Shown: piece by piece, positions 1 to 64,000 of the stretch | Layout: each line of letters starts with the position of its first letter | How positions within the stretch are numbered: the first letter of the stretch is position 1 | DNA from: an uncultured Clostridia bacterium | Lineage (GTDB): Bacteria > Bacillota > Clostridia > TANB77 > CAG-508 | Reading direction: 5' to 3' | Length of the DNA stretch: 64,000 nt | Assembly: GCA_944386685.1 (NCBI GenBank) | Contig: CALXCA010000001.1 | Span: 10,931 to 74,930 of the forward strand | Notes under the pieces: generated by a model | The model's input: the letters and a program-made list of their open reading frames with translations, nothing else | What the model was told of the DNA's origin: nothing | Database searches by the model: none | Position numbers and translations under genes: made by a program

Positions 1-528
1 GGCTTGTATTGCAGGTTTTACAGTATAACTATCATATGCTTGTACTTTTCTCATATAAGCAATTAATGTTTGATTTCCTGCTAGTCTTTTCTTTATCATT
101 GGAACAGGTTTAACATTATCTGTTTGTTGCCATTTACATTCAATTTCTCTTGATGTTAATAGATATTTGCCCATTTTTTCTAGGCAATATATTCTATATA
201 TTCCTTTTCCTTCATCTGATGTAAAATAATATCTTGTCAAAATTTTTGATTTAACAAGTTGATCTAATTTATTGTTTAATTTATCTTGAGATTGTGGGTT
301 TATTCCTTTTAATTCTAATAATTGGTATATTTGTCTTGATGTTATAAATTCAAATTCATTTACTATTTCTAATATTGCATAATGTATATCTGTTATATGT
401 CCTATATTTATTTTATGAACTATTTGATTCATAGATACATATCCATCTTTTCCATCAAATGTTTTTATTTCTCCTTCTCTTATTGCAAATGGTGATACTT
501 TTGCTTTTATTTGATCATCTTCAACCAT
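1..528 (-). CDS. Partial ORF (C-terminus off the left edge); winged-helix, replication-relaxation-like protein
   Basis: Absent from the ORF track because it runs off the window. ATG at 526-528, GGAGG RBS at 537-541 (rc), open in frame down to base 1 (176 codons). Translation MVEDDQIKAKVSPFAIREGEIKTFDGKDGYV...HYAILEIVNEFEFITSRQIYQLLELKG... resembles the N-terminal wHTH of Replic_Relax-type proteins. Family call by eye only. Confidence 0.4.
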   Translation of the reverse strand, partial: MVEDDQIKAKVSPFAIREGEIKTFDGKDGYVSMNQIVHKINIGHITDIHYAILEIVNEFEFITSRQIYQLLELKGINPQSQDKLNNKLDQLVKSKILTRYYFTSDEGKGIYRIYCLEKMGKYLLTSREIECKWQQTDNVKPVPMIKKRLAGNQTLIAYMRKVQAYDSYTVKPAIQA

Positions 529-603
529 TTTTTATTCCTCCTTTTATTAAGACATATTTTTGTCTTAAATAATACTAACATACTTATTATACAGCTTTTT
601 CTT

Positions 604-1323
604 TTATTTTTCAACTATTAATTGTTTTACTTCATTTTCTTTTAAATATCTCCATTGTCCTAATTTTAAGTCTTTTACACCTATATTTCCTATTTTACTT
701 CTATGTAAAGCTATAACTTTTTTACTTATGGCTTCACACATTTTTCTAACTTGTCTATTTTTTCCTTCATGTATTGTTATTTCTATTCTTGATATATTTT
801 TTTCTTCATCTGTTTTAAGTATCTTTACTTTTGCTGGCTTTGTTATATAATCATCTATTTTAACTCCATTGCTTAATTGTTCTACTTCTTGTTTTGTTAT
901 AATTCCATGTATTGTTACTGTATATGTTTTTGTTATTTCATGTTTTGGATGTGTTACTTTATATACAAATTCTCCGTCATTTGTTAATATTAATGCTCCT
1001 GATGTGTACATATCTAATCTACCTACAGGAACAATTCTTTCTTTTACTTTTACTAAATCCAAAACTTTATCTCTTCCAAATTGTTCTTCTGCTGTTGTAA
1101 CATATCCTATTGGTTTGTTTAGTAAAATATATACTTTTTTGTTTTCCTTTTTTACTTCTTTTCTTTCAAATGTAACCTTGTCTTTTTCTGGATTTATTTT
1201 TGTTCCTAATTCTGTTATTATTTTATTATTAACTTTTACTTTTCCTTGTAAAATATATTCTTCGCATTTTCTTCTTGATGCAACTCCACATTCTGCCAAA
1301 TATTTTTGAAGTCTTTCTTCCAT
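604..1323 (-). CDS. RsuA/RluB-family rRNA pseudouridine synthase with N-terminal S4 domain
   Basis: 239 aa. S4 motif MEERLQKYLAECGVASRRKCEEYILQGKVKVNN. Catalytic region VGRLDMYTSGALILTNDG. Confidence 0.85.
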   Translation of the reverse strand: MEERLQKYLAECGVASRRKCEEYILQGKVKVNNKIITELGTKINPEKDKVTFERKEVKKENKKVYILLNKPIGYVTTAEEQFGRDKVLDLVKVKERIVPVGRLDMYTSGALILTNDGEFVYKVTHPKHEITKTYTVTIHGIITKQEVEQLSNGVKIDDYITKPAKVKILKTDEEKNISRIEITIHEGKNRQVRKMCEAISKKVIALHRSKIGNIGVKDLKLGQWRYLKENEVKQLIVEK

Positions 1324-1504
1324 TTTTTTATGCCTTTCTTTTCATTTTTTATATTAATATATTTTTAATTATTATTTTAAAATTCTGTTTTCAATAGACC
1401 TCACTTTTTTAATTATTTATATCCTAACCAGTACTATTTTAACGTTTTTTGCATATTATATATTAATTCCTTTTACTTTTCTAAAAGGCTTTATATAGAT
1501 TTCT

Positions 1505-1531
1505 CCGGCAAGGTTCTCTTGCCGGTTTTTT
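1505..1531 (+). terminator. Orphan plus-strand hairpin + T6 (CCGGCAAGGTTCTCTTGCCGG-TTTTTT)
   Basis: 8-bp GC-rich stem followed by a T-run on the plus strand. Both flanking genes are on the minus strand, so the transcript it would end is unknown. Confidence 0.3.
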
Positions 1532-1580
1532 ATACAATAGGAAAGTTATACTTTTCTATTGTATAAAAAGCTACAATCGC

Positions 1581-1600
1581 CTAGCCCTTTGAGATTTTCT
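1581..1600. repeat. 20-nt exact repeat CTAGCCCTTTGAGATTTTCT (partner at 9122-9141, inverted)
   Basis: Exact 20/20 reverse-complement match to 9122-9141, directly downstream of the rluD stop. Confidence 0.6.
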
Positions 1601-1609
1601 TATTTGTTC

Positions 1610-2533
1610 TTATTCCTTTTGGTCTAATTTTTCTAATATCTCTTTAAAATATTGTGGCAAAGGTGCTTCTAGGTGCATTTCTTTTTGTGTGATTGGATGT
1701 TTAAAGTCTAGTGCTTTTGCATGTAAACACTGCCCAATTACTCCAAACTCATTTTTTCCATTTGAATATGTATAATCTCCAACCACAGGAAAACCTATAT
1801 ATGATAAATGTACACGTATTTGATGTGTTCTTCCAGTTTCTATATTAATTTCTAATAATGTGTATTTATCATATCTTTTTAAAACTTTAATATGTGTTAT
1901 TGCTTTTTTCCCATTTTTTACAACTGCCATCTTTTTTCTATCTGTTTTACTTCTACCTATAGGCATATTTATTGTTGCTTCATTCTCCCTAATAATCCCT
2001 CTAACTAAAGCAATATATGTTTTTTTTACTTCATGGTTTTTTATTTGTTCACTCATTTTTACATGTGCTTTATCATTTTTTGCTACAATAAGTAAACCAG
2101 ATGTATCTTTATCTAACCTATGTACAATTCCTGGTCTTATTTCTCCACCTATTCCAGATAAACTGTCTTTACATTTTGATAATATTGCATTAACTAATGT
2201 TCCATCAGGATTTCCATTTGCAGGATGTACAACCATTCCTTTAGGTTTATTTACAACTATTATATCACAATCTTCATAAATAACATCTATTGGAATGTCC
2301 TGTGGTTTTAATTCTATTTGTTTCGCTTCTGGGATTTGAATGGTTATTTTATCATTTTCTTGAACTTTATATGATGCTTTTTGTTTTTTATCATTTACTA
2401 GAATATTTTCTTCCTCAATTAGCCTTTGTGCTGATGTTCTAGTAATTTCTTTATCCTTTTGGGTAATATATATATCTAAACGATTTCCAGCTTCTTGCTT
2501 AGAAACAATATATTCTAACATTTCTAATTTCAT
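1610..2533 (-). CDS. rluD: RluA/RluD-family 23S rRNA pseudouridine synthase
   Basis: 307 aa. N-terminal S4-like region. Catalytic motif HRLDKDTSGLLIVAKND, plus GRTHQIRVH. Confidence 0.85.
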   Translation of the reverse strand: MKLEMLEYIVSKQEAGNRLDIYITQKDKEITRTSAQRLIEEENILVNDKKQKASYKVQENDKITIQIPEAKQIELKPQDIPIDVIYEDCDIIVVNKPKGMVVHPANGNPDGTLVNAILSKCKDSLSGIGGEIRPGIVHRLDKDTSGLLIVAKNDKAHVKMSEQIKNHEVKKTYIALVRGIIRENEATINMPIGRSKTDRKKMAVVKNGKKAITHIKVLKRYDKYTLLEINIETGRTHQIRVHLSYIGFPVVGDYTYSNGKNEFGVIGQCLHAKALDFKHPITQKEMHLEAPLPQYFKEILEKLDQKE

Positions 2534-2567
2534 TCCTTTTCAATTATTATGTTTTTAAATATCACTA

Positions 2568-3074
2568 CTAATTTTTATCTTTATTTAAAAATTTCATTTC
2601 TACATATAATTTATCTGCAACTGCTTGAACAACATTTTTTAATAAATACTGTTCTTCTGTCATTTTATCAATATGTGGAAATTCTTTGCGAAAAAATACA
2701 TTTTTTATAGATACTTCTATATTTGCACAAAATCTGTTATATGCTTTACTCAATTCAAAATAAGCTATTGTTTCTGAAATTAATTTTCCTATATCTCCTA
2801 TACTATATACTTGTTTTAATATACATATTACCATTAAATAAGCTATATGTGATTTACTATATTTCTTTTTTTCTGGAGCAGGCATTATCCCAAGTTTTAC
2901 ATAGTTATTAATCATTGTTTTGGTAATTATCTTTTCGTCTCCATTTACATTTAATATGCCTAAATATTTTTCTAAATAATTTACTACTTGGTCTAGATAT
3001 AAGTCAATTTCAGGTAATTCGTTCCATCTTGGTAAATGGTGCTTTATTACCTTTTCTATTTTTTCATCTTGCAT
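2568..3074 (-). CDS. DUF1836-family protein
   Basis: 168 aa. LPRWNELPEIDLYLDQVVNYL...TKTMINNYVKLGIMPAPEKKKYSKSHIAYL matches the DUF1836 pattern as I remember it. Confidence 0.65.
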   Translation of the reverse strand: MQDEKIEKVIKHHLPRWNELPEIDLYLDQVVNYLEKYLGILNVNGDEKIITKTMINNYVKLGIMPAPEKKKYSKSHIAYLMVICILKQVYSIGDIGKLISETIAYFELSKAYNRFCANIEVSIKNVFFRKEFPHIDKMTEEQYLLKNVVQAVADKLYVEMKFLNKDKN

Positions 3075-3096
3075 AATTATTTCATTCCTTGTATTA

Positions 3097-3140
3097 TATA
3101 TATTTAGGTTTTTTCTAAAGGATTAGCCTATAAACCTTTT
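3097..3140 (-). promoter_or_regulatory. Conserved upstream module (AAAGGTTTATAGG-N-AAAAACCTAAATAT), copy a
   Basis: One of four copies; TATTTAGG starts 27 nt from the start codon at 3074. See findings. Confidence 0.4.
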
Positions 3141-3234
3141 TAATATTTTATAATAATTTCAATTTCGTTTATGTTCAAAAATTTTTATAAATTAGCAATT
3201 TTTATTATAATATTTATCTACTTTAGTAAATTAT

Positions 3235-3981
3235 TTATTTTAATTTTCTCCTTTGCATTTTATAAGAAACTTTAGAAACTAAATTAGTTGGCGCTATTTT
3301 AACTCCTATTTTTGCAAATTTTATTGATAAGCCTGGTATAATATAAAACTTTCCTTTTAAAAATTTTTTTACAGTATATTTTGCCACATATTCACTACTT
3401 AAACCTTTTATTGCAAATTCTACATCTGCAACTTTATTAAAATTTGTATTAACAGGTCCTGGACATAAAATACTTATTCTAACTTTTGATTTCTGTTTTT
3501 TTAGTTCAGTTCTTATAGCTTCTGAAAGTCTTACAATATATGCTTTTGTTGAATAATATGTTGCCATAAGTGGTCCTGGCATAAAACCTGCAATTGATGC
3601 AACATTTAAAATTTTTCCACTATTATTCTTTATCATTTCTTTTAAATATAATTTTGTTAAAATATGATATGCTATTATATTAGTTTTTATCATTTGTAAG
3701 TCTTTATCTAAACTTGTCTCTTCAAAATGTCCACAATCTCCAAACCCTGCATTATTAACAAGTATATCTATATCTTTATAATCTTGGAATAATTTCTCGC
3801 AATTCTCTTCTTTAGAAATATCCATTGATACAATCTCTGCTTTTGTTTGAATTTGTTTTTTTACTTCTTCTAATCTCTCTACATTCCTTGCAACTAAAAT
3901 TAGGTCATACCCTCTTTTACTTAATTCTTTTGCAATATCTCTTCCTATACCAGAAGATGCACCTGTAACTAATGCTTTCAA
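3235..3981 (-). CDS. Short-chain dehydrogenase/reductase (SDR)
   Basis: 248 aa. TGASSGIGRDIA cofactor motif and YSTKAY catalytic motif. Confidence 0.85.
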   Translation of the reverse strand: MKALVTGASSGIGRDIAKELSKRGYDLILVARNVERLEEVKKQIQTKAEIVSMDISKEENCEKLFQDYKDIDILVNNAGFGDCGHFEETSLDKDLQMIKTNIIAYHILTKLYLKEMIKNNSGKILNVASIAGFMPGPLMATYYSTKAYIVRLSEAIRTELKKQKSKVRISILCPGPVNTNFNKVADVEFAIKGLSSEYVAKYTVKKFLKGKFYIIPGLSIKFAKIGVKIAPTNLVSKVSYKMQRRKLK

Positions 3982-3996
3982 ATTTTTACTTCCTTT

Positions 3997-4614
3997 CTAA
4001 AAACCTTTGGTAAAAGTATCTCTAAATATATTTACAATTACTTTTACAACTTCATTTTCATTATATAAATTAACAAAAAATTGTCTTGTTGTAGGTATTA
4101 TTGCCAAAATACAAATAACAATAATTAAAACTATTACACCTATAACTATTTTTTGAATGGTTTCTTTAGATAATTTTATTTTTTTCTTTGGAGTTGTTTT
4201 TACTTGATCATTTGTTACTTGCTCTGTTGTATCTCTTTTTCTAGTAATTCCTTTATATAAATTTCTTATAAAGTTTGCAGGCACACTTCCTAAATCTTCT
4301 TCATTTTCATTATTTATATTATATTGATTAGAGAATTTTTTTAAATTATTCTTTAATTGAATATTTTCCTGTTTTAATTTGTTATATTCATCAATAGATA
4401 TTATTTTACTTTGCAAATGATTATCATATTCTTTCCTTTTATAATCATTTGATAATACTTCATATGCTTCATTTATTTTCATCATTCTCTCTTGACTATA
4501 TGCTGATGATCTTAAATCTGGATGATATTTTTTTGCAAGTGTTCTATATGCTTTTTCAATTACTTCTTTTGAAGCATTTTTATCTACTTCTAATATTTCA
4601 TAATAATTTTTCAT
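3997..4614 (-). CDS. J-domain (DnaJ-like) membrane protein
   Basis: 205 aa. [32 protein letters not shown]-domain with HPD. One C-terminal TM ([18 protein letters not shown]). Confidence 0.75.
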
Positions 4615-4777
4615 ACTTTTTCTTATGTTTGGTTTAATCCAACATCTCCTCCATCTTGTTATATTCTACATTAAAACCTTAAATTTCGCAAGTATTTATG
4701 TGTTTTTTTCTAAACTTGTTATTATTTGATAATTGTTTTAAATAAAATAGAATAAAGAAACAATGATATTATAATAT

Positions 4778-4940
4778 TTTAAAGTTTCGACGCTTGATTG
4801 AAATGAAAATTAGAATTCATTTGGCTTTTGCATGAGGAATGTTCACGGTACTCGAGTTTACGAGAGGGTCGGAGTGAAAGAGGCGCATGAAAAAGCCTTA
4901 TGAATTCTTTTTGAATGGAATGAACAGGAGAACTTTTAAA
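4778..4940. mobile_element. MITE-like long-hairpin element, copy 1 (48-nt GC-rich core at 4836-4883)
   Basis: Flanked by direct TATTATAATAT (4767-4777 and 4941-4951). Termini TTTAAAGTT / AACTTTTAAA are inverted. An uninterrupted related site exists at 52638-52715. Second copy at 28056-28213. Confidence 0.7.
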
Positions 4941-5036
4941 TATTATAATATCATCGTTTTTAACAAAACACTTTAAGAGACCATTATTTAGTAACAACTT
5001 GTTATTTTCTACAATTTCTGTTATACTATAATCATT

Positions 5037-5966
5037 ATGGAAGAAAGATATAAACATTTAAACAATTATTTAAAAGAAAAATTTGGAGAAAGAACTTTAA
5101 AAATATGTATAGATGGCAATTTTACTTGTCCTAATAGAGATGGAAAATTAAGTTTAGGAGGCTGTATTTTTTGTAGTGAGAAAGGTTCTGGTGAACATAT
5201 AAAATCAAATAAAAACAGTTCTAATAATTTTGATTTTATTACTGACCAAGTAAAAAATTACTTTAATAGTTATAAAAGTAAAAGAGCAAATAAATTTATT
5301 GCATATTTTCAAAATTTCACAAACACATATGGTCCAATTGATATTTTAAAAAAGAAATATGATTCTGCATTAATTGATGATAGAATTGTTGCTTTAGCTA
5401 TTTCTACCAGACCTGATTGTATTAATGAAGATATTTGCAAATTATTAAAATCTTATCAAAATAAATATTATGTATGGGTAGAGCTTGGATTACAAACTTC
5501 TAATGATATAACTTCTAAATTAATTAACAAATGTTGTTATTCTAAAGATTTTACTTATGCTGTAAATTTACTTAATAAATATAATATTGATATTGTAACA
5601 CATATTATGGTTTGTCTTCCAAATGAGAATTTTAATGATATAAAAAATACAGTAGAATTTATTAATAAACACTTTATTCAAGGTTTAAAAATTCATTCTA
5701 CTTATATTGTAAAAAATACTATATTAGCTGATATGTATAGTAAAGGATTATATATACCTCTAACACTAGAAGAATATTTAAATTATACTTGTTATATTTT
5801 AACACATATTAGTCCAAATATTGTAATTCATAAAGTCTCTGGTGATGCTCCAAAAGATTTACTTGTTGCTCCAGATTGGAATCTTCACAAAAAGTGGATT
5901 TTAAATGGCTTGGACAAAAAATTAAAAGCTGAAAATCTTTGGCAGGGAAAATACTACTCAACTTGA
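5037..5966 (+). CDS. TIGR01212-family radical SAM protein
   Basis: 309 aa. CPNRDG...GGCIFC cysteine cluster and overall TIGR01212/YhcC-like layout. Confidence 0.85.
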   Translation: MEERYKHLNNYLKEKFGERTLKICIDGNFTCPNRDGKLSLGGCIFCSEKGSGEHIKSNKNSSNNFDFITDQVKNYFNSYKSKRANKFIAYFQNFTNTYGPIDILKKKYDSALIDDRIVALAISTRPDCINEDICKLLKSYQNKYYVWVELGLQTSNDITSKLINKCCYSKDFTYAVNLLNKYNIDIVTHIMVCLPNENFNDIKNTVEFINKHFIQGLKIHSTYIVKNTILADMYSKGLYIPLTLEEYLNYTCYILTHISPNIVIHKVSGDAPKDLLVAPDWNLHKKWILNGLDKKLKAENLWQGKYYST

Positions 5967-6763
5967 AAATCTAACACACATTCTTTAGAGTCATTATCTT
6001 GAAAGTGCCACCATTCACTCCTTAGTGTTGAAAATCCTTGTTTTGTCATAATTTTTGCAAGGATTTTTGCATTTTCATTATTATAATCAATAACAGAATA
6101 CACACTTAAATCATGTATTTTAGTTTGCATTTCTAGTTCTTTACCTGTGCTTAAATCAACTAAAGTTAAATCTAATGCAACTCCATAATTGTGTGATGAA
6201 GCATTTTCTGCTAAAAACCATCTTTGACTATATTCAAAATTATTTACTACTGCATTAAAATATTCTTTATATTTATCTGCAACTAATAATGTATTTTCAT
6301 ATAAATATTTTGTTACTGAATACGGTCTATATGTATCATAAATTTTTAAAGTTAAATTTTGATTTAATGCTTTTTCTTCTGCTAAATATAATCTCATAGC
6401 TGTATAATACATTAATGGAACTTTTAAATCTTCACCCATTTTGGTATATAATTTTTCTCCAGAAACATTTGGTATTTTATTTCCATGAATATTATATATT
6501 GAAGATTTTGCATTTGTTATTTCATATTGAACTTCTTTTTGCATAATATCTGGTAAATTAATTAAAATATATTTTTTTTCTATTAATATCTCTTTACCAT
6601 TTTCCATTAAAACAATAACCATTTTTTTATTATAATTATCAATAATTTTTCCTTTTGAATATTGCTTTATTTCTATTTCTTCATTTGTATTATATATTTT
6701 GCATCTTAAATCTTTTACTACCCATATTCTGGCATTTTTTATATTTTCAAATAAATCTTTCAT
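5954..6763 (-). CDS. M15-family D-Ala-D-Ala dipeptidase-like metallopeptidase (VanX/DdpX-like)
   Basis: 269 aa. SSHNYGVALD (SxHxxGxAxD) and SEWWHF (ExxH) zinc motifs. The 3' end overlaps the convergent radical SAM gene by 13 nt. Confidence 0.75.
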   Translation of the reverse strand: MKDLFENIKNARIWVVKDLRCKIYNTNEEIEIKQYSKGKIIDNYNKKMVIVLMENGKEILIEKKYILINLPDIMQKEVQYEITNAKSSIYNIHGNKIPNVSGEKLYTKMGEDLKVPLMYYTAMRLYLAEEKALNQNLTLKIYDTYRPYSVTKYLYENTLLVADKYKEYFNAVVNNFEYSQRWFLAENASSHNYGVALDLTLVDLSTGKELEMQTKIHDLSVYSVIDYNNENAKILAKIMTKQGFSTLRSEWWHFQDNDSKECVLDFQVE

Positions 6764-6891
6764 ACAACTTTCACTTCTCTCTTATCTAGACAATTTTATA
6801 TAATATTTCTAATTAAATCTAAAATTATGTCTTTCTGTAGCTCACATAATCATTTTCAAAATACTTAGTTTATTACTTTTAAAAACAAACA

Positions 6892-8034
6892 TCAATTATT
6901 AATTAAAGTTTTTTCAAAAATTCCATACATTATTTGTGTGCCTAATAAAATTTCATCTATTCCAACATGGAAGTTTTCACTATGTTGTGAAAAGTTTTCT
7001 CCATCTTGACATCCAACAAAGAAAAATGCTCCTTTTCTTTCTTGTAAAATATAAGAAAAATCTTCTGAACACATTGTAGAATAATCTTTAATAATGTTTT
7101 CTTCCCCAACAATTTCTTTAGAAACATTTTTGACTAAATTTACATATTCTTCACTATTAACAAGTGCAGGATATTTATCATCTTTAAAAAACACTACTGC
7201 TTCTCCATTCATAGAATTTGCAATATTTGTAGAGACTTCTTTTATTCTATTTTTTATATAATCTCTTAAATTATTATTAAATGTTCTACAAATTCCTTTC
7301 ATTTCAACTTTGTCAGGAATTTTATTATTTGTATTTCCTCCATTTATTGCAGTAATTCCAAGGACTACATTTTCATTTGAGCTTATATTTCTGCCAACTA
7401 TTGATTGTAGAGCTATAACAATAGAACTTGCTATGTAAATTGGGTCTATACATTTTTCTGGAATTGCACCATGCCCCTCTTTTCCATATACAGTTATATT
7501 AAATGGATCTGTTGATGCCATTACTGGACCAGCTTTTATTCCAATAGTTCCTTTTTTTAATTCACTCCAAACATGTAATGCAAAAACACAATCTACATTT
7601 GGATTTTCTAAAACACCTTCTTCAATCATTTTTTTTGCTCCACCACTTGTTTCTTCTGCTGGTTGGAATAAAATTTTTACTGTACCATTTATATTTTCTT
7701 TTTCTTTAATTATAAGTTCGGCTAATGCAAGCATTATTGTCATATGTGCATCATGTCCACATGCATGTTGCATTTTACCTTTTTCGTCCATTTCTATTGC
7801 ATCCATTTCACATCTAAATAATACACATGGCTTTTCTTTTTTTCCCTTTAAAATAGCCATTACTCCTGTTTTTGCTATATTTGTTTTTATTTCATAGCCT
7901 AAGTTTTTTAATCTTTCAATAATATATCTTGAAGTCTCTATTTCTTCAAAACCTTTTTCTGGATGATGCCAGAAAAAGGTTTTATCTTCTTCCATTTGTT
8001 TTTTTAATTCAATTATCTTTTTATCTATCTTCAT
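6892..8034 (-). CDS. M20-family amidohydrolase (N-acyl-amino acid amidohydrolase-like)
   Basis: 380 aa. HACGHDAH, FQPAEE and GHGA motifs typical of M20D peptidases. Confidence 0.85.
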   Translation of the reverse strand: MKIDKKIIELKKQMEEDKTFFWHHPEKGFEEIETSRYIIERLKNLGYEIKTNIAKTGVMAILKGKKEKPCVLFRCEMDAIEMDEKGKMQHACGHDAHMTIMLALAELIIKEKENINGTVKILFQPAEETSGGAKKMIEEGVLENPNVDCVFALHVWSELKKGTIGIKAGPVMASTDPFNITVYGKEGHGAIPEKCIDPIYIASSIVIALQSIVGRNISSNENVVLGITAINGGNTNNKIPDKVEMKGICRTFNNNLRDYIKNRIKEVSTNIANSMNGEAVVFFKDDKYPALVNSEEYVNLVKNVSKEIVGEENIIKDYSTMCSEDFSYILQERKGAFFFVGCQDGENFSQHSENFHVGIDEILLGTQIMYGIFEKTLINN

Positions 8035-9004
8035 TTAAACACCTATCCATATCTTCAAAATCTTTTATTAAATTTTTTTCCATAACATTATTACTTTTTT
8101 GAATAGTCTTAAATTTCCCATCAGTTCCTTCAAATTTTAAATATTCAAAAGCACTCATTAAACTCAAATAATTTTTATCAATTTTGGGAAATTCAAATAA
8201 TTTTCCAAAATTTTCTTTTTGCATTAATTCTTTCATACTAAATTTGCAGAATCTATGTTTACTAAAAAATTTTTGTAAATATGTTACAAATTCTCTAAAA
8301 GTAATTTCTTTATCAATTAGTTTAATTTCTAACATTCTATTCATTATTCCATTTATATTATGAGGATGTGGAAAAAATTGTTCTGTAGAATATCTTATAA
8401 GCATTTTTTGTTTTTTATCTTTTAAATAAATATCTTCTTGTAAATTATCATATTCTGATAATCTAATATTATCAATTTCTATTTCTCCTTTAGGCGATTT
8501 TACATCTCCTAAAAAAGTCATTTCATCATCAACTAATTCATAGCCTAAACTATTATATAATTTATGAGCAACTTCATTCCCTTCAACAGTAACTAATGAT
8601 GTTGTTTTTAATTCCTCTTTTCTTTCTTTTGCTCCTTCCATTAGTTTTTTATAAACTTGAGTTGCTAATGTTCTTTTTCTATATTGTGGATTTGTCCAAA
8701 CACCACATAAATATGGTATTTTTTTATCACTTCCAAAATTAATTAAATTATAAAAAGCAACAGATACTAAATCATCATCATGAAAAGCTCCAGCCCCTAT
8801 AATATTATTTTCTTCAAATAATTTTTTTAATACTTTTTTATATTCTAATATATATTTATTACTAGCCCCATTCCCATTTTCTGTTTCTTGCATTTTTCTA
8901 GCTAGAGCAATTTTATCAATATCTTGTATAGTTAGTTTTCTTATGCAAAACCTTTCTAATTCATTCCCTCTTGTATGGAAAAATACTCTTTCTTCTTTAA
9001 ACAT
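8021..9004 (-). CDS. GNAT-family N-acetyltransferase domain protein
   Basis: 327 aa. GNAT core ...LCGVWTNPQYRKRTLATQVYKKLMEGA...HKLYNSLGYELV, followed by an uncharacterised C-terminal half. Confidence 0.6.
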   Translation of the reverse strand: MFKEERVFFHTRGNELERFCIRKLTIQDIDKIALARKMQETENGNGASNKYILEYKKVLKKLFEENNIIGAGAFHDDDLVSVAFYNLINFGSDKKIPYLCGVWTNPQYRKRTLATQVYKKLMEGAKERKEELKTTSLVTVEGNEVAHKLYNSLGYELVDDEMTFLGDVKSPKGEIEIDNIRLSEYDNLQEDIYLKDKKQKMLIRYSTEQFFPHPHNINGIMNRMLEIKLIDKEITFREFVTYLQKFFSKHRFCKFSMKELMQKENFGKLFEFPKIDKNYLSLMSAFEYLKFEGTDGKFKTIQKSNNVMEKNLIKDFEDMDRCLNEDR

Positions 9005-9191
9005 TTTTTATTGTCCTTTCTTTTTTCCTGTATATAGAACAATAGCGGACATTTTATATATTTATAACATTTTAAAGTCCGCGTCATTGTTCTCGCCCGA
9101 TTTGAGTTTTCGACTGTAATTAGAAAATCTCAAAGGGCTAGTGTAATTATAACAGTCAAAACAATGTGTTCGTTGTTCTGTTTTTATTACT
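9005..9191 (-). ncRNA. Candidate structured leader or intergenic RNA (pseudoknot-capable + 14-bp GC hairpin)
   Basis: GC-rich island between two co-oriented genes. Hairpin AGAACAAT-A-GCGGAC (9036-9050) / GTCCGC-GTC-ATTGTTCT (9077-9093). GCCC..TTTGAG / CTCAAA..GGGC helix interleaved with a GACTGT / ACAGTC helix. See findings. Confidence 0.3.
9122..9141. repeat. 20-nt exact repeat (inverted partner of 1581-1600)
   Basis: AGAAAATCTCAAAGGGCTAG is the reverse complement of 1581-1600. Confidence 0.6.
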
Positions 9192-10511
9192 TTATTTTTG
9201 AAGCTCTTTTTGACTTTGTATATGACTTATTTGTTTTTTTAATTTTGAGATTTTTCTTTCCTTTTGAGGAATGAATTTATGGTTAATTCCTTTTAATTTT
9301 CCATCAATTGTTTTTGCTCTAATTAATCTAACTTTTTCTTTTTCTTCATATTCTAATTGTTCTTGTAAAACTTTTAAAGTAACTGAATCTTTTATTACTT
9401 TTCCATCTGGATTGTAATTATATAAAACAGCTAATTTATTATACATATTTGTTAAATATTCTATAGCTTCTTCCCTATTAATTTTGCAAATATGCACTTC
9501 TCTATCTCTTCCTTGTCTACGATTTACATATAAACTATCTGTTAATCCAAAAAATTCGGAAACATATTTTGATGATAAATTATCCCTATGCAAAGTTGAG
9601 CATAAAAATATTTCTTGATTTTTAGGGTTTTTAAAATGTTCTAATATATGTTTTTTTATTCCTTCATAAACAATTATTCTTGCAATGCCTAAACTTCTAT
9701 TATGAGGATTTGTTAAATATGTATCAATTTCAACAGAATTTGCTGTATTTGCTGTGTAATATTTTTCTTCTTCAAATTCTGGGCTTTCATAGATTTTTAA
9801 TGAACCTTTATGTATTAAATCTGCATATTCTTTTTCATCTGTCATAAATTGTTCATAATCTTGAATTTGGTCACTTTCTTTACATTGTTTTTTACCAAAT
9901 TCTTTTTCTAAATCATCTAATGTAATCCAATAAAACATTTCATATTTGTTTTGAATTGTACTATCGTAATTTTCTTGAATATATTCTGCCATATATTTGT
10001 TTAGTTTTTCTCTTAATTCGCTTTTTTCATGATATCCATTTTGCTCTATTTCGCTTTTTAAATATTCATATAAAGTTGTTTGATTTTTATTATTCTTTTT
10101 GTTATATTCTTGTAATATTCTTTGTTTTGCATATTCAAATGCTTGTATTTTTATTATATAAATTTTTCTCAAATCTTTTTTATATTCTTGTTCATTTGGA
10201 TATTTTTGTTTAACATATTTTTTATAATTTTCACCATATTTAAAATATTTTGTAATATCATTATATGTAAATGGTTTTTGTCCTTGTGTTATATATGTTG
10301 TTGCTTCTACATCTCCTTTTTCATCTACTGCAACAAATACTGAATTATTTTCTGAATGTACATATTCTGATATTCCTTCTCTTCCTGTGTCAAATAATTG
10401 ATCTTCTCTTCCTTCTTGTTTCATCGCTTCTAGACTTATTTGTTCTAATCTAACAATTTTATCTAGATACTTTTCTTCATTTTCTTTAGTAAGTTCAACT
10501 ATTTTTATCAT
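9192..10511 (-). CDS. Hypothetical protein with split GNAT-like ends
   Basis: 439 aa. The N-terminus (MIKIVELTKENEEKYLDKIVRLEQISL...VFVAVDEKGDV) and the region LGIARIIVYEGIKKHILEHF look GNAT-like around a long charged insertion. Weak call. Confidence 0.4.
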   Translation of the reverse strand: MIKIVELTKENEEKYLDKIVRLEQISLEAMKQEGREDQLFDTGREGISEYVHSENNSVFVAVDEKGDVEATTYITQGQKPFTYNDITKYFKYGENYKKYVKQKYPNEQEYKKDLRKIYIIKIQAFEYAKQRILQEYNKKNNKNQTTLYEYLKSEIEQNGYHEKSELREKLNKYMAEYIQENYDSTIQNKYEMFYWITLDDLEKEFGKKQCKESDQIQDYEQFMTDEKEYADLIHKGSLKIYESPEFEEEKYYTANTANSVEIDTYLTNPHNRSLGIARIIVYEGIKKHILEHFKNPKNQEIFLCSTLHRDNLSSKYVSEFFGLTDSLYVNRRQGRDREVHICKINREEAIEYLTNMYNKLAVLYNYNPDGKVIKDSVTLKVLQEQLEYEEKEKVRLIRAKTIDGKLKGINHKFIPQKERKISKLKKQISHIQSQKELQK

Positions 10512-10647
10512 TTTTTTGCACCTCTTAGGTTTTAATTAGCCGTAAAATATAATTATATCTTGCTAAGCTGTTGTTTAGTTTGTTTTATACTGTTTCCTCT
10601 TTTGTGCTTTTTTTATTATTCTCAATTGTAAACCTTGTTGTTTTTTC

Positions 10648-12123
10648 TTAATTTTCATCTGTATTTTCTACTGTACTATCTGTTGTATTTTCTGTACTTG
10701 TTTCAGCTGTATTTTCTATTGTACTATCTGTATTACTTTCAGTTGTATTTTCTACATTATTTTCTGTTGGACTTTTTGTTGTAACATCTTTTGCAATGCA
10801 ATTTGTAAACATATCTAATGAATTTGTTACTTTATCCATAGACCATTCTGCTCCTACATATACTTTTTCAAGACTTGTACAATTATAGAACATTTCGTAC
10901 ATTGTTGTTACATTTTGAGTGTTAAAACTACTTAAATCAAGTTCTTTTAAACTTGAACATCCACGAAACATTGAACTCATGTCTTTTAATTCTTTTGTTG
11001 TAAATCCATCAAAATTGATTTTTTGTAAATTTGTACATCCCTCAAACATAGATTTCATTCCTTCTACATTTCTAGTAACAAAATTGCTTAAATCTAATTC
11101 TGTAAGACTACTACATCCTCCAAACATATAGTTCATATTTTCAACTTTACTTGTGTCTATTTTGCTCATTCTAATTGTTTCTAATTTCTTGCAATTGTAA
11201 AACATGTATCTCATGTCTGTTACTTTACCCGTTTCGAAACTATATAAATTAATGTTTACAATATTATGACATTCACTAAACATATTCATCATTGTTGTAA
11301 CATTTGCTGTATTAAAACTACTTAAATTTAAACCTGTTAAATTATTACATCCTCCAAACATATAACTCATATCTGTACAATTTGAAGTATTAAAACTACT
11401 TACATCCAATTCAGATAAATTTTTACAATCAAAGAACATTTTACTCATATTAGTTACTTTGCTTGTGTTAAAATTATTTATTGGTAATTCTGTTAAAGAA
11501 CTACAATTGTAAAACATTTCTGACATATTTTCAACATTACTTGTGTTAAATCCACTAACATCTAAGTTAGTTAAGCTACTACAATTGTAGAACATTCCCA
11601 TCATATTAACAACACTACTTGTATTAAATTCACCTAATATTAAGTCTGTTAGTCCACTACAACCATAAAACATATTACTCATACTAACTACTCTATTAGT
11701 ACTCATTTTTTCTAAATTTATGCTTGTAATATATCTACAATCATAAAACCAATAATCTGTATTTGTTGGCACTATTTGGTCAATTACATTTACACTCGTA
11801 ATGTTTCTTCTATATTGATACCATGGAGGTAATATAGAAGCTCCAAATGTTTTATTTCTAATATTTTCTTGGAATACTATTCCATTTCCATCTTGCTCTG
11901 TTGTAGAAAATGTTAATGTTCCATCTTCATATAATGTAGCAAATATATTTGTTGCATATGGGTCATCTGACCAAATTTGGTTATTTCCAATGTCTTCATG
12001 ATTATCATCCTTAAACTTGATAACCAAAAATGTTATTATTACTCCTACTACAATTATTATTGCTAATACAATTGCTATTAGTGCAATTAAAGCCATTCCA
12101 TTATTTTTCTTTAGTTTCTCCAT
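10648..12123 (-). CDS. BspA-type leucine-rich-repeat (LRR_5) surface protein with N-terminal TM anchor
   Basis: 491 aa. About 13 repeats of the form N(M/T)SxMFxxCxSLTxLDLSxFNTSxV. N-terminal TM ALIALIAIVLAIIIVVGVIITFLVI. C-terminal TENT/STxEN low-complexity tail. Confidence 0.8.
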   Translation of the reverse strand: MEKLKKNNGMALIALIAIVLAIIIVVGVIITFLVIKFKDDNHEDIGNNQIWSDDPYATNIFATLYEDGTLTFSTTEQDGNGIVFQENIRNKTFGASILPPWYQYRRNITSVNVIDQIVPTNTDYWFYDCRYITSINLEKMSTNRVVSMSNMFYGCSGLTDLILGEFNTSSVVNMMGMFYNCSSLTNLDVSGFNTSNVENMSEMFYNCSSLTELPINNFNTSKVTNMSKMFFDCKNLSELDVSSFNTSNCTDMSYMFGGCNNLTGLNLSSFNTANVTTMMNMFSECHNIVNINLYSFETGKVTDMRYMFYNCKKLETIRMSKIDTSKVENMNYMFGGCSSLTELDLSNFVTRNVEGMKSMFEGCTNLQKINFDGFTTKELKDMSSMFRGCSSLKELDLSSFNTQNVTTMYEMFYNCTSLEKVYVGAEWSMDKVTNSLDMFTNCIAKDVTTKSPTENNVENTTESNTDSTIENTAETSTENTTDSTVENTDEN

Positions 12124-12146
12124 CTTTTACTCCATTTCTTATATAA

Positions 12147-12183
12147 TATATTTAGGTTTTTAAGGTTACCTATAAACCTTTTT
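12147..12183 (-). promoter_or_regulatory. Conserved upstream module, copy b
   Basis: TATTTAGG starts 26 nt from the start codon at 12123. Confidence 0.4.
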
Positions 12184-12293
12184 GCACATTCTATATTTTT
12201 TAGATGATTTGTATAAATTTACAAAATATATTTTTAAATACGATTTATAAGTGTCAATATTTTTTTAATACTTTCTATACAATTTATAAATTC

Positions 12294-14687
12294 TTATATT
12301 TTTAAAATTTTACAAACAATTAAACTCATATCATCTTTAATCATTCCATAATTATTATCAACAGATTCATTTATAATTAAATCTGCAATTTTTTGTGCAC
12401 TTGTTGTTTCAATATCTTCTAACAAATATTTAACCCATAATTCTTTGTTTTTATATTCCACATTTGAATCTATTATACCATCACTACACATTACTAGTAT
12501 ATCTTGATTTATAATGTCTTTATCATAAACAGTTAAATTTATATCTTTTAATATTCCTGCAGGTAAACTTAAGGATTTAACAATTTGAACATTTTTACCA
12601 TTTTTTATATATGTAGGACATGCTCCATTTTTTATAAATTCAACTTTTCCATTAAACAGGTCTATTATTACAATATCTAGTGTAGCAAATATTTCTTCAT
12701 TTGTGTTCATTATTGTTGTATTTATTAAGTCTATAGATGTATTTTTATCAAATCCTGACATTAATAGTCTTTCCAACATTTTTATAGCAATTTGACTACT
12801 TTTTCTTGCCTCTGGTCCTGACCCCATTCCATCACTTATTGCTAATAAATATTTTCCATCACTTAATCTAATTTGTAAACAACTATCACCAGAAACAGGA
12901 CTTCCATTTTTTACTCTTACATCTTGTCCAATTTGCAATAAATATTTGTCTTCTGCCATATAAGAAAAAACTCTTTTTCCTTGCTTGTTGAATTTTTTTG
13001 TTTTTACTTCATTAATAACTAATTTTTCTTTAAATGTTTTCTCTAAAACGTTTTTAATATTATCTATATCTTTATTTTCTGTTGTTTTGCTATCTTCTTT
13101 TAAATAAATATCAATAAAGATTCTATTTTCTTTTTCCTGTACCACTAAGTCATCAACAAGTATTCCTTTTATTTCTAAAGCTGTAATAGTTTTTTTCTTT
13201 TTATCTACAAATACATCATCTTTTTTTGTCTCATTTTCCATTTTAACAGCAATACTAGAAATTGCTTTAGAAACACCATCTAATTGGGCTTGTACACTTT
13301 GTTTGTTTTGTTTAACTTTCTCTTCCCAAATAAAATCTGATTTGCTTGTTTTATAAGCATAATTTATAGCTTTAGTTATTTGTTCAACATCTGTTTTTAC
13401 ATTTTTATTTTCTGTAGCTATAATATAATGATTATTTTTTGCAAAAATATTTATAATATCTTTACTGTCTATCTCTTGTTTTTCAAGTAAAAGATTAAAT
13501 ATATCATCAAATATTTTTTCATCTATTTTTGTAAAGTCTTCATATAAAATGTTATCTTCTAATCCATCTAAATTATTTAGTAGTTCATTTTTAAAAGTTT
13601 CTTTATTTTTTTGTTTAATTTCATCTTGAGTTTTATTTAAAACTGGTACATAAGTTTCTGCAATATCTTTAATTGTTTCTGATACTACATTTAATTGTTC
13701 TATTGTGTCATTACTAGCTTTTAGTCTATTATTTGGAATATTTGGTAAATATTCTTCTTTTTCTGTTAATCCTTCAATATTAATTTTTATCCATTTTGGA
13801 ACAGCTAATAATCCCACAGAAGCAACTAAAATTTCTTTAAATAAAACAAAATTGCTTGTATCTCCATTAGATACATAAAATAATATTCCACTACCTATGC
13901 CAAAACCTGCTATCACCCCTATTTTTCCAAACCTATTAAGTAAACCAGCTATCATTCCAGAAATTGCATATCCTGCAACAAGAATAGGTTCACTTTGTGA
14001 AATTATTCCCAATGTTACTCCAATTGTTACTCCTGCTGTTGTTCCAACAAGAACTCCATGTCTCCAACCAAGTAATAAAACAATAAAAATACATAAAATA
14101 TTTTTAATTGATAATCCAAATATAGAAAAATCTCCAAACGCTGAAATTGCAATAGAAATTAATAAACAAGCTCCTATTACCTCTTCTATCGAAAATGCTT
14201 GCTTATCTGTAATTCCTTGTATTACGGATAATGAATTTACAAATATTTTATAGAATATAACAGACATTATTGCAAGAGTAATATGTAGTAGTAAATCTCC
14301 AACGGTAAATTCTGTTAATATCATTTTTGCAATCATAACTATCATTATACTGAAGAATATATGTTTTGATATTTGCATTTTTTCATTTTTATACTCATCA
14401 TTTTCTTTTGGTGGTCTTAAACATAAAATTATTAACATCATTAATAATATCAATATATAATTTAAAACTCCAATTACTCCAACACCTATTAAATTACCAA
14501 TCATCCCCAATATAACAACTACTATAGCTGGTATACCATTAGAAAAGCATGCACCTACAATTGCAATACTAAATGGAGAAACATCTTGTTCCATTCCAAC
14601 AATAGATATCATAAATGCCAACACATATATGATTATATTTTTTATACTAAATAAATTTTTTAGTATTTCTTTACTGTTCATAATCAT
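12294..14687 (-). CDS. spoIIE: Stage II sporulation protein E (membrane PP2C phosphatase)
   Basis: 797 aa. About 10 N-terminal TM segments, a central domain, and a C-terminal PP2C domain (LLAISDGMGSGPEARKSS...VMCSDGI). Confidence 0.9.
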   Translation of the reverse strand: MIMNSKEILKNLFSIKNIIIYVLAFMISIVGMEQDVSPFSIAIVGACFSNGIPAIVVVILGMIGNLIGVGVIGVLNYILILLMMLIILCLRPPKENDEYKNEKMQISKHIFFSIMIVMIAKMILTEFTVGDLLLHITLAIMSVIFYKIFVNSLSVIQGITDKQAFSIEEVIGACLLISIAISAFGDFSIFGLSIKNILCIFIVLLLGWRHGVLVGTTAGVTIGVTLGIISQSEPILVAGYAISGMIAGLLNRFGKIGVIAGFGIGSGILFYVSNGDTSNFVLFKEILVASVGLLAVPKWIKINIEGLTEKEEYLPNIPNNRLKASNDTIEQLNVVSETIKDIAETYVPVLNKTQDEIKQKNKETFKNELLNNLDGLEDNILYEDFTKIDEKIFDDIFNLLLEKQEIDSKDIINIFAKNNHYIIATENKNVKTDVEQITKAINYAYKTSKSDFIWEEKVKQNKQSVQAQLDGVSKAISSIAVKMENETKKDDVFVDKKKKTITALEIKGILVDDLVVQEKENRIFIDIYLKEDSKTTENKDIDNIKNVLEKTFKEKLVINEVKTKKFNKQGKRVFSYMAEDKYLLQIGQDVRVKNGSPVSGDSCLQIRLSDGKYLLAISDGMGSGPEARKSSQIAIKMLERLLMSGFDKNTSIDLINTTIMNTNEEIFATLDIVIIDLFNGKVEFIKNGACPTYIKNGKNVQIVKSLSLPAGILKDINLTVYDKDIINQDILVMCSDGIIDSNVEYKNKELWVKYLLEDIETTSAQKIADLIINESVDNNYGMIKDDMSLIVCKILKI

Positions 14688-14790
14688 CTTTTAACACCTC
14701 ATGTAATATTTTAATACTTGTCTTATGTGTTTTTTGTCTTTTCTTGTAAATAACTACAAAAAATTTTTTTACATTTTATGATACATTATT

Positions 14791-16047
14791 TTATTTTTTT
14801 AATAGATATATTATATTTATTATATTTATTACAAAACTTACAAAAAGTAATATTGCAATAAATATGTTATTTTTATTATTTTTTTCTATATTCATCTCTT
14901 TATATAAAATATCATATTTGTTCTTTGTGTCAAAATAAATATTGTCTAATTCTAATATTTCTTTTAAATGATGATAAAATATTGTACCTATATCTTCATT
15001 TGTAACTTCATTTATCCATAAATTCTTAGTGAATTTTATAAATTCTTTCCTCGTTTGTTTTAATTTTATTCCTTGTCTAAACTTTAAATTAATTTTTTTT
15101 AAGTAAAATCTAGTATATAATGCTAATATATATGTGTAAAAATATTGTTCTTCAAACTCTTGCGGAAATACTGTATAATTATTTATATCACAACTAGAGC
15201 TAAAAAGTGATATACTTTCTTTTGTTACTGCAAGTTTAGCATATTTCCATCTAGAAAGAATTTTCATATTATCTTTTGCATGGCTTACACTATTATCACT
15301 TGGCAATATGTTTATAAACTTATAATATTGTTCTTTAATTTTTTCAAAATCATTAGCATTATTCCATCCATCTTCATCAATACAAGCATAAGAATATGTT
15401 AATGATCTTTCTGTATCTATATCCAGTTTAATTGTCTCTATAGATGGACCTGTTATTTCTTCTATAAATTCTTTAAATGATTTTACATCTTCAAAACAAT
15501 CTGTTTGAACTTTTATTTTATCATAGTTTTTTATATTACTAAATTCTTGTGTAATATCTCTCATTTTGTAATTAAAATTTAATAAATCAGAAAATTTATT
15601 GCTATCTTCTATATGTGTTTTTATACATAAAAAGCATATTCCTGTATTAAAACATATAATTTGTATTTTAGGAATTTTAAAAAATATTCCACTTTTTTCT
15701 TGTACTTTTCCTTGAATATCTCTATTAATTGTATACTCAAAAATTGTACAATTATATTTTGCAAGTAGAGCTGCTTTTGTTTCTAATGGTAGTTCTTCTA
15801 ATTTTTGTAATTTTGCTTTGTTTAAATTAAATGTTCCAAACAAAAAATTTCTTGCTCTATTTGAAAAATATGTATATATATCTAAATCTTTGTCTTTTTT
15901 AAAGATTTTTAATTCACAATTTTTGTCTCTTAATAGTTTCATTATATATCTTATATATCTGTTTTCTTTTATAACATATGGATATATAAAATATGTATAC
16001 TGGTATTTCATCTTTAACTCCATCTTTTGTTTCTCCTCTTTTTTCAT
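14791..16047 (-). CDS. Hypothetical protein with C-terminal TM
   Basis: 418 aa, no motif recognised. C-terminal TM IFIAILLFVSFVINIINIIYLL. Its start abuts the stop of the upstream gene (16047/16048). Confidence 0.5.
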   Translation of the reverse strand: MKKEEKQKMELKMKYQYTYFIYPYVIKENRYIRYIMKLLRDKNCELKIFKKDKDLDIYTYFSNRARNFLFGTFNLNKAKLQKLEELPLETKAALLAKYNCTIFEYTINRDIQGKVQEKSGIFFKIPKIQIICFNTGICFLCIKTHIEDSNKFSDLLNFNYKMRDITQEFSNIKNYDKIKVQTDCFEDVKSFKEFIEEITGPSIETIKLDIDTERSLTYSYACIDEDGWNNANDFEKIKEQYYKFINILPSDNSVSHAKDNMKILSRWKYAKLAVTKESISLFSSSCDINNYTVFPQEFEEQYFYTYILALYTRFYLKKINLKFRQGIKLKQTRKEFIKFTKNLWINEVTNEDIGTIFYHHLKEILELDNIYFDTKNKYDILYKEMNIEKNNKNNIFIAILLFVSFVINIINIIYLLKK

Positions 16048-17550
16048 CTAATCTTCACAATAATAATTCATATTTAAATCTAATCCAAAATGCCATTTTC
16101 CAATAAAATTAATATTTAAATAATTATCTAAATTATATTTAGGTTCTATAACAATTTTGCCATCTTTGTCTAATGACCCCCACAAACCATTTTGTTTAAC
16201 TGCTACAAATCCATATTCATTTTGCTCTGTAGCATCATCATAAACATAATCTACAACTACATTTCCACTTTTATCTACATAACCATATTTATCATTTTCT
16301 TTTTTCAAAAATAATGTATTGTCTTTTAGTGCTTCTGTACTTGAAATTTCTTCACAATTTAGATTATAATATTTATATTCATCATTTATTCTCATTCTTA
16401 TATAATCTGTTGTAATATCAACTAAAATTCCTATTAGTTTAACATTGTAATCTTTATCTATTATTGATGTTTGGAAATTTTCATCTTCTGCTACAAATAA
16501 ATTTGCTTTATCATTATATGTAATTCCTGTATATGAAAATGGTAACTTTTCTTGTGTACTTTCATCTATAATTCCATATTTATCATTTTGTTTTGCAATA
16601 TATATTCCCTCTTTTACTTGTTTTAAATCTTGATATTTAGCTTCTATAAGTATTTCTCCTGATGTGCTCATTTCTCCATATAAATTATTTAAAACAAATA
16701 TAACTCCTCTTGTTGTATTTGATTTTATATCATCAAAGCCATTTTCAATTAAAGTTTCTCCAGATGAATTAATTAATTTTTCTTTTCCTCCTTCAATTAC
16801 TAAATAGTTGCTTCCTAAATATGTTTGTTTTATTTCATCAAATTTATTTTCTAAAACTTGTTGCTTTGTAGCACTTATTACACCATATTTCCCTTCTGAA
16901 TTAACTGTTATATATCCATCTTTATATGTTTCTCCTAGATTTTTTATTTCTGTATATTGTGGTTCTATCAAAACACTTCCAGAATCATTGCATAAACCTT
17001 TTTGTCCGTTTTTTTCTATTATTAAACTATTTTCTATACCTTGTATAACTGTAATATTGTCATATTCACATGGCAATATTTGTTTACCATTTAAATTTAT
17101 AAGTCCATATTTTCCATTTTGCATTACTTTTAATACATCTTGTTCATACCATAAGTTCTCATTTTCGTCAAAGTTTTCTATAGGAAGTATTTGTTCATAT
17201 TGAGTAAATATTTCTTCATTATCTTTATTTAAAGCTTTTGTTTTATATGTTCCTGTTGTATCATCAACATCATATGTACATATAAAAACATCTTTAGTTT
17301 TATCTGGAATAACTATCATCTCTTGATATGATGGATTTATTACATATTCTCCATCTTGATTTATTACTCCCCATTTGTCTGCTGAAAATACTGCAAAATA
17401 ATCATATTCTTTATTTAATTTGCTTCTTTGTGCTAATACATCTTTTATTATTAATACAAACATGATAATTACTACTATTGCAATTATAACAGCAAATACT
17501 TTTTGATAATTTAATTTTCCTTCTGTCTCATATCTTTTTCCTCTACTCAT
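16048..17550 (-). CDS. WG-repeat (KWG) protein with N-terminal TM anchor
   Basis: 500 aa. Repeated KYG(L/V/I/Y)I(N/D)..G..(V/I)(L/I).P.Y units (KYGLINLNGKQILPCEYDNI, KYGIIDESTQEKLPFSYTGI, KYGYVDKSGNVVVDYVYDDA, LWGSLDKDGKIVIEPKY). Confidence 0.8.
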   Translation of the reverse strand: MSRGKRYETEGKLNYQKVFAVIIAIVVIIMFVLIIKDVLAQRSKLNKEYDYFAVFSADKWGVINQDGEYVINPSYQEMIVIPDKTKDVFICTYDVDDTTGTYKTKALNKDNEEIFTQYEQILPIENFDENENLWYEQDVLKVMQNGKYGLINLNGKQILPCEYDNITVIQGIENSLIIEKNGQKGLCNDSGSVLIEPQYTEIKNLGETYKDGYITVNSEGKYGVISATKQQVLENKFDEIKQTYLGSNYLVIEGGKEKLINSSGETLIENGFDDIKSNTTRGVIFVLNNLYGEMSTSGEILIEAKYQDLKQVKEGIYIAKQNDKYGIIDESTQEKLPFSYTGITYNDKANLFVAEDENFQTSIIDKDYNVKLIGILVDITTDYIRMRINDEYKYYNLNCEEISSTEALKDNTLFLKKENDKYGYVDKSGNVVVDYVYDDATEQNEYGFVAVKQNGLWGSLDKDGKIVIEPKYNLDNYLNINFIGKWHFGLDLNMNYYCED

Positions 17551-17660
17551 AATTTTCCTCTTTCTTAAATTTGTTTGTCAAAACTATTTATCTATGTTTT
17601 GACTGCCTATAATATATCATAAATTTTAAATTATTACAATATTTTAAGGTAATATTTACT

Positions 17661-17971
17661 GTGTCGGTCCTTTTTTGTGCTGGGGTCGGTCCTAAATTAA
17701 ACCAATATATAAAGTATTTTTTATACCTTGTGTGTCGCAACCTACAAAAGAATTTCAATAAGTAGGTTGCTCCAAATCGCATTCGCTACGCTCATTTGAT
17801 CGCTTACGCGGTATTACAAAACACTTTATATATTGATTTAATTTAGGACCGACCCCAGCACAAAAAGGGACCGACCCCAGCACAAAAAGGGACCGACCCC
17901 AGCACAAAAAGGGACCGACCCCAGTAGCACAACACAAAAAAGGACCAGCCCCAATAAAAAGGGACCGACCC
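17661..17971. repeat. Composite palindromic element, copy A (iterons - arm - core - arm - iterons)
   Basis: Arms 17684-17720 / 17817-17854. Core 17721-17816. GGACC box starts at 17846, 17868, 17890, 17912, 17942 (degenerate) and 17962. Inverted boxes at 17661-70 and 17682-92. Confidence 0.85.
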
Positions 17972-17987
17972 TAACAATATTTATATA

Positions 17988-18713
17988 TTATACAGCTTGT
18001 TGTCCTTCAGTATTTTCTGTTTCGGCTTTTTCTGTTTTTCCATCTTCACTTAATAGTTCTAAGCTACATACAGAAACTTCATATGCAGTTTTTGTTTCAA
18101 CACTTCCATCTTCATGTTTCTTTTCATATTGTCTTGATTGAACTCTTCCTACAATTTTTACTTGAGCTCCTACTTCTATGTTTTGACAGAATCTTGCATT
18201 TCTTCCCCATGCAATTGTTGGGATATAATCTGATTTATTATATGCTCTGTTTACAGCTAATAATAAATCTGCAATTTCTCTTCCAAATGGTGTTTGTCTG
18301 TAAATTGGCTTTTTGCAAACAAATCCAATAAGTACAACTTCATTTGTCATTTCATCCTTCTTTGGAGTTTCTTCACTATTTTCTCCTTCTTGTGCTTGTG
18401 TTTCTGCTTCAGGTAATTCTTGAACATCTTTAGCAAAAACAGTTAATACTAATTTGTTTTTTTCATTTTCAAAGCTGTTGTATGATCTAAATTGTCCTTT
18501 AATTAATAATTTTTTTCCTTCTGATAATGTATCATCAGAAATTAGTCTTTCTGATACTGTTATTGGGATAATATCTGCATTTCCACTTAAACGTGCTATA
18601 GATAATGAAAATCTATAGAATTTCTCCCCATAAATTTCGTGGCTAAATGTTTTTTCGCCTGTAACTCTTCCAACTAATGTTAAATAGTTGTTTTCTAAAT
18701 AATTTGTATCCAA
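17988..18713 (-). CDS. Tandem-OB-fold single-stranded-DNA-binding-like protein
   Basis: 241 aa. Two SSB-like OB modules (LTLVGRVTGEKTF...RFSLSIARLSGNADIIPITV... and VVLIGFVCKKPIYRQTPFGREIADLLLAVNR...IPTIAWGRNA...) joined by an acidic linker. No canonical C-terminal DDDIPF tip (ends ...NTEGQQAV). Confidence 0.6.
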   Translation of the reverse strand: MDTNYLENNYLTLVGRVTGEKTFSHEIYGEKFYRFSLSIARLSGNADIIPITVSERLISDDTLSEGKKLLIKGQFRSYNSFENEKNKLVLTVFAKDVQELPEAETQAQEGENSEETPKKDEMTNEVVLIGFVCKKPIYRQTPFGREIADLLLAVNRAYNKSDYIPTIAWGRNARFCQNIEVGAQVKIVGRVQSRQYEKKHEDGSVETKTAYEVSVCSLELLSEDGKTEKAETENTEGQQAV

Positions 18714-18895
18714 TTTTATTTCCTCCCTATCTTTTTTATTTTATCAATTGTAAATAATCTTCTTGCGTTTTTTATTTTTAAATTTTCTACATTACTTATT
18801 ATACTACACTTTTTTGGATTTGTCTACATAAAAAGTTAAATTTTTGTAATTTTTTTATTATTTTTTTGAATTTTTAGGTGTTTTAGCATTCATTT

Positions 18896-19384
18896 TTAAA
18901 AATTATGCAATTCTTTTATTATAAATTTTATTATTTTTATATAAATATTATTATTTTCTCCCTTAATTAAATCTATTTTTTTCTCCTGATTTTCTATTTT
19001 TTCATTATTAAGTTTTTCTATTTCTCTTTGTATACTCAAAATTATATAATCTTCTTTTACACTAGAAATTGATATTGTTGATTTTGAGTTAAAACCATAT
19101 GTTATAATTTTTAAAGGTTTATCTATTTCTATATTATTAAGTATTTGAATATTTATATCTGCATTTATAATAATGTATTTGGTTGTATTAATTAATTTTT
19201 TTATATATTCTTCTTCTTGTTTATTTAATACTAAATCCTTATTTATAATAATTTGCTCAAATTTAATATTTTTTAAATTTTCTATACTTTTATTATTTAT
19301 CTCAATAACTTCATACACTATATCTAGATTATTTTTTATTTCTTTAATATCTTTCTTTTTTGCAATTATTCCTATAAGAGACAT
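18896..19384 (-). CDS. Hypothetical protein
   Basis: Start moved to ATG 19382-19384, preceded by AAGGAGAG + 5 nt; the track start at 19414 lacks an RBS. No motif recognised. Confidence 0.4.
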   Translation of the reverse strand: MSLIGIIAKKKDIKEIKNNLDIVYEVIEINNKSIENLKNIKFEQIIINKDLVLNKQEEEYIKKLINTTKYIIINADINIQILNNIEIDKPLKIITYGFNSKSTISISSVKEDYIILSIQREIEKLNNEKIENQEKKIDLIKGENNNIYIKIIKFIIKELHNF

Positions 19385-19514
19385 TTTTTCTCTCCTTAAT
19401 TTTAATATGTACAAATATTCAATTTGAGTTTTATTGTATAAATTAAAGAAAAATCAAAGATTTTCTCGTTTTATTCTAATAAATTTATAATTATTATTCC
19501 CTTTATATGTATTT

Positions 19515-20285
19515 TTATTCAATATCTTGTAATATCTGTGTTCCATTACTATTAATTATATAATTTTCTTTATAAATTAAATCAGACACTTTTACAAAAT
19601 CATATCCTTGTTTTTTTATATTTTTTATTATTGTGTCTAAACTCTCTGCAGTATGTTCTGTTCCATTATGACTTAATATTATTGAACCATTTGATAATTT
19701 TCCTTTTATTCTATTCCACATTTCTTCACAATTTAGTCCCTCATAATCTAATGTATCTATATTCCATTGTATTGGAAAATATCCATTATTTCTTGATGTT
19801 TCTATTACAATGTCATTATATTCCCCATAAGGTGTCCTATATAAAGTTATTTTTTGATTTGTTAATTTTTCTAACTTGTTTACACTTATTTTTATTTCTT
19901 CTAAATTTTTTTCTGCTGAAAGATTATTTACATGTGGATGAGTATTACTATGTGTTCCTATTTCATGTCCCTCTTTTGAAATTTTCTTAACCTCTTCTGG
20001 ATACTTATCTGCCCATTCTCCTACTATAAAAAAAGTTATCTTTACATTGTTTGCCCTTAGTGTTTCTAATATACTATCTATATCATCAGCATTCCATGCA
20101 CAATTCATTGTAAATGCAATCTTTTTTTCTTCTGTTTGCACATTATAAATAGGCAAATTTTTTTCTAATGCTGATGTTTGTATTACATCATTTTTATCTA
20201 TATTTGCCAAAAATATTAACAATACTACTGTTAATACAGATACAACATATGTTTGAATTTTATCTTTACTAAATACCAAAAACAT
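19515..20285 (-). CDS. Polysaccharide deacetylase (NodB/PdaB-like) with N-terminal TM
   Basis: 256 aa. FTMNCAW..D, HEIGTHSNTHP and LSHNG NodB-type motifs. Confidence 0.85.
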   Translation of the reverse strand: MFLVFSKDKIQTYVVSVLTVVLLIFLANIDKNDVIQTSALEKNLPIYNVQTEEKKIAFTMNCAWNADDIDSILETLRANNVKITFFIVGEWADKYPEEVKKISKEGHEIGTHSNTHPHVNNLSAEKNLEEIKISVNKLEKLTNQKITLYRTPYGEYNDIVIETSRNNGYFPIQWNIDTLDYEGLNCEEMWNRIKGKLSNGSIILSHNGTEHTAESLDTIIKNIKKQGYDFVKVSDLIYKENYIINSNGTQILQDIE

Positions 20286-20340
20286 CTTTAACCTCCTGCT
20301 TATGATATTTAATATTTATGCTTCATTTATTTTTTTATTC

Positions 20341-20370
20341 AAAAAAAGAGCTTAGTTTTGTACTAAACTC
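20341..20370 (-). terminator. Rho-independent terminator after the ASCH/MazG-like gene
   Basis: On the minus strand: GAGTTTAGT-ACAAA-ACTAAGCTC followed by T7. The hairpin overlaps the TGA stop. Confidence 0.55.
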
Positions 20371-21073
20371 AATTTTTTCTAAATTCTTTATTTAATTCTT
20401 TTTCTTCTTCTAAATTTCTTTTTTCCTCATCAACATATTCTAAAAAAATTTTATTATTAAATGCACCTTTCCTCTCTTCTTTGGCTTTCATTACTCTTTC
20501 TATGTCTTTCATATTATAGCCCTTCAATTTCATTATAGCATTTATAACTTCCATTAAATCTCCAAGTTCTTCAATACTATTTTCTTCTATAAACTCATTA
20601 GCCTCTTCTAAAACTTTTTTATTTAATTCTTTCAAATATTCTGTATCATCAAGAATTCTATATTTACATTTTCTTCCTAGTTCATTGTTGATTTCTTCTG
20701 GTATTTTATCCCTTACTAATTTATTGTATTCATATCTGTAGTTATAATTTAATAATTTGATTCTTATCCCTACAACACCATATTGTTTTTCTTGTTCTTT
20801 TGAATAAAATTGATACATTGATTTCGTTTTTCTTGCTATTTCATTTTTATCTGTAAAAATCTTTTTAAATAAGTTTTCAAATGTTTCATCTCTGTATATA
20901 TCTAATACATCTACTAATATTTTTTCTTGTAAATCTGGTAATTTTGAGAATTCAATTTTATCTCCTATTTTTACTTTTTTTCTTTTTTCATCATATAATC
21001 TAAATTCTATTGTTTTAGTTCCATTTTTTATTCTTTCAAATGGACTTTCATTTAATTTCATTTCATGTATCAT
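20369..21073 (-). CDS. ASCH domain fused to an all-alpha MazG-like NTP pyrophosphohydrolase domain
   Basis: 234 aa. The N-terminus MKLNESPFERIKNGTKTIEFRLYDEKRKKVKIGDKIEF is ASCH-like. The C-terminus YNKLVRDKIPE...EEANEF...EELGDLMEVINAIM is MazG/PRA-PH-like. Confidence 0.6.
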   Translation of the reverse strand: MIHEMKLNESPFERIKNGTKTIEFRLYDEKRKKVKIGDKIEFSKLPDLQEKILVDVLDIYRDETFENLFKKIFTDKNEIARKTKSMYQFYSKEQEKQYGVVGIRIKLLNYNYRYEYNKLVRDKIPEEINNELGRKCKYRILDDTEYLKELNKKVLEEANEFIEENSIEELGDLMEVINAIMKLKGYNMKDIERVMKAKEERKGAFNNKIFLEYVDEEKRNLEEEKELNKEFRKN

Positions 21074-21457
21074 ATTTATACCTTTTACAATATAATAAAA
21101 TTTAAGATATTATACTTACCTTTCTTTAATAATTACTTTATTTTTAAAACAATTTAATTTATTTTTTAATATTTATTAATATTATAAAAATTAAAATTAT
21201 ATTTTTAAACAATTTTCATCTCTTAACTGTTTTTATTCAGGCACTATTTTTTTAACATTCTGCCAATTAATAAATGTATAATTTTCATCTAATACATCAA
21301 TTAATTCCATCTTTTTTTCGAATATATTATACCATAATTTTATGTATTTTTATATATTTTAATAAAATATTTTTCTTTGTAAGCAAAAAAATAGAGCCTA
21401 ATCTTTTCAATTCAATAACTTTATTTAATTGATAAATTTGGCTCTAAATTTTTATTA

Positions 21458-22771
21458 TTATTTAATTAATCTCTTTAATATATAAGTAAGTATAATTGTT
21501 ATTATAATAGATGTAAGTATAAATAATACTATTCTCAAATTAACTATACTTTCTCCTCCATATGGAGGTGTTACAACTATTGAATAAGAAGGAATCGTTG
21601 CCGCTCCATTTTCTGTGTCTCCACCTAATAAAAAAGTTGTTGAATGTTCAAAATTTGCATTTTCTGCTGATGATAAAATTTTTGAATAAACAATCTTTTT
21701 TGACAAACAGCCTTTTTTAGCAATTGAAGATGCTGTTGAATATACTACATCCTTATCTCCATCTTCATATAATTCCGAATCTCCTGTTTGAGTCCACCCA
21801 TAGTCTGCATTTGTCTTATCTTCTGTTAATAATTTTGCATCTGGGTTATATGCTAAATTACCATTTGTTAAATCTTCTATTTGTACACCATCAAGAGCAT
21901 AAGAAGATTTTATATTAATTTCATATTCTATTTCCATTTTAGCCCCCTGCATTAACTCACTATCTAATGTAATAACAACTTTGTCATCTAATATCATACA
22001 ATTTGGTGGTTCATCTGAAAATTCAAATTCTGTAACTACATTGTCTACCACTTCTCCCTCTATTGTACTTATAGCATTAGAAACATCTCCGCCATTTACT
22101 CCACTACTAGAAACCTGCACTCTACACACTCCAACTCCACTTGCTTCCATACTTGATAGTGCATTATTAGTTTCTTCACCATCAGCCAACGCAAAGTCTG
22201 AGAATATAACACAATATTGATATGTATGATCATTTTTTCCACCACTTAATAATTCATCTGCTAATCCTACTGCAGGAGCCATATATGTATAATTATCCAT
22301 AACTTCTGTACTATCTATTGCTCCTATAATTTCATCACCAGAACCTGTCAACCCAACATTTGTTTCTGCATCTAAAGCAAATGAAACTAATCCAATTTCT
22401 GTATCCACTCCAAGTCTGTCCATTAATGATTGCACTAAATTTTTTGCCGCTTCTTGTGCCTCTTTCAATACATCTCCAGTCATACTAGAAGATAAATCTA
22501 GTATAATTACAACCTGAACATTTCTTCCTTGTTCCGTAACTATCTGATAAGTATCACCAGATACTGTAGAATAAGCAAGTACAGCACCATTTGCAAGAGT
22601 TAATCTAAAAGCTCTCATTTCCGAATACGCTATTACTTTACCATCATAAAGTCCATTGTATAATTCTGTTGTCGCTGGTGTAAAGCCATAACATGCAGTA
22701 GCAAAAACAAAAGCAATAATAAATATTGTAATTACAATAAATATTATTTTTCTTTTTATCATATTTATCAC
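21458..22771 (-). CDS. von Willebrand factor A (vWA) domain surface protein with C-terminal TPPYG + TM + basic tail
   Basis: 437 aa. N-terminal signal/TM. MIDAS VQVVIILDLSSSMTGD. C-terminus IVVTPPYGGESIVNLRIVLFILTSIIITIILTYILKRLIK. Confidence 0.8.
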   Translation of the reverse strand: MINMIKRKIIFIVITIFIIAFVFATACYGFTPATTELYNGLYDGKVIAYSEMRAFRLTLANGAVLAYSTVSGDTYQIVTEQGRNVQVVIILDLSSSMTGDVLKEAQEAAKNLVQSLMDRLGVDTEIGLVSFALDAETNVGLTGSGDEIIGAIDSTEVMDNYTYMAPAVGLADELLSGGKNDHTYQYCVIFSDFALADGEETNNALSSMEASGVGVCRVQVSSSGVNGGDVSNAISTIEGEVVDNVVTEFEFSDEPPNCMILDDKVVITLDSELMQGAKMEIEYEINIKSSYALDGVQIEDLTNGNLAYNPDAKLLTEDKTNADYGWTQTGDSELYEDGDKDVVYSTASSIAKKGCLSKKIVYSKILSSAENANFEHSTTFLLGGDTENGAATIPSYSIVVTPPYGGESIVNLRIVLFILTSIIITIILTYILKRLIK

Positions 22772-23113
22772 TCTCCTTTATTACAAACATATTTATGTTT
22801 ACCTTTAATTCCCATTATAATACTTATTTTTTAAATTGTCAACATTATGTATACTTAATGTTAGGGAAATACTACTTTCAAATAAATATACAAAAGCATA
22901 TTTTTCTTATGAATTTTTATAAAGTCTATAATTCAAGAATTTATATTAAATTACAAAACCAAAAAAACACTGTTATTAACATCTATTTGAGCGATGCACT
23001 TTTAATAAATAGGAAAAAAACAATTTTTTTTTATTTTATCTTTAAGCCTATGTAGTTTAAAGTTTAATATTGTTTCCTATTTAATAAAAAAATTAATAAC
23101 AATGTTTTTATTT

Positions 23114-23653
23114 TTATAAGTTTAATTCTAATATTTCACAATTTTCCATTCTAATATCAGATAAATTTTTACTATCTGGCATTTTGCAATAATATGCTTT
23201 TAATACTTTCGCTATGCCTCCATGTGCTACAACTAGAATTGATTTATCATCATATTTTTGCTTTAAATCTTCTATAAAACCTAATATTCTATCTTTAAAT
23301 TCCTTTAAATTTTCTCCATTAGGAATATCAAAATTTAAATTACAATCCCAAATTTGTTTTTCCATATCTGGTGTAACTGGATATCCTTCAAATTTTCCTA
23401 ATTTCCTTTCTCTCATTCTTTCATCAATTATAATTGGTATATTTTTATCTTTATTTATAATTTCTGCAGTTTGTTTAGCCCTATTCATTGGTGAGCATAT
23501 TATTATATCATATTTTGCATTTTTTAGTATTTCACTTGTTTTGTTTGCTTGCATAATTCCTGTTTCATTTAAGTCTTTTTCTGTTCCTCCACCTTGCATT
23601 TTTTTTGTTAAATTAAAATCTGTTTGACCATGTCTAACATAATAAATTTTCAT
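23114..23653 (-). CDS. Histidine phosphatase family protein (GpmB/CobC-like)
   Basis: 179 aa. MKIYYVRHGQTDFN (RHG motif), plus VVAHGG. Confidence 0.85.
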   Translation of the reverse strand: MKIYYVRHGQTDFNLTKKMQGGGTEKDLNETGIMQANKTSEILKNAKYDIIICSPMNRAKQTAEIINKDKNIPIIIDERMRERKLGKFEGYPVTPDMEKQIWDCNLNFDIPNGENLKEFKDRILGFIEDLKQKYDDKSILVVAHGGIAKVLKAYYCKMPDSKNLSDIRMENCEILELNL

Positions 23654-23658
23654 ATATT

Positions 23659-24462
23659 TTACAAGCCCTTTCTTGTTATTTTCTGTCTAACATATTCATA
23701 CATAACAATCCCTGCTGCAACAGATGCATTTAAGCTCTCTGTTCTTCCTAACATTGGAATTTTTGCTTTTTCATCAGCTAAATCTTGAATTTCTTTAGAA
23801 ACCCCATTAGCTTCATTCCCTATAACTATTATTTTTTTACTAAAATCAATATCATAAATACTATTTTCTGTTTGTAATGATGTTACTAAAAGTTTAAAAT
23901 GATGTTTTCTTAATTCTTTAATTGTTTTTATTAAATCATCTTCTTCTATAATTTTTAATCTAAAAATTGCTCCCATTGTTGAACGTACCACTTTAGAATT
24001 AAATGAATCAGCAGTTCCTTTAGAAACTATTATTTGATTAAGTCCAATACTATCTACTGTTCTTAATATTGTGCCTAAATTTCCTGGGTCTTGCACATCA
24101 TCTAGCATTACAATTATATCCTGATTATAATCTATTTGCATATTTTCATCTTGTTTTTCTATAATTGCCATAACTCCTTGTGGATTTGTAACTTGAGTTA
24201 TATAATTAAATATTTTATCAGAAACATATATACAATCAAATTTAGCAATTTCTAACATAATATGAGTAGGAATTTCATAAGTTTTAGTTGTATCATTACA
24301 TACAATTACTTGTTTTATTTTTGCATTTTCTTTAATTGCTTCTTCAACAATTTTTACACCTTCTACAACATACTCATTATATTCATCACGATATTTTTTT
24401 TCCTTTAATTTACGTATATGTTTTATAATTTCATTATCTTTACTTGTAATAATATGCATCAT
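23659..24462 (-). CDS. TrmH/SpoU-family RNA 2'-O-methyltransferase
   Basis: 267 aa. SpoU motifs DDVQDPGNLGTILRT, VIGNEANGVS and SLNASVAAGI. Confidence 0.85.
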   Translation of the reverse strand: MMHIITSKDNEIIKHIRKLKEKKYRDEYNEYVVEGVKIVEEAIKENAKIKQVIVCNDTTKTYEIPTHIMLEIAKFDCIYVSDKIFNYITQVTNPQGVMAIIEKQDENMQIDYNQDIIVMLDDVQDPGNLGTILRTVDSIGLNQIIVSKGTADSFNSKVVRSTMGAIFRLKIIEEDDLIKTIKELRKHHFKLLVTSLQTENSIYDIDFSKKIIVIGNEANGVSKEIQDLADEKAKIPMLGRTESLNASVAAGIVMYEYVRQKITRKGL

Positions 24463-24489
24463 TTTCTCCTTTTTTATTAATCTTTTTAT

Positions 24490-27400
24490 TTATTTTTGTA
24501 TAGAAATCATATATTCTAAAAAATTCTTAACTTCTTTTAACATTTTCATTCCAGTCGAATTTTCTAAAACAAGTGTAATTTGAGGTTTAACTCCTTGAGA
24601 AAATCTTATTTTATTTTTATAAGTTTTAGCCAATTCATTTACATCTAAATTTAATTCACCTGCTTCAAACATTAATACCACAAAATTCTTTCTTCCTTGA
24701 GCTTTTCCAATATTTAGTTTTTTACATAAAATTTTAATTCTTGCAATCTCTAATAAGTTTTCAATTTCTTTAGGCATATTTCCATATCTATCTATCATTT
24801 CATCAACTACATTTTGAATATCTTCTTCATTTTTACATAATGCAATATCCTGATATATTTCAATTTTTTGACTTGAATCAGATATATATTCATCTGGTAT
24901 ATAACATGTTGCATCTAAATCTATTTGTACATCAATTTCTGGTTTAACTTCCTCACCTTTCATTTCTTTTACAACTTCATCTAATAAATTGCAATAAGTA
25001 TCATATCCAACTTGTTCTAAATGCCCACTTTGAATTTCTCCAAGTAAGCTACCTGCACCTCTTATTTCTAAGTCCCTCATAGCAATTTTAAAACCAGAAC
25101 CAAATTCTGTAAATTCTTTTATTGCTTTTAATCTTTTATCTGCAACTTCTGATAATAATTTGTCTTTTTTATATGTTATATATGCATATCCTTGCCTATC
25201 AGATCTTCCTACTCTTCCTCTAATTTGATATAATTGAGCTAACCCCATTCTATCTGCATTTTCTACAATAATTGTATTTGCATTTGGAATATCAATTCCA
25301 GATTCTAATATTGTTGTACATACTAATACATTAGTTTTTCCATCAACAAATTCTCCCATAATATCTTCTATTTCATGTCCTGTCATTTGTCCATGTGCAT
25401 AAACAACTTTAGCTTCTGGTACTAAATTTGATATTTCATTTGCTTTTTGCATAATCTTTTCTACATTATTAAACAAATAAAATACTTGACCATTTCTTTC
25501 TAATTCTTTTGTAATTGCTTCTCTAATAACTTCTTGGTCATATTCTAATACATATGTTTGAACTGGTTTTCTATTATATGGTGGCTCATATATTACAGAC
25601 ATATCTCTAACACCTACAATTGACATATGTAGTGTTCTTGGAATAGGTGTTGCAGTCATTGTTAAAACATCTATAGTTTCTTTATATTGCTTTATTTTTT
25701 CTTTATCTCTTACCCCAAAGCGATGTTCCTCATCAATTATTAGTAATCCTAAATCTTTAAATTCTACATCTTTACTTAAAATTCTATGTGTACCAATAAC
25801 TATATCAACTTCTCCAAGTTTTAATCTTTTAATAATCTCTGTTTGTTGCTTTCTAGTTTTAAATCTATTTAAAACTTCAACTTTTACTCCAAAATTCAAC
25901 ATTCTATCTCTAAATTCTTTATATTGTTGTTCTGCCAATACTGTTGTTGGAGCTAAATATGCAACTTGTTTTCCACTCATAACTGCTTTAAATGCAGCTC
26001 TAATTGCAACTTCTGTTTTTCCATATCCAACATCTCCGCAAAGAAGTCTGTCCATAGGTTTATCCATTTCCATATCTTTTTTTACTTCTTCAATACATCT
26101 TAACTGGTCATCTGTTTCTTGATATGGAAAACTATCTTCAAACTGTGTTTGCCAAGGTGTATCTGGTGCAAAAGCATATCCTTTTGCTTTTTCTCTTCTT
26201 GCATATAATTCTATTAATTCTCTTGCAACTTGCCTTAAATTCTTCTTTACTTTTGCTTTTGTATTTAGCCATTCTTTTGTACCTAATTTATTAATTTTAA
26301 GTCCATTCTCATCTCCACCAACATATTTTCTAACACTATCTAATTGGTTTGTTGGAACATATAAAATATCATCTCCATAATATTTTATTTTTATATAATC
26401 TTTTGTTGTTCCATCAGCAGTAATAGTATTTACACCTATAAAAATTCCTATACCATAATTTTTATGTACAACATAATCTCCTATTTTTAAATCTGCATAT
26501 ACAACTTTTTCTCCCTCTTTAAATGCTGATGATTTATATTTTTTTCTTTTTTCACCTTCAATTAATTCTTGTGATGTTATAACAATTTGATTTGTATCAA
26601 AACATTCAAAGCCAGAAGATAATTTTCCAATACTAACTGTAGCAAAACTTTCTTCACTTTTTGCTATTATTTGTTGGTTTAATTTTTCTTCAAATTTATA
26701 TAAAATTTCTTGTTCATCTAATAATGAACATATTTTTTTTGCTTTTTCTTTTGTTTCTGCTAAAATATAAACTTTAGTTTTATTTTCTTGTGCTTTTAAA
26801 ATTTCTTTAAAAAATATTTCTATCTCTGTTTTTACAAAATTCTTCTCTTTATAAACCCAGTTGTATTTTTCGGCTTGTAATTTAATATCATTATCTAATT
26901 TCTCTATATAAATAATATGTTTACTTTCTAGTTTTTCTTGAATTTGTTCAAAATTACATATGTTTTTAATTGCATCTGGAACAATTTTTTCTTTATCCAT
27001 TAATAATTGAATTATATTTTGACTATCCTTATTTACATTTATAGCTCTTTGTTTTATTTTTGTAATTTCATCCAAAACAACCAAAAATTTATTTGATAAA
27101 TAATCTAAAATAGTTTCTTGCTCATCATAAAAAGCATCAAAGTATTTATCAATTTTGTTTATATAATTTCCTATTTTAATTATTTCTATATCTTGTTCAA
27201 TTTGGTTTTGTACTTTTTCATTAAATACTGTTTTTCTAATTTTTGAAATTACAGAATCAATTGATTTTTCTAAAATATACTCATGAGCTGGATAAATTGT
27301 AATTTTATCTATATTTTCAGTAGATCTTTGACTAATTATATTAAAATATCTTATAGAATCAATCTCATCTCCCCAAAACTCAATTCTAATTCCTTCTTTT

Positions 27401-27954
27401 TCTGTAAGAGATATATCAACAATTCCACCTCTTACACTAAATTGTCCTCTTCCTTCTATTAAATCACATCTTGAGTACCCCAAATCAACTAATATTTTTT
27501 TTAATTCTTCTAGATTTAAAATATCTCCAACTTTAAGTTTTAAAACATTTTTATATAATGCTTTTTTACTAATCATTTTTTGAAGAGCCGTTTCAATTGT
27601 TGTTATTATTATACCAGTTTTCATCTCTTGAATTTTATTTAATATTTCAATTCTTTCATAAGGTAAATCTTTGCTTTCTGCAACATAATCATATGTTACA
27701 ACTTCCTTTTTTGGTAAATAATAAACTTTGTCTGTAAAATATTTAACATCTTCTAAAACTTTTTTTGCTTGAATTTCATTATAAGTTAAAATACAAATTG
27801 GTCTTTTTGTAAATTCACTTGTTGCAGAAATCATTTGTACCATTCCAACGTCTGTTAAGCCCGATAAAGCTATCGGGCTTGTATTTTTTTCTATTGAATT
27901 AATATATTCTTTAAATTTAGGATTTTTTCCTAGTTCTCCTAATATAGTATTCAT
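24490..27954 (-). CDS. mfd: Transcription-repair coupling factor
   Basis: 1154 aa. UvrB-homology N-terminus, CarD-like domain (GDYVVHKNYGIGIF), DEAD/DEAH helicase motifs (GDVGYGKTEVA, DEEHRFG, QLYQIRGRVGR), TRCF C-terminus. Confidence 0.95.
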   Translation of the reverse strand: MNTILGELGKNPKFKEYINSIEKNTSPIALSGLTDVGMVQMISATSEFTKRPICILTYNEIQAKKVLEDVKYFTDKVYYLPKKEVVTYDYVAESKDLPYERIEILNKIQEMKTGIIITTIETALQKMISKKALYKNVLKLKVGDILNLEELKKILVDLGYSRCDLIEGRGQFSVRGGIVDISLTEKEGIRIEFWGDEIDSIRYFNIISQRSTENIDKITIYPAHEYILEKSIDSVISKIRKTVFNEKVQNQIEQDIEIIKIGNYINKIDKYFDAFYDEQETILDYLSNKFLVVLDEITKIKQRAINVNKDSQNIIQLLMDKEKIVPDAIKNICNFEQIQEKLESKHIIYIEKLDNDIKLQAEKYNWVYKEKNFVKTEIEIFFKEILKAQENKTKVYILAETKEKAKKICSLLDEQEILYKFEEKLNQQIIAKSEESFATVSIGKLSSGFECFDTNQIVITSQELIEGEKRKKYKSSAFKEGEKVVYADLKIGDYVVHKNYGIGIFIGVNTITADGTTKDYIKIKYYGDDILYVPTNQLDSVRKYVGGDENGLKINKLGTKEWLNTKAKVKKNLRQVARELIELYARREKAKGYAFAPDTPWQTQFEDSFPYQETDDQLRCIEEVKKDMEMDKPMDRLLCGDVGYGKTEVAIRAAFKAVMSGKQVAYLAPTTVLAEQQYKEFRDRMLNFGVKVEVLNRFKTRKQQTEIIKRLKLGEVDIVIGTHRILSKDVEFKDLGLLIIDEEHRFGVRDKEKIKQYKETIDVLTMTATPIPRTLHMSIVGVRDMSVIYEPPYNRKPVQTYVLEYDQEVIREAITKELERNGQVFYLFNNVEKIMQKANEISNLVPEAKVVYAHGQMTGHEIEDIMGEFVDGKTNVLVCTTILESGIDIPNANTIIVENADRMGLAQLYQIRGRVGRSDRQGYAYITYKKDKLLSEVADKRLKAIKEFTEFGSGFKIAMRDLEIRGAGSLLGEIQSGHLEQVGYDTYCNLLDEVVKEMKGEEVKPEIDVQIDLDATCYIPDEYISDSSQKIEIYQDIALCKNEEDIQNVVDEMIDRYGNMPKEIENLLEIARIKILCKKLNIGKAQGRKNFVVLMFEAGELNLDVNELAKTYKNKIRFSQGVKPQITLVLENSTGMKMLKEVKNFLEYMISIQK

Positions 27955-27978
27955 TTTTTATTGATAATCCTTATATAA

Positions 27979-28016
27979 AATATTTAGGTTTTTAAAATGG
28001 CTTTACCTATAAACCC
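27979..28016 (-). promoter_or_regulatory. Conserved upstream module, copy c
   Basis: TATTTAGG starts 27 nt from the mfd start codon at 27954. Confidence 0.4.
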
Positions 28017-28028
28017 AACAGAAATCTA

Positions 28029-28242
28029 TTTTATAAATATTTATATATTAATATTTTATAAATTTTTCGGCTCATTACAATATTCAAGAATTTGTAATAT
28101 GATTTATTGAGCCTCTTTCACTCAGACCCTCTCGTAAACTCGAGTACCGTGAACATCCCTCAATAAATCATATAACAAATTCTAAAATATTTTCAATCGC
28201 ATTCAAAATTTAAATAATATTAATATATAAATATTTATAAAA
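28029..28242. mobile_element. MITE-like long-hairpin element, copy 2 (core 28112-28159), nested inside a perfect 27-bp AT palindrome
   Basis: The core differs from copy 1 at 2 of 48 positions. The outer perfect inverted repeat is TTTTATAAATATTTATATATTAATATT (28029-28055) / its complement (28216-28242). Confidence 0.65.
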
Positions 28243-28280
28243 TAATTATCAGTTATAAATTAAAAATTATTTATTAATAT

Positions 28281-30077
28281 TTAACTTATCTTCCGCTCAT
28301 CTTGTTCAATAAGCTCTCCATCTTTAGATTTTGTATATTTTTTATTTGTTCCAATATCAATATATTTTCTAATTCGTTCAAATTTTATTTTAGTTTTTCC
28401 TTTTTTTACAGTAATTCTTTTTTGTTGCAAATGTTCAGGAAATTTTTGTGTATCCACAAGAAAAGCAATATGTTGAACTATCTTATTTCTATAATCTGTT
28501 TCTTCTATTTCTAAAGAACCTTTTTTTATTTCTTCTCTTTGAGTATCTGTAAACGGTGTTAATACATGTGTTCCAATATATCTTCCATTTACAATAAAGT
28601 CATCTTTTCCATCATAAAGTGGGATAATTTTATTTCCTTGATGTGATTGTATAAAGTTTTCTAATACCTCTTTTTTTATGTGTAATCTTAATGGCATATT
28701 TAAACCAGAAATATCTGCACCAATTAATATATAATCAGATTTTTTCTTTTCTTCTATTACACCCCAATTATTTGACATTCTTTCATCATCACTTAGTAAA
28801 TTCAATAAAGCTAAAATACTATTGTCTTTTTGATTATATAAATTTTTATCTACATTTTCTAATAACATATATAATTGAAAATCATTAGAAAAAATATTTT
28901 CTAGTCCTTTTAATCCACCAATTCCAGAAAAATATTTGTTATATTGTTTTCCAAACTTTTTTTCTAATTCATTTACTTTATCTGCAACATTAACAACAGC
29001 TCTTTCTCTTGTTGACTCTCTACATTTTTGATATATTTCTGCTGTTTTTATATGAATTGCATTAAATTTTAACTTAAGTGCCTCAAAAACATCTGGATTT
29101 ATTAAAGATGATAAATTTCCTTTATGTACAGATTTAAAATCATCTAAATTTAATTCATACATTATAAAATATGATTTATACATTTTAACAGTTTCTTTTG
29201 CTAGTCTATTAGACCAAAAAGCATGTAATGCAGATAATTGGTATATATTTAGCTTTTTTAATTTTTCTTCACTAAATAATGTATTAAATGCATTATCTTC
29301 TTTTATTGGAGTTAGTTCTTTAATTTTTAATCTAGCTACTTCATTATTTTGTTGTTTTATGTATTTTTCTAATATTCCATATTTATCAAGTCCTTCTCCT
29401 ATATGTATTATTGCACTAATATATTCTTCTTTTAATTCTTTATCTATAGTTTCTACACTATTCATTTTTTCTAGATAATATCTTACTTGCTCTAATTCAT
29501 TTCTTGCACAATATAGTCCTTTAATATCTTTTATTTGGTCTCTTACTTCTTTTTGCTGTCCCATAATTAAATGCAATCTTCTAAGATTTTCTCTATTTCC
29601 TGTGCTTATTCTAATAGTTTTAATTTCTTCTTTAGTAGCATTAGAAACATATGCCCTAACAGAAATAATTGCTTCTAACATAGCTTGCTTTATTGCTTTT
29701 TGAAAATTTGAACTATAATTAATATTATCAGTTTGTTTTATCTTTTTCCCACTTCTCTTTTCTTCTAAAGCAATATCATTATATGTTTTTTCCATTAAAT
29801 CTCTATTATTTATTAAAGCTTTAAATGCATTTCTTCTAATAACATCACATCTAAAGTCTGTTACATCTATCATGCTTCGAGTTAGACCTTTAATCAAATT
29901 ATTCATTTCATCCAAAACATCTTCTTTGTCTAAAAATGGATTATCTTTATATAGATTTAAAATTATTTTTCTTGTTAATTCTGATGTATTATCAAAATCT
30001 TCTAAACTCATAATTCCATTTGTTTTTCTTGATAATATCATTGCTTTTTTTAACCATATATTAAATTCATTATTCAT
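28281..30077 (-). CDS. Hypothetical 598-aa protein, last gene of the HTH-topB unit
   Basis: Long intact ORF 19 nt downstream of topB. No motif recognised. Confidence 0.5.
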   Translation of the reverse strand: MNNEFNIWLKKAMILSRKTNGIMSLEDFDNTSELTRKIILNLYKDNPFLDKEDVLDEMNNLIKGLTRSMIDVTDFRCDVIRRNAFKALINNRDLMEKTYNDIALEEKRSGKKIKQTDNINYSSNFQKAIKQAMLEAIISVRAYVSNATKEEIKTIRISTGNRENLRRLHLIMGQQKEVRDQIKDIKGLYCARNELEQVRYYLEKMNSVETIDKELKEEYISAIIHIGEGLDKYGILEKYIKQQNNEVARLKIKELTPIKEDNAFNTLFSEEKLKKLNIYQLSALHAFWSNRLAKETVKMYKSYFIMYELNLDDFKSVHKGNLSSLINPDVFEALKLKFNAIHIKTAEIYQKCRESTRERAVVNVADKVNELEKKFGKQYNKYFSGIGGLKGLENIFSNDFQLYMLLENVDKNLYNQKDNSILALLNLLSDDERMSNNWGVIEEKKKSDYILIGADISGLNMPLRLHIKKEVLENFIQSHQGNKIIPLYDGKDDFIVNGRYIGTHVLTPFTDTQREEIKKGSLEIEETDYRNKIVQHIAFLVDTQKFPEHLQQKRITVKKGKTKIKFERIRKYIDIGTNKKYTKSKDGELIEQDERKIS

Positions 30078-30096
30078 TCTGTAGTTTATTCATCTC

Positions 30097-32058
30097 CTAT
30101 GTTTTTACAATTAACTTATTAAATTTTGAATTGATATAATTTGTAAGTTTGTCCATAAATTCTTCTGGTTTTATTTCTTTCTTCCAAACCATGTCTAATC
30201 CTTTTTCCCAACTTGCCGTAAGTTTTGCATTTAACATATCTGGCATTGAATATTTTACAACATCATAAATAACCTCTCCTTTTGGAGTTGGGGTTACAAT
30301 TTGAGTTTTTGTATTTATATCAATATATTTTATTTTCTCTAGTTTTTTTATAATTTCTCCTCTAGTTGCAGAGGTTCCAATTCCTGCCCCTTTAATTTGT
30401 TCTCTTAATTCTTCTTCTTCTATAAGTTTACCTGCATTTTCCATAGCCAAAATTAATGAACCAGAATTATATCTAGAAGGTGGTGTTGTTTCCGCTTCTT
30501 TAAGTTCATATCCTTTTACTATCAATTCTAGTCCTTTTTTTAAATTTTTAAATACTTCCAAATTATTTTCTTCATTTAATTCTTTTTCGTCTTGTTTTTT
30601 ATCATTATTTTCCACATTTTGTTCATTTGCTGTGGATTTATTTGTTGTATTTTTCAAAACTTCTAAATATCCTTGAGCAATGCAAACTTTTCCACTGGCA
30701 ATAAATGTTTCATTTTCAACATTTATTGTCATATTTACTTTTTGATATTCAGCTGGTGGATAAAAAATTGCAATAAATCTTTTTACTATAACATGATATA
30801 TTTTTTTATTTAATTCTGGCAATTTATCATAATTTTCAAAACCTTGTCCTGTAGGTATTATCGCATAATGGTCTGTTATTTTACTGTCATTTACATATTT
30901 AGTTTTTATTAAATTTGTTGAATATTTTTCTTCAACCATCTTTTTTAAATATTCTTGTACCTCTACATTTTTATATCCTTTAGCAAGTCCATTTAAATTT
31001 TTAGATATTTCTTTTGCAACTGCTGTTGATAAAACTCTTGCATCAGTTCTTGGATATGTTACTAATTTTTTTTCATATAATTCTTGTATTATATCAAGTG
31101 TTTGGTCTGGCTTTATTTTAAATCTTTTTGTACATTCATTTTGAATTTCTGCTAAATTAAATAATAATGGTGCATTTTCTTTTTGCTTTGTCTTTTTTAA
31201 TTCAGTTATTATTGCTTTTTTTCCTTCTAAACTTTTTATAAATTCTTTTGCTTCTTTTTCTGTTTTAAAACCACTTTCATTATATAATTTAGTGCTTTCA
31301 TATACTTTAGATTTTTCATTAACTTTCCATTCTGCTTTTATTGAATTTTCATCTTTTGAAAATTCTCCAAGAATCTTATAATATTTTGTTTTTACAAAAT
31401 TTCTAATTTCTCTTTCTCTAGAAACTATCATTCCTAAAACACATGTCATAACTCTTCCAACAGAAATAGAAACTTTATCTTCATTTATTTTAGAAGCTAC
31501 TCTTTTCCCATATATAATTGTTAATAATCTAGAAAAGTTAATTCCAATAAGATAGTCTTCTTTTGCTCTTAAATAAGCAGAATCGGCAAGACTATCATAA
31601 TCACTTTCACTTTTTGCTTCTTGTATCCCTCTTTTTATTTCTTCTTCTGTTTGAGAATCTATCCATACTCTTTTTATCTTTGCTTTTGGATTTGGCTTTG
31701 CCATCATATATACTAGCCTTTGAATATATTCTCCTTCTCTTCCAGAGTCTCCTGCATTATATATTTCTTCTACATCTTCTCTTTGAAGAAGTTTTTGTAC
31801 AATATTAAATTGTTTTTGTACATTTGGAATTATTTCATATTTCCATTCTGTTGGTATAAATGGAAGTGTATCTAACCTCCAAAATTTTAGTTTTTCGTCA
31901 TATGCTTCTGGATAACTCATTGTAACTAAATGTCCAACACACCATGTTATTATCCAACCATCTGATTCTATATATCCATCTTTTCTATTTGCTTTTATTT
32001 TTAAAGCTTTTGCAAATTCCATTGCTACTGAAGGTTTTTCTGTTATTAGTAGTTTCAT
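30097..32058 (-). CDS. topB: DNA topoisomerase III
   Basis: 653 aa. Toprim N-terminus MKLLITEKPSVA, plus type IA core motifs (GHL, YPRTD with the catalytic Tyr region). Confidence 0.9.
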   Translation of the reverse strand: MKLLITEKPSVAMEFAKALKIKANRKDGYIESDGWIITWCVGHLVTMSYPEAYDEKLKFWRLDTLPFIPTEWKYEIIPNVQKQFNIVQKLLQREDVEEIYNAGDSGREGEYIQRLVYMMAKPNPKAKIKRVWIDSQTEEEIKRGIQEAKSESDYDSLADSAYLRAKEDYLIGINFSRLLTIIYGKRVASKINEDKVSISVGRVMTCVLGMIVSREREIRNFVKTKYYKILGEFSKDENSIKAEWKVNEKSKVYESTKLYNESGFKTEKEAKEFIKSLEGKKAIITELKKTKQKENAPLLFNLAEIQNECTKRFKIKPDQTLDIIQELYEKKLVTYPRTDARVLSTAVAKEISKNLNGLAKGYKNVEVQEYLKKMVEEKYSTNLIKTKYVNDSKITDHYAIIPTGQGFENYDKLPELNKKIYHVIVKRFIAIFYPPAEYQKVNMTINVENETFIASGKVCIAQGYLEVLKNTTNKSTANEQNVENNDKKQDEKELNEENNLEVFKNLKKGLELIVKGYELKEAETTPPSRYNSGSLILAMENAGKLIEEEELREQIKGAGIGTSATRGEIIKKLEKIKYIDINTKTQIVTPTPKGEVIYDVVKYSMPDMLNAKLTASWEKGLDMVWKKEIKPEEFMDKLTNYINSKFNKLIVKT

Positions 32059-32100
32059 CTTTATCGTCTCCTTTCTTCTCTTTTGTATTTTTATAAACTA

Positions 32101-32337
32101 CTAATCATCTTCTACATTGTTAAATAAATCATCAGAAAAAAAATCATATAAAGTTATTCCAAAACCTTCACAAATATGAAGTAAAGTATCTAATTTTATT
32201 AAATCTGTTCTTCCACTCATAAAAGTTGATAATGTTGACATTGGTACTCCAGACATTTTAAATAATGCCCACATTGACATATTGTTTTTTTTCATATAAT
32301 ATTTTACTCTTTTACGAATTGCTTCTGATAATTGCAT
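32101..32337 (-). CDS. XRE-family helix-turn-helix transcriptional regulator
   Basis: 78 aa. HTH_3-like MSMWALFKMSGVPMSTLSTFMSGRTDLIKLDTLLHICEGFGITLYDFF. A frameshifted paralogue lies at 39181-39418. Confidence 0.8.
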   Translation of the reverse strand: MQLSEAIRKRVKYYMKKNNMSMWALFKMSGVPMSTLSTFMSGRTDLIKLDTLLHICEGFGITLYDFFSDDLFNNVEDD

Positions 32338-32394
32338 TTATACCAATCCTTTCACTTTGCTATAAATGTAATTATATAAGAATTCAATCAAAAA

Positions 32395-32445
32395 CTAGTT
32401 CGGTCAATTGAAATTTACGTAAAATATTTCAATTTCTCGAACTAG
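32395..32445 (-). terminator. Long-stem terminator after the TSUP/TauE gene pair
   Basis: CTAGTTCG-gt-AATTGAAAT / ATTTCAATT-tc-CGAACTAG (17 of 19 paired). On the minus strand it is followed by TTTTT. Confidence 0.55.
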
Positions 32446-32559
32446 ACTATATAAAATATATGCTAAAAGTATATATATGAATATTTAAAATTTGATAAAA
32501 AGAATAAATTTTAGCTTATAAATTTTTACAAAAAAATTAATATATAAATTTATATATAA

Positions 32560-32919
32560 TTATTTTCGTTTTTTTAATAACATGTAAATTTCATTAATTG
32601 CAACTATAAGCAAAAATATTCCAAAATACTTTTTTAATGTACTTACATCTGTATTTACTGATATAATAGAGCCTATAATTGCTCCAACAATTCCCCAAAA
32701 AGAAATATTAAAAGCTATTTTTAAATCAAGATTTTTATTTTTATAATTTACAACTATTGCAGAAATTGCAGTTGGAACAAAGTATATTAAATTTGTAGCT
32801 TGTGCAATATGTTGCTCAATATTAACAAATGTAGTAAGTAAAAAAATTAAAATAGTACCTCCACCCATTCCAATTCCACTAAAAATTCCAGAAAAAGCTC
32901 CTGTTAAAATTTCTAACAT
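32560..32919 (-). CDS. Half-size TSUP (TauE/SafE) family membrane transporter subunit
   Basis: 119 aa, about 4 TMs, glycine-rich TSUP signature GIGMGGGTILIFLL. Confidence 0.7.
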   Translation of the reverse strand: MLEILTGAFSGIFSGIGMGGGTILIFLLTTFVNIEQHIAQATNLIYFVPTAISAIVVNYKNKNLDLKIAFNISFWGIVGAIIGSIISVNTDVSTLKKYFGIFLLIVAINEIYMLLKKRK

Positions 32920-33086
32920 ATTAAATTAGATTCCTTTCCACCTCAAAAACTTATTGTTATATCTTATACTTATTCTTTTCTAATTTGAGTTTTTTATATT
33001 CATATTGAAATAACAATCGTTGCATTTTATACAATAGATATGTATATCTTTAGCATTGTATAAATTAACTATGAATCAATAATATT

Positions 33087-33467
33087 TTAAAGAAACAACA
33101 TTCTAAAAGCATAATATAAAATAAAAATAATAAAAATAATTTTTAAAATATAATCTGGCACTTTCTTTAAAAGTTTTGCACCAATATATCCTCCAAAAAT
33201 CCCACCAATTGCACATAATAAACCAGTATCCCATTTTATATAATTATTTTTATAGTAAAAAAAGCTACTTGCTATAACCATAATAAGCATGCAAAATAAA
33301 GATGTTGCTCTTGCTTTTTTGGGTTCTATTTTTAATAAATATATAAAAGATGGCACTAATATCATTCCACCACCAGTTCCAAACAAGCCACAAATTATTC
33401 CTGCAAATAATCCAATTAATATTTTTTTTATACTATTTTTACAGTAATTATTTATTTTAACTTTCAT
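33087..33467 (-). CDS. Half-size TSUP (TauE/SafE) family membrane transporter subunit
   Basis: 126 aa, about 4 TMs, GLFGTGGGMILVP signature. Confidence 0.7.
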   Translation of the reverse strand: MKVKINNYCKNSIKKILIGLFAGIICGLFGTGGGMILVPSFIYLLKIEPKKARATSLFCMLIMVIASSFFYYKNNYIKWDTGLLCAIGGIFGGYIGAKLLKKVPDYILKIIFIIFILYYAFRMLFL

Positions 33468-33525
33468 TTTAAATACTTTTCTTTCTTAAAAACATATAAA
33501 TAATAAGTAAGTATAATTTTCTTTT

Positions 33526-33568
33526 CAAAAAAAGATAAAAAAGAAAATTTTTACTTTCTTTTCTATCT
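33526..33568 (-). terminator. Rho-independent terminator after rarA
   Basis: AGATAAAAAAGAAA (33533-46) / TTTCTTTTCTATCT (33555-68). On the minus strand it is followed by T7. Confidence 0.5.
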
Positions 33569-33576
33569 TTTCCAAT

Positions 33577-34821
33577 TTATATTTTTATATTCTCATCTTT
33601 TTCAAAATATTTTGTTCCAACTCTCTCATTAGGTAAATATTGTTGTTCAACCCAATGTCCAGGAAAATCATGTGGATATAAATATCCTTCACTATATCCT
33701 AATTCACGCATCTTTTCAACAGGTGCATTACGTATATGCATTGGAATTTCCCCTGTATCATTATTTGCAACATCATCTAAAGCTTTATTTATTCCTAAAT
33801 ATGTTGCATTAGATTTCTTACAATTTGCAACATATACAGCAGCTTCTGCAAGTATAATTCTTGCTTCTGGCATACCTATCATATGTACTGCTTGCATTGC
33901 AGAAGTTGCTATAACTAGTGCCTGTGGATCTGCTAGACCAACATCTTCTGATGCACAAATTGTAATTCTCCTAGCTAAAAATACTGGATCTTCTCCACCA
34001 TTTAATGCTCTTGCTAAATAAAATAAAGTTGCGTTAGGGTCTGACCCTCTCATAGATTTTATAAATGCACTTATATTATCATAATGTGTATCTCCATTTT
34101 TATCAAATATTGCTTTTCTATTTTGAATACTATTTTTAATAACTTCATCTGTAATGTGAATATATCCATCAGAGTCCATATTAGTTGTTAATACTGCAAC
34201 TTCAAGACCATTTAATGCTGTTCTAACATCTCCATTCGCAATATCTGCAATTTTCCTTAAAGTTTCGTCTTCTATTTTTATACTATATTCTCCGAGTCCA
34301 TCTTTTCTTATAAGAGCATTTTTTAATATTTGATATATATTTTCTTCTGTTAATGGATTAAGTTTTATTACCATAGACCTTGAAATTAATGCTTTATTAA
34401 CTTCAAAATATGGATTTTCTGTTGTTGCACCTATTAATATTATTGTTCCATTTTCTACATAAGGTAAAAGTGCATCTTGTTGCAATTTATTAAATCTATG
34501 AATTTCATCAATAAATAATATACTTTTTCCAGCTGGATTCATCATATAATTTCTAGTTTCTTCTACTATTTTCTTTATATCTGCAACTCCTGCTGTTACT
34601 GCATTAATTTTATAAAATTTGTATTTTGTTGTTTCACTTATAACTTTAGCAAGAGAAGTTTTTCCGCAACCTGGAGGTCCAAATAATATAATACTTGATA
34701 ATCTATCTGCTTTTATTGTTCTATATAATATTTTTCCAGGACCAATTACATGTTCTTGCCCAACATATTCTTCAAGTGTTTTTGGTCTCATTCTAAAAGC
34801 TAATGGTTCATTTGAGTTCAT
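33577..34821 (-). CDS. rarA: Replication-associated recombination protein A (AAA+ ATPase)
   Basis: 414 aa. Walker A GPPGCGKTS, Walker B ILFIDEIHRFNK, MgsA C-terminal domain (HYDNISAFIKSMRGSDPNA...). Confidence 0.9.
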   Translation of the reverse strand: MNSNEPLAFRMRPKTLEEYVGQEHVIGPGKILYRTIKADRLSSIILFGPPGCGKTSLAKVISETTKYKFYKINAVTAGVADIKKIVEETRNYMMNPAGKSILFIDEIHRFNKLQQDALLPYVENGTIILIGATTENPYFEVNKALISRSMVIKLNPLTEENIYQILKNALIRKDGLGEYSIKIEDETLRKIADIANGDVRTALNGLEVAVLTTNMDSDGYIHITDEVIKNSIQNRKAIFDKNGDTHYDNISAFIKSMRGSDPNATLFYLARALNGGEDPVFLARRITICASEDVGLADPQALVIATSAMQAVHMIGMPEARIILAEAAVYVANCKKSNATYLGINKALDDVANNDTGEIPMHIRNAPVEKMRELGYSEGYLYPHDFPGHWVEQQYLPNERVGTKYFEKDENIKI

Positions 34822-34851
34822 TTTTAGAATCGTCCTTTCAATTTTAGTATT

Positions 34852-36531
34852 TTATATTTTCTCTATATATAGCTTATCATTTACTGCTACTACTGTATAT
34901 TTGTTCATATTTGGTATTTCTTTTATTTCTTCCATTTCTGCATATTCTTCTATTTGCTTTTTAGCTTCTTCTTGTTTTTCTTGTAATTTGCTTTCTTCTT
35001 CTTTTTTTAAGTACTTAAATTCTATCATTACTGCTTTATAATTTTTACTTCTGTCTTTTGGTATTAATAATATGTCTGGATATTTTCTTTGTACTTCCAT
35101 TTCTGATTTTAATCTATATACTTTAAAATTCATTGATATACAGTAAAATATTAGTTTTACATATTTTTCATCAAATTTTACATAGTCTCTATTTGATAAG
35201 TTCTCTAAATATTTGTGTGCTAATCCTACTAATTTTTCTATTTTTCCTTCTATTGCTATTTCTCTTAATATTTCTACATATTCACTATCTGTTATTTGCA
35301 TGTTTGTATTAGCACTTAATATCTTCATAAAATATTCTGTATATATTTCTTTCATTACTTTATTTGGTATTTTTAGTTCTGTCATTTCAAATTCTTGTCC
35401 TCCTATTGTTAAATACCCTAAATAAAATAACATTGATACTAAATCTTTTTCTGTAAATTCTATTGCCGGATTAAATTTTGCCGTTATTTCTCCTATTATT
35501 CCTTCTTCTGATACTGTTTTTTCTATTATTTTTTCTCTTTCTTCTCCTTTGCACAAGTCTAACATGCTTCCTAATTTACTGTAATCACTTGCTATGTTTA
35601 CATCTATTAACTGGTCTGGTATTTCTTTAAATCTTACATATTTATTTAAAAAATATAAGCACATATTTGAATTATATATTTTTTCATTTGCTTTTAATGA
35701 AAATCTATATCCATCATAATTTTCTTTCATTATTGGTAATATTTCTTTTTGCTCTTCTTTTGTTATTTCTAAATCTTCTATCATCTGTAATAACTCTGAA
35801 TTCGTAAATCCCATCATTTCATTAAAGTCTCTATCTTGAGTTATATCTAATCCTATATTAAATCCTGATGTTAAACTATCTAATGTTATTGGAGCTACTC
35901 CTGTTATAAATATTCTATCTATTACACTTTCTGTTCCTTTTTTTAGTATTTCATACCATTTTCGTACTTTTCCATTTTTTGATACTAAATTTTTGAATTG
36001 ATTTGTATTAAATCCTAATAATTCATTTGCAAAGTGATCATATTCATCTATTATTACATATATTTTTTCATTTCTTCTTTGGATATTAAATGCTTTTACT
36101 AGATTATCTAGAATTCCTTCTGCCTCATCTTCAGTATTGACTATAAAATTCATCCCATATTTTTCTACAAATACTTTTATTGATGATGCAATCTCATTTT
36201 TAAAACCTTTGATGGTTGTTTCTTCATTTGTAGTATCTATTCCTGAAAAATTAAATTTTAATATGTGGTATTTGTTTTTTTGTTTTGTTGGATTTTTTCC
36301 TATATATGTATTTTTAAACAACTCATCAAATTTATCTGCTTTTTTTATATCATAATAATTTTCTAATGTGCTTGTAAATAATGTTTTTCCAAATTTTCTT
36401 GGTCGTAAAAAAATTATATATGGTTCTGATAAATTTTCCAGTTTTTCTATATGCTTAGTTTTATCTACATAATAATATTCATTTTCTATCAATCTTTGAT
36501 AATCACTTATTCCATATGGTAATTTTTTCAT
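34852..36531 (-). CDS. AAA-ATPase-like (PF09820-type) / PD-(D/E)XK (DUF1703-type) protein
   Basis: Start moved to ATG 36529-36531 (GAGGAAAG + 8 nt); the track start at 36549 lies inside the RBS region. MKKLPYGISDYQRLIENEYYYVDKTKHIEKL...RPRKFGKTL is the typical N-terminus of this family. Confidence 0.8.
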   Translation of the reverse strand: MKKLPYGISDYQRLIENEYYYVDKTKHIEKLENLSEPYIIFLRPRKFGKTLFTSTLENYYDIKKADKFDELFKNTYIGKNPTKQKNKYHILKFNFSGIDTTNEETTIKGFKNEIASSIKVFVEKYGMNFIVNTEDEAEGILDNLVKAFNIQRRNEKIYVIIDEYDHFANELLGFNTNQFKNLVSKNGKVRKWYEILKKGTESVIDRIFITGVAPITLDSLTSGFNIGLDITQDRDFNEMMGFTNSELLQMIEDLEITKEEQKEILPIMKENYDGYRFSLKANEKIYNSNMCLYFLNKYVRFKEIPDQLIDVNIASDYSKLGSMLDLCKGEEREKIIEKTVSEEGIIGEITAKFNPAIEFTEKDLVSMLFYLGYLTIGGQEFEMTELKIPNKVMKEIYTEYFMKILSANTNMQITDSEYVEILREIAIEGKIEKLVGLAHKYLENLSNRDYVKFDEKYVKLIFYCISMNFKVYRLKSEMEVQRKYPDILLIPKDRSKNYKAVMIEFKYLKKEEESKLQEKQEEAKKQIEEYAEMEEIKEIPNMNKYTVVAVNDKLYIEKI

Positions 36532-36554
36532 ATATATCACTTTCCTCATTTAAA

Positions 36555-36592
36555 TATATTTAGTTTTTTCAAAGGGTTCCTATAAACCTTTA
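36555..36592 (-). promoter_or_regulatory. Conserved upstream module, copy d
   Basis: TATTTAGT starts 26 nt from the corrected start codon at 36531. Confidence 0.4.
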
Positions 36593-36943
36593 TAAATAAT
36601 TATATTTTTTCCCTTATATTTTGCTTTTTTCATTATATCATAATTTTTTTGTTTATTACAATATTAAATAAGCATATATAAAATTTTTTTCATGTCTTTA
36701 TCCTGGTTTTTATTTTTTAATACTTGATTTTAAAATTTTTCTAATATATAATCAAATAAGTTTTTATTGATATTGTATTTTTTCATATATTAGAAACGTA
36801 TAACTTTTTTTGAAAATAGAATTATAAATACTGAATTTTATTTTCAATTTGAGTTTCAAAGCATAAAGTTTAATATTATTTATTATTCAATAAAAATAAA
36901 GCTTTAGAAAGGTAAATATGATTTTTATCATATAAGGTATTTT

Positions 36944-37546
36944 ATGTTTGCTTATATAAAAGGAATTCTTGAAGAAAAAGAAAATAATTATGTTGTTATA
37001 GATATAAATGGATTAGGATATAAAATTTTTATGTCTCAAAATAATATAGATTCAATTGGTAATATTGGAGAAGTGGTTAAAGCATATACTTATGTTAGAG
37101 TTAGAGAAGATGATATTAGCATTTATGGTTTTTTAACAAAAGAGCAATTAAAAATGTTTGAACTTTTAATTTCTGTAAGTGGTGTTGGTGCAAAAAGTGC
37201 TTTAGTTATGTTATCTTGTATTGAACCATCAGACTTTGCTCTTGCAGTTATCTCTGGGAATGTAAAAGTTTTAACAAAAGTTCCTGGAATAGGAAATAAA
37301 TCTGCTCAAAGAATCATTTTAGAATTAAAAGATAAATTAAAAGAAGAACAGCTTGAAGAAACATATTCTAATTCTTCAGCTCAAAAAGATAATAGCGAAA
37401 ATATTAATGAAGCAATTTCTGGATTAATGGTATTAGGTTATTCTAGAAAAGATATTGAAAAAGCTTTTGAACATTTAGATATAGATAATTTATCTATTGA
37501 AGATTTAATAAAAAAAGGACTAGTTCTATTATCGAAAAAAGCATAA
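36944..37546 (+). CDS. ruvA: Holliday junction branch-migration complex subunit RuvA
   Basis: 200 aa. MFAYIKGIL...GLGYKIF OB domain, two HhH motifs (VSGVGAKSAL, VPGIGNKSAQRI), C-terminal domain III. Confidence 0.9.
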   Translation: MFAYIKGILEEKENNYVVIDINGLGYKIFMSQNNIDSIGNIGEVVKAYTYVRVREDDISIYGFLTKEQLKMFELLISVSGVGAKSALVMLSCIEPSDFALAVISGNVKVLTKVPGIGNKSAQRIILELKDKLKEEQLEETYSNSSAQKDNSENINEAISGLMVLGYSRKDIEKAFEHLDIDNLSIEDLIKKGLVLLSKKA

Positions 37547-37550
37547 AAAC

Positions 37551-37836
37551 TTGCTGTGGTTATTGGGGTCGGTCCTTTTTTGGTCTGGGGTCGGTCCCTT
37601 TTTTGCTTGGGGTCGGTCCTAAAATCAAACCCAATATATAAATTGTTTTGTAATACCGCGTAAGCGACCAAATGAGCGTAGCGAATGCGATTTGGAGCAA
37701 CCTACTTATTGAAATTCTTTTGTAGGTTGCGACACACAAGGTATAAAAAACAATTTATATATTGGGTTTGATTTTAGGACCGACCCCAATAACCACCACT
37801 GGGCAAGAAAAGGACCAATCACAAATAGACCAGCCC
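37551..37836. repeat. Composite palindromic element, copy B (core inverted relative to A and C)
   Basis: Boxes GGGGTCGGTCC at 37565, 37587 and 37609. Perfect 38-bp arms 37611-37650 / 37745-37785. Box 37777-87. Decayed boxes 37811-20 and 37828-36. Outermost IR CTTGC..GTGGTTATTGGGGTCGGTCC. Confidence 0.85.
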
Positions 37837-37859
37837 TATCATTACCCACTGTACAACTT

Positions 37860-45063: not shown

Positions 45064-48000
45064 TTATTTAGTATTTTTTATTAAAACTTTTCTTTTAATA
45101 AATAGTACTCCAACTACTAGAACTATCAAGCCTAATCCTGCTGTTGTTATATATAGAGTTTTTGATATTATTACACCAGTTGGTGGTGTTATTGTTGTCC
45201 TTACACTATCTTCATCTGTTTCTTTTGCATATTCTGGTATTAAGTTACCTGGTGTTGTAACATTTACTCTATCATAACCAACTTCTGTTTTATCTTTATT
45301 TTGTGTATATCCTATATATTCTAGTATTTCTACATCATTTGTATATTTCATCTCATCACTTGTTGTTAATAATTTACTTACATTATAAGAAATTGATTTT
45401 GTCTCTCCAATTTTTACTAAAGAATCATTTTCATCAGAGAATGCATCTGTCATAAACATTATATATTTACCATCTTCTAGTTCTTTTTCTACTTCTTCAG
45501 TAATTAATCTATATGTTTTTTCTCCAGTAGCCTCTGTTGTTTTGTGTGCTATTAAGTCTTCCATTTCTGCAACTTCCCAGCCACTTCTCTTTAATTCATC
45601 TAAGTCTACATCTATTTCTGGTGTTAAGTAATCTACTAAAGTTCCAATTCTTACTGTTACTGGATTATTACCCTTTTCTCCATAGAAGTAGTAGTTTCTT
45701 TCATTTGCTACATCTGTATCACTTGTTATTTGATATATTGGATAATCTAATTCAGAATTATTACTTACTGAAATAGTATATTCTTCTTCTATTGTTGCAC
45801 CTTCTGTTAATTCTGTATCCATTTCAATTGGAACAAAATCATCTATTCCTGTTCTTACATATGGAATATCTTCATTTGGATCACTTGGGTTTCCTTTAAT
45901 AGGTACTTGACCATTTCCTAATGTTACTGTTAAATTTGTAATTTGTTTATCAACTTCTAATTCAACTAAAGGTCTTTCTATTAATCCAAAGTCCATATTT
46001 TGTAAATTATATTCATAATCTATTGTTCCATTTTCTTGTGTTGTTAATGTTGCATCAACATTTTGGTCATTAAATTGTTCTACACCTAGTCTCATATATG
46101 GAGTATATGCTTCCATTTCTGAGTATGCGTATTTTGAACTATCATTTATGTTTTCATTATTTAGTTTTGCATATTGTTCAAAATATGCTCTATATTCAAT
46201 ATCATCTACTGCATCTGAATATCTTGTTCCTGTATTGTTATTTAAGAACCATGATACATCAGTATTTCCTTCTGCCCAATCTCCGTTTAAATGTGGTATA
46301 CCATCATTTGCTGTATTTATTGCTTTTCTTATATAATCTGATGTTATTATTGTAGATTTATATTCTCTTGCCTTTATTGGCTCTTGTTTTACTTGTTCTC
46401 CATTATTGTAGATATAAGTATTCTTTCCTTCTCCACCAATATTTTCACCATAAGTATATCTTATTACATAATTGTCTGCAACTACACCTTCAAATGAATA
46501 GTTACCATTTTCATCTGTCCAAGTTACTGCATCTCCAATTTCTGTTTGTGTTCCATCATTATTTGTTTTATAAAGTTTTGCTAATTGATAATTATGTTTA
46601 GATGTTACATTATCTCTAGCCATTGTAGAATCATACATTTCGTTTGCATCTACTGGCACTAATAATAGTTCTACTTTAACATTTGACATTACACTTTCAT
46701 TTTCATCATATGTTCCATTTCCTAATCTTTCATTATCTTTTAACAAATCTTTATCAGCACTATCTTCATAAACTGTTCCTGTTATACTTGTTTGACTACC
46801 TTTTGTTAAGATAAATGTTGGTGCTATTGTTGTATCATTTTCAAATGTATCTATTTTAAATCTATTATTATCATTTGGATCTGTTTCTACTCTAGCATTT
46901 CTTGGAGCAGAATTACTATCTATACTTGCATATGGTCTTAATCCGCCAGATGTTTGTAAAGGAACTACTTCATTATCTGCATATGTTGAATATGTTTTTA
47001 TTTCTGCCATAAAGTCAAATTTAATTCCTTTTAATTCTCCATCTGGAGTATTTAATGCTGTTGCATCATTTAAAATTTCTGCTATAACTTTTGCATCTGC
47101 CCTTAGGGTTATTTCTATTACCTGTCTATTTTTTGCTTCTATTGTCTTATCACCTAATTGTGTTAAATCTAAAGTAAGTTCTTTAATTTCTCCAGTTCCA
47201 CCTGGATCTGTAACTGCTACGGCAGGTTCTCCCTCATAATTATATGATATACAAGATAATTGACTTCCATAATTAATTGTTATTTCCCTAATTTTTGCTG
47301 ATAATGTATTAGATTTATTTTGTAAATAAATTTTATAAGTAATATCTGCATATACATTTCCATTTGCACCTGTTGTTCCATCATCTGCACTATATACAAT
47401 TGTTGATTCATGTAATGGTCTTTCATAATAACTGTCTTTTAATGCTTTTAATTTAACTCCCATTTCTTCCTCTTTATTTGGATCAACTATTGTACCATAT
47501 TTATATATATGATGATAATTATTTACTGCTAAATCAAATCTTGCTACATCACTATCTAGTGCTAAGTCTACTTGCTCTCTTACATATAATCCTAAATTTA
47601 ATCCTTCTATTGTTGTTGTATTAGAAATGTTTGAGCCACTACCAGACATTGTTGCTGATAATAAATCTGCAATATTGCAATTGTTTAATGATGTTGCAAT
47701 TATATGGTAAACATCATCACCATAAGCTTCTGGGCTACCATAATTTACTTTTGATTCATAATCTCCAGATTTATTATAATTAATAGTTGCTGAAGCATTT
47801 ACTACTGTTCCTGTAGAATTTCCACTAGCATCCATTTGAGTATTAGAAGTTATTGTTTCAAACTTATTATTAAAGCTTTCTCTTACACTATCTTCTTCAG
47901 CTGCTTTTGATGAATCTAAAGCTCCACCTTTATTTAATTCTACATTTCTATATTTTACACCATTATATTCAAATTCAACATAATAGCTTGCTAAATCTTC

Positions 48001-51000
48001 TATTCTTAATGTATCTTCAGAATAAGATAAGTCTGCATTTCTTGATCCAAATGAGTATTCTCCATTTGCATCTGTAAATGTGCTAAAACTTGTTCCTCTT
48101 ACAGTATCATATAATGTTACTTTAACACCTTCAACTCTCTTATCTGTTCCACCTGTATAAACACTATCTATTGTATTGTCTTTTCCATCTAGCATATCTT
48201 CCCATACATAACCTTTTAGGTTAATAAATTCTTTCTTATTAGCAACTTTTACAATACAAATTATATCTCCAGAATTTATTGTTACTTCCGCAACCTTTTT
48301 ATTTCCTGCACCTGTATTATAATTATCTTCCCAAACACCATAACCATAAGGTGATTCTATTTCATAAATTGTATAAGTTCCTGCATGTAATCCTGTTATT
48401 GTTTCTCCAACTCCAACTTCCCATGTTTGACCATCACCTTCAACTCTAAATTTAAATCCAGAACCTCCTGGGTTTGAAGGATCATATAATATCTCTCCAG
48501 TATCTTCATCATATTTAAAAATTGTTAAACTTTTTGGTAGTTCTGGTGGTGTGAATGTAATTGTAGTAGAAAATGTTTCTTCTAAATCTAATGTACTACA
48601 AGCACTTTCTGGAACATTTATTGGTTGGCTAGTACTTTGACCTTGACCACATCCTGGACAAACATATTCTGGTGATACAACAAATTGATCTGTCCATGAG
48701 AAACATATTGTAATTGAAATATGTATTGTTCTAGAAATTGTAACACTTAATGATGTTGCACCTGCACTACCTTCTAATTGTACTGCTGTAACACTACAAT
48801 CAAGACCAGCTCCACCTGAAATTATACTCTCAATTGCTTCTCCATCAAATGATGTCATATTAGAAGCATCAACATGACCAGCAATTGCATTCCAAACAGC
48901 TTCTGATTCTGCATCTGTAAATGAGCCTGGAATATCTCCATCAATAGAGAAATCTAATCCTTCATTAGTCCAGCTCAAATTTGCTCCCTCTGGGAAGTCA
49001 TCTCCAGAAACTGTAACTGTTGTACTTGTTATAGATATACCTGTTGGTCCATTATATACAACTGGTACAGATATTTCACTCCATTCATAATATCTACCAT
49101 CACATTCTTGAGGTCCTGTTGGGTCATTTTCATCTACTGGATGACAGTTTTCATCAGTATGGAAGTGAGCTCCTGGTTTACCACATTTACCTTCACCAAC
49201 TAAATTTCCTGAATGGTCATATATCTTAAATACACCTGTTCCTGAACCTTGGAAATTAGATAAGATTGCACTAAATGTAGCTCCATGTAAATTTGCTGTT
49301 GCATCCATTACAGCATCTTGTACCATTGCTTCTGCTTGTGCTTGTGCATCTGCAATTGTTCCATCTATTGAATATGCAAAGCCTTTTGTATTAAATGCAA
49401 ACATTGATGTTGCAAAAATTACCATAAATAATACAAATAATCTCTTTTTAACAATAATTTTTCTCATAAATAATACTAATAATACTATACAAATTCCACC
49501 TAAAATTGTACTTCCCATAATTCTTAATGCAATTTGGAATCCTGTTGCAACTGCAATTAATACTTCTACTGAATCTGAATTATTTTCTGAATTCATATCT
49601 TCAGTATATTTTGAACTCTCTGTTGTTCCAAGTTTTGCTGTTGTAACAAATTTACCAGCAGAATCTGCATCTAATGTTTTACTTAATATAAATGTTGCTT
49701 CTATACTTTCTCCTGGTGCTATATTTTTATTTGCAAAACTTACATTACTGTATGTATTAGATAAAGAAACTGTCCAACCATCATTTAATTCTGAGTGGAA
49801 ATCTAATGTTGATGGAATTTCTTCTAATATCTCATATACCTTTCCATCTAAATCTCCAACATTTGTAACTCTTATTTTATATTCAATAATAACTGTTGAA
49901 CCAACTATTTGTTTTGAATGAATTTCAATTTTTGCAAATTTTTCATCATCAAAATTATATTCTTTTGTTCCTTTACTATTATTTACAGTTATTTTTTCTA
50001 CAAATTGTTCTATTTTTAAGTCAAATGTTTTTCTTTCACTTAATCCCATATCTATATTAGTATAATTTGTAATTAAATCTATTGTATTTGTAATACCAAC
50101 ATTTTTTACTTCTCCATCAATATTAACACTTTTTTCTATTGCGTCATTATTTTCTGATGGATTTGAATCTATAATTTGATAATCTGTGATTTTATATTTT
50201 TCTGTATCATATTCAAATACAACATAATATTCTCCTTTAGGAAGATTTGTAAAAGCATATGTTCCTTCTGATTGTGTAACTTGTTTTAATCTATTACCTT
50301 TATCATCTGTAACAAATTTATTATTTGTTACATCATATAAAGATACTGTTACACCTTCTATTTTACTTTCATTACTATCTTTAATTCCATTTTCATTATC
50401 ATCATTCCAAACTAAACCAGATATAGAATATGTTTTATTTGGTTGATCATTATTATCATCTTCTGGAGGTGTTACTATTGGTTTATCTTCTCCATCTGTT
50501 ACATTTCCATCTGAATCTACATCAATTATATTTGTAGTATCTGGATGATATAATGTATTTTGAATTATATTAGATTGTTTTGTCTTAATACCTTCTCCAC
50601 TTACTAATGCTGAATTTGCAATTTCAATATTATCTTGTTTAGCGTCAAATGCTCTAGTTTCTGTTACAATTTTTATTGTAATTGTTTCACCATTTTTTAT
50701 ATTTAAGTTAAGTTTTATTCTTGCAGGTCCAGTATTATCTTTACCATTTGCTTGACCTTTTTCTACTGTTCCCCAAACAACATTTTCTTCTGTTAAATTA
50801 TATTTAATTATAAAATAATTATCTAAATCTGTTCCTTGTGTAACTTTAAAATTATTATATTCTAATTCTTGTATAGAAAGTTCATTTGGAAGATAATCTT
50901 CAAATACTACTGATGTATATCCTCCCCATTCATCTATAGTATAACCTGTATTTGTAATTTCGTAAGTATATATTATTTCATTAAATTCTTCTATTCTTTC

Positions 51001-52518
51001 ACCACTTGTTTCAGAACTTTGTGTAATACTTACTGATTCTATTCCACCTGTTGCTATACATTCATTAGCTCTATAAATATTTCCATCTGAATTCTCAAAA
51101 TTTGAACTAACTTTAATCTCATACATTTTTTCTGTTGTTTCCTCAGCAATATTTACTTTTAAATTTAATGTAAAAGCTCTAAAAAATTGAGGTTCAATAT
51201 TGTCTACAACAATAGAAATTTTTCCATCTTTAACTTCATAATTTGCTACTGCACCTTCTCCTGCATATATAGCATCTACACTTGTAACTTCAACATTATT
51301 TGGAATAGTAAAATTAATTGTTCCACTTTTTGCTTCATCAGATAAATTTTTAATTATAATATTATATTCAAAATTGTTTTTTTCCATTCTGCTTTGATAT
51401 TGTCTCATTCTAACTTCAATATCACTTGGTTTAAGTGTATTTCTCATATTAAATGTGTAAATATAATTATCATTAACTAAAAATTCTATATTAGTTTCTG
51501 CATCAATTTCTGTATCTGTATTTGCTTTTAACTCATAAGATATTGTTTTAGTTTCTCCTGGTTGAAGTGTTTCTACGGTACGTTCAATATCTTTTATACT
51601 TTCATCAACAGTATATTGATATGTATCATCTTGCCAATATACTCCATTTTTATCTGGTTTTAAAGTTTCAACAGCTGTATATGTTTCATCCCAAAATTCA
51701 AAATTTTCTTCTAAATAATCTACATATACCATTCCATCTGGTATGTTTGCCATTAATTTCAAGTTATTAATTACATCTTGAGATATATTTGTAATATTTA
51801 TTTCATATTTTACTATTTCATTAGAATAAATAGTTTCACCATTTTCTAATGTTTTGTCTCCATGAATTGGGTTAATATTTAATTTAATACCATTTCTTTC
51901 TACAACCATTTGATTCTCATCATCTGTTGGTGTAGATGGAACAAGTTCAGTTGGATTTACAACTTTAATTGGAACATCTACCGTAAGTTTTAATGGTGTT
52001 GGAGTTGCAGCTCCATCTGTACATGTCATTTTAATTGATGTATCTTTTGTTTCTATATCTTGTTTTAAAATAACATTTGCAGAAATTACAATATTGGTTC
52101 CTTTTGTTAATTCATCTACTTTTGTTTTAGTTTGTTTTCCTGCTAATTGAACTTTTATTACTTGATTTCCACTTTCATTAGTTTCTACAATACAAGTATG
52201 AATACTTAATTCTGTATCATAAAGTAATTTTTGGTCATTTATTACTACCTTTTCTACTTCTTCTGGAAATTCAAATGTAATTAAAGGATTTTCGTATAAT
52301 ATAGAATCCTCCGAAGTTCTTTCTAATATACCTGTTATTACCAATTCTCCTTGAGTTTTATTAGTAAATTGTGTACGGCTTAAGCTCATACTAATTTTGC
52401 CTTGTGTTCCAGAACTAGTATCACTAGTTGCTTCTGTAGCTAAAGACACTAAACTTAGTAAAGAACTGTTTAATAACAATACTATTAATATTAAAATACT
52501 ACATATCTTTTTAGTCAT
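45064..52518 (-). CDS. Giant multi-domain surface protein 1 (about 2484 aa): DUF11-like and SdrD-B/Cna-B-like modules, mid-protein TM pair, C-terminal TPPTG anchor
   Basis: AGGAGG lies 9 nt upstream of ATG 52518; the track ATG at 52524 is only 3 nt from it. N-terminal signal peptide. DUF11/TIGR01451-like units (GETIYSNEIVKYEINITNISQDVINNLKLMANIPDGMVYV). SdrD-B-like units (YSISGLVWNDDNENGIKDSNESKIEGVTVSLYD; LKGYVWEDMLDGKDN..VEGVKVTLYD; ITGTVYEDSADKD). SpaA/prealbumin-like unit (SLTIFKYDEDTGEIL...YTIYEIESPYGYG). C-terminus TPPTG-TM-KRK. Confidence 0.85.
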   Translation of the reverse strand: MTKKICSILILIVLLLNSSLLSLVSLATEATSDTSSGTQGKISMSLSRTQFTNKTQGELVITGILERTSEDSILYENPLITFEFPEEVEKVVINDQKLLYDTELSIHTCIVETNESGNQVIKVQLAGKQTKTKVDELTKGTNIVISANVILKQDIETKDTSIKMTCTDGAATPTPLKLTVDVPIKVVNPTELVPSTPTDDENQMVVERNGIKLNINPIHGDKTLENGETIYSNEIVKYEINITNISQDVINNLKLMANIPDGMVYVDYLEENFEFWDETYTAVETLKPDKNGVYWQDDTYQYTVDESIKDIERTVETLQPGETKTISYELKANTDTEIDAETNIEFLVNDNYIYTFNMRNTLKPSDIEVRMRQYQSRMEKNNFEYNIIIKNLSDEAKSGTINFTIPNNVEVTSVDAIYAGEGAVANYEVKDGKISIVVDNIEPQFFRAFTLNLKVNIAEETTEKMYEIKVSSNFENSDGNIYRANECIATGGIESVSITQSSETSGERIEEFNEIIYTYEITNTGYTIDEWGGYTSVVFEDYLPNELSIQELEYNNFKVTQGTDLDNYFIIKYNLTEENVVWGTVEKGQANGKDNTGPARIKLNLNIKNGETITIKIVTETRAFDAKQDNIEIANSALVSGEGIKTKQSNIIQNTLYHPDTTNIIDVDSDGNVTDGEDKPIVTPPEDDNNDQPNKTYSISGLVWNDDNENGIKDSNESKIEGVTVSLYDVTNNKFVTDDKGNRLKQVTQSEGTYAFTNLPKGEYYVVFEYDTEKYKITDYQIIDSNPSENNDAIEKSVNIDGEVKNVGITNTIDLITNYTNIDMGLSERKTFDLKIEQFVEKITVNNSKGTKEYNFDDEKFAKIEIHSKQIVGSTVIIEYKIRVTNVGDLDGKVYEILEEIPSTLDFHSELNDGWTVSLSNTYSNVSFANKNIAPGESIEATFILSKTLDADSAGKFVTTAKLGTTESSKYTEDMNSENNSDSVEVLIAVATGFQIALRIMGSTILGGICIVLLVLFMRKIIVKKRLFVLFMVIFATSMFAFNTKGFAYSIDGTIADAQAQAEAMVQDAVMDATANLHGATFSAILSNFQGSGTGVFKIYDHSGNLVGEGKCGKPGAHFHTDENCHPVDENDPTGPQECDGRYYEWSEISVPVVYNGPTGISITSTTVTVSGDDFPEGANLSWTNEGLDFSIDGDIPGSFTDAESEAVWNAIAGHVDASNMTSFDGEAIESIISGGAGLDCSVTAVQLEGSAGATSLSVTISRTIHISITICFSWTDQFVVSPEYVCPGCGQGQSTSQPINVPESACSTLDLEETFSTTITFTPPELPKSLTIFKYDEDTGEILYDPSNPGGSGFKFRVEGDGQTWEVGVGETITGLHAGTYTIYEIESPYGYGVWEDNYNTGAGNKKVAEVTINSGDIICIVKVANKKEFINLKGYVWEDMLDGKDNTIDSVYTGGTDKRVEGVKVTLYDTVRGTSFSTFTDANGEYSFGSRNADLSYSEDTLRIEDLASYYVEFEYNGVKYRNVELNKGGALDSSKAAEEDSVRESFNNKFETITSNTQMDASGNSTGTVVNASATINYNKSGDYESKVNYGSPEAYGDDVYHIIATSLNNCNIADLLSATMSGSGSNISNTTTIEGLNLGLYVREQVDLALDSDVARFDLAVNNYHHIYKYGTIVDPNKEEEMGVKLKALKDSYYERPLHESTIVYSADDGTTGANGNVYADITYKIYLQNKSNTLSAKIREITINYGSQLSCISYNYEGEPAVAVTDPGGTGEIKELTLDLTQLGDKTIEAKNRQVIEITLRADAKVIAEILNDATALNTPDGELKGIKFDFMAEIKTYSTYADNEVVPLQTSGGLRPYASIDSNSAPRNARVETDPNDNNRFKIDTFENDTTIAPTFILTKGSQTSITGTVYEDSADKDLLKDNERLGNGTYDENESVMSNVKVELLLVPVDANEMYDSTMARDNVTSKHNYQLAKLYKTNNDGTQTEIGDAVTWTDENGNYSFEGVVADNYVIRYTYGENIGGEGKNTYIYNNGEQVKQEPIKAREYKSTIITSDYIRKAINTANDGIPHLNGDWAEGNTDVSWFLNNNTGTRYSDAVDDIEYRAYFEQYAKLNNENINDSSKYAYSEMEAYTPYMRLGVEQFNDQNVDATLTTQENGTIDYEYNLQNMDFGLIERPLVELEVDKQITNLTVTLGNGQVPIKGNPSDPNEDIPYVRTGIDDFVPIEMDTELTEGATIEEEYTISVSNNSELDYPIYQITSDTDVANERNYYFYGEKGNNPVTVRIGTLVDYLTPEIDVDLDELKRSGWEVAEMEDLIAHKTTEATGEKTYRLITEEVEKELEDGKYIMFMTDAFSDENDSLVKIGETKSISYNVSKLLTTSDEMKYTNDVEILEYIGYTQNKDKTEVGYDRVNVTTPGNLIPEYAKETDEDSVRTTITPPTGVIISKTLYITTAGLGLIVLVVGVLFIKRKVLIKNTK

Positions 52519-52656
52519 AAACATTTACCTCCTAATTAATTTTATTAATAAACACTACTTTTATTATACCATATATTACCTTATTTTTCAACATTTTTAT
52601 CAAATTTCTTATCAATAGTTACTAGATTATGGTCTTGAATAAAATAGAAAATAAAG

Positions 52657-52684
52657 AAACGATGATATTATAATATCATCGTTT
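52657..52684. repeat. Perfect AT palindrome AAACGATGATAT-TATA-ATATCATCGTTT inside an approximately 78-bp dispersed repeat (52638-52715)
   Basis: Uninterrupted counterpart of the site split by the element at 4778-4940. Confidence 0.7.
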
Positions 52685-52733
52685 TTAGCAAAACAATTCA
52701 AATGACCATTATCTACTATCATACAAAAACATA

Positions 52734-52778
52734 AAAAGCTGGGATAGAAAACTTTTTAGATTTTCCATCTCAGCTTTT
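52734..52778 (-). terminator. Terminator after giant gene 2
   Basis: AAAAGCTGGGATAGAAAA / TTTTCCATCTCAGCTTTT imperfect 18-bp stem. A U-rich tract follows on the minus strand. Confidence 0.5.
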
Positions 52779-52832
52779 ATTTTATATAACTATCAATTTT
52801 ATGAATTTTTATAATATTTATATAATTTCAAG

Positions 52833-55800
52833 TTATTTAGCTAAAATTCTTTTCTTGATAATTAATACTCCAACTACTAGAATTGCAAGTCCTAAACCAG
52901 CTGTAATTATATATAAAGTTTTTGATATGATTACACCAGTTGGTGGTGTTATTGTTGTTCTTACACTATCTTCATCATCCTCTTTTGCTCTTTCTGGTAT
53001 TAAGTTACCTGGTGTTGTATCATTCTTTCTATCATATACATTTTCTGTTTTATCTTTATTTTGGCTATATCCTATATATTCTAGTATTTCTACATCATTT
53101 GTATATTTCATTTCATCACTTGCTGATAGTAATTTACTTACATTATATTTAATAGATTTTGTCTCTCCAATTTTTACAAGTAAGTCATTTTCATCTGCAA
53201 ATGAATCTAATGTAAATATTATATATTTTCCGTCTCTAAGTTTTTGTTCAACTTGTTTTGTTATTAATCTATAAGTTTTTTCTCCAGTAGCTTCTGTTGT
53301 TTTATGTGCTGTTAAGTCTTCTATTTCCGCTACTTCCCATCCATTTCTCTTCATCTCATCTAAGTCTACATCAATTTCTGGTGTTAAGTAGTCTGCTAAT
53401 GTTCCTACTCTTACTGTTACTGGATTATTTCCTTTTTCTCCATAATAGTAGTAATTTCTTTCGTTTGCTACATTAGTATCACTTGTAATTTGATAAATTG
53501 GATAATCTAGTTCAGAATTATTATTAATAGATATTGTATATTCTTGCTCAATTGTTGCACCCTCTATTAATTCTGTATCCATTTCAATTGGTACAAAGTC
53601 ATCTATACCTGTTCTTACATATGGTATATCTGCATTAGGATCACTTGGGTTTCCTTTAATTGGTACTTGACCATTACCTAATGTTACAGATACATCTGTT
53701 GTTTGTTTATCTACTTTTAGGTCTACAATTGGTCTTTCTATTAATCCAAAGTCTACATTTTGTAATTTATATTCATAATCTATTGTTCCATTTTCTTGTG
53801 TTGTTAATGTTGGTGTTACATTTTGGTCGTTAAACTCTTCAACACCTAGTCTTATAAATGGTGTATATGCTTCCATTTCTGAGTATGCGTATTTTGAACT
53901 ATCATGTAAGTTCTCATTATTCAATTTTGCAAATTCTTCAAAATATGCTCTATATTCTACATCATCTACAGCATCTGAATATCTTGTTTCTGTGTTGTTA
54001 TTTAAGAACCATGATACATCTGTATTTCCTTCTGCCCAATCTCCATTTAAATGTGGTATACCATCATCTGCTGTATTTATTGCTTTTCTTATATAATCTG
54101 ATGTTATTATTGTAGATTTATATTCTCTTGCTTTTATTGCCTCTTCTTTTACTTGTGTACCATTGTTATAAATATAAGTATTCTTTCCTTCTCCTCCAAT
54201 ATTTTCACCATATGTATATCTAATTACATAATTGTCTGCTATAACACCCTCAAATGTATAGTTACCATTTTCATCTGTATATGTTACCGCATCTTCAATT
54301 GCTGTTTGAGTTCCAGTATCATCTGTTTTATATAATTTAGCTAATTGATAATTATGTTTAGATGTTACTTCATCTCTTGCCATTGTAGAATCATACATTT
54401 CATTTGCATCTACTGGTACTAATAATAACTCTACTTTTACATTTCCCATTACACTTTCACCTGTGTCATAAATACCATTACCTAATCTTTCGTTTTGAGA
54501 AAGTTTATCTTGTTCTGGTTTGTCTTCAAATACTGTTCCTGATATTACTGTTTGACTACCTTTTGTTAAGATAAATGTTGGTGCTATTGTTGTATCATTT
54601 TCAAATGTATCTGTTATGAATCTATTTTGATCATCTGTTTCTACTTTTGCATTTCTTGGTGCAGAATTACTATCTATACTTGCATATATATTACCATCTG
54701 AATATGTGCTATATGATTTTATTTCTGCCATGAAGTCAAATTTAATTCCTTTTAATTCTGTATCTCCTTGTTTAAGTGTTACTTCATCATTTAATATTTC
54801 TGCTATAACATCTGCATTTGCTCTAAATGTTACTTCTAATACTTGTCTATTTTTTGCTTCTATTGTTTTATTTCCTATTGCATTTAAGTCTAAATCTATT
54901 TCTTTAATTTCTCCTGTTTGAGCTGGTTCTGTTACTGCAACTGCAGTTTCGCCCTCAAAGTTATATGAAATACATGTTAATTGACTACCATAATTTAATG
55001 TTAATTCATTAAGAACTGCACTTAATGTATTAGATTTATTTTGTAAATATATCTTATAAGTTATATCTGCATATAAGTTTCCATTAGCTCCTGTTGTTCC
55101 ATCATCTGCACTATATACAACTGATGCCTCATGTAATGGTCTTTGATAATAATTTTCTTGTAATGCTTTTAATTTTACTCCCATTTCTTCTACTTTATTT
55201 GGATCAACTATTGTGCCATATTTATATATATGATGATAATTATTTATTACTAAGTCAAATCTTGCAACATCACTGTCTAGTGCTAAATCTACTTGTTCTC
55301 TTGAATATAATCCTAAGTTTACATTCTTAATTTCTTTTGATTGATATACTTCATTTTCAAGAACTAATTCTACTGTATCTTCAAATTTATATCTAAAGTC
55401 TTCAACATCTGTTGATGCTCTTATATGGTATTTTTCAAATCCATATGATGAGTAATCTGTTGTACTTCCTGCATATGTTGTTCCATCATATATTGTAGAA
55501 TCTCCATATATTACACTTGAAGCATAATCTCCAGATCTTTGATATGTAATATCTGTTGCAGTTACTTCTCCGGCACCGTTTTTTGCAAATCCTCCTGAAG
55601 TATGTCCATTACCATCTATTGCAGTTTTGTCTGTTGTAATTACTGTAAATTTATTGTTAAAGTCTGTTCTTACTGTATCTCCCTCAATTGCTTTTGATCC
55701 TGTCTCAATATCTAATTGTGGTTCTACATTTGAATATTTAATACCATTATATTCAAATTCTACATGATATTTTCCTGCGAATAAATCTTCTATTAAAATA

Positions 55801-58800
55801 GTGTCTGGAGTATAGTGTAAATCTGCTGTCCTATCACCAAATGTATATTTACCTTCTGAATCTGTCCAAGTCTCTCCTACAACGTTTCCATCATTGTATA
55901 ATATTACTTTAACTCCTTCTACACCTTTGTCTGTACCTTCTGTAAATACATTATCAAACTCGTTGCTCTTTCCATCAAGCATATCTTCCCATACATATCC
56001 TGATAATCTTAAATGAGATAATGCATTTCTTAATTCAATAGTTGTTTTAATTAAGTGTTCTTGTAGCTTAATTTCAAATGTTTTATAACTTCCATCTTCT
56101 TCATAAATATCATATCCAAATGGAGAATCTATTTCTTCTAAGTGATATGTTTGATTTGGTTCTAGAGTAATTGTTTCACCTGCTTCAAATTCTTGTCCTG
56201 TTTCTACAACTCTAAATCTAAATCCTCCTGTAAATTCTTCTTCTGTATCAACATCTTTTTTAACAATTGTAACTTGTGCTTTACCATCTTCTGGTATATC
56301 TATATCAGGTGGGTTATCTGGTGGGTTATCTGGTGGATTATCTGGATTGTCTGGTTCATCTGGTGTATCTCCTCCTCCATCATCACTTGGTGGTGTTTCT
56401 TTTGGTGGAATAATTACTGTTGGTGGTGTTTCCTCTGGTGGGAATTTATCTGTTGATGGAATGTCTAAATCGCTACTTTCAATTTCATCACCTAATGTAA
56501 CTTTCATTTGTTGTACCTCTCTACCACACCAATCTTCTGTAGGTGTATATGTTGCTTCAAATTGCCATTTTAATGTACCATCACCATCTGTTGTTAATGT
56601 AAGGTCTGATTCTGTTAATTCATAGTCTAAAAATGTTTGACTTGTTTGAGCTTTACCTTTACTTATACATGCTGCAACTTCATTTCCTTGTTCATCTACG
56701 AATGTTTGGAAGTGTCCTTTACCATTTGGATCTACATAATAGCTATCTGGATCTCCTTTAAATTGTTTTTCTGCTGGATATTGTGAAATTATTGTGCTTA
56801 AATCTTCGTCTAAATCTTGTAATGCATTTAAGTCTATATCTCCTAAGTTTAAACTATCTACATCAACATCTTTTAATGCATCACTACTTGTAATTTTGTC
56901 TTTAAGAGCATTAAGATCTTCTTCTTTCTTTTGATTATATGCTGCAATTGCTTCATCTGCAGTTGAACCCTCTGGAATAGTTAATCCAGATTCTCCATAA
57001 GTAGTATTTAAATAATTTGTTACACAAGAGTCTATCATTGCATTAACATCATCTATAGATCCACATTGACTTACATCTATTCCATATGCTCCATATCTTG
57101 CTGTTGCTTGATCTTTTGCTGCTTGTAATCTTGCTGCTTGTTCAGCTGCAATTCTAGCATCATAGTCTTCTTGTGTCTCACCCTCTTGTGGGTCATAGTT
57201 TACTGTTGGTAAACCAGATTCATCTACACTAGCACTACTGCTACTACTACTATCACTACTACTTGATGACGAACTGCTTGATGAACTACTATCTGAACCA
57301 CCTGATAATGCACCTGAAACAGCATCTGCTATCTGTTGACCTGCTTCTTTAAAGTCGTCAACAGCACCTTGAGCATAATCTCCTACTGCATCCACTACAT
57401 CCTTTACTTCATCAAAAAGACCAGCATTACTTATTGGCATTCTATCAAATGTTACAACTAATGCACAAATCATAATAAACATAAACATTGCTTTTCCGCC
57501 AAAATTATTAATTTTTCTTATAGCAATATAGAATAATACTGCTATTGCAACTAAAGCAATTGATGTTGCTAAATATTTTAGTGCAATTTGGAAACCTGTA
57601 GATACTGCAATTAATACAGTTGTTCTATCTATATTGTTTTCTTTATTTGCCTCATCTATATGTTTACTATTATCTGTTAATTTAATTTGCGAAACATTTT
57701 CATATGTACCACCAGATGTTTCGTCTAATGTTATACTTAAAGTTAGTGGTATTTCTATACTTTCACCTGGTTTAATTTCTGTATTTAAAAATTTAGCAGT
57801 ACTTAATGTTGATAATGATTTTGACCATCCACTATTTAATTCTGAATGGAAATCTAAGCCTTGTGGAAGTTGATCTATCATTTCATATACATAACCTGGC
57901 AATTCTCCAACATTTGTAACTTTAATTTTATATGCTATAACAACTGTTGATCCAACAAATTCTTTTGAATGAATCTCTATTTTAGCAAATTTTTTGTCAT
58001 CATATGTATATTCTTTATTTCCTTTTTTATTGCTTACTGTAATTTTTGTAATATATTGTTGCATTTCTAAGTCAAATATTTGGTTTTCTACTAAACCTAA
58101 ATCTATATTTGTTTTTGTAGAATCTAATACAATTGTATCTGTTATTCCTACAGTTTTTATCTCATTTCCAATTTTAGCTTGTTTTTCTATTGCATCATTA
58201 TTAGTTGTTTCTACAACACCTGTTTTTTGGAAATCTGTTATTTTATATTCATCTGTATCAAATTCAAATACTACATAATATCTTCCTGTAGGTACTTTTG
58301 TAAATGAATATCTACCTGCTTCGTTTGTTTCTTCTGTAATAACATTTCCATTTTCATCTTTTAAGAATGTATTATTTTGTACATCAAATAAAGATACTTT
58401 TATGCCTTGTTTTAAATCTTCTCCTTCGTCTCTTCTTCCATTTGAATTATTATCTACCCATGCTAAACCAGAAAGTGTCCATACTTTATTTTCTTGTTCT
58501 GTAGGAGTTGATGTTGATGGAGTATTATCTCCATTATTACCGTCATTATTGTCTTGGTCTTTATTTGCTTCACTATCATCTGGATTAATTATTATTGTTT
58601 GCTCTTCATTATTTTGTAAAGTATTAGTTACTGTATTTGCTAATTGTGGGATAAATGTATCACCAATTACAGCTCCTCTACTTTCTATTGTCTTATCATC
58701 ATCTTGTCCAGCTAAAGAATTTACCATTGCTTTAATTGTTATAATACTTTTTTCATTCATTCTTAAACTTATTGGTAGAGCAAATCTAATTCCTAATTTA

Positions 58801-60641
58801 CCTGTTTCTGAGTTTGGATCATCTGTATTTGCTTTATCTAATTCATCTTTTTCATAATATTTATTTTTTGGTGTAATTTCATATTCAAATTTATTTTCAT
58901 TTGAATTTACAACTACATCATCTGTATTATAAGTTACAGATGTAATTTTTAAATCATATGGTAATTCAAATGCAAATGCAAATTCTGTATATCCACCCTC
59001 TTCTTCACTTACATAACCAACATTTTCTACTTCAAATACATATGTAACATCATCATATCCATGTAATATTTCACCATTTTTATCTGAACTTTGAGTTATA
59101 GAAATTGCTTCAATTCCACCTTTTGACACACTTTGGTTTGAAGTAAAGATATTTCCATCCTCATCTTCTGTTTCTGCAGATAAAGCATATTCATATTTAT
59201 ATTCTTCATTAATAGAAATATTGTTTACTTTTGCTTTAACTTCAAATGCTCTATAATCTCCTGCTTCTATATCTTTATATTTAACTGTTAATATTCCATT
59301 TTCTAATTTGTAATCTAAATCGCCTTCATTTTTTTCAACTAATTTAGCTACCTCTGTAACTTCTATATTTGAAGGAATTTTCATTGTTATAGTTGCATCA
59401 TGTTTTTCGTCAGAAATGTTTTTAACAATTATGCTATATTCATATGCATTTTTCTCTGTTAAACTAAAATATGTTCTTATTCTAGTTTCAAAATTAGCAT
59501 TTGTTATATAGTTTTTAATATTATAAGTTGAAATATTATCTCCATTTATTGTTGTTTCTATTTGAGTATTTACTTCTACATTCTCTGTTTCAACTTTATT
59601 TACTTCTACTTCATAATAAAATGTTTTCTTTTCTCCTGAATATATTGTTCCAACATCAAATTCTTTTGTTTTTAAATCTGGGTTAGAAATATATTGTAAG
59701 TCATCATCTTGGTATAAAGATGTTGCCCAATCTTCACTTGTTTCTTTACTATCTGTTAAAAATGTATATGTTTCTGCATAATAACTAAATGCTTCTTCAT
59801 CATATTCTACATATGTCATGTTTTCTGGAATATGACCAAGAATTTTTACATTATCTATTTGCTTATCAGTTGTATTTGTCACTGAAACTTCATATTTAAT
59901 AATTTCATTTGAATGGATTATGCTTCCATCTTCTAGTAATTCTGTTCCTCTAATAGCTTTTGTGTTAATCATTAATCCATTTGCATATACAATTGTTCCT
60001 TCTTCGTCATCTGTTGTTGAATCATTAATAATTTCATCATCAGTTGAATTTACTAATAATATAGCTTGGTTTGTACTTGCACTATTACAAGACATTTTTA
60101 TCGAATCTGCTCCAGTTTCTATATCTTGTTTTAAAATAATATTAGTTGAAACCCTAATATTTGTACCTTTAGTAATTGAATCTGTTGAATATTTTGTTTG
60201 CGTTCCTTCTAGTTCTACTTTTAATACTTTGTTTCCAGTAGAATTATCTTCAATAATATAATTTTTTAATTTTAATTCATCATCATATAAAATTTTTATA
60301 TCATTTACTACTACTTTTTCTACTGCTTCTGGGAACTCAAAATAAACAACAGGATTATCATATAAGGCACAGTCCTCTGTGTCTTTTTCTAATATTCCTG
60401 TAATAATAAGTTCATTTGGTATTCTATTTGTTAATTTTGTATAATTTATGTTTAGACTTATTTTTTCTTTTTTATCATTCGAGTTGGTCTGGGTTGCACT
60501 ATTTTCGACTTCTGTGAGTTTTGTCATATTTTCTTCAATAAATGTTTGGGTGTCTTCAACAGCAGTCGAAACAACAGTTAATAACGAACTGTTTAACAAA
60601 AACAAAATAATAAGAAAAATACTTATTGATTTTCTTAACAT
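52833..60641 (-). CDS. Giant multi-domain surface protein 2 (about 2602 aa), paralogue of protein 1
   Basis: Start moved to ATG 60639-60641 (GGGAGGGA + 5 nt; the track GTG at 60656 is inside the RBS). Same architecture as protein 1, plus a poly-Ser tract and PDNP repeats. The C-terminal approximately 1000 aa are colinear with proteins 1 and 3. C-terminus TPPTG-TM-KKR. Confidence 0.85.
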   Translation of the reverse strand: MLRKSISIFLIILFLLNSSLLTVVSTAVEDTQTFIEENMTKLTEVENSATQTNSNDKKEKISLNINYTKLTNRIPNELIITGILEKDTEDCALYDNPVVYFEFPEAVEKVVVNDIKILYDDELKLKNYIIEDNSTGNKVLKVELEGTQTKYSTDSITKGTNIRVSTNIILKQDIETGADSIKMSCNSASTNQAILLVNSTDDEIINDSTTDDEEGTIVYANGLMINTKAIRGTELLEDGSIIHSNEIIKYEVSVTNTTDKQIDNVKILGHIPENMTYVEYDEEAFSYYAETYTFLTDSKETSEDWATSLYQDDDLQYISNPDLKTKEFDVGTIYSGEKKTFYYEVEVNKVETENVEVNTQIETTINGDNISTYNIKNYITNANFETRIRTYFSLTEKNAYEYSIIVKNISDEKHDATITMKIPSNIEVTEVAKLVEKNEGDLDYKLENGILTVKYKDIEAGDYRAFEVKAKVNNISINEEYKYEYALSAETEDEDGNIFTSNQSVSKGGIEAISITQSSDKNGEILHGYDDVTYVFEVENVGYVSEEEGGYTEFAFAFELPYDLKITSVTYNTDDVVVNSNENKFEYEITPKNKYYEKDELDKANTDDPNSETGKLGIRFALPISLRMNEKSIITIKAMVNSLAGQDDDKTIESRGAVIGDTFIPQLANTVTNTLQNNEEQTIIINPDDSEANKDQDNNDGNNGDNTPSTSTPTEQENKVWTLSGLAWVDNNSNGRRDEGEDLKQGIKVSLFDVQNNTFLKDENGNVITEETNEAGRYSFTKVPTGRYYVVFEFDTDEYKITDFQKTGVVETTNNDAIEKQAKIGNEIKTVGITDTIVLDSTKTNIDLGLVENQIFDLEMQQYITKITVSNKKGNKEYTYDDKKFAKIEIHSKEFVGSTVVIAYKIKVTNVGELPGYVYEMIDQLPQGLDFHSELNSGWSKSLSTLSTAKFLNTEIKPGESIEIPLTLSITLDETSGGTYENVSQIKLTDNSKHIDEANKENNIDRTTVLIAVSTGFQIALKYLATSIALVAIAVLFYIAIRKINNFGGKAMFMFIMICALVVTFDRMPISNAGLFDEVKDVVDAVGDYAQGAVDDFKEAGQQIADAVSGALSGGSDSSSSSSSSSSSSDSSSSSSASVDESGLPTVNYDPQEGETQEDYDARIAAEQAARLQAAKDQATARYGAYGIDVSQCGSIDDVNAMIDSCVTNYLNTTYGESGLTIPEGSTADEAIAAYNQKKEEDLNALKDKITSSDALKDVDVDSLNLGDIDLNALQDLDEDLSTIISQYPAEKQFKGDPDSYYVDPNGKGHFQTFVDEQGNEVAACISKGKAQTSQTFLDYELTESDLTLTTDGDGTLKWQFEATYTPTEDWCGREVQQMKVTLGDEIESSDLDIPSTDKFPPEETPPTVIIPPKETPPSDDGGGDTPDEPDNPDNPPDNPPDNPPDIDIPEDGKAQVTIVKKDVDTEEEFTGGFRFRVVETGQEFEAGETITLEPNQTYHLEEIDSPFGYDIYEEDGSYKTFEIKLQEHLIKTTIELRNALSHLRLSGYVWEDMLDGKSNEFDNVFTEGTDKGVEGVKVILYNDGNVVGETWTDSEGKYTFGDRTADLHYTPDTILIEDLFAGKYHVEFEYNGIKYSNVEPQLDIETGSKAIEGDTVRTDFNNKFTVITTDKTAIDGNGHTSGGFAKNGAGEVTATDITYQRSGDYASSVIYGDSTIYDGTTYAGSTTDYSSYGFEKYHIRASTDVEDFRYKFEDTVELVLENEVYQSKEIKNVNLGLYSREQVDLALDSDVARFDLVINNYHHIYKYGTIVDPNKVEEMGVKLKALQENYYQRPLHEASVVYSADDGTTGANGNLYADITYKIYLQNKSNTLSAVLNELTLNYGSQLTCISYNFEGETAVAVTEPAQTGEIKEIDLDLNAIGNKTIEAKNRQVLEVTFRANADVIAEILNDEVTLKQGDTELKGIKFDFMAEIKSYSTYSDGNIYASIDSNSAPRNAKVETDDQNRFITDTFENDTTIAPTFILTKGSQTVISGTVFEDKPEQDKLSQNERLGNGIYDTGESVMGNVKVELLLVPVDANEMYDSTMARDEVTSKHNYQLAKLYKTDDTGTQTAIEDAVTYTDENGNYTFEGVIADNYVIRYTYGENIGGEGKNTYIYNNGTQVKEEAIKAREYKSTIITSDYIRKAINTADDGIPHLNGDWAEGNTDVSWFLNNNTETRYSDAVDDVEYRAYFEEFAKLNNENLHDSSKYAYSEMEAYTPFIRLGVEEFNDQNVTPTLTTQENGTIDYEYKLQNVDFGLIERPIVDLKVDKQTTDVSVTLGNGQVPIKGNPSDPNADIPYVRTGIDDFVPIEMDTELIEGATIEQEYTISINNNSELDYPIYQITSDTNVANERNYYYYGEKGNNPVTVRVGTLADYLTPEIDVDLDEMKRNGWEVAEIEDLTAHKTTEATGEKTYRLITKQVEQKLRDGKYIIFTLDSFADENDLLVKIGETKSIKYNVSKLLSASDEMKYTNDVEILEYIGYSQNKDKTENVYDRKNDTTPGNLIPERAKEDDEDSVRTTITPPTGVIISKTLYIITAGLGLAILVVGVLIIKKRILAK

Positions 60642-61010
60642 AAAAATCCCTCCCACTTTTACAATACTATTAATATTTTATCACAATTTTACATAAAACA
60701 CAAGCTTTTTGCCATTTTTTTCTAATTTTTTTATTTTAACTAACTTGCATATTTTTTAGCTGTCTGTAGGCATTTAGGGAAACTTGACTTACAACGTTTT
60801 TTTATGTCTTGCTTCAAGTTTTTTATTTATATATTTTTTGTAGTTTTTTGTTTTTACATCATATAAAAACGCATTTTCTACAATGCAAAGAATAGCAAGG
60901 AAAACTTGCTATTCTTTGTTTTGATTAAATATTTTCATTTGTATTTTTAAATATCTAGTTATTTTCTTTAGTTTTTATTGTTTCTTTAGTTTTTATTTAT
61001 TTTAGAAGTT

Positions 61011-64000
61011 TTATTTATTTAAAACTCTTTTTTTAATAAATATTACTCCTACAACTAGAATAATTAATCCTGTTCCTATTGTTGATATATATATAATACT
61101 TGATATCAATACACCAGTTGGTGGTGTTATTGTTGTTCTAACACTATCTTCATCTGTTTCTTTTGCATGTTCTGGTATTAAGTTTCCTGGTGTTGTATCA
61201 TTTACTCTATTATAGCTATTTTCTGTTTTGTCTTTATTTTGTGTATATCCTATATATTCTAGTATTTCTACATCATTTGTATATTTCATATCATCTTCTG
61301 CTGATAATACTTTGCTTACATCATATTTTATAGCTTTCGTTTCTCCAATTGCTACAAGTGAATCATTTGGATCTGAGAATGAGTCTGATGTAAATAATAT
61401 ATATTTTCCATCTACTAAAGCTTGTTCTACATCTTCTGTAATTAATCTATATGTTTTTTCTCCTGTTGCTTCCATTACTTTATGTGATGTTAAGTCTTCT
61501 ATTCCTACTACTTCCCATCCTCCTCTTTTTAATTCGTCTAAATCTACATCTATATCTGGTGTTAAATAATCGGCTAACATTCCTATTCTTACAGTTGCAG
61601 GCATACTACCTTTTTCTCCATAATAATAGTAATTTCTTTCATTTGCTACATCTGTATCACTTGTTATTTGATATATTGGATAATCTAACTCAGAATCATT
61701 TGTAATAGAAATAGTATATTCTTGCTCTATTGTTGATCCATTTATTAACTCTGTATCCATTTCTATTGGTACAAAATCTTCTATACCTGGTCTAATATAT
61801 GGCATATCTGCATTAGGATCACTTGGATCACCTTTTATTAATATTTGACCATTTCCTAGTGTTAATTCTAAGTCTGTTGTTTGTTTATTTACTTGTAAGT
61901 TTACTATTGGCCTTTCTATTAATCCAAAATCTATGTTCTGTAGTTTATATTCATAATCAATTGTTCCATTTTCTTGTGTTATTAATGTTGAATCCACATT
62001 TTGGTCATTTAATTGTTCTACACCTAATCTAATAAATGGTGTATATGCTTCCATTTCTGAATATGCATATTTAGAGCTATCATTTACATTTTCATTATTT
62101 ACTCTTGCAGATTGTTCATAAAATGCTCTATATTCTACATCATCTACTGCATCTGAGTATCTTGTTCCTAAATTGTCATTTAAGAACCATGATTTATCTG
62201 TATTTCCATCTGCCCAGTCTCCATTTAAGTGTGGTATTCCATCATTTGATGTATTTACTGCTTTTCTTATATAATCTGATGTTATTATTGTAGATTTATA
62301 TTCTCTTGCTTTTATTGGATCTACTTTTACTTGAACACCATTATTATATATATAAGTATTTTTTCCTTCACCACTTATATTTTCACCATATGTGTATCTA
62401 ATTACATAATTATCAGCTACTACACCTTCAAATGTGTAATTTCCGTTTTCATCTGTCCATGTTACTGCGTCTACTATATCTACTTGAGATCCACTGCTGT
62501 CTGTTCTATATAATTTTGCTAGTTCATAATTATGTTTTGATGTAACATTATCTCTTGCACTAATTGAATCATACATTTGATTTGCGTCTACTGGTACTAG
62601 TAACAATTCTACTTTTACATTTCCCATTACACTTTCATTTTCATCATAAATACCATTTCCTATTCTTTCATTTTGAGCTAATTTTTCTTCTTCTGCTTTA
62701 TCTTCATAAACAGTTCCTGATATTGATGTTTGACTTCCTTTTGTAAATACTATTGTTGGTGCTATTGTTGTATCATCTTCAAATGTATCTGTTATAAATC
62801 TGTTTTGATTATCTAATTCTACTCTTGCATTTCTTGGTGCAGAATCTTGATCTATACTTGCATATTCATATAATGTATTAGTATTTCTTCCTAATAAGTC
62901 TTCTTCATTGTTTGAATATGTACTATATGATTTTATTTCTGCCATGAAATCAAATTTGATTCCACTATATTGTTCCCCATTTAATTCTAGAACAACTGCA
63001 TTTTTTAACATTTGTGCAATTACATTTGCATTTGCTCTAAATGTTACTTCTAATACTTCTTGGCTCATATTATTTATTGTTTTATTTGGTAAATTATTCA
63101 AATTTAATATTAATTCTTTCATTGTACCATTTATATTTGTACCATCAGCTGTTTTTACAGCTCCTTCACTTTCGAAATTATATGAAATTGCTTCTAATTC
63201 ACTATTGTAATTTACAGTAATTTCATTTATTTTTGATTTTAATGTATCTGAATTGTTTTCTAAGTATATTTTATATGTAATATCTGCATATACATTTCCG
63301 TTTTCTCCTGTTGTTCCATTGTCTTGACTATATACAATTGATGAAGCATGTGTCATTCTTTGATAATACATATTTTTAATATTTTGGAATCTTTCTTCTA
63401 AGTTTGTATCATCACTTTGTTTTATTAATGTTCCATATTGATATGTGTGATTATATCCATTTACATTTAAATCTATTCTTGCTAAATCACTTTCTATTTC
63501 TAAGTCTACTTGTTCTCTTTCATATAATCCTAAATTTACTGCTTTTATTTCATCTGTATATCCTGTTGTATTTCTTATTGGGTCATAATATGTTTTAAAG
63601 TCATAATTTTTATATGTAGTTGCTTTTATGTGATATATGTTTTCTCCATATGATTCTGGATCTCCATTTGGATCTTGCATATTTTTTCCATATTGTATAC
63701 TTGATTTATGTTGTTCTTCACTTTGATAACTTATTTGGTCTGGATATTCTGTTCCTGCTTTGTCTATTACTTTTCCTGTAGATTCTCCATTTCCATTTAT
63801 TTGATCTTTTGCATCTATTGTTGTAAATCTTTCGTTAAATTGTACTCTTTCTGTTGAATCTTCATCTGGCTTTTTAGAAGCTATTTCCTCTGATGCTTTT
63901 GAACCTACTGTATCTTTTGGATCTGGGTTTAATTCTACATTTCTGAATTTAACTCCATTATATTCAAATTCTACCCAATATTCACTTGCTCTTCTTAATA
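61011..64000 (-). CDS. Giant surface protein 3, partial (N-terminus beyond the right edge)
   Basis: The track starts it at M 63680, but the same frame stays open to base 64000. It reads ...ASEYWVEFEYNGVKFRNVELNPDPKDTVGSKASEE...ERVQFNERFTTIDAKDQINGNGESTGK..., colinear with YYVEFEYNGVKYRNVELNKGG... of protein 1. C-terminus TPPTG-TM-KKR. Confidence 0.85.
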   Translation of the reverse strand, partial: LRRASEYWVEFEYNGVKFRNVELNPDPKDTVGSKASEEIASKKPDEDSTERVQFNERFTTIDAKDQINGNGESTGKVIDKAGTEYPDQISYQSEEQHKSSIQYGKNMQDPNGDPESYGENIYHIKATTYKNYDFKTYYDPIRNTTGYTDEIKAVNLGLYEREQVDLEIESDLARIDLNVNGYNHTYQYGTLIKQSDDTNLEERFQNIKNMYYQRMTHASSIVYSQDNGTTGENGNVYADITYKIYLENNSDTLKSKINEITVNYNSELEAISYNFESEGAVKTADGTNINGTMKELILNLNNLPNKTINNMSQEVLEVTFRANANVIAQMLKNAVVLELNGEQYSGIKFDFMAEIKSYSTYSNNEEDLLGRNTNTLYEYASIDQDSAPRNARVELDNQNRFITDTFEDDTTIAPTIVFTKGSQTSISGTVYEDKAEEEKLAQNERIGNGIYDENESVMGNVKVELLLVPVDANQMYDSISARDNVTSKHNYELAKLYRTDSSGSQVDIVDAVTWTDENGNYTFEGVVADNYVIRYTYGENISGEGKNTYIYNNGVQVKVDPIKAREYKSTIITSDYIRKAVNTSNDGIPHLNGDWADGNTDKSWFLNDNLGTRYSDAVDDVEYRAFYEQSARVNNENVNDSSKYAYSEMEAYTPFIRLGVEQLNDQNVDSTLITQENGTIDYEYKLQNIDFGLIERPIVNLQVNKQTTDLELTLGNGQILIKGDPSDPNADMPYIRPGIEDFVPIEMDTELINGSTIEQEYTISITNDSELDYPIYQITSDTDVANERNYYYYGEKGSMPATVRIGMLADYLTPDIDVDLDELKRGGWEVVGIEDLTSHKVMEATGEKTYRLITEDVEQALVDGKYILFTSDSFSDPNDSLVAIGETKAIKYDVSKVLSAEDDMKYTNDVEILEYIGYTQNKDKTENSYNRVNDTTPGNLIPEHAKETDEDSVRTTITPPTGVLISSIIYISTIGTGLIILVVGVIFIKKRVLNK

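What the first reader, a model, noticed from the sequence alone, without database searches (positions are those of the whole stretch)
4778..4940. Direct evidence of a mobile long-hairpin element: 163-bp insertion with 11-bp target duplication, and a related uninterrupted site in the same window
The sequence around 4744-4990 is about 88% identical, by manual alignment over about 78 bp, to 52638-52715. That region contains the perfect palindrome AAACGATGATAT-TATA-ATATCATCGTTT. At the 4.8-kb locus the palindrome is split at its apex by 163 bp (4778-4940). The insert is flanked by direct repeats TATTATAATAT (4767-4777 and 4941-4951) and has inverted termini TTTAAAGTT / AACTTTTAAA. The insert folds into one long imperfect hairpin whose apex is a 48-nt GC-rich core (4836-4883). 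The 92-aa ORF 4779-5057 in the track is an artefact of this element. A non-autonomous element that inserts into the loop of a pre-existing palindrome or terminator recalls palindrome-targeting IS elements and REP-associated systems. No transposase is visible in the window.
Basis: seen in the sequence. Interest (0 to 1): 0.65.

Follow-up and report, generated by a model that had tools for sequence, protein, structure and literature searches.

The report
Hairpin-shaped miniature transposon in gut Clostridia
The 163-bp "insert" is the conserved centre of a roughly 275-bp non-coding jumping element (a MITE with terminal inverted repeats and an 8-bp target duplication) found in many copies in uncultured gut Clostridia, and the "uninterrupted site" is a shortened sister copy of that element, so this is a new family of a familiar kind, not a new way of moving.

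Summary
4721-4995 and 52618-52720 are 82.5% identical end to end, apart from 162 extra bp (4778-4939) flanked by ATATTATAATAT.

Sister species have an empty DnaJ/radical-SAM spacer. That shows the inserted unit is the whole 275-bp element 4721-4995. It has degenerate terminal inverted repeats (consensus GTTACTAGATAATGG) and an 8-bp target duplication, AACTTGTT. The same ends and 8-bp duplications recur in other copies.

A second copy lies at about 27987-28275 on the minus strand. About 90 more loci were found in gut Clostridia MAGs and metagenomes. All copies are single long hairpins with a shared centre, GAGGRAUGUUCAC-variable hairpin-CUGAGUGAAAGAGGCUC. Their arms differ between copies but are mirrored within each copy.

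The 12-bp "target duplication" is itself a palindrome inside the stem, so it is automatically a direct repeat. Other subfamilies have no direct repeat at that boundary.

The 52.6-kb site is a paralogous short copy, most likely made by deleting the hairpin apex between the 12-bp repeats. A nested, separately mobile centre is not excluded, because the centre is far better conserved than the ends.

No transposase, Rfam family, phage match or plasmid match was found. This is a new member of the MITE kind with unusual arm evolution.

The parts
4713..4720 (.). Left copy of the 8-bp target-site duplication AACTTGTT. The longest direct repeat is 11 bp, 4713-4723.
   Evidence: The empty orthologous sites in L040, L041 and L043 carry one copy, and the window carries two.
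4721..4735 (+). Left terminal inverted repeat, degenerate: ATTATTTGATAATTG. The family consensus is GTTACTAGATAATGG.
   Evidence: It matches the right end at 10 of 15 positions.
4736..4757 (+). Left linker, AT-rich and fast-evolving.
   Evidence: Outer arms are 70-87% identical among paralogs, with indels.
4758..4777 (+). Left basal stem AAACAATGATATTATAATAT. It includes the 12-bp palindromic repeat at 4766-4777.
   Evidence: In strain L036, 4762 A>G restores pairing.
4778..4939 (+).
   Evidence: It is absent from the paralog at 52.6 kb. It is 95-98% identical to the centres of L001, L006, L019 and L020. Covariation supports the hairpin.
4833..4887 (+). Conserved G+C-rich core: TGAGGAATGTTCAC, a variable apex hairpin, then GGAGTGAAAGAGGCGCA.
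   Evidence: There are two exact 30-mers in the window. It is shared by 30 genome loci and 59 metagenome loci, and the apex varies with compensating changes.
4940..4959 (+). Right basal stem ATATTATAATATCATCGTTT. It includes the second 12-bp repeat at 4940-4951.
4960..4980 (+). Right linker.
4981..4995 (+). Right terminal inverted repeat CCATTATTTAGTAAC, the reverse complement of GTTACTAAATAATGG.
4996..5003 (.). Right copy of the 8-bp target-site duplication AACTTGTT.
4779..5057 (-). A 92-aa ORF that is not a gene. It is created by the element.
   Evidence: Most of it lies inside the insertion, which is absent from sister species.
27987..28275 (-). Second full copy (subfamily B). The hairpin is 28017-28254 and the core is 28108-28162. 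The outer limits are approximate, and the ends are decayed.
   Evidence: (I4, I13). The sister species L056 has only 19-39 nt between the two flanking genes, against 326 nt here.
52618..52720 (+). Short 103-bp paralog of the subfamily A element. It has both ends, both linkers and the basal stem (palindrome 52657-52684), but no central module.
   Evidence: It is 82.5% identical to 4721-4995 once 174 bp are removed. It is the same in 5 other strains. It is the only such form in the window plus the 30 genome loci, 291 kb.

Best explanation
The feature at 4.8 kb is one copy of a previously undescribed family of non-autonomous DNA transposons (MITEs, about 250-330 bp) in uncultured, low-G+C, spore-forming gut Clostridia.

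**Anatomy of a copy.**
- 15-nt terminal inverted repeats: GTTACTAGATAATGG in subfamilies A and C, GTTAC[AT]ATTCACAG in subfamily B.
- An 8-bp target-site duplication.
- No coding capacity.
- A body that is one long foldback hairpin.
- Read from the outside in: end, fast-evolving linker, perfectly paired basal stem, imperfect inner arms, then a conserved core (GAGGRAUGUUCAC, a variable apex hairpin, CUGAGUGAAAGAGGCUC).

**Shown.**
- The whole 275-bp unit is present in this species and absent from the same spacer in three sister species.
- It is flanked by a duplicated AACTTGTT.
- Other copies have the same ends and perfect 8-bp duplications.
- There are at least 10 copies in one MAG.

**Inferred.**
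1. A transposase encoded elsewhere, making 8-bp staggered cuts, moves the whole unit.
2. The 103-bp copy at 52.6 kb arose from a full-length copy. The hairpin apex was deleted by slipped mispairing, or by hairpin cleavage and annealing, between the two 12-bp copies of ATATTATAATAT. Because that 12-mer is a palindrome, it sits as a direct repeat in both arms.
3. The arms stay complementary through templated correction between the arms of a quasi-palindrome, through selection for the hairpin, or both.
4. The conserved centre is needed in cis by the element. Its role is unknown.
For: **Filled against empty orthologous sites.**
- The DnaJ/radical-SAM spacer is 422 nt in the window and in all the contigs of this species that were shown or grouped as similar places; 8 of the 9 returned loci are 422 nt and L035 is 421 nt.
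- It is 139, 95 and 121 nt in relatives at 93%, 83% and 77% protein identity.
- The alignment places the gap at AACTTGTT|...|AACTTGTT.

**Ends and target duplications.**
- The 8 bp outside the GTTAC ends match 8/8 in window copy 1, L012, L016, L020 and L021, and 7/8 in L008 and L014.
- L119 (subfamily C) gives 7/8 with the same end, GTTACTAAATAATGG.

**Second locus.** The copy at 28 kb is also wholly absent from a sister species.

**Copy number and spread.**
- 30 loci in 8 MAGs, 10 of them in BRZ_HA__bin44.
- 59 metagenome loci.
- Neighbouring genes are unrelated housekeeping genes.

**Hairpin.**
- 96.1% of cells are paired, against 80.1% in shuffles and 41-49% when the partners are slid.
- 38 of 60 pairs show compensatory changes.

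**The 12-mer is a palindrome.**
- Copies L009-L011 and subfamily C show only inverted symmetry at the same boundary.

**Deletion reading of the short copy.**
- Site B's linkers and ends are closest to those of window copy 1 and sit among filled copies.
- A second short form, L019 4738-4836, breaks at a different place inside the inner arms, at a shared GAAAT(T).
- Short forms are rare: one in the window plus the 30 genome loci, 291 kb.
- AT-rich palindromes are known to be deleted in bacteria between direct repeats of 2-23 bp, by slipped mispairing or SbcCD-dependent annealing (PMC1851657, which cites Bzymek and Lovett 2001).
- Template switching that makes the arms of inverted repeats identical is established (PMC7202029, PMC8604942).

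**Family criteria.** The MITE criteria are taken from PMC3184786 and PMC10969869.
Against: - **No autonomous partner.** No IS or transposase with matching ends was found. There is none in the window and none next to 89 other loci.
- **Uneven conservation.** The central 162 bp is 95-98% identical among paralogs. The outer arms are 70-87% identical and the terminal repeats sit about 13% from consensus. Simple neutral decay of copies that moved as one unit does not predict this.
- **Mixed ends.** One inner-arm type (D) occurs with both kinds of end: L092 against L066 and L076.
- **Decayed copies.** About a third of copies, including the 28-kb copy, have no recognisable terminal repeat.
- **L029.** Its flanks beyond the ends are inverted, not direct.
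- **Direction unresolved.** Deletion between the 12-mers and insertion with a 12-bp duplication leave the same sequence. The direction rests on parsimony only.
- **L019 gap.** The full-length right arm of the L019 subfamily was not seen.
Confidence: 0.65

Rival explanations
1. Nested element. The central hairpin module of about 162 bp is itself mobile and homes into the palindromic apex (GATATTATAATATC) of an older, shorter MITE. It duplicates the apex as it inserts. On this view the 52.6-kb copy is a never-filled target.
For: - There is a clean junction with a 12-bp repeat and intact ends in the short copy.
- The centre is much more uniform (95-98%) than the outer arms (70-87%) and the terminal repeats, as expected of a younger invader.
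- Inner type D is combined with two different kinds of end.
- The core looks self-nested: a stem followed by AGRGKC occurs inside a similar motif. A shorter core without the innermost hairpin exists in L008 6817-6986 and L014 2916-3056.
Against: - The module was never seen outside the larger hairpin in about 90 loci.
- The junction type co-varies with the inner type: ATATTATAATAT with A, ATATATTAATAT with B.
- Subfamily C and copies L009-L011 have no direct repeat at the boundary.
- The basal stem outside the 'insert' is as conserved as the insert.
- At both window loci the ancestral state lacks everything.
- Only one unfilled copy was found in 291 kb.
- The L019 short form breaks inside the 'insert', so a second kind of nested element would be needed.
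- No protein that could do the homing was found.
Confidence: 0.2
2. Host or element RNA. The conserved centre is a structured non-coding RNA, either a small RNA gene or a cis-acting 3'/5' UTR hairpin. It is kept by selection at each locus, and the transposon features are only its vehicle.
For: - Covariation is strong and the apex varies in sequence but not in shape.
- The unpaired internal loops are purine-rich on one strand only.
- A TTGAnn-N16-18-TAGAAT motif sits on the left arm of subfamilies A and B.
- Placement is non-random. There are 0 copies in convergent spacers against 14 in divergent ones. In tandem spacers, 37 copies lie antisense to the flanking genes and 14 lie sense.
- The centre is 92-94% identical between species.
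Against: - The arms show no G-U over A-C excess on either strand (65 against 51), and one-sided (G-U type) intermediates are rare. This fits a DNA-level inverted repeat.
- There is no Rfam match at any threshold.
- There is no recurrent neighbouring gene.
- Promoter-like matches are common in this AT-rich DNA: 9 found against 3.1 expected, none better than 10 of 12.
- No terminator-like site was found.
- Both orientations occur.
- Conservation of the core flanks is partly imposed by the search patterns.
Confidence: 0.12
3. Chance similarity of AT-rich low-complexity DNA, or an assembly artefact.
For: The window is 26% G+C, and short AT-rich repeats such as TAAATATT are frequent.
Against: - The G+C-rich core recurs exactly.
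- The identical locus appears in independent assemblies from 9 samples.
- About 90 related loci were found.
Confidence: 0.01

Closest known systems
Bacterial MITEs that fold into long hairpins: Correia elements of Neisseria, ERIC/IRU of enterobacteria, and bcr1 of the Bacillus cereus group
   Same: They are small, non-coding, multi-copy and mostly intergenic. They have terminal inverted repeats and a target duplication, and filled and empty sites between relatives. The whole element is an imperfect palindrome. Long and internally shortened size classes coexist; for Correia (about 155 against 105 bp) and ERIC variants this is from my own knowledge. See the reviews PMC3184786, PMC2229807 and PMC10969869.
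   Different: - The ends have a different sequence.
- The duplication is 8 bp, against TA for Correia and TTTAT for bcr1.
- The host is an uncultured Clostridia lineage.
- The central G+C-rich core is better conserved than the ends.
- The arms diverge by up to about 50% between copies yet stay mirrored within each copy.
- No autonomous partner is known.
IS elements that insert into the loops of palindromic repeats (IS1397/ISKpn1 in REP/BIME units; IS110/IS1111 members in REPs)
   Different: Those are protein-coding IS elements with short, non-palindromic duplications. Here the 'insert' codes for nothing, the 'duplication' is a palindromic piece of the stem, and the ancestral sites lack the palindrome as well. 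The statements about those IS elements are from my own knowledge and were not tested here.
REP/BIME sequences with RAYT, and IS200/IS605-derived palindrome-associated elements
   Same: They are repeated extragenic hairpins without coding capacity, thought to act as single-stranded DNA hairpins.
   Different: REPs are 20-40 nt, lack terminal inverted repeats and target duplications, and come with a Y1 (RAYT) gene. Here the element is 250-330 bp, has 15-nt terminal repeats and 8-bp duplications, and no Y1 transposase domain was found in the window.
Palindrome-stimulated deletion and quasi-palindrome template switching in bacteria
   Same: Deletions remove a hairpin between short direct repeats (2-23 bp, PMC1851657). 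Templated changes make the two arms of an inverted repeat identical (PMC7202029, PMC8604942). Together these reproduce the short copy and the mirrored arms.
   Different: These are general mutational processes, not an element family. Their action here is inferred from sequence patterns and was not observed.

Membership tests
MITE (non-autonomous DNA transposon with terminal inverted repeats) | Small size (about 50-500 bp) and no coding capacity | tested here: met
   The element is 275 bp (4721-4995), and other copies are 200-330 bp. The only ORF is the artefactual 4779-5057.
MITE (non-autonomous DNA transposon with terminal inverted repeats) | Terminal inverted repeats shared by the copies | tested here: met
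   The consensus ends are GTTACTAGATAATGG (subfamilies A and C) and GTTAC[AT]ATTCACAG (subfamily B). They carry 0-3 mismatches at both ends of about 14 copies and are decayed in about a third of copies.
MITE (non-autonomous DNA transposon with terminal inverted repeats) | Target-site duplication of fixed length | tested here: met
   The duplication is 8 bp. It matches 8/8 in five copies and 7/8 in three. For window copy 1 it is confirmed against empty sites.
MITE (non-autonomous DNA transposon with terminal inverted repeats) | Multiple dispersed copies, with filled and empty sites between relatives | tested here: met
   There are 10 loci in one MAG, 30 in 8 MAGs, and 59 metagenome loci. Empty orthologous sites exist for both window copies.
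MITE (non-autonomous DNA transposon with terminal inverted repeats) | A cognate autonomous IS with the same ends | not testable with these tools
   None was found in the window or within 3.5 kb of the other copies. Whole genomes of the hosts could not be scanned.
   All copies sit in the same homologous larger hairpin. The boundary repeat exists only where the stem is palindromic and is absent in L009-L011 and in subfamily C.
   The 9 returned loci from other samples are all filled at 4.8 kb, and 5 loci are short at 52.6 kb. Sister species lack the whole element. Sampling is limited.
REP/BIME with RAYT | A 20-40 nt palindrome, no terminal repeats or target duplication, and an associated Y1 transposase | tested here: not met
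   The size, terminal repeats and 8-bp duplication all contradict this. No Y1_Tnp domain was found in the window ORFs.
IS200/IS605-derived palindrome-associated element | Subterminal hairpins, no terminal repeats, no target duplication, and insertion next to a fixed tetra- or pentanucleotide | tested here: not met
   Terminal repeats and 8-bp duplications of varied sequence are present.
Any curated RNA family (Rfam 15) | A match to a covariance model | tested here: not met
   There was no match at gathering score in the window or in 14 loci of other subfamilies. Around the element there was nothing better than E = 1.9.
Integron attC site | RYYYAAC ... GTTRRRY ends in that order, placed next to a cassette ORF in an array | tested here: not met
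   The ends read GTTAC...GTAAC, which is the opposite order, and the purine rule fails. Copies are single, dispersed and carry target duplications.

The most novel reading that the evidence does not exclude
The conserved centre (GAGGRAUGUUCAC, a variable hairpin, CUGAGUGAAAGAGGCUC, together with its TAGAAnTTC stem) may be a functional nucleic-acid module in its own right. It could be a structured RNA, or a DNA hairpin recognised by an unknown protein. Such a module would spread or be homogenised between hairpin elements independently of their ends. Its carrier arms would be kept perfectly self-complementary by a templated, hairpin-primed copying step. That would be a propagation or repair mechanism not described for bacterial repeats.
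Probability: 0.15. Interest if true: 0.7.

Novelty: new member of a known kind. Interest (0 to 1): 0.35.

Why it matters
- **Annotation.** It adds a MITE family, and a second hairpin-repeat family in the same window, for a common but uncultured group of gut Clostridia. Such repeats create false ORFs (4779-5057), break assemblies and sit in promoter regions. Here the element landed on the -35 region of a radical-SAM gene promoter and duplicated it.
- **A caution for reading sequence.** When a hairpin stem contains a palindromic stretch, a deletion of the apex and an insertion with target duplication leave the same sequence. A flanking direct repeat is then not evidence of insertion.
- **Open questions worth following.** The family has a centre conserved better than its ends, and arms that diverge quickly yet stay mirrored. 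It could serve as a natural system for studying how long palindromes are kept, corrected and trimmed in bacterial chromosomes.

Tried and rejected
- **Rfam.** Searches of the window at gathering score, of 4600-5100 at E up to 10, and of 14 loci of other subfamilies gave nothing.
- **Known ribozyme or RNA motifs, by eye.** CUGAGUGAAAG has one base too many for the hammerhead core and no stem II. The internal loop does not fit a k-turn. The ends are in the wrong order for attC.
- **Sarcin-ricin loop resemblance.** The apex of copy 1 matches the 23S rRNA sarcin-ricin loop at 19 of 26 positions (loop sequence from memory). I judged this chance because other subfamilies carry unrelated apices.
- **Phage or plasmid origin.** The core is absent from viral contigs. 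BLAST against plasmids gave no hit, and against phages only one marginal 59-nt hit. A 20-mer for the 'empty' junction gave two chance hits in viral contigs.
- **Strand test.** G-U against A-C mismatches in the arms showed no asymmetry.
- **Promoter and terminator scans.** Only weak promoter-like matches were found, as is typical of AT-rich DNA, and no terminator-like sites.
- **Small peptides.** A 10-aa and a 29-aa reading frame inside the element are not conserved in subfamily B.
- **Associated gene or autonomous partner.** Clustering of 409 neighbouring ORFs gave only housekeeping families. Solitary end-like hits in L005, L016, L018 and L028 were not elements.
- **More short copies.** A strict search for end pairs 70-165 nt apart found none, but it would also have missed site B.
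- **Exact limits of the 28-kb copy.** The candidate 8-bp repeat TAAATATT is too common in this genome to count.
- **Literature.** Keyword searches for a description of this family returned nothing relevant.

Full report
**1. Checking the observation**

- At 52657-52684 lies the perfect palindrome AAACGATGATATTATAATATCATCGTTT.
- At 4.8 kb the same sequence is interrupted.
It is 82.5% identical over 101/103 bp, from 4721-4995 against 52618-52720.
- The repeat is 12 bp, ATATTATAATAT, at 4766-4777 and 4940-4951.
- 4740-4990 folds into one long hairpin: -63.7 kcal/mol, z = -6.4 on the plus strand, and -56.6 kcal/mol, z = -7.3 on the minus strand.
- 4836-4883 is 52% G+C in a window that is 26% G+C.

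This is not chance. The 30-nt core occurs twice in the window, at 4841-4870 (+) and 28125-28154 (-), against 0 expected.

**2. A second copy, and a family**

The second copy at 28 kb lies on the minus strand. Its hairpin is 28017-28254 (I4, I13).
- It shares a nearly identical 55-nt core with copy 1.
- Its arms differ in sequence yet still pair.

A scan of one genome per species found the core in 30 loci of 8 MAGs of uncultured Clostridia, 10 of them in one MAG. A looser pattern found 59 metagenome loci, mostly from gut samples. A profile search of the window finds just these two copies.

Every copy is a single long hairpin. On 31 copies:
- 96.1% of cells are paired, against 80.1% in shuffles and 41-49% when the partners are slid.
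- 38 of 60 pairs show changes on both sides.

Several arm subfamilies exist. The window has A at 4.8 kb and B at 28 kb, and C and D are seen elsewhere.

The apex hairpin inside the core varies in sequence and length but keeps its shape: CUCG/CGAG, AAACUU/AAGUUU, AAAGGC/GCCUUU, GAAGCC/GGCUUC. The flanking GAGGRAUGUUCAC and CUGAGUGAAAGAGGCUC were imposed by my search pattern. They do recur in weaker form in variant cores that a profile search found without that pattern (L008 6817-6986 and L014 2916-3056).

**3. What actually inserted**

The radical-SAM protein next to copy 1 is found on many contigs of the same species, and the contigs shown (8 of 9 at 422 nt, L035 at 421 nt) carry the long spacer. 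Its orthologs at 93%, 83% and 77% identity sit 139, 95 and 121 nt from the DnaJ-domain gene. The alignment shows:
- empty site: CTAAACTTGTTATTTTCTGCAG
- window: CTA[AACTTGTT]ATTATTTGATAATTG ... CCATTATTTAGTAAC[AACTTGTT]ATTTTCT

So the whole 275 bp, 4721-4995, is the insertion. It is flanked by an 8-bp duplication (11 bp at most) and bounded by imperfect inverted ends.

The same ends recur. The consensus is GTTACTAGATAATGG in subfamilies A and C, and GTTAC[AT]ATTCACAG in subfamily B. The 8 bp outside them match:
- 8/8 in L012, L016, L020, L021 and window copy 1
- 7/8 in L008, L014 and L119

For the 28-kb copy, a sister species has only 19-39 nt between the same two genes, against 326 nt here. 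Again the mirrored flanks came in together with the centre.

These are the defining features of a MITE (PMC3184786, PMC10969869).

**4. What the 52.6-kb site is**

It has its own ends (GTTACTAGATTATGG / GATAGTAGATAATGG), both linkers and the basal stem. It is therefore a paralogous copy of the subfamily A element that lacks the central 162 bp. It is not an unoccupied target. It is the same in five other strains.

The 12-mer is its own reverse complement. Any hairpin stem that contains it carries it as a direct repeat on both arms. Deletion of the apex between the two copies and insertion with a 12-bp duplication are then indistinguishable in sequence.

Several points favour deletion:
- The boundary repeat exists only where the stem happens to be palindromic. 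Copies L009-L011 and all subfamily C copies show pure inverted symmetry there.
- The junction type follows the inner-arm type.
- The basal stem outside the 'insert' is as conserved as the insert.
- No centre was ever seen outside the larger hairpin.
- Only one short copy of this kind was found in 291 kb.
- A second short form, L019 4738-4836, is broken at a different place inside the inner arms, at a shared GAAAT(T).

Deletion of AT-rich palindromes between direct repeats of 2-23 bp, by slipped mispairing or SbcCD-dependent annealing, is well documented in bacteria (PMC1851657).

**5. What keeps the nested-element idea alive**

- The 162-bp centre is 95-98% identical among paralogs of one genome and 92-94% identical to a copy from another species.
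- The outer arms are only 70-87% identical, and the terminal repeats are about 13% from consensus.
- Inner type D is found with both kinds of end.
- The core looks self-nested, and a shorter core exists.

These facts fit a younger centre that spreads among older carriers. They also fit selection on the centre, or gene conversion among copies. One hint of conversion: subfamilies A and A' in MAG BRZ_HA__bin44 share the core variant GGGTCGGAGTG, although the A' arms group with copies from other genomes. I put the nested reading at about 0.2.

**6. Mirrored, fast-evolving arms**

In all subfamilies the stretch between the ends and the conserved centre differs greatly between copies, by about half in subfamily C. 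Within each copy it is almost perfectly complementary.
- One-sided (G-U type) states are rare: about 30 cells against 296 two-sided.
- Neither strand shows a G-U excess (65 against 51).
- L001 carries the same linker type on both arms, which looks like conversion of one arm by the other.
- In L029 the palindrome runs 27 nt beyond the ends.

This points to symmetry kept at the DNA level. Template switching at quasi-palindromes is a known process that makes arms identical (PMC7202029, PMC8604942). Selection for the hairpin is the alternative. This is inference.

**7. Function and context**

- No transposase domain was found for the ORFs of the window; the artefactual 4779-5057 and two giant surface-protein paralogs were not scanned (Pfam labels).
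- Genes next to the other copies are unrelated housekeeping genes.
- There is no match in Rfam, viral contigs, plasmids or phages.
- Copies avoid convergent spacers: 0 there against 14 in divergent ones.
- In tandem spacers they lie antisense to the flanking genes 37 times and sense 14 times. The second data set may contain orthologous duplicates.
- Promoter-like matches are no better than expected for AT-rich DNA, and no terminator-like site was found.

An RNA role for the centre is possible but unsupported.

Copy 1 landed on the -35 box of the radical-SAM promoter (TTGTTA-17-TATACT) and duplicated it.

**8. Verdict**

This is a mobile hairpin element, but the mobile unit is the 275-bp MITE with 8-bp duplications. 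The 11/12-bp 'duplication' is a palindromic piece of the stem. The 'related uninterrupted site' is a short paralog, probably a deletion derivative.

It is a new member of a known kind. Two features deserve follow-up: the centre is conserved better than the ends, and the arms diverge quickly yet stay mirrored.

Noticed in passing
window 17663-17928 (+), 37556-37790 (inverted), 41385-41653 (+): A second, unrelated hairpin repeat family of about 250 bp. Its ends are 1-4 tandem 22-bp units (GGGACCGACCCCAGCACAAAAA). It has long inverted arms and a G+C-richer unique centre of about 90 nt. It folds at -105 to -124 kcal/mol and has no Rfam match.
   Followed up: partly
window 37790-41385: Two copies of that second family bracket a 3.6-kb segment. 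The segment holds three ORFs without Pfam domains (37860-38735, 39671-40801, 41146-41487). It may be a segment moved or bounded by the repeats.
   Followed up: no
window 32560-33467 and 1529-1577: A TauE/SafE exporter is encoded as two half-size ORFs (32560-32919 and 33087-33467). The 167-bp gap between them holds a palindrome, TTTATACAATAG...CTATTGTATAAA, that also occurs at 1529-1577. This could be a split gene or yet another small repeat.
   Followed up: no
window 4999-5027 and 4713-4723: The element at 4.8 kb inserted at the -35 box of the radical-SAM gene's promoter-like site (TTGTTA-17-TATACT). The target duplication recreates that box on the gene side.
   Followed up: partly
window 4848-4873: The apex of copy 1, CUCGAGUUUACGAGAGGGUCGGAGUG, resembles the 23S rRNA sarcin-ricin loop CUCCUAGUACGAGAGGACCGGAGUG at 19 of 26 positions (loop sequence from memory). 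Other subfamilies have unrelated apices, so this is probably chance.
   Followed up: partly
L008 2918-3154 and window 27987-28275: In a different MAG (CAYVCM) a subfamily B copy also lies just upstream of mfd, although a closer sister species (L056) has none there. The two insertions may be independent events in the same spacer.
   Followed up: no
L029 6740-7040: In this copy the palindrome continues 27 nt beyond the terminal repeats (TTGGCATTTTTTGAGAAA ... TTTCTCAAAAAATGCCAA). The flanks are inverted, not direct. Either the copy inserted into an existing hairpin or the palindrome grew outward.
   Followed up: partly
window 45064-63680: Three tandem paralogs of a giant surface protein (2486 aa, 2607 aa, and more than 889 aa; SdrD_B, DUF11 and CarboxypepD_reg domains). 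The short element copy sits in the spacer between the first two.
   Followed up: no
window, whole: Of the 40 ORFs, 36 are on the minus strand. G+C is 26% and SpoIIE is present (12294-14687). The organism is a spore-forming, low-G+C Clostridia seen in many human gut metagenomes (Brazil, Hadza and others).
   Followed up: partly
window 4762, 4885, 4937, 4951 (strains L032, L036, L037): The few within-species differences in the element include 4762 A>G, which restores a base pair in the basal stem, and 4885 G>T, which restores the family consensus GAGGCTCA.
   Followed up: partly

What the first reader, a model, noticed from the sequence alone, without database searches (positions are those of the whole stretch)
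17661..17971. Three-copy GC-rich composite palindromic element: conserved asymmetric core, co-varying 37-38 bp arms, 22-bp GGACCGACC iterons (copy A)
Three loci (17661-17971, 37551-37836, 41404-41678) share one architecture and stand out by eye as GC-rich islands in very AT-rich DNA. (i) A non-palindromic core of about 96 nt: TTATACCTTGTGTGTCGCAACCTAC-(16 nt)-GTAGGTTGCTCCAARTCGCATTCGCTACGCTCATTTGRTCGCTTACGCGGTAT. By my manual alignment the copies differ by only 1-4 substitutions. The core contains a 9-bp hairpin GCAACCTAC/GTAGGTTGC (17737-17770) and a 6-bp CCAAAT/ATTTGG hairpin around a GC-rich 16-nt loop. (ii) 37-38 bp inverted arms starting GGTCGGTCC (A has 2 mismatches; B and C are perfect). 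Their sequence differs between copies: A CCTAAATTAAACCAATATATAAAGT, B CCTAAAATCAAACCCAATATATAAATT, C CCCAAATCAAACCAATATATAAAGT. Every difference in B and C is mirrored in the partner arm. (iii) Tandem iterons GGGACCGACCCC-AGCACAAAAA lie on the outside. In A the GGACC starts are 17846, 17868, 17890 and 17912 (period 22), then 17942 and 17962, with two inverted boxes at 17661 and 17682. The A5 tract recurs once per 22-bp unit. A conserved core, compensating arms and variable iteron number (A 2+6, B 3+1 plus 2 decayed, C 1+4 plus 1 decayed) do not fit a passively decaying repeat. The pattern points to selection on a hairpin or cruciform, or to copying through one, together with a sequence-specific GGACCGACC-binding factor. 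I cannot match it to any named RNA family, IS terminus or REP/BIME-type element.
Basis: partly seen in the sequence, partly recalled or inferred. Interest (0 to 1): 0.8.

Follow-up and report, generated by a model that had tools for sequence, protein, structure and literature searches.

The report
Mobile palindromic repeat with origin-like core
The three GC-rich islands are copies of a small non-coding, mobile palindromic repeat of uncultured gut Clostridia. Its invariant centre resembles the single-strand replication signals of rolling-circle plasmids, and it sometimes flips between its two arms, which makes it an unusual variant of the REP/MITE class rather than a new kind of system.

Summary
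Three copies share a 92-nt asymmetric core, inverted arms of about 40 bp, and 22-bp tandem units.

About 45 further copies occur in six related gut Clostridia species genomes and in many strains. In those copies the core is almost invariant, the arms differ but stay complementary, and only the window's species has the 22-bp units.

- **Mobility.** The sites of copies B and C are empty in sister species.
- **Flipping.** At three orthologous loci the core is inverted between strains or species whose flanks are 97-99% identical. Substitutions, and even mutated 22-bp units, are mirrored on both arms. The "co-variation" is therefore best explained by arm-to-arm DNA recombination, not by RNA-type selection.
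- **22-bp units.** Neighbouring GGGGUCGGUCCC units pair through G·U and are followed by a U tract. They form tandem terminator-like hairpins that face incoming transcription. A dedicated binding factor is not needed to explain them.
- **Core.** One strand carries two DNA "mini-hairpin" motifs, GCGTAAGC and GCGTAGC. It shares 12-20 nt with hairpin loops on the displaced strand of rolling-circle plasmids (pC194, pE194 ssoA, pDLK3).

I infer, without proof, that the core is a single-strand-origin-like signal that acts on ssDNA. The element is a new variant of the REP/BIME/MITE kind.

The parts
17660..17692 (+). Copy A, left pair of 22-bp units (GTGTCGGTCC-T6-GTGCT-GGGGTCGGTCC). They are read inward on the + strand.
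17682..17722 (.). Copy A, left arm of the palindrome (GGGGTCGGTCC + TAAATTAAACCAATATATAAAGTATTTT).
   Evidence: I1: 17663-17723 pairs with 17815-17875, 61 nt, 93%
17723..17814 (-). Copy A, asymmetric conserved core (ATACC...GGTAT, 92 nt). The strand that carries the mini-hairpin/CS-6-like motifs is the - strand.
17737..17770 (.). Copy A, hairpin P2 (GCAACCTAC-16 nt-GTAGGTTGC). One pair co-varies between species (U-A in 22 copies, C-G in 16).
17779..17798 (-). Copy A, invariant 20-mer. It reads CAAATGAGCGTAGCGAATGC on the - strand and contains GCGTAGC (17785-17791). The second mini-hairpin motif, GCGTAAGC, lies at 17802-17809.
17815..17857 (.). Copy A, right arm. It has two uncompensated mismatches against the left arm.
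17846..17976 (-). Copy A, right array of six 22-bp units. On the - strand neighbouring units pair into hairpins followed by U tracts (terminator-like), directly downstream of the ssb gene at 17988-18713.
37556..37629 (+). Copy B, left array of three 22-bp units downstream of ruvA (36944-37546). The number of units varies (2, 3 or 5) between strains.
37607..37652 (.). Copy B, left arm.
   Evidence: I1: 46 nt, 98%
37653..37744 (+). Copy B, core. The mini-hairpin strand is the + strand (GCGTAAGC at 37658-37665, GCGTAGC at 37676-37682).
37744..37830 (.). Copy B, right arm (37744-37789) followed by one intact and two decayed units.
41394..41442 (.). Copy C, single left unit and left arm.
41445..41536 (-). 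Copy C, core. The mini-hairpin strand is the - strand (GCGTAGC at 41507-41513, GCGTAAGC at 41524-41531).
41540..41680 (-). Copy C, right arm (41540-41580) and an array of four intact units plus one decayed unit. On the - strand the array is terminator-like, downstream of the gene at 41683-42933.

Best explanation
The three loci are copies of a non-coding, mobile, palindromic intergenic element. It belongs to the same general kind as REP dimers, BIMEs and MITEs, and it is confined to a small clade of uncultured, low-GC (about 25%) human-gut Clostridia.

**Shown**
- The functional unit is a core of about 92 nt enclosed by inverted arms.
- The element is gained or lost between species.
- The two arms recombine with each other. 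This flips the core and copies changes from one arm to the other, so the arms stay complementary while they drift between copies.
- In the window's species the outer end of each arm has been amplified into 22-bp units. On the inward-reading strand each unit is a 12-mer that is self-complementary through G·U (GGGGUCGGUCCC) followed by a U tract. Neighbouring units therefore fold into tandem terminator-like hairpins facing transcription that comes in from either side.

**Inferred**
- The invariant GC-rich half of the core acts as single-stranded DNA.
- One strand carries two extraordinarily stable DNA mini-hairpin motifs, GCGTAAGC and GCGTAGC, plus a CS-6-like TAGCGA.
- That strand is identical over 12-20 nt to hairpin loops on the displaced strand of rolling-circle plasmids.
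- I therefore propose that the core is a single-strand-origin/ssi-like signal. It would be a folded, SSB-resistant site where RNA polymerase or primase starts or stops a primer for complementary-strand synthesis. It would serve either the element's own propagation through an ssDNA intermediate or a host replication function.

The confidence of 0.55 is for the whole statement. The shown part alone I put at about 0.8, and the sso-like step alone at about 0.4.
For: **Family and conservation**
- About 31 loci from six Clostridia species genomes (MAGs), plus strain variants, carry the element.
- In a 38-copy alignment a 45-nt stretch is invariant while the arms vary.
- Arm pairs show many both-sides changes: 15, 11 and 7 of 38 copies at three pairs.

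**Flipping**
- Window copy A against L001, with flanks about 99% identical.
- At locus A, 1 of 9 strain contigs is flipped, plus the species genome locus L001.
- At locus C, 2 of 7 scorable contigs are flipped (L086 and L088, from independent samples, sharing a distinct haplotype).
- L014 against L017: the arms there are only about 38 bp, so assembly ambiguity is unlikely, and the difference ATGAATAA versus ATTAATAA is mirrored on both arms.
- Mutated units are mirrored, for example GGAACGACC/GGTCGTTCC in L009, and the palindrome is 97/100 identical.

**Mobility**
- The sites of B and C are empty in species whose RuvA is 92%, 89% and 86% identical.

**Terminator-like units**
- The inward strand folds to -30.6 kcal/mol against -16.8 kcal/mol for the outward strand.
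- It forms 11-12-bp stems followed by U tracts, and the terminator scan reports one.
- The number of units varies between strains.

**Core as an ssDNA signal**
- GCGNNAGC and GCGNAGC occur in the 64-kb window only inside the three cores, apart from one other site.
- Each motif is kept in 64 of 66 copies. The one GCGGAGC variant still fits the motif.
- An unrelated gammaproteobacterial repeat family varies mainly at the N position: GCGCAGC 4 times, GCGTAGC 4 times, and one GCCTAGC that breaks the motif.
- Mini-hairpin DNA and its occurrence at ssDNA-phage complementary-strand origins are described in PMC13037366.
- GAGCGTAGCGAA sits in a hairpin loop next to the pC194 dso, on the displaced strand.
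- The centre of the pE194 ssoA has GCGTAAGC, and the centre of the pC194 ssoA has GCGTGAGC overlapping CS-6.
- There is an 18-nt identity with the terminal loop of a pDLK3 hairpin.
- ssDNA folding leaves the motif region largely unpaired inside a long stem.
- The properties of sso elements are taken from PMC4598088, PMC5703833 and PMC8860593.
Against: - No rolling-circle Rep, relaxase, HUH or other transposase or recombinase gene was found in the window. The whole genomes could not be scanned.
- The RS_B motif that defines ssoA origins is absent. The best match has 6-7 mismatches, which equals background.
- The plasmid matches are short. BLAST E-values are 0.07 to 10 in 7.3 Gb, so the link rests on motif, strand and structural context, not on statistically secure homology.
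- Core orientation shows no clear rule relative to GC skew (25:15) or to neighbouring genes (23:12). A strong bias would be expected for a signal used on the lagging-strand template, although flipping would erase it.
- No target-site duplication or parent element was identified.
- Inversions are inferred from metagenome assemblies. For copies with perfect arms of about 55 nt or more, assembler ambiguity cannot be fully excluded.
- No transcription data exist to confirm that the units terminate transcription.
Confidence: 0.55

Rival explanations
1. The core is a structured small RNA. The long arms would be a closing stem or an RNase III processing site that releases the RNA from read-through transcripts.
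For: - Hairpin P2 keeps pairing through a U-A to C-G change.
- On one strand CGC-GUAA-GCG would be a GNRA tetraloop hairpin (read from the sequence).
- The whole element folds far better than shuffled sequence.
Against: - No Rfam family reaches its threshold. The only sub-threshold hits are plant long-hairpin miRNA precursors.
- No promoter is found in or at the core.
- The unit arrays would stop incoming transcription before it reaches the core.
- Arm mismatches show no G·U preference on either strand.
- The core lies in either orientation relative to its neighbours and flips.
- The 45-nt invariant stretch is predicted to be unpaired and shows no covariation.
- The same motif occurs on the ssDNA strand of plasmids.
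Confidence: 0.12
2. The element is a phase-variable switch (inverton). A dedicated site-specific invertase would flip the core between the arms to regulate neighbouring genes.
For: - Inverted repeats flank a short segment that is found in both orientations at three loci.
- Many contigs break inside the element.
Against: - Five of the surveyed copies sit between convergent gene ends, where nothing can be driven.
- There is no sigma-70-like promoter in the core.
- Flips are rare and specific to a haplotype: locus A 2 of 11 (9 strain contigs, L001 and the window), locus B 0 of 8, locus C 2 of 7.
- No recombinase gene is found in 64 kb.
- Arm sequences differ between copies within one genome, which fits homologous recombination better than a fixed recombinase site.
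Confidence: 0.1
3. The element is a classical MITE. It would be a deletion derivative of an insertion sequence, moved by a DDE transposase that binds the arms. The 22-bp units would be multiple transposase-binding sites, as in Tn7 or Mu ends.
For: - Terminal inverted repeats are present.
- Presence and absence vary between species.
- There are multiple copies per genome.
- The 22-bp sub-terminal repeats lie in inverted orientation at both ends.
Against: - The centre is far more conserved than the arms, which is the reverse of a MITE.
- The 22-bp units are missing from the same element in sister species.
- No target-site duplication is evident.
- No larger element with the same ends was found in about 400 kb of related sequence or in the window.
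- Perfect mirroring of private arm variants is not expected for TIRs.
Confidence: 0.13
4. The 22-bp units are iterons bound by a sequence-specific protein. They would form a Rep-type origin or a nucleoprotein array with phased A tracts.
For: - The period is a regular 22 bp with one A5 tract per unit.
- The array is 77.6% identical over 76 bp to the 22-bp Rep iterons of Bifidobacterium pNAC2-type plasmids.
Against: - No rep gene is adjacent.
- The units are specific to one species, whereas the core is shared.
- Copy number changes freely between strains.
- The units are fully explained as G·U-self-complementary 12-mers plus a U tract that form terminator hairpins on the inward strand only.
- The plasmid similarity is inflated because a 17/22 match is repeated.
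Confidence: 0.08
5. The three copies are only recent duplicates of neutral DNA, and the compensated arms are a coincidence.
For: The three window copies differ by only 1-3 substitutions in the core.
Against: - The core is conserved across six species whose arms have diverged to about 60% identity.
- About nine different arm variants exist in one species, each matched by its partner arm.
- The core is flipped at orthologous loci.
Confidence: 0.02

Closest known systems
ssoA-type single-strand origins (palA) of rolling-circle plasmids such as pE194, pC194 and pT181
   Same: - Both are extended imperfect palindromes of about 150 nt that fold in ssDNA, with a conserved unpaired centre.
- Both have a CS-6-like TAGCG(A/T) embedded in a GCGNNAGC or GCGNAGC mini-hairpin on one strand.
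- The pE194 centre shares GCGTAAGC(GA) with the core, and the loop next to the pC194 dso shares GAGCGTAGCGAA.
- Both are strand-asymmetric.
   Different: - The element has no RS_B motif.
- It is not on a plasmid or ICE, and no rep gene or dso is nearby.
- It occurs at 13 or more dispersed chromosomal copies.
- Its arms are near-perfect, whereas sso stems are imperfect.
- Its activity is untested.
REP dimers, REPINs and BIMEs, including the IHF-binding RIP/BIME-1 of E. coli
   Same: - Both are extragenic and multicopy, with inverted palindromic units around a spacer.
- The REP literature describes conserved spacers in head-to-head dimers and REP dimers embedded in longer palindromes (PMC3733652).
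- Both have proposed terminator or mRNA-stabiliser roles.
- GTAG/CTAC lies at the foot of hairpin P2.
   Different: - Here the centre, not the flanking palindromes, is the conserved part.
- The arms are AT-rich and about 40 bp long, not 20-40-bp GC-rich REPs.
- Copy number is tens, not hundreds.
- No RAYT gene was identified (not testable genome-wide).
- Firmicutes do not appear in the GTAG/CGTC survey.
Bacterial MITEs such as Correia, ERIC and RUP
   Same: - Size is 150-350 bp.
- Both have terminal inverted repeats and sit in intergenic regions.
- Both show presence/absence polymorphism.
- Both can supply terminators.
   Different: - No target-site duplication or parent IS was found.
- The centre is more conserved than the TIRs.
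- Private arm variants are perfectly mirrored, and the core flips in situ.
Invertons (invertible promoter switches of gut bacteria, C. difficile RecV switches)
   Same: A short segment between inverted repeats is found in both orientations in natural populations.
   Different: - The segment contains no promoter.
- Many copies have no gene to control.
- No invertase was found nearby.
- The core is identical at all loci.
G4-type complementary-strand origins and ssi signals with mini-hairpin DNA
   Same: GCGNNAGC mini-hairpins occur on the strand that must be primed, within larger hairpins (PMC13037366).
   Different: - There is no sequence homology beyond the motif.
- Those signals are in phage or plasmid genomes as single copies.

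Membership tests
ssoA-type single-strand origin | A partially palindromic region of about 130-200 nt that folds into an extended hairpin as ssDNA | tested here: met
   Folded as ssDNA, the core plus inner arms gives -35.4 kcal/mol (z = -9.5) with a long stem around a multi-branched centre. The pE194 ssoA, folded the same way, gives -35.2 kcal/mol.
ssoA-type single-strand origin | CS-6 (TAGCGT or TAGCGA) in an unpaired central loop | tested here: met
   TAGCGA lies within GAGCGTAGCGAATGCG, inside the invariant stretch predicted to be unpaired. The same 12-mer sits in the pC194 and pDLK3 loops. A 6-mer on its own is weak evidence.
ssoA-type single-strand origin | RS_B (TTATGCCGAGAAAATTT) in the loop-distal part of the stem | tested here: not met
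   The best match in A, B or C has 6-7 mismatches, equal to random 350-nt windows. pE194, pC194 and pT181 match with 0-1 mismatch.
ssoA-type single-strand origin | Located on a rolling-circle replicon or ICE, on the displaced strand, with a rep gene and dso | tested here: not met
   The neighbours are chromosomal housekeeping genes (ssb, ruvA, spoIIE and others). No Rep or relaxase is present in 30 scanned ORFs.
ssoA-type single-strand origin | Orientation-specific conversion of ssDNA to dsDNA through RNA-polymerase priming | not testable with these tools
   This needs a plasmid ssDNA-accumulation assay or an in-vitro priming assay.
REP / BIME / REPIN | Short (20-40 bp) GC-rich imperfect palindromes tagged by GTAG or CGTC, present in hundreds of copies | tested here: not met
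   The unit is 150-350 bp with AT-rich arms. There are about 13 copies in the species genome. GTAG is present, but inside the P2 stem.
REP / BIME / REPIN | Inverted pair of units around a spacer, extragenic, forming one long hairpin | tested here: met
REP / BIME / REPIN | A cognate RAYT (Y1 transposase) gene flanked by the repeats | not tested
   None is present in the window.
MITE | Terminal inverted repeats plus a target-site duplication | tested here: inconclusive
   The inverted repeats are clear. No duplication is visible at the ends of the palindrome. Filled and empty sites come from species too diverged to fix the exact junctions.
MITE | A parent IS with the same ends | tested here: not met
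   No larger element is bounded by these arms or units in the window or in the fetched related loci.
Inverton / phase-variation switch | A segment between inverted repeats found in both orientations | tested here: met
   This is seen at loci A, C and L014/L017, but between strains or species rather than within one sample.
Inverton / phase-variation switch | A promoter or other orientation-dependent expression signal inside, acting on an adjacent gene | tested here: not met
   There is no promoter-like site in the core. All four flanking-gene configurations occur, including 5 convergent ones.
Rfam RNA families | A score at or above a family's gathering threshold | tested here: not met
   There are 0 hits in the window. 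In the E-value scan only plant MIR long-hairpin models appear, at 66 bits against a 245-bit threshold.
Rep-binding plasmid iterons | Tandem repeats of about 22 bp next to a rep gene and an AT-rich unwinding region | tested here: not met
   The period and a 77.6% resemblance to Bifidobacterium iterons are present, but there is no rep gene and the units are dispensable in sister species.
Intrinsic (Rho-independent) terminators, for the 22-bp units | A GC-rich stem-loop followed directly by a U tract on the transcribed strand | tested here: met
   Neighbouring units form 11-12-bp stems with 8-10-nt loops followed by U5-6, on the inward-reading strand only. Termination itself is not shown.

The most novel reading that the evidence does not exclude
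The element could be a previously unrecognised class of dispersed chromosomal "single-strand-origin modules". In this reading it is a selfish palindromic DNA that propagates through a folded ssDNA (hairpin) intermediate. Its invariant core, with two SSB-resistant mini-hairpins, recruits host RNA polymerase or primase to make the complementary strand.

Hairpin-templated copying would explain the perfectly mirrored arms and the flip/flop of the core, by analogy with the terminal hairpins of parvoviruses.

The loop motif GAGCGYAGCGAA, which recurs in rolling-circle plasmids, a Haemophilus plasmid, a gammaproteobacterial REP-like family and scattered genomes of several phyla, would then be a widely used ssDNA priming or termination signal that has not yet been described.
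Probability: 0.2. Interest if true: 0.85.

Novelty: new variant of a known kind. Interest (0 to 1): 0.6.

Why it matters
- **A different route to "covariation".** Near-perfect compensating changes in a repeat can come from arm-to-arm recombination in DNA rather than from selection on an RNA fold. This is a practical caution for covariation-based RNA discovery.
- **An unusual repeat family.** In uncultured gut Clostridia with genomes of about 1.5 Mb, the constrained part of the repeat is the centre, not the ends. That centre carries the same mini-hairpin/CS-6-type motif as the ssDNA origin regions of rolling-circle plasmids.
- **A testable hypothesis.** If the core does work as a single-strand priming signal, dispersed chromosomal copies would be new. 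It would also suggest how some palindromic repeats spread or are tolerated.
- **Useful side products.** The 22-bp units give a simple, testable model of modular tandem terminators, and their copy number could serve as a strain marker.

Tried and rejected
- **Rfam.** The gathering-threshold scan and the E-value scan found no real family.
- **Phage and virus sources.** The viral-contig scan and the phage BLAST found nothing.
- **E. coli genomes.** No match.
- **Small peptide in the core.** MSVANAIWSNL... is rejected because the frame is broken by a 1-nt deletion in the L027 lineage and third codon positions are invariant (read).
- **Promoter in the core or arms.** No sigma-70 site was found. Manual checks for sporulation-sigma motifs were unconvincing.
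- **RS_B motif.** Absent.
- **Xer/dif-like or hix/gix-like arms.** I compared them from memory only. The resemblance was too weak to pursue.
- **G·U bias in arm mismatches.** None: 5 G·T against 7 A·C.
- **Strand bias.** Relative to GC skew (25:15) or neighbouring genes (23:12) the bias is weak and not independent between copies.
- **Recombinase or transposase in the window.** 30 ORFs were scanned and none qualifies.
- **Literature search for the exact sequences.** The long motifs returned nothing relevant. The 12-mer search led to the pC194 origin sequence.
- **Unrelated genomes with the 20-mer.** I looked for shared genes, tRNAs or Rfam features and found no common context apart from being intergenic. 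Only L044 proved informative.
- **CCAAAT/ATTTGG stem.** It is not supported by covariation.
Full report
**1.

The three loci are as described.
- The 53-nt core pattern occurs exactly three times, against 0 expected.
- GGACCGACC with at most 1 mismatch occurs 16 times against 0.19 expected, always inside the three elements.
- The arms are 61 nt at 93% (A), 46 nt at 98% (B) and 41 nt at 98% (C), and the 22-bp period is exact.
- All three copies are intergenic. A lies downstream of ssb and upstream of a WG-repeat protein gene. B lies between the convergent ends of ruvA and an unknown gene. C lies between convergent gene ends.
- The window is ordinary chromosome of a sporulating, 25%-GC Firmicute. 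It contains SpoIIE, RuvA, SSB and MgsA, and no mobile-element genes.

**2. It is a family, and the centre is the conserved part**

- A scan of one genome per prokaryotic species with the invariant 20-mer found about 31 loci in six "uncultured Clostridia" gut MAGs. Twelve of them are in the MAG of the window's own species.
- Metagenome contigs and an HMM search added more copies.
- In the sister species the core of about 92 nt is almost unchanged. The arms are different (TTAGAAATTAATAATATATTGTTTTT and variants) but still inverted, and there are no GGACCGACC units.
- In a 38-copy alignment a 45-nt GC-rich stretch is invariant. Hairpin P2 keeps pairing through one U-A to C-G change. Arm pairs show many both-sides changes.
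- Rfam has nothing above threshold. The only sub-threshold hits are plant long-hairpin miRNA precursor models.

**3. The element is gained and lost**

- Synteny around ruvA is conserved in species whose RuvA is 92%, 89% and 86% identical.
- Their ruvA-downstream site (locus B) holds only a short hairpin or unrelated sequence. The locus-C site, readable only in the 86% species (L083/L085), holds only a plain terminator.
- No core-like sequence is present in those loci.
- Copies occur in all four flanking-gene configurations, including five convergent ones. The element is therefore not an obligatory promoter or leader.

**4. The arms recombine with each other**

- At locus A the flanks of the window and of L001 are about 99% identical, yet the segment between the arms is inverted. 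One further strain (L068) shares the flipped haplotype and eight do not.
- At locus C, two independent samples (L086, L088) carry the flipped core together with a different distribution of outer units. That haplotype includes a mirrored copy of the left outer segment on the right side. Five other scorable contigs match the window.
- At L014/L017, two species with flanks 97-98% identical, the core is inverted. A substitution (ATGAATAA versus ATTAATAA) is present on both arms of each element. Those arms are only about 38 bp, so assembler ambiguity is unlikely.
- Within one species about nine arm variants exist, each matched by its partner arm. Mutated units are mirrored (GGAACGACC/GGTCGTTCC), and palindromes reach 97/100 identity.
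- Arm mismatches show no G·T preference.
- The simplest reading is concerted evolution of the two arms by intramolecular recombination and gene conversion, with occasional crossover that flips the core.
- Caveat: all orientation calls come from metagenome assemblies.

**5. The 22-bp units**

- They exist only in the window's species, and their number changes between strains (2, 3 or 5 on the ruvA side of B).
- On the strand read towards the core each unit is GGGGUCGGUCCC followed by U5-6 and about 5 more nt. The 12-mer is self-complementary through G·U.
- Neighbouring units therefore form 11-12-bp hairpins, each followed by a U tract. The fold gives -30.6 kcal/mol against -16.8 kcal/mol for the opposite strand. 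The terminator scan reports one such hairpin.
- The arrays thus look like tandem intrinsic terminators that face transcription entering from either side, which fits their position directly after stop codons.
- A dedicated GGACCGACC-binding protein is not required. It is also not excluded.
- The 77.6% resemblance to the 22-bp Rep iterons of Bifidobacterium plasmids is probably a repeated chance match.

**6. What the core may be**

- The exact 20-mer also turned up in unrelated genomes and plasmids, more often than the roughly one chance hit expected.
- Read on the strand opposite to my "core +", the invariant stretch is ATACC-GCGTAAGCGA-CCAAAT-GAGCGTAGCGAATGCG-ATTTGG.
- It contains GCGTAAGC and GCGTAGC. 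These fit the GCGNNAGC and GCGNAGC "mini-hairpin DNA" motifs, which are extraordinarily stable, bind SSB poorly, and are known at the complementary-strand origins of the ssDNA phages G4, St-1 and alpha3 (PMC13037366).
- In the 64-kb window these motifs occur only in the three cores, plus one other site.
- Each motif is kept in 64 of 66 family copies, and the one GCGGAGC variant still fits.
- A REP-like family in a gammaproteobacterial contig (L044) carries GAGCG[C/T]AGCGAATGC in a CCAT/ATGG-closed loop. It varies mainly at the free N position. One of its nine copies (GCCTAGC) breaks the motif.
- The same 12-mer, GAGCGTAGCGAA, forms the loop of the hairpin AAAGGATTT/AAATCCTTT immediately 5' of the pC194 double-strand origin, on the displaced strand (PMC7072734).
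- An 18-nt identity lies in the terminal loop of a hairpin in the non-coding region of the tiny rolling-circle plasmid pDLK3.
- The centre of the pE194 ssoA contains GCGTAAGCGA and a TAGCGA. The centre of the pC194 ssoA contains GCGTGAGC overlapping CS-6.
- Published descriptions say that an sso is an extended partial palindrome active only as ssDNA and in one orientation, with RS_B in the loop-distal stem and CS-6 in the loop, where primer RNA ends.
- The Clostridial element shares the fold, the strand asymmetry and the CS-6/mini-hairpin centre. It lacks RS_B and any plasmid context.
- I therefore call it sso/ssi-like by inference, not a member of ssoA. The individual plasmid matches are short (E-values 0.07 to 10).

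**7. Verdict**

- The finding is real and more structured than a decaying repeat.
- Best supported: a mobile REP/BIME/MITE-like palindromic mosaic element whose arms are homogenised by recombination, giving flip-flop of the core. Its outer units are terminator modules.
- Its invariant centre most likely works as a single-stranded-DNA signal related to those of rolling-circle replicons. I put that last step at about 40% on its own.
- Rivals are a small RNA, a regulatory inverton, a classical DDE MITE, and protein-bound iterons. Each fails at least one test made here, but none is excluded by experiment.
- Novelty: a new variant of a known kind. Interest: moderate to high, mainly for the centre-conserved architecture, the documented arm-to-arm copying, and the possible link between dispersed repeats and ssDNA priming signals.

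Noticed in passing
window 40801-41309: Thirteen same-strand AC[AT]AAAGAT boxes cluster downstream of the 360-aa gene (39671-40801) and just upstream of element C. The window has 41 such boxes against 23.8 expected. The array is conserved in related species (L077, L083). It may be a protein-binding array, and an HTH_26 gene lies upstream in sister species.
   Followed up: partly
L044 (metagenome contig, 53% GC), for example 100-296, 3848-3901, 10804-11132, 12995-13229, 14644-14688: A gammaproteobacterial chromosome segment carries a REP-like repeat in nearly every intergenic region. The repeat is a CGTC-type hairpin (GGATCCCTGCCT.CGCAGGGATGAC) joined to a loop GAGCG[C/T]AGCGAATGC that is almost identical to the Clostridial core motif.
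   Followed up: partly
L003/L010, L049-L056, L057 (pPN223, 4152-4172); L097 (pIVK83, about 2501-2529); L005/L024, L019, L023, L031, L035, L043, L047: The exact 20-mer GCATTCGCTACGCTCATTTG occurs in intergenic DNA of unrelated bacteria and one archaeon, and in small Haemophilus and Staphylococcus plasmids. This is more often than chance predicts. In L005 it flanks a 60-bp insertion as an 18-bp direct repeat.
   Followed up: partly
L041 1785-1880 (Bifidobacterium longum pNAC2): Four and a half 22-bp iterons, GGGGACAAAAAGGGAGCGAACC, resemble the window's 22-bp unit at 17 of 22 positions. This is probably coincidence.
   Followed up: partly
L090 about 2750-3170: In one sample, element C is joined on its far side to a different gene neighbourhood (DUF975, a glycosyl hydrolase). 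The junction lies inside the 22-bp unit array. This is either recombination between two element copies or an assembly chimera.
   Followed up: no
L012 about 7430-7680, L011, L030, L038; L077 3605-3660: In the sister species the element sits inside a further outer inverted repeat (GTTACAATTCACAG / CTGTGAATTGTAAC and relatives). An "empty" hairpin of this type occupies the ruvA-downstream site in the 92%-RuvA species. This suggests nested palindromes, or insertion into hairpin loops.
   Followed up: partly
L013, L022, L028, L033, L037, L042 (outer margins of elements): A second box type, GAGAACCGG[C/T]AC preceded by an A tract, lies at the outermost ends of some elements of the window's species. 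It is mirrored on both sides and absent from the window.
   Followed up: partly
L066, L067, L092-L095: Several metagenome contigs end inside the element. Two of them (L093 and L094) end at the same core position, as expected for a repeated or orientation-ambiguous segment.
   Followed up: no
window 45064-52524 and 52833-60656: There are two adjacent giant ORFs of 2486 and 2607 aa on the - strand. I did not examine them.
   Followed up: no
window 44937-44943: This is the only mini-hairpin motif (GCGAAGC, - strand) in the window outside the three elements. It lies in the intergenic gap just upstream of the ACPS gene at 44529-44915.
   Followed up: no

What the first reader, a model, noticed from the sequence alone, without database searches (positions are those of the whole stretch)
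28029..28242. Second copy of the hairpin element: the 48-nt apical core is conserved while the adjacent helix is entirely replaced, and it again sits at the centre of a perfect palindrome
The core CCTCTTTCACTCAGACCCTCTCGTAAACTCGAGTACCGTGAACATCCC (28112-28159) differs from the reverse complement of 4836-4883 at only 2 of 48 positions. The 17-19 bp helix that closes it is unrelated in sequence between the copies. Copy 2 has GTAATATGATTTATTGAG / CTCAATAAATCATATAAC. Copy 1 has CATTTGGCTTTTGCATGAG / the complement of CATAAGGCTTTTTCATGCG. Each helix is self-complementary with one mismatch. The outer arms are recognisably homologous (..CATTACAATATTCAAGAATT.. versus ..CATTCCATTCAAAAAGAATT..). The whole unit is nested inside a perfect 27-bp inverted repeat (28029-28055 / 28216-28242), so it has again landed in the apex of an AT-rich palindrome. 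A conserved loop with a swapped helix is the signature expected of a functional hairpin, either RNA or single-stranded DNA. The core shares the heptamer GGGTCGG with the iteron/arm box of the other element family (GAGAGGGTCGGAG versus GGGGTCGGTCC). That could mean a common binding protein, or it could be coincidence.
Basis: partly seen in the sequence, partly recalled or inferred. Interest (0 to 1): 0.6.

Follow-up and report, generated by a model that had tools for sequence, protein, structure and literature searches.

The report
Hairpin mini-transposon with conserved folded core
The flagged hairpin is one copy of a small non-coding jumping element (a MITE) of uncultured gut Clostridia; its long palindromic arms belong to the element itself and surround a strongly conserved, base-pair-covarying centre whose job is still unknown.

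Summary
The 48-nt core recurs with 2 mismatches, the closing helix is swapped, and the 27-bp inverted repeat is perfect.

- **What it is.** The hairpin did not land in a foreign palindrome. The whole 238-bp palindrome (28017-28254) is one element.
  - The genome holds 24 copies, plus 23 copies of a sister family.
  - Related copies end in GTTAC-type terminal inverted repeats with 8-bp target duplications. Copy 1 has a perfect AACAAGTT.
  - The family is patchy and confined to one genus of gut Clostridia MAGs.
  - It is therefore a MITE.
- **What is unusual.** Conservation has two tiers.
  - The centre (core, helix base, two asymmetric modules) is about 94% identical between copies.
  - The outer arms are about 72% identical between copies, yet almost perfectly self-complementary within each copy.
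- **Structure.** Three stems covary: 94% paired against 76% in shuffles, with 0 of 500 shuffles as good.
- **Strand clues.** Wobble pairs, tandem G·A pairs and a promoter-like TTGAAT-16-TAGAAT motif all point to the G-rich strand.
- **Heptamer.** The GGGTCGG link to the other repeat family is variant-specific and probably coincidence.
- **Databases.** There is no match in Rfam, plasmids, phages or the literature.

The parts
28017..28254 (.). Whole palindromic element, copy 2 (subfamily B of the hairpin MITE). Its tips are degenerate (..CCAACAGAAATC / GATAATTATCAGTT..).
   Evidence: The inverted repeat I1 is 28017-28066 with 28205-28254. The other six B copies share about 200 bp of it at 87-93% identity. 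Sequence was checked.
28017..28066 (+). Left outer arm. It holds the perfect 27-bp repeat 28029-28055 and the AT box ATATATTAATATT.
28205..28254 (+). Right outer arm. It holds the perfect 27-bp repeat 28216-28242.
28063..28085 (+). Left asymmetric module (TTTTTCGGCTCATTACAATATTC). It is conserved in sequence and is not complementary to the right module.
   Evidence: It appears as an internal loop in the folds.
28079..28111 (+). 5' arm of the inner helix (P1). It ends in the conserved base AAGAATT and in TGAG next to the core.
   Evidence: Repeat I2. Covariation is shown.
28112..28159 (+). The 48-nt asymmetric core.
- Stem P2: TTCAC 28117-28121 with GTGAA 28149-28153.
- Apical stem P3: CTC 28129-28131 with GAG 28142-28144.
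- Conserved unpaired stretches: CCTCT, TCAGACC, TACC and CATCC.
28159..28191 (+). 3' arm of the inner helix (P1).
   Evidence: Repeat I2. Covariation is shown.
28186..28206 (+). Right asymmetric module (AATATTTTCAATCGCATTCAA). On the minus strand it carries the -35-like hexamer.
28179..28206 (-). Promoter-like motif on the G-rich strand, pointing into the hairpin. It reads TTGAAT (28206-28201), a 16-nt spacer, then TAGAAT (28184-28179). It is inferred from sequence and has not been shown to fire.
   Evidence: At this fixed place, 66 of 126 copies score at least 9 of 12 on the G-rich strand, against 7 of 126 on the other strand.
4721..4995 (-). Copy 1 (subfamily A, 275 bp). Its tips are GTTACTAAATAATGG / ATTATCAAATAAT. 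Its core lies at 4836-4883. A perfect 8-bp target duplication AACAAGTT lies at 4996-5003 and 4713-4720.

Best explanation
**Identity (well supported).** The flagged unit is one old copy of a non-autonomous palindromic DNA transposon, a MITE. Elements of this family are 230-275 bp long.

**Anatomy, from outside to inside**
1. Short terminal inverted repeats of the GTTAC(A/T)nTTCAG type, flanked by an 8-bp target duplication.
2. A spacer arm that is free in sequence but kept symmetric within each copy.
3. An AT-rich box.
4. Two conserved, non-complementary modules.
5. A covarying helix of about 30 bp with an invariant AGAATT base.
6. A 42-50-nt three-stem core.

**How it moves (shown or inferred).**
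- Movement is presumably by a DDE-type transposase supplied in trans. No such gene was found here.
It is not a target palindrome.

**The centre (shown).** The centre is under purifying selection as a folded single strand.

**How the centre works (inferred, about even odds against single-stranded DNA).**
- The working strand is the G-rich one, which is the minus strand in copy 2.
- It is probably made as a hairpin RNA of about 100 nt.
- Transcription would start from the element's own TTGAC/TTGAAT-16 to 18 nt-TAGAAT promoter in the right module.
- It would end at the U-rich stretch after the helix.
For: **It is a dispersed repeat family**
- The genome has 24 copies, plus 23 of a sister family.
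- More than 107 loci in other gut Clostridia MAGs carry the core.

**Terminal repeats and target duplications**
- Conserved tips are seen.
- Among 16 copies with clear tips, 9 have at least 6 of 8 identical 8-bp flanks. None of the 16 controls exceeds 4 of 8.
- Copy 1 has a perfect AACAAGTT duplication.

**Patchy distribution typical of a mobile element**
- It is found only in its own genus, in about 16 of about 110 genomes.
- It is absent from 290 genomes of other genera of the order.
- Most genomes hold 1-4 copies, with bursts of 22 and 13.

**Structure**
- 94% of cells are paired, against 76% in shuffles.
- 338 cells changed on both sides, against 97 in shuffles; 0 of 500 shuffles reach the observed values.
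- Slid-partner controls give 33-46% pairing.
- P2 compensations are TTCGC/GCGAA and CTCAC/GTGAG and TCGGC/GCCGA.
- P3 has at least eight different stems.

**Two-tier conservation**
- The inner 50 nt are 94% identical between copies but only 70% self-complementary.
- The outer arms are 72% identical between copies but near-perfectly self-complementary within the element.

**Clues for the G-rich strand**
- Inner-helix mismatches read as G·U on that strand 55 times, against 17 on the other strand.
- The sister family's P2 has a G·U on that strand, and both families have tandem G·A pairs there.
- The G-rich strand folds more stably.
- The promoter-like motif occurs on that strand only.
Against: - **No autonomous partner.** No element with these tips was found in this genome. 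It has no IS66-type DDE gene either.
- **Copy 2 is degenerate.** Its tips are degenerate and it has no clean target duplication.
- **B-copy spacers are unexplained.** The seven B copies share the inner 200 bp, yet their spacer arms are unrelated and partly symmetric. A simple burst-and-decay model does not explain this.
- **Promoter motif is weak evidence.**
  - It is good in only about half of the copies.
  - Promoter-like hexamers are no commoner in the region than in shuffles (6 found, 5.0 expected).
  - The -10 T is replaced in some subfamilies (pair 8:118).
- **Orientation argues against co-transcription of the G-rich strand.** The C-rich strand is the sense strand of co-directional neighbour genes in 53 of 64 flank clusters. 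The G-rich strand is therefore usually not co-transcribed.
Confidence: 0.7

Rival explanations
1. The centre of about 100-160 bp is a mobile hairpin in its own right. It inserts into the apex of pre-existing palindromes, either other MITEs or AT-rich inverted repeats, and so builds nested elements.
For: - In subfamily A the inner 163 bp sits in the exact centre of an outer palindrome of about 118 bp, and the 8-bp ATTATAAT is present on both sides.
- Core-less outer palindromes exist at C3:86450, window 52619-52722 and C5:56640.
- Conservation is nested, level by level.
- In L078 the flanks beyond the tips are inverted repeats, not direct repeats.
- Two copies in G004 share the centre but have unrelated, genome-unique arms of 50-75 bp.
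Against: - Deletion between the two ATTATAAT or AAATTT direct repeats at the base of a hairpin gives the same 'empty' forms. In-situ deletions also keep the old target duplication.
- The G004 arms still begin with TTAC tips.
- Target duplications flank the whole palindrome.
- No copy of the centre was seen outside long arms, apart from truncated ones.
Confidence: 0.15
2. The conserved centre works as folded single-stranded DNA, not as RNA. One possibility is a priming or single-strand-initiation signal like the sso of rolling-circle plasmids. Another is a hairpin that the transposition machinery or host replication needs. Arm symmetry would then be kept by fold-back templating or by mismatch repair in the hairpin.
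For: - Pair changes are almost all Watson-Crick to Watson-Crick, with hardly any G·U on the C-rich strand.
- The outer-arm mismatch spectrum is strand-symmetric, with 58 G·T against 57 A·C. That fits a DNA-level process.
- Orientation tracks the lagging-strand template as well as it tracks transcription: 21 against 7 in contexts without a clear transcription direction.
- A promoter-like motif inside a hairpin stem is how RNA polymerase primes at ssoA. This rests on my own knowledge.
Against: - Nothing similar is found on 72,556 plasmids, in 50,697 phages or in IMG/VR.
- The element has terminal repeats and target duplications. That points to a double-strand cut-and-paste or copy-out mechanism.
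- The inner-helix mismatch bias is strand-specific. Both RNA and single-stranded DNA would explain that.
Confidence: 0.2
3. The centre has no function of its own. It looks conserved only because all copies descend from a recently spread master copy. On this view the helix 'covariation' is a by-product of palindrome homogenisation.
For: - The family is genus-restricted, patchy and bursty.
- Copies are related to each other, so shuffle tests overstate significance (caveat printed).
- Arms are clearly homogenised within copies.
Against: - Within the same copies the arms have diverged to 72% identity while the centre stays at 94%.
- The centre is asymmetric, so arm homogenisation cannot maintain it.
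- The short stems P2 and P3 sit inside asymmetric loops and still show compensatory changes, including in a distant relative from another family.
- The sister family keeps the same architecture with a diverged sequence.
Confidence: 0.1
4. It is a stationary structured RNA gene or cis-regulatory RNA of the host, for example one that controls mfd, and not a mobile element.
For: - Copy 2 lies 62 nt upstream of the mfd start codon.
- A truncated relative lies upstream of mfd in G010.
- The structure covaries.
Against: - In G003 and G004 the same gene pair has a 75-nt spacer with its own promoter and no element.
- The 24 copies lie next to unrelated genes in all four gene arrangements.
- Target duplications are present.
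- About 85% of the genomes of the genus lack it.
Confidence: 0.03

Closest known systems
Long-hairpin bacterial MITEs: Correia elements (Neisseria), ERIC/IRU (enterobacteria), RUP (Streptococcus pneumoniae)
   Same: They are non-coding elements of 100-300 bp. They have terminal inverted repeats and short target duplications, with tens of dispersed intergenic copies. They can fold as one long hairpin when transcribed. Some carry internal promoters or processing sites, as Correia elements do (own knowledge).
   Different: - The centre is far better conserved than the arms and shows base-pair covariation in three stems.
- The arms vary freely between copies but stay symmetric within a copy.
- No parent IS is known.
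- The host range is a single genus of uncultured gut Clostridia.
- There is no sequence similarity to those families.
REPINs (REP doublets moved by RAYT tyrosine transposases)
   Same: They are palindromic doublets that fold as hairpins. Changes in one arm are matched in the other. They show an orientation bias and are thought to act as single-stranded DNA.
   Different: - REPINs are shorter, have no target duplication, and go with a single-copy Y1 (RAYT) gene flanked by the repeats.
- Here there are 8-bp duplications.
- The two Y1 genes of this genome are flanked by other sequences. One of them is flanked by the GGGGTCGGTCC iterons of the other repeat family.
ssoA-type single-strand origins of rolling-circle plasmids
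   Same: Both are imperfect hairpins of about 150-200 nt that depend on orientation. Both have promoter-like boxes in the stem and a conserved unpaired apex (own knowledge).
   Different: - This element is chromosomal, multi-copy, and flanked by terminal repeats and duplications.
- It has no plasmid or phage relatives.
- The RS_B and CS-6 consensus motifs were not checked.
Sister family 'S' in the same genome (232 bp, 23 copies)
   Same: It has the same tips (GTTACAGTTCAG), the same AT box, the same asymmetric modules, the same helix base and the same three-stem plan. It also has 8-bp duplications, TATAATAT and GAAAATAA.
   Different: Its core sequence has diverged (GGAAAATGTTCGCGTCGAGCATTAGCGAGGACTAAGTGAAAGGATGCC). 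It scores 44-62 bits against the model, compared with 99-115 bits for the family studied here.

Membership tests
MITE (non-autonomous element with terminal inverted repeats) | Short (under about 600 bp) and non-coding | tested here: met
   Elements are 230-275 bp. Apical stem lengths differ by numbers of bases that are not multiples of three. No conserved reading frame is present.
MITE (non-autonomous element with terminal inverted repeats) | Terminal inverted repeats shared across copies | tested here: met
   GTTAC(A/T)nTTCAG or GTTACTnGATAA tips occur in many subfamilies. In copy 2 the tips are degenerate.
MITE (non-autonomous element with terminal inverted repeats) | Direct target-site duplication of fixed length | tested here: met
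   The duplication is 8 bp. Nine of 16 tip-bearing copies have at least 6 of 8 identical flanks, against 0 of 16 in the control. Copy 1 has a perfect AACAAGTT. Copy 2 is inconclusive: TATAAA is present on both sides but out of register.
MITE (non-autonomous element with terminal inverted repeats) | Many dispersed copies at unrelated loci, with patchy presence among related genomes | tested here: met
MITE (non-autonomous element with terminal inverted repeats) | An autonomous IS with the same ends that encodes the transposase | tested here: inconclusive
   None was found in this 49-contig assembly or in 107 loci of 8 kb. Metagenome assemblies often lose IS copies.
REPIN / REP-RAYT system | A single-copy Y1 (RAYT) gene flanked by the repeat, and no target duplication | tested here: not met
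   The Y1 genes at C22:13907 and C15:38937 are flanked by other sequences. This family has 8-bp duplications.
Any Rfam 15 RNA family, including ribozymes | A score at or above the family's gathering threshold | tested here: not met
   The window gives no hit at gathering thresholds. Nothing falls on the core at E up to 10. For other copies there are only sub-threshold matches to plant miRNA hairpin models.
ssoA-type single-strand origin | RS_B and CS-6 consensus motifs, and residence on rolling-circle replicons | not tested
   The motifs were not compared, because I could not recall the consensus reliably. There is no similar sequence on plasmids or phages.

The most novel reading that the evidence does not exclude
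The MITE is a vehicle for a small structured RNA gene.
- Each copy would carry its own sigma-A-type promoter (TTGAC/TTGAAT, 16-18 nt, TAGAAT) in the right asymmetric module.
- That promoter would drive a hairpin RNA of about 100 nt, ending at the U-rich stretch after the helix.
- The conserved three-stem apex, with its tandem G·A pairs and its GGGUCUGAG and AGAGG loops, would be the functional part. It could be a protein-binding or catalytic RNA.
- Transposition would then spread dozens of expressed copies of an undescribed RNA class through a genome.
Probability: 0.3. Interest if true: 0.65.

Novelty: new member of a known kind. Interest (0 to 1): 0.4.

Why it matters
- **Annotation.** These MAG genomes are annotated without any repeat library. 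Knowing the family explains about 47 GC-richer intergenic islands in this 1.9-Mb genome. It also stops them being read as separate regulatory sites or RNA genes.
- **The open point.** A selfish element keeps an asymmetric, covarying centre more strictly than its own arms, and the arms are held symmetric without sequence conservation. Either the centre is needed for propagation as a folded strand, or it is an RNA payload.
- **Testability.** Both options can be tested. Either result would say something about how palindromic repeats persist in bacteria that have hairpin-cleaving nucleases.

Tried and rejected
**Searches that found nothing**
- Rfam at gathering thresholds and at permissive thresholds on five copies found nothing real.
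- Plasmid, phage and IMG/VR searches for the centre found nothing.
- A literature search for the core words found only unrelated PCR primers.

**Empty-site tests for copy 2**
- In other species the mfd upstream region is too diverged to compare.
- The same-species contig carries the element.
- A joined-flank pattern found nothing in JGI metagenomes.

**The genome-unique arms of the G004 copies**
- I first suspected captured foreign DNA or guide-like spacers.
- The arms occur nowhere else in 185,579 species genomes.
- They still start with TTAC tips, so I read them as fast-evolving element arms.

**Other ideas dropped**
- A coding reading of the core is excluded by indels that are not multiples of three.
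- A hammerhead, twister or hairpin-ribozyme resemblance was judged by eye only and is not supported by the Rfam models.
- An autonomous IS was sought by tip pairs up to 4 kb apart, by genome self-BLAST and by the IS66 DDE profile. None was found.

I therefore made no RNA or DNA read check and did not use read laying.

Full report
**1.

- The 48-nt core at 28112-28159 recurs at 4836-4883 on the other strand with 2 mismatches. No match occurs in 100 shuffles.
- The helix that closes the core is 28079-28111 paired with 28159-28191, 33 nt at 91%. Its core-proximal 18 bp differ between the two copies, apart from the last four pairs TGAG/CTCA.
- The 27-bp repeat 28029-28055 / 28216-28242 is exact. 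The imperfect palindrome runs from 28017 to 28254.
- Either strand folds into one long hairpin far more stable than shuffles.

**2. It is a repeat family**

- The window's genome has 1.93 Mb in 49 contigs and about 25% G+C. It holds 24 copies of the core.
- A covariance model built here also finds 23 copies of a diverged sister family.
- An exact-pattern scan of one genome per prokaryote species returned more than 107 loci. All are in uncultured gut Clostridia MAGs from chicken, goat, rumen, mouse and human.
- Within the order, the pattern is confined to the window's own genus. About 16 of about 110 genomes have it, against none of 290 genomes from other genera. Most carriers have 1-4 copies, with bursts of 22 and 13.
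- One distant relative turned up in another family of the class.
- Nothing similar is on plasmids, in cultured phages or in IMG/VR.
- No Rfam family matches. No paper in the library contains the core words.

**3. Anatomy**

Aligning 130 copies shows the same zones everywhere. From outside to inside they are:

1. Tips of the type GTTAC(A/T)nTTCAG or GTTACTnGATAA.
2. A spacer arm of 15 to more than 100 nt. It differs between copies but is nearly perfectly complementary to its partner arm.
3. An AT-rich box such as GATATATTAAT or GATATTATAAT.
4. Two conserved modules that are not complementary to each other.
5. A helix of about 30 bp with an almost invariant AGAATT/AATTCT base.
6. The core.

The core reads, on the C-rich strand, CCTCT-TTCAC-TCAGACC-[variable stem-loop]-TACC-GTGAA-CATYC.

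**4. It is a MITE, and the palindrome is its own**

- Among 16 copies with clear tips, nine have 8-bp flanks identical at 6 to 8 positions. Three are perfect. The control flanks never exceed 4 of 8.
- Copy 1 in this window spans 4721-4995 and has the perfect duplication AACAAGTT.
- Sister-family copies show TATAATAT and GAAAATAA.
- Copy 2 is an old copy. Its tips are recognisable only faintly, and TATAAA occurs on both sides out of register.
- Its 27-bp repeat lies in zones 2-3 of the element.
- The reading that a smaller hairpin landed in the apex of a palindrome is therefore not needed.
- It is not excluded as the evolutionary origin of the long forms, for these reasons:
  - In subfamily A the inner 163 bp sits between two copies of ATTATAAT in the centre of a 118-bp outer palindrome.
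  - That outer palindrome also exists without a centre, for example at window 52619-52722.
- Deletion between the direct repeats at the base of a hairpin gives the same picture. Several short forms of the sister family are plainly such deletions.
- No autonomous partner was found.

**5. The fold is selected**

- On 65 non-redundant copies, the three-stem structure has 94% of cells paired, against 76% after shuffling.
- It has 338 cells changed on both sides, against 97 after shuffling. None of 500 shuffles reaches the observed values.
- Sliding the partners by 1-3 columns drops pairing to 33-46%.
- The middle stem was fixed by my search pattern. Elsewhere it shows compensatory variants: TTCGC/GCGAA and CTCAC/GTGAG in this genome, and TCGGC/GCCGA in the distant relative.
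- The apical stem occurs in these forms, among others:
  - CTC/GAG
  - CTT/AAG
  - CCT/AGG
  - CTCAC/GTGAG
  - CTCGC/GCGAG
  - CTCGCG/CGCGAG
  - AAAAGC/GCTTTT
  - CAATCTGT/ACAGATTG
- The copies are related to each other, so the shuffle numbers overstate significance. The slid controls and the independent stem types do not depend on that.

**6. Two tiers of conservation**

I compared ten homologous copies from different species.

| Zone | Identity between copies | Self-complementarity within a copy |
|---|---|---|
| Inner 50 nt | 94% | 70% |
| Outer arms | 72% | near-perfect inside the element |

- Two copies in one relative (G004) share the centre but have unrelated arms of 50-75 bp. These arms are GC-rich and occur nowhere else in that genome or in 185,579 species genomes.
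- Within subfamily A of this genome, variant bases are mirrored on both arms.
- Outer-arm mismatches are strand-symmetric: 58 G·T against 57 A·C. That fits a DNA-level homogenising process, or selection on a perfect duplex.
- The asymmetric centre cannot be maintained that way, so it must be constrained by sequence.

**7. Which strand, which molecule**

*Clues that favour the G-rich strand (the minus strand in copy 2)*

- Inner-helix mismatches would be G·U on the G-rich strand 55 times, against 17 on the other strand.
- The sister family's middle stem has a G·U on the G-rich strand. Both families have tandem G·A pairs next to the apical loop on that strand.
- The G-rich strand folds more stably in all three subfamilies tested.
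- The right module carries a promoter-like motif on the G-rich strand only.
  - In copy 2 it is TTGAAT-16-TAGAAT at 28206-28179.
  - In other subfamilies it is TTGACG or TCGACG-18-TAGAAT.
  - It scores at least 9 of 12 in 66 of 126 copies, against 7 of 126 on the other strand.
- The helix is followed by more U on the G-rich strand: 5.1 of 9 nt against 4.0.

*Points against this*

- The C-rich strand is the sense strand of co-directional neighbour genes in 53 of 64 independent flank clusters, p about 1e-7.
- That bias is confounded with replication direction.
- The bias is absent in this genome, where the split is 9 to 9.
- Promoter-like hexamers are no commoner in the region than in shuffles.

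*My reading*

- These steps are inferred, not shown.
- I favour an RNA made from the element's own promoter. Single-stranded DNA is close behind.

**8. The heptamer**

- GGGTCGG is present in 21 of 134 cores, and 15 of those are in this genome. Copy 2 has GGGTCTG, which is the consensus.
- The C variant occurs in several subfamilies of this genome and of its sister MAG. That is odd and unexplained.
- It is not a conserved feature, so a shared binding protein is unlikely.
- In passing: the iterons of that other family flank a Y1 (RAYT-like) gene at C15:38937 in inverted orientation. That is the layout of a REP/RAYT system.

**9. Verdict**

- This is a real, well-defined member of an undescribed MITE family. 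It agrees with the earlier follow-up on copy 1 (e1-2864220), whose claims on terminal repeats and target duplication I re-tested here.
- It is a familiar kind of element with an unusually constrained, covarying centre.
- The function of that centre is the only part worth further work.

Noticed in passing
G000 contigs C9:29147-29379, C11:43780-44012, C14:11417-11650 (loci L175-L177), and about 20 more: A sister MITE family of 232 bp shares the tips, AT box and modules but has a diverged core (GGAAAATGTTCGCGTCGAGCATTAGCGAGGACTAAGTGAAAGGATGCC). It has 23 copies. Forms of 62-64 bp look like internal deletions of it.
   Followed up: partly
G000 C15:38937-39269 and flanks (outside the window); related to window 17661-17971: A 337-aa ORF with a Y1_Tnp domain is flanked upstream by three tandem 22-bp iterons (..TTGTTACTGGGGTCGGTCCC..). 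The same iteron lies downstream in inverted orientation. This is the layout of a RAYT gene between REP sequences.
   Followed up: partly
window 52619-52722: This is a core-less copy of the outer palindrome of subfamily A (GTTACTAGATTATGGTC...GATGATATTATAATATCATC...GACCATTATCTACTATC). It is either a deletion derivative or the uninterrupted host element.
   Followed up: partly
Core position 4 of CTC[A/C]GACCC, all copies of G000 and of MAG CALXHG01: The same A/C polymorphism is shared by several subfamilies within one genome: A type has 12 C and 1 A, and B type has 2 C and 5 A. This suggests gene conversion between copies or recurrent mutation.
   Followed up: no
L078 (CAWVJG010000061.1) around 322-570: Here the 15 nt beyond both GTTACAGTTCAG tips are inverted repeats of each other (AAGGGATTTAAGAGA / TCTCTTAAATCCCTT), not a direct duplication. 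This is one case where the palindrome extends past the tips.
   Followed up: no
L101 (CASFHP010000044.1) 7675-7774: This copy has a tandem duplication of 24 nt inside the core (ACGTGAGTACCGTGAACAT.. appears twice).
   Followed up: no
window 27856-27881: A terminator-like GC hairpin followed by a T run lies on the plus strand inside the 5' part of the mfd reading frame, antisense to mfd. The first 70 nt of the listed mfd ORF may not be coding, or the hairpin may end an antisense transcript.
   Followed up: no
G010 contig C76:250-440 (locus L159): A truncated copy of the hairpin element, from another subfamily, also lies upstream of mfd in a different species. The nearest relatives, G003 and G004, have a 75-nt spacer without any element.
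   Followed up: partly

Follow-up and report, generated by a model that had tools for sequence, protein, structure and literature searches.

How does a single reading frame come to carry, near its middle, what looks like the end of one anchored surface protein and the start of another? The question is raised by a giant gene on the minus strand of a 64,000-nucleotide stretch of DNA from an uncultured Clostridia bacterium (the window). The initial annotation described its product, giant protein 1 (P1), as two complete secreted, anchored proteins fused in frame, and left it between a membrane hairpin and a polyprotein cut into two. The features of P1 are as follows; arrows mark predicted signal peptidase sites.

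45064..52524, minus strand: P1, a fused A+B adhesin precursor of 2486 aa, from the ORF list and translation
52438..52524, minus strand: N-terminal signal peptide of module A, aa 1-29 (...LVSLA↓TEA; hydrophobic aa 1-32)
49555..49947, minus strand: membrane-proximal β-sandwich of putative CLIPPER/DUF11 type at the end of module A, about aa 860-990 (PF01345 match at aa 879-988)
49540..49554, minus strand: AVATG motif, aa 991-995, with a T-G pair that is invariant across the family
49465..49539, minus strand: hydrophobic segment 1, aa 996-1020, 25 aa, a predicted stop-transfer anchor and former C-terminal anchor of module A
49441..49464, minus strand: basic loop RKIIVKKR, aa 1021-1028, net charge +5, predicted cytoplasmic
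49393..49440, minus strand: hydrophobic segment 2, aa 1029-1044, 16 aa, the predicted h-region of an internal signal peptide
49375..49392, minus strand: c-region NTKGFA, aa 1045-1050, with a predicted signal peptidase I site at A1050↓Y1051
45190..49374, minus strand: module B, aa 1051-2445, from gene B homology and Pfam
45067..45189, minus strand: C-terminal sorting signal of module B, aa 2446-2486, consisting of TPPTG, a hydrophobic stretch and IKRKVLIKNTK

The junction of P1 and its tandem paralogues

Residues of P1 are numbered from the first ATG of the listed ORF, as in the initial annotation. Translation probably begins two codons further in, at the second ATG (MTKK..., 52518): the upstream AGGAGG is 9 nt ahead of this ATG and 3 nt ahead of the first one, and P0001, a homologue with 98% identity, begins with MTKK. 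Residues 989-1050 map exactly to positions 49375-49560, and the junction has the letters originally reported, LIAVATG-FQIALRIMGSTILGGICIVLLVLFM-RKIIVKKR-LFVLFMVIFATSMFAF-NTKGFA↓YSIDG. The stretch that spans the predicted cleavage site reads ...NTKGFAYSIDGTIADAQ..., and module B continues from that site as YSIDGTIADAQAQAEAMVQDAVMDATANLHGATFSAILSNFQGSGTGVFK. The c-region places Gly at -3 and Ala at -1, and an alternative site (AYS↓I) follows S1052. Translation and inspection of the nucleotides revealed no stop codon or change of frame in or near the junction.

A Kyte-Doolittle scan confined the hydrophobic segments of P1 to the N-terminus, the junction and the C-terminus. Pfam matches were obtained for SdrD_B (aa 700-784), DUF11/CLIPPER (aa 879-988) and CarboxypepD_reg (aa 1460-1494). 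Module B opens with a Cys-containing domain, which is followed by stalk domains of the SpaA, SdrD-B and CarboxypepD_reg types. The true C-terminus of P1, ...TITPPTG-VIISKTLYITTAGLGLIVLVVGVLF-IKRKVLIKNTK, has all parts of an xPxTG sorting signal, with TPPTG followed by 25 hydrophobic residues and a basic tail that starts IKRK. It scores 14.6 bits against the LPXTG_anchor model TIGR01167 (cut-off 15.9), and a proline-containing xPxTG is present at the C-terminus of 35 of the 40 fused homologues in which this end is complete. An exact-sequence lookup in the protein collection returned no entry for P1 or its neighbor P2, and no names for their relatives.

AlphaFold was used to model the junction (pLDDT 81.6). 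The model contains a β-sandwich whose last strand covers aa 983-993, a helix at aa 996-1023, a turn, and a second helix at aa 1027-1044 that breaks at NTK. A Foldseek search with this model gave only generic β-sandwich matches.

Two further genes of the same kind lie next to P1.

52833..60656, minus strand: giant protein 2 (P2), tandem paralogue built like P1, from translation; likely start ATG 60641
57423..57608, minus strand: junction of P2, AVSTG-FQIALKYLATSIALVAIAVLFYIAI-RKINNFGGK-AMFMFIMICALVVTF-DRMPISNA↓G
61011..64000, minus strand: third tandem paralogue, seen as a B-type C-terminal part in a frame that is open to the window edge

P1 and P2 are 41% identical in their N-terminal halves and 70% identical in their C-terminal halves. 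A junction in the third paralogue, if present, would lie beyond the window edge.

Fused proteins and split gene pairs

P0001, which comes from another assembly, has the same junction layout as P1, and the junction is kept in frame in orthologues from four metagenome-assembled genomes of gut Clostridia, L003, L004, L005 and L009 (90, 82, 74 and 44% whole-protein identity to P1, respectively). The fused form was found in 59 of the approximately 165 homologous proteins examined and at 18 of 28 species loci. Recurrence in the paralogue, in the orthologues of four other genomes and in 59 of these homologues indicates that the junction did not arise by chance.

The remaining relatives identify the two halves. 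About 100 of the 165 proteins are stand-alone homologues of module A (for example, P0007-P0015) that stop right after an xxTG motif, a hydrophobic stretch and a basic tail, so the segment homologous to the internal anchor of P1 is C-terminal in them. Nine related genomes carry module B as a separate gene 15-25 nt downstream of gene A, preceded by its own Shine-Dalgarno site and encoding a signal peptide of canonical type at the N-terminus. The gap is 17-19 nt, Shine-Dalgarno site included, at L001 and L002, and seven further split loci are arranged in the same way; L001 (P0012 and the next gene), L002, L017, L019, L021, L024, L025 and L028 are examples of such pairs. The gene B products of L001 and L002 are 2226 and 1749 aa long, start with MRINNFIKAIAIILMIMVISIISTKVFA↓G and MSSKFKKLLLSIIILLVGILVSGTAQA↓G, and match the C-terminal half of P1 at E values of 5e-19 and 3e-23, respectively; the L002 protein is collinear with it up to the C-terminal anchor. 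Split pairs in related gut Clostridia thus have homologous modules in the same order as P1, with an A protein that ends in xxTG, hydrophobic stretch and basic tail and a B protein that has a signal peptide and an xPxTG anchor, as module B does. They differ from P1 in being two genes, kept apart by a stop codon and a 15-25-nt gap with a Shine-Dalgarno site, where P1 has one frame and an eight-residue basic loop.

Because homologues of A end at this point and homologues of B exist as separate downstream genes with a signal peptide, the P1 junction is, as judged from the sequences, the C-terminal anchor of A joined to the N-terminal signal peptide of B. Segment 2 coincides in position with the signal peptide of gene B in the split pairs, and the loop RKIIVKKR is the tail of the anchor and the n-region of the signal peptide collapsed into one. 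Homology and synteny therefore bear out the proposed in-frame fusion of two secreted, anchored proteins, and the orthologues that the initial annotation suggested looking for as two genes do exist.

Fusion might also be apparent only, the result of a sequencing or assembly error or of a recent pseudogenising mutation that erased the stop and the start between two genes. The short distance between the split genes means that one small deletion could do this. Such an origin is extremely improbable, given that the in-frame junction occurs in two paralogues of the window, in an independent assembly (P0001) and in 18 of 28 species-level genomes, and that there are deep fused clades with both halves intact. 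The frame is uninterrupted in P1 and the junction is kept in its paralogue, its orthologues and independent assemblies, which refutes the idea that an error hides a stop and a start. The tree of the family places about four origins of fusion and contains one purely fused clade of 42 tips. These few origins and the size of that clade argue that the fusion has been kept by selection. One relative, P0028 (4202 aa), has two junctions. The fusion of A and B is real, old and retained in many lineages.

Signal-peptide character of segment 2 and proposed processing of the precursor

Residues 1021-1050 of P1 have the basic n-region, the short h-region and the polar c-region with small -3 and -1 residues of a Sec signal peptide cut by signal peptidase I. 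The one departure is position, which is internal in P1 and P2 and N-terminal at the nine split loci. Across the family, the hydrophobic core has a median length of 14 aa in segment 2 and 29 aa in segment 1, and for the loop between them the medians are 10 aa in length and +4 in net charge. The motif [AVSTILGC]-x-Ala was scored in the c-window after segment 2 and is present in 44 of the 59 fused homologues (75%). The N-terminal signal peptides of the family carry it in 81% of cases. The 75% compares with 25% in random windows (p = 1.6e-15) and with 33% when other multi-segment ORFs of these loci are scored after their internal hydrophobic segments (Fisher p = 3e-6); the pattern is permissive, as the 25-33% of matching controls shows. 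Position -3 of these sites is occupied by S, V, T or A. Counted from the end of the core, the first site that qualifies comes after 0-10 residues, and in 31 of the 44 proteins after 4-9. Several members of the P1 clade have Glu at -3 (KEYA↓Y), which makes a poor signal peptidase I site, and the alternative AYS↓I is not universal in this clade. The signal-peptide features could in part be ancestral inheritance instead of present function. Their persistence at 30-45% sequence identity weakens the view that they are merely inherited.

The P1 gene probably yields two separate surface proteins. We consider it reasonably likely that P1 and P2 are both natural polyproteins, each derived from a conserved two-gene adhesin cassette by in-frame fusion and cut by signal peptidase I. 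Both genes would encode a signal peptide at one end and a hydrophobic stretch with a basic tail at the other; between these, gene A would supply the stalk, the CLIPPER domain and xxTG, and gene B the head domain, the stalk and xPxTG. Sec export of module A would begin with its N-terminal signal peptide and halt at segment 1, leaving the basic loop in the cytoplasm. Segment 2 would then re-insert with its N-terminus inside and restart export, now of the approximately 1400-aa module B. Signal peptidase I would cleave after the retained c-region, at GFA↓YS in P1 and SNA↓G in P2. Module B would be freed with its head able to project and would be held by its own TPPTG signal, presumably via sortase, and module A would stay attached through segment 1, the loop and what is left of the signal peptide. 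A likely benefit is strict 1:1, same-site production of partners that otherwise come from adjacent, closely spaced genes. The extension of this scheme to the whole group, with gut Clostridia adhesins as true bacterial polyproteins in which stop-transfer anchors alternate with cleaved internal signal peptides and which give two anchored products (three from P0028), is slightly favored. To our knowledge, few bacterial proteins are naturally cut at an internal signal peptide, which counts against a polyprotein, as does the failure of a motif search to find a signal peptidase gene in the window.

The two helices could instead form a permanent hairpin in a single polypeptide with both halves outside the cell, in which the signal features of segment 2 would be leftovers. 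The helix-turn-helix of the AlphaFold model has this shape, the basic loop agrees with the positive-inside rule, and the poor -3 residues of some close relatives (KEYA↓Y) and the lack of a strict site in a quarter of the fused proteins are easily accommodated. The median core of segment 2, however, is only 14 aa, and small-x-Ala is kept at the rate of true signal peptides across lineages that are only 30-45% identical. An uncleaved protein would also have the head of B pinned at the membrane while its C-terminus is anchored as well, which would defeat a stalked adhesin. A permanent hairpin is therefore unlikely, though it is the strongest of the alternatives. Of the two topologies first proposed, this comparative evidence favors the polyprotein cut by signal peptidase over the plain hairpin; the sortase cut at AVATG that was part of the same proposal is unsupported.

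Module B could also be translated on its own, from a start codon in the loop of the same mRNA. A Met just before the basic loop of P1 (M1020-RKIIVKKR...) would create a perfect stand-alone signal peptide, and P2 has a Met at the beginning of segment 2. Neither Met is preceded by a Shine-Dalgarno sequence, whereas the true starts have AGGAGG or GGGAGGG, and a Met occurs there in only 17 of the 59 fused proteins. These two findings indicate that module B does not come from internal initiation. The upstream frame reads through in any case, so that the fused product is made anyway, and an internal start is very improbable.

The internal AVATG motif

A further scheme adds a sortase cut between T and G of AVATG to the signal peptidase cut. 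Module A would then be linked to peptidoglycan and a hairpin peptide of about 55 aa would be left in the membrane. The internal segment (aa 991-1028) has the three-part layout of a sorting signal, with 25 hydrophobic residues followed by the positive tail RKIIVKKR. The T-G pair is invariant, ending 160 of 160 terminal domains and occupying invariant positions T135 and G136 in alignment A1 (27 sequences; the genome scan was done with a six-sequence alignment). Some homologues that consist of module A alone have NPATG, QPATG or MPSTG in the equivalent place, and the tail (I/L)KK(K/Y)VL is similar to the one on the B anchor.

Other features of the segment count against this second cut. The pentapeptides of P1 (AVATG) and P2 (AVSTG) do not have the proline at position 2 of LPXTG or (S/P)PxTG, and the motif proline is missing from all fused proteins examined (0 of the 35 captured by a motif search). 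The segment is followed by 1458 residues of P1 instead of lying at the extreme C-terminus, and TIGR01167 did not match it even at E = 10. The modelled motif closes the last β-strand of a folded domain, and the membrane helix follows directly, without a linker; the T-G pair may thus be conserved for structure. A motif search for TLxTC-type ORFs found no sortase gene in the window or the fetched locus flanks. The NVQTG sequence was considered as a precedent for a proline-free sortase motif and dropped, since Clostridioides difficile SrtB does not cleave it in vitro (PMC4155245, PMC4371152); this result also counts against sortase cleavage of AVATG. Cleavage at the proline-free internal motif is doubtful, and processing by both enzymes is rather unlikely. 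Compared with LPXTG proteins and the (S/P)PxTG proteins of the C. difficile SrtB type, the true C-terminus of P1 fits the type. The internal segment shares the three-part layout and the T-G pair but differs in being proline-free, distant from the C-terminus and at the end of a folded β-strand.

C-(I/V/M)-x-x-G motifs in relatives (YCIQPG, YCMNEG) raised the suspicion that module B begins with a thioester adhesin domain (TED), but this is not supported. Pfam detected no TED in P1, P2, P0038, P0056 or P0074, and the Gln of TQxA(I/V)W, which we take to be the TED motif, is absent from the P1 clade. Residues 1051-1334 gave an AlphaFold model of mediocre quality (pLDDT 67.3), for which there was no PDB match at E ≤ 0.001.

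Relation to known systems

The wall- or membrane-anchored adhesins of Gram-positive bacteria known to us are all described as one gene with one signal peptide and one anchor. A literature search for surface proteins of Gram-positive bacteria with a sorting signal or signal peptide inside the chain returned nothing relevant, and in this sense the architecture deserves to be called unusual, as it was at the outset; within this adhesin family of gut Clostridia it is common, old and stable. Flavivirus-type polyproteins have a stop-transfer helix followed by an internal signal sequence that is cut by host signal peptidase. P1 shares their logic of anchor helix, short cytoplasmic loop, small-x-small internal signal and next ectodomain. 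They are viral, are processed in the eukaryotic ER and have no homology to P1, which would be an adhesin handled by bacterial Sec and signal peptidase I. The cytochrome b-c1 precursor FbcH of Bradyrhizobium japonicum is reportedly cut at an internal signal peptide after its membrane helices to give two proteins, and would be a bacterial polyprotein of the kind proposed for P1. It belongs to a respiratory membrane complex of a Gram-negative organism and has no sorting signals, whereas P1 is a cell-surface adhesin pair.

If the proposed cleavage occurs, P1 would represent a new biogenesis route for Gram-positive surface proteins, a flavivirus-like strategy in the bacterial envelope and a rare natural bacterial example of internal signal-peptide cleavage. 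Precursors with two or three anchored units would add a new way to build a cell surface. The occurrence of fused and split forms points to a functional partnership of the two modules, and their hosts are abundant uncultured Clostridia of human and animal guts. The fused ORFs are currently unnamed or would be annotated as single giant DUF11 or SdrD proteins, and programs that predict topology may get them wrong. The junction, which is short and portable, could serve for stoichiometric co-display of two proteins.

Module A resembles the CLIPPER (DUF11) fibrillar adhesins (PMC12617251) in its repetitive stalk and in ending with a β-sandwich of probable DUF11/CLIPPER type; unlike in P1, no junction of internal anchor and signal peptide is described for them. 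The PF01345 scores are 24.1 bits for P1 and 25.2 bits for P2 (cut-off 24.6). The modelled β-sandwich retrieved 9IFR only in 43rd place by Foldseek, with a weak score. As candidates for an intramolecular Lys-Asn isopeptide bond, alignment A1 contains an invariant Lys (K12) and a near-invariant Asn (N102), with a spacing like that in 9IFR (PMC12617251).

The internal junction of giant protein 1

Giant protein 1 (P1) is a fused adhesin precursor with an N-terminal half (module A) and a C-terminal half (module B). The initial annotation described it as two secreted, anchored proteins joined in frame at aa 989-1050, and this junction was confirmed by an exact coordinate match and by its sequence, LIAVATG-FQIALRIMGSTILGGICIVLLVLFM-RKIIVKKR-LFVLFMVIFATSMFAF-NTKGFA|YSIDG. 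An anchor-like hydrophobic stretch after the xxTG motif (segment 1) is followed by a basic loop and a signal-peptide-like hydrophobic stretch (segment 2). A hydropathy scan of P1 detected hydrophobic segments only at the N terminus, the junction and the C terminus. Neither a stop nor a frame break was found in the junction DNA. The G+C content of the window is 26%.

Adhesin genes and the P1 junction in the window
45064..52524, minus strand: P1 ORF, 2486 aa
49375-49560, minus strand: P1 junction, aa 989-1050
52833..60656, minus strand: P2, paralogue of P1, next gene upstream
61011 to beyond 64000, minus strand: third giant paralogue, frame open up to the window edge

The P2 junction has the same layout (LIAVSTG-FQIALKYLATSIALVAIAVLFYIAI-RKINNFGGK-AMFMFIMICALVVTF-DRMPISNA|G), with P1 and P2 sharing 41% identity in the N-half and 70% in the C-half. 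P0001, a fragment from an independent assembly, is 98% identical to P1 and includes the junction. Full-length P1 orthologues in four species-level genomes (L003, L004, L005 and L009) have 90, 82, 74 and 44% overall identity; the junction is in frame in all four and is conserved about as well as the remainder of the protein. All related genomes found are metagenome-assembled genomes (MAGs) of uncultured gut Clostridia from human and rabbit. The same junction in P2, P0001 and the four orthologues rules out the alternative first raised, a sequencing error hiding a stop and start, and makes an artefact of any kind extremely improbable.

Origin and distribution of the A-B fusion

A protein search with P1 aa 700-1400 returned 16 proteins. 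P0002, P0003, P0004 and P0006 have the same internal junction, and P0007-P0015 are homologous to the first half and terminate with a basic tail, which follows xxTG and a hydrophobic stretch (for example, ...IISVKTGVVQYIGIILFTIAILTLGVYIINKKVIKI*). On the P0012 and P0011 contigs (L001 and L002), the A gene is followed by 17-19 nt with a Shine-Dalgarno site and then by a gene of 2226 or 1749 aa homologous to the second half of P1. These downstream genes start with textbook signal peptides (MRINNFIKAIAIILMIMVISIISTKVFA|GNW and MSSKFKKLLLSIIILLVGILVSGTAQA|GS), and the alignment of L002 gene B to the P1 C-half is collinear up to the VTPPTG anchor. A genome scan located seven further split loci with the same A-then-B arrangement. 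The orthologues thus do exist as two genes, as the initial annotation proposed to check, and the stand-alone A homologues and split gene pairs bear out its reading of two secreted, anchored proteins joined in frame. These data identify segment 1 as the C-terminal anchor of A and segment 2 as the signal peptide of B.

Searching exhaustively, without a profile, with aa 860-1070 as query yielded 1881 matches at E <= 0.001. Junctions were counted in the best 150 cluster representatives plus the first-search proteins, P1 and P2; 59 proteins of this set, with lengths up to 4366 aa, have the internal junction and about 100 terminate directly after segment 1. The 28 species-level loci comprise 18 fused, 9 split and 1 fused but frameshifted further on. 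By parsimony, a neighbour-joining tree built from the terminal domain requires only about four fused/split changes; its largest all-fused clade has 42 tips and its root state is inferred as split. These sequence comparisons show the fusion to be old and maintained.

In one fused homologue (L015:6353-15266), the B part shifts to another frame about 130 aa past the junction, reflecting either a frameshifted pseudogene or a MAG assembly error. P0028 (4202 aa) has two anchor-plus-signal-peptide junctions (residues ~1060-1118 and 2674-2731), and hence three modules in one reading frame; its first junction has a degenerate TQSNG where xxTG is expected. Loops of the 42-member clade are not merely basic, having a conserved K(Y/F)G(I/L)LK(I/L)GK pattern, which suggests that charge is not their only role; the insertion machinery, for instance, might recognise them.

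CLIPPER/DUF11 is a known part (PMC12617251). The SdrD-B and SpaA-type stalk domains, Sec signal peptides and xPxTG anchors are also ordinary; their combination is not. No description of an anchor-plus-internal-signal-peptide layout for Gram-positive surface proteins was found in the literature searched, and the P1 relatives looked up are without names in the databases. The P1 junction follows the anchor-then-signal-peptide logic of flavivirus polyproteins, in which an internal anchor directly precedes an internal signal peptide, and of the Bradyrhizobium FbcH precursor.

Predicted processing at the junction

The hydrophobic core across the 59 junctions has a median of 14 aa in segment 2 versus 29 aa in segment 1, although the span measured for segment 1 usually includes some of the hydrophobic last strand that precedes T-G. 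Median loop length is 10 aa, at a net charge of +4. A cleavage site, defined as [AVSTILGC]-x-Ala without a following Pro within a 15-aa c-window, follows segment 2 in 75% of the junctions. This site is present in 81% of the true N-terminal signal peptides that these proteins carry, compared with 25% of random windows (binomial p = 1.6e-15 against segment 2) and 33% of internal hydrophobic segments in other multi-segment ORFs of the same loci (Fisher p = 3e-6). Counted from the end of the core, a site first qualifies at 0-10 residues (at 4-9 in 31/44), and position -3 is usually occupied by S, V, T or A; Glu stands at -3 (KEYA|Y) in several proteins of P1's own clade, which qualifies the conservation of the site. 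The predicted sites are G-F-A|Y in P1 and S-N-A|G in P2.

P1 is probably a polyprotein cleaved by signal peptidase I. Module A would be exported by the N-terminal signal peptide until segment 1 stops transfer, the basic loop would remain intracellular and segment 2 would restart export for module B. Cleavage by signal peptidase I at 1050|1051 would then leave B anchored via TPPTG, the sorting signal at the true C terminus, and A still held by the hairpin. An uncleaved hairpin that keeps the protein single is a lesser possibility; the N-terminal head of B would be pinned to the membrane with its C terminus also fixed, a poor fit to a stalked adhesin. Internal initiation with separate translation of B is very unlikely because no Shine-Dalgarno site precedes the internal Met of P1 or P2, the true starts having strong ones, and most fused relatives are without any Met at that place.

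Additional sortase cleavage of A is compatible with the cleaved polyprotein, and we consider it unlikely. T-G is invariant in 27/27 sequences of the A1 alignment and in 160/160 terminal domains, and some stand-alone relatives have NPATG, QPATG or MPSTG at this position. In all fused proteins caught by motif search the motif is S/A-(I/V)-(S/A/K)-T-G, without proline. The internal segment was unmatched by the LPXTG_anchor model, against which the P1 C terminus scores 14.6 bits (cut-off 15.9). In the AlphaFold model (pLDDT 81.6), AVATG closes the final beta-strand of a CLIPPER-type sandwich and the membrane helix begins immediately after it. The missing proline, the unmatched model and the strand-end position leave sortase cleavage at AVATG possible but unsupported.

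Module B heads and the tandem array

Module B begins with a domain (aa 1051-1334) that contains conserved cysteines and had no Pfam or PDB match. Fused and split relatives have a conserved C-(I/V/M)-x-x-G motif 35-60 aa past the predicted cleavage site (YCVEH, YCIQPG, YCMNEG; CGKPGAHFH in P1, aa ~1110-1125, window ~49150-49195). The motif resembles those of thioester domains, but neither a Pfam TED nor a structural match was found, and the thioester reading was dropped. Type I dockerins above the Pfam threshold lie within module B of P0056 (aa 1688-1743) and P0038 (aa 1752-1806), a hint that some family members may engage in calcium-dependent interactions of the cohesin-dockerin type.

The 70% identity of the P1 and P2 B halves spans the last 1184 aa. 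The first ~300-400 aa past the junction are unrelated; in P2 this part contains a Ser-rich helical stretch as well as PDNPPDNPPD repeats. This pattern suggests stalk gene conversion or head diversification.

Three giant paralogous adhesin genes lie in tandem on the minus strand (window 45064-64000); the listed 889-aa ORF of the third is its C-terminal part only, because the frame is open at the window edge. A terminator-like hairpin follows P1 and another follows P2, and both genes are preceded by a long AT-rich spacer. Downstream, window 41683-44915 (minus strand) encodes a holo-ACP synthase, a TatD-family nuclease, a family-4 uracil-DNA glycosylase and a GltA-like NADPH-dependent glutamate synthase. 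With these housekeeping genes as neighbours, the array belongs to the core chromosome and not to an obvious mobile element. A motif search of the window found no sortase or signal peptidase gene. At the listed P1 start (MFMTKK; window 52518-52524), AGGAGG lies 3 nt 5' of the first ATG and 9 nt 5' of the second, and P0001 begins MTKK; the listed start is probably two codons too long. The P2 start is probably the ATG at 60641, not the GTG at 60656.
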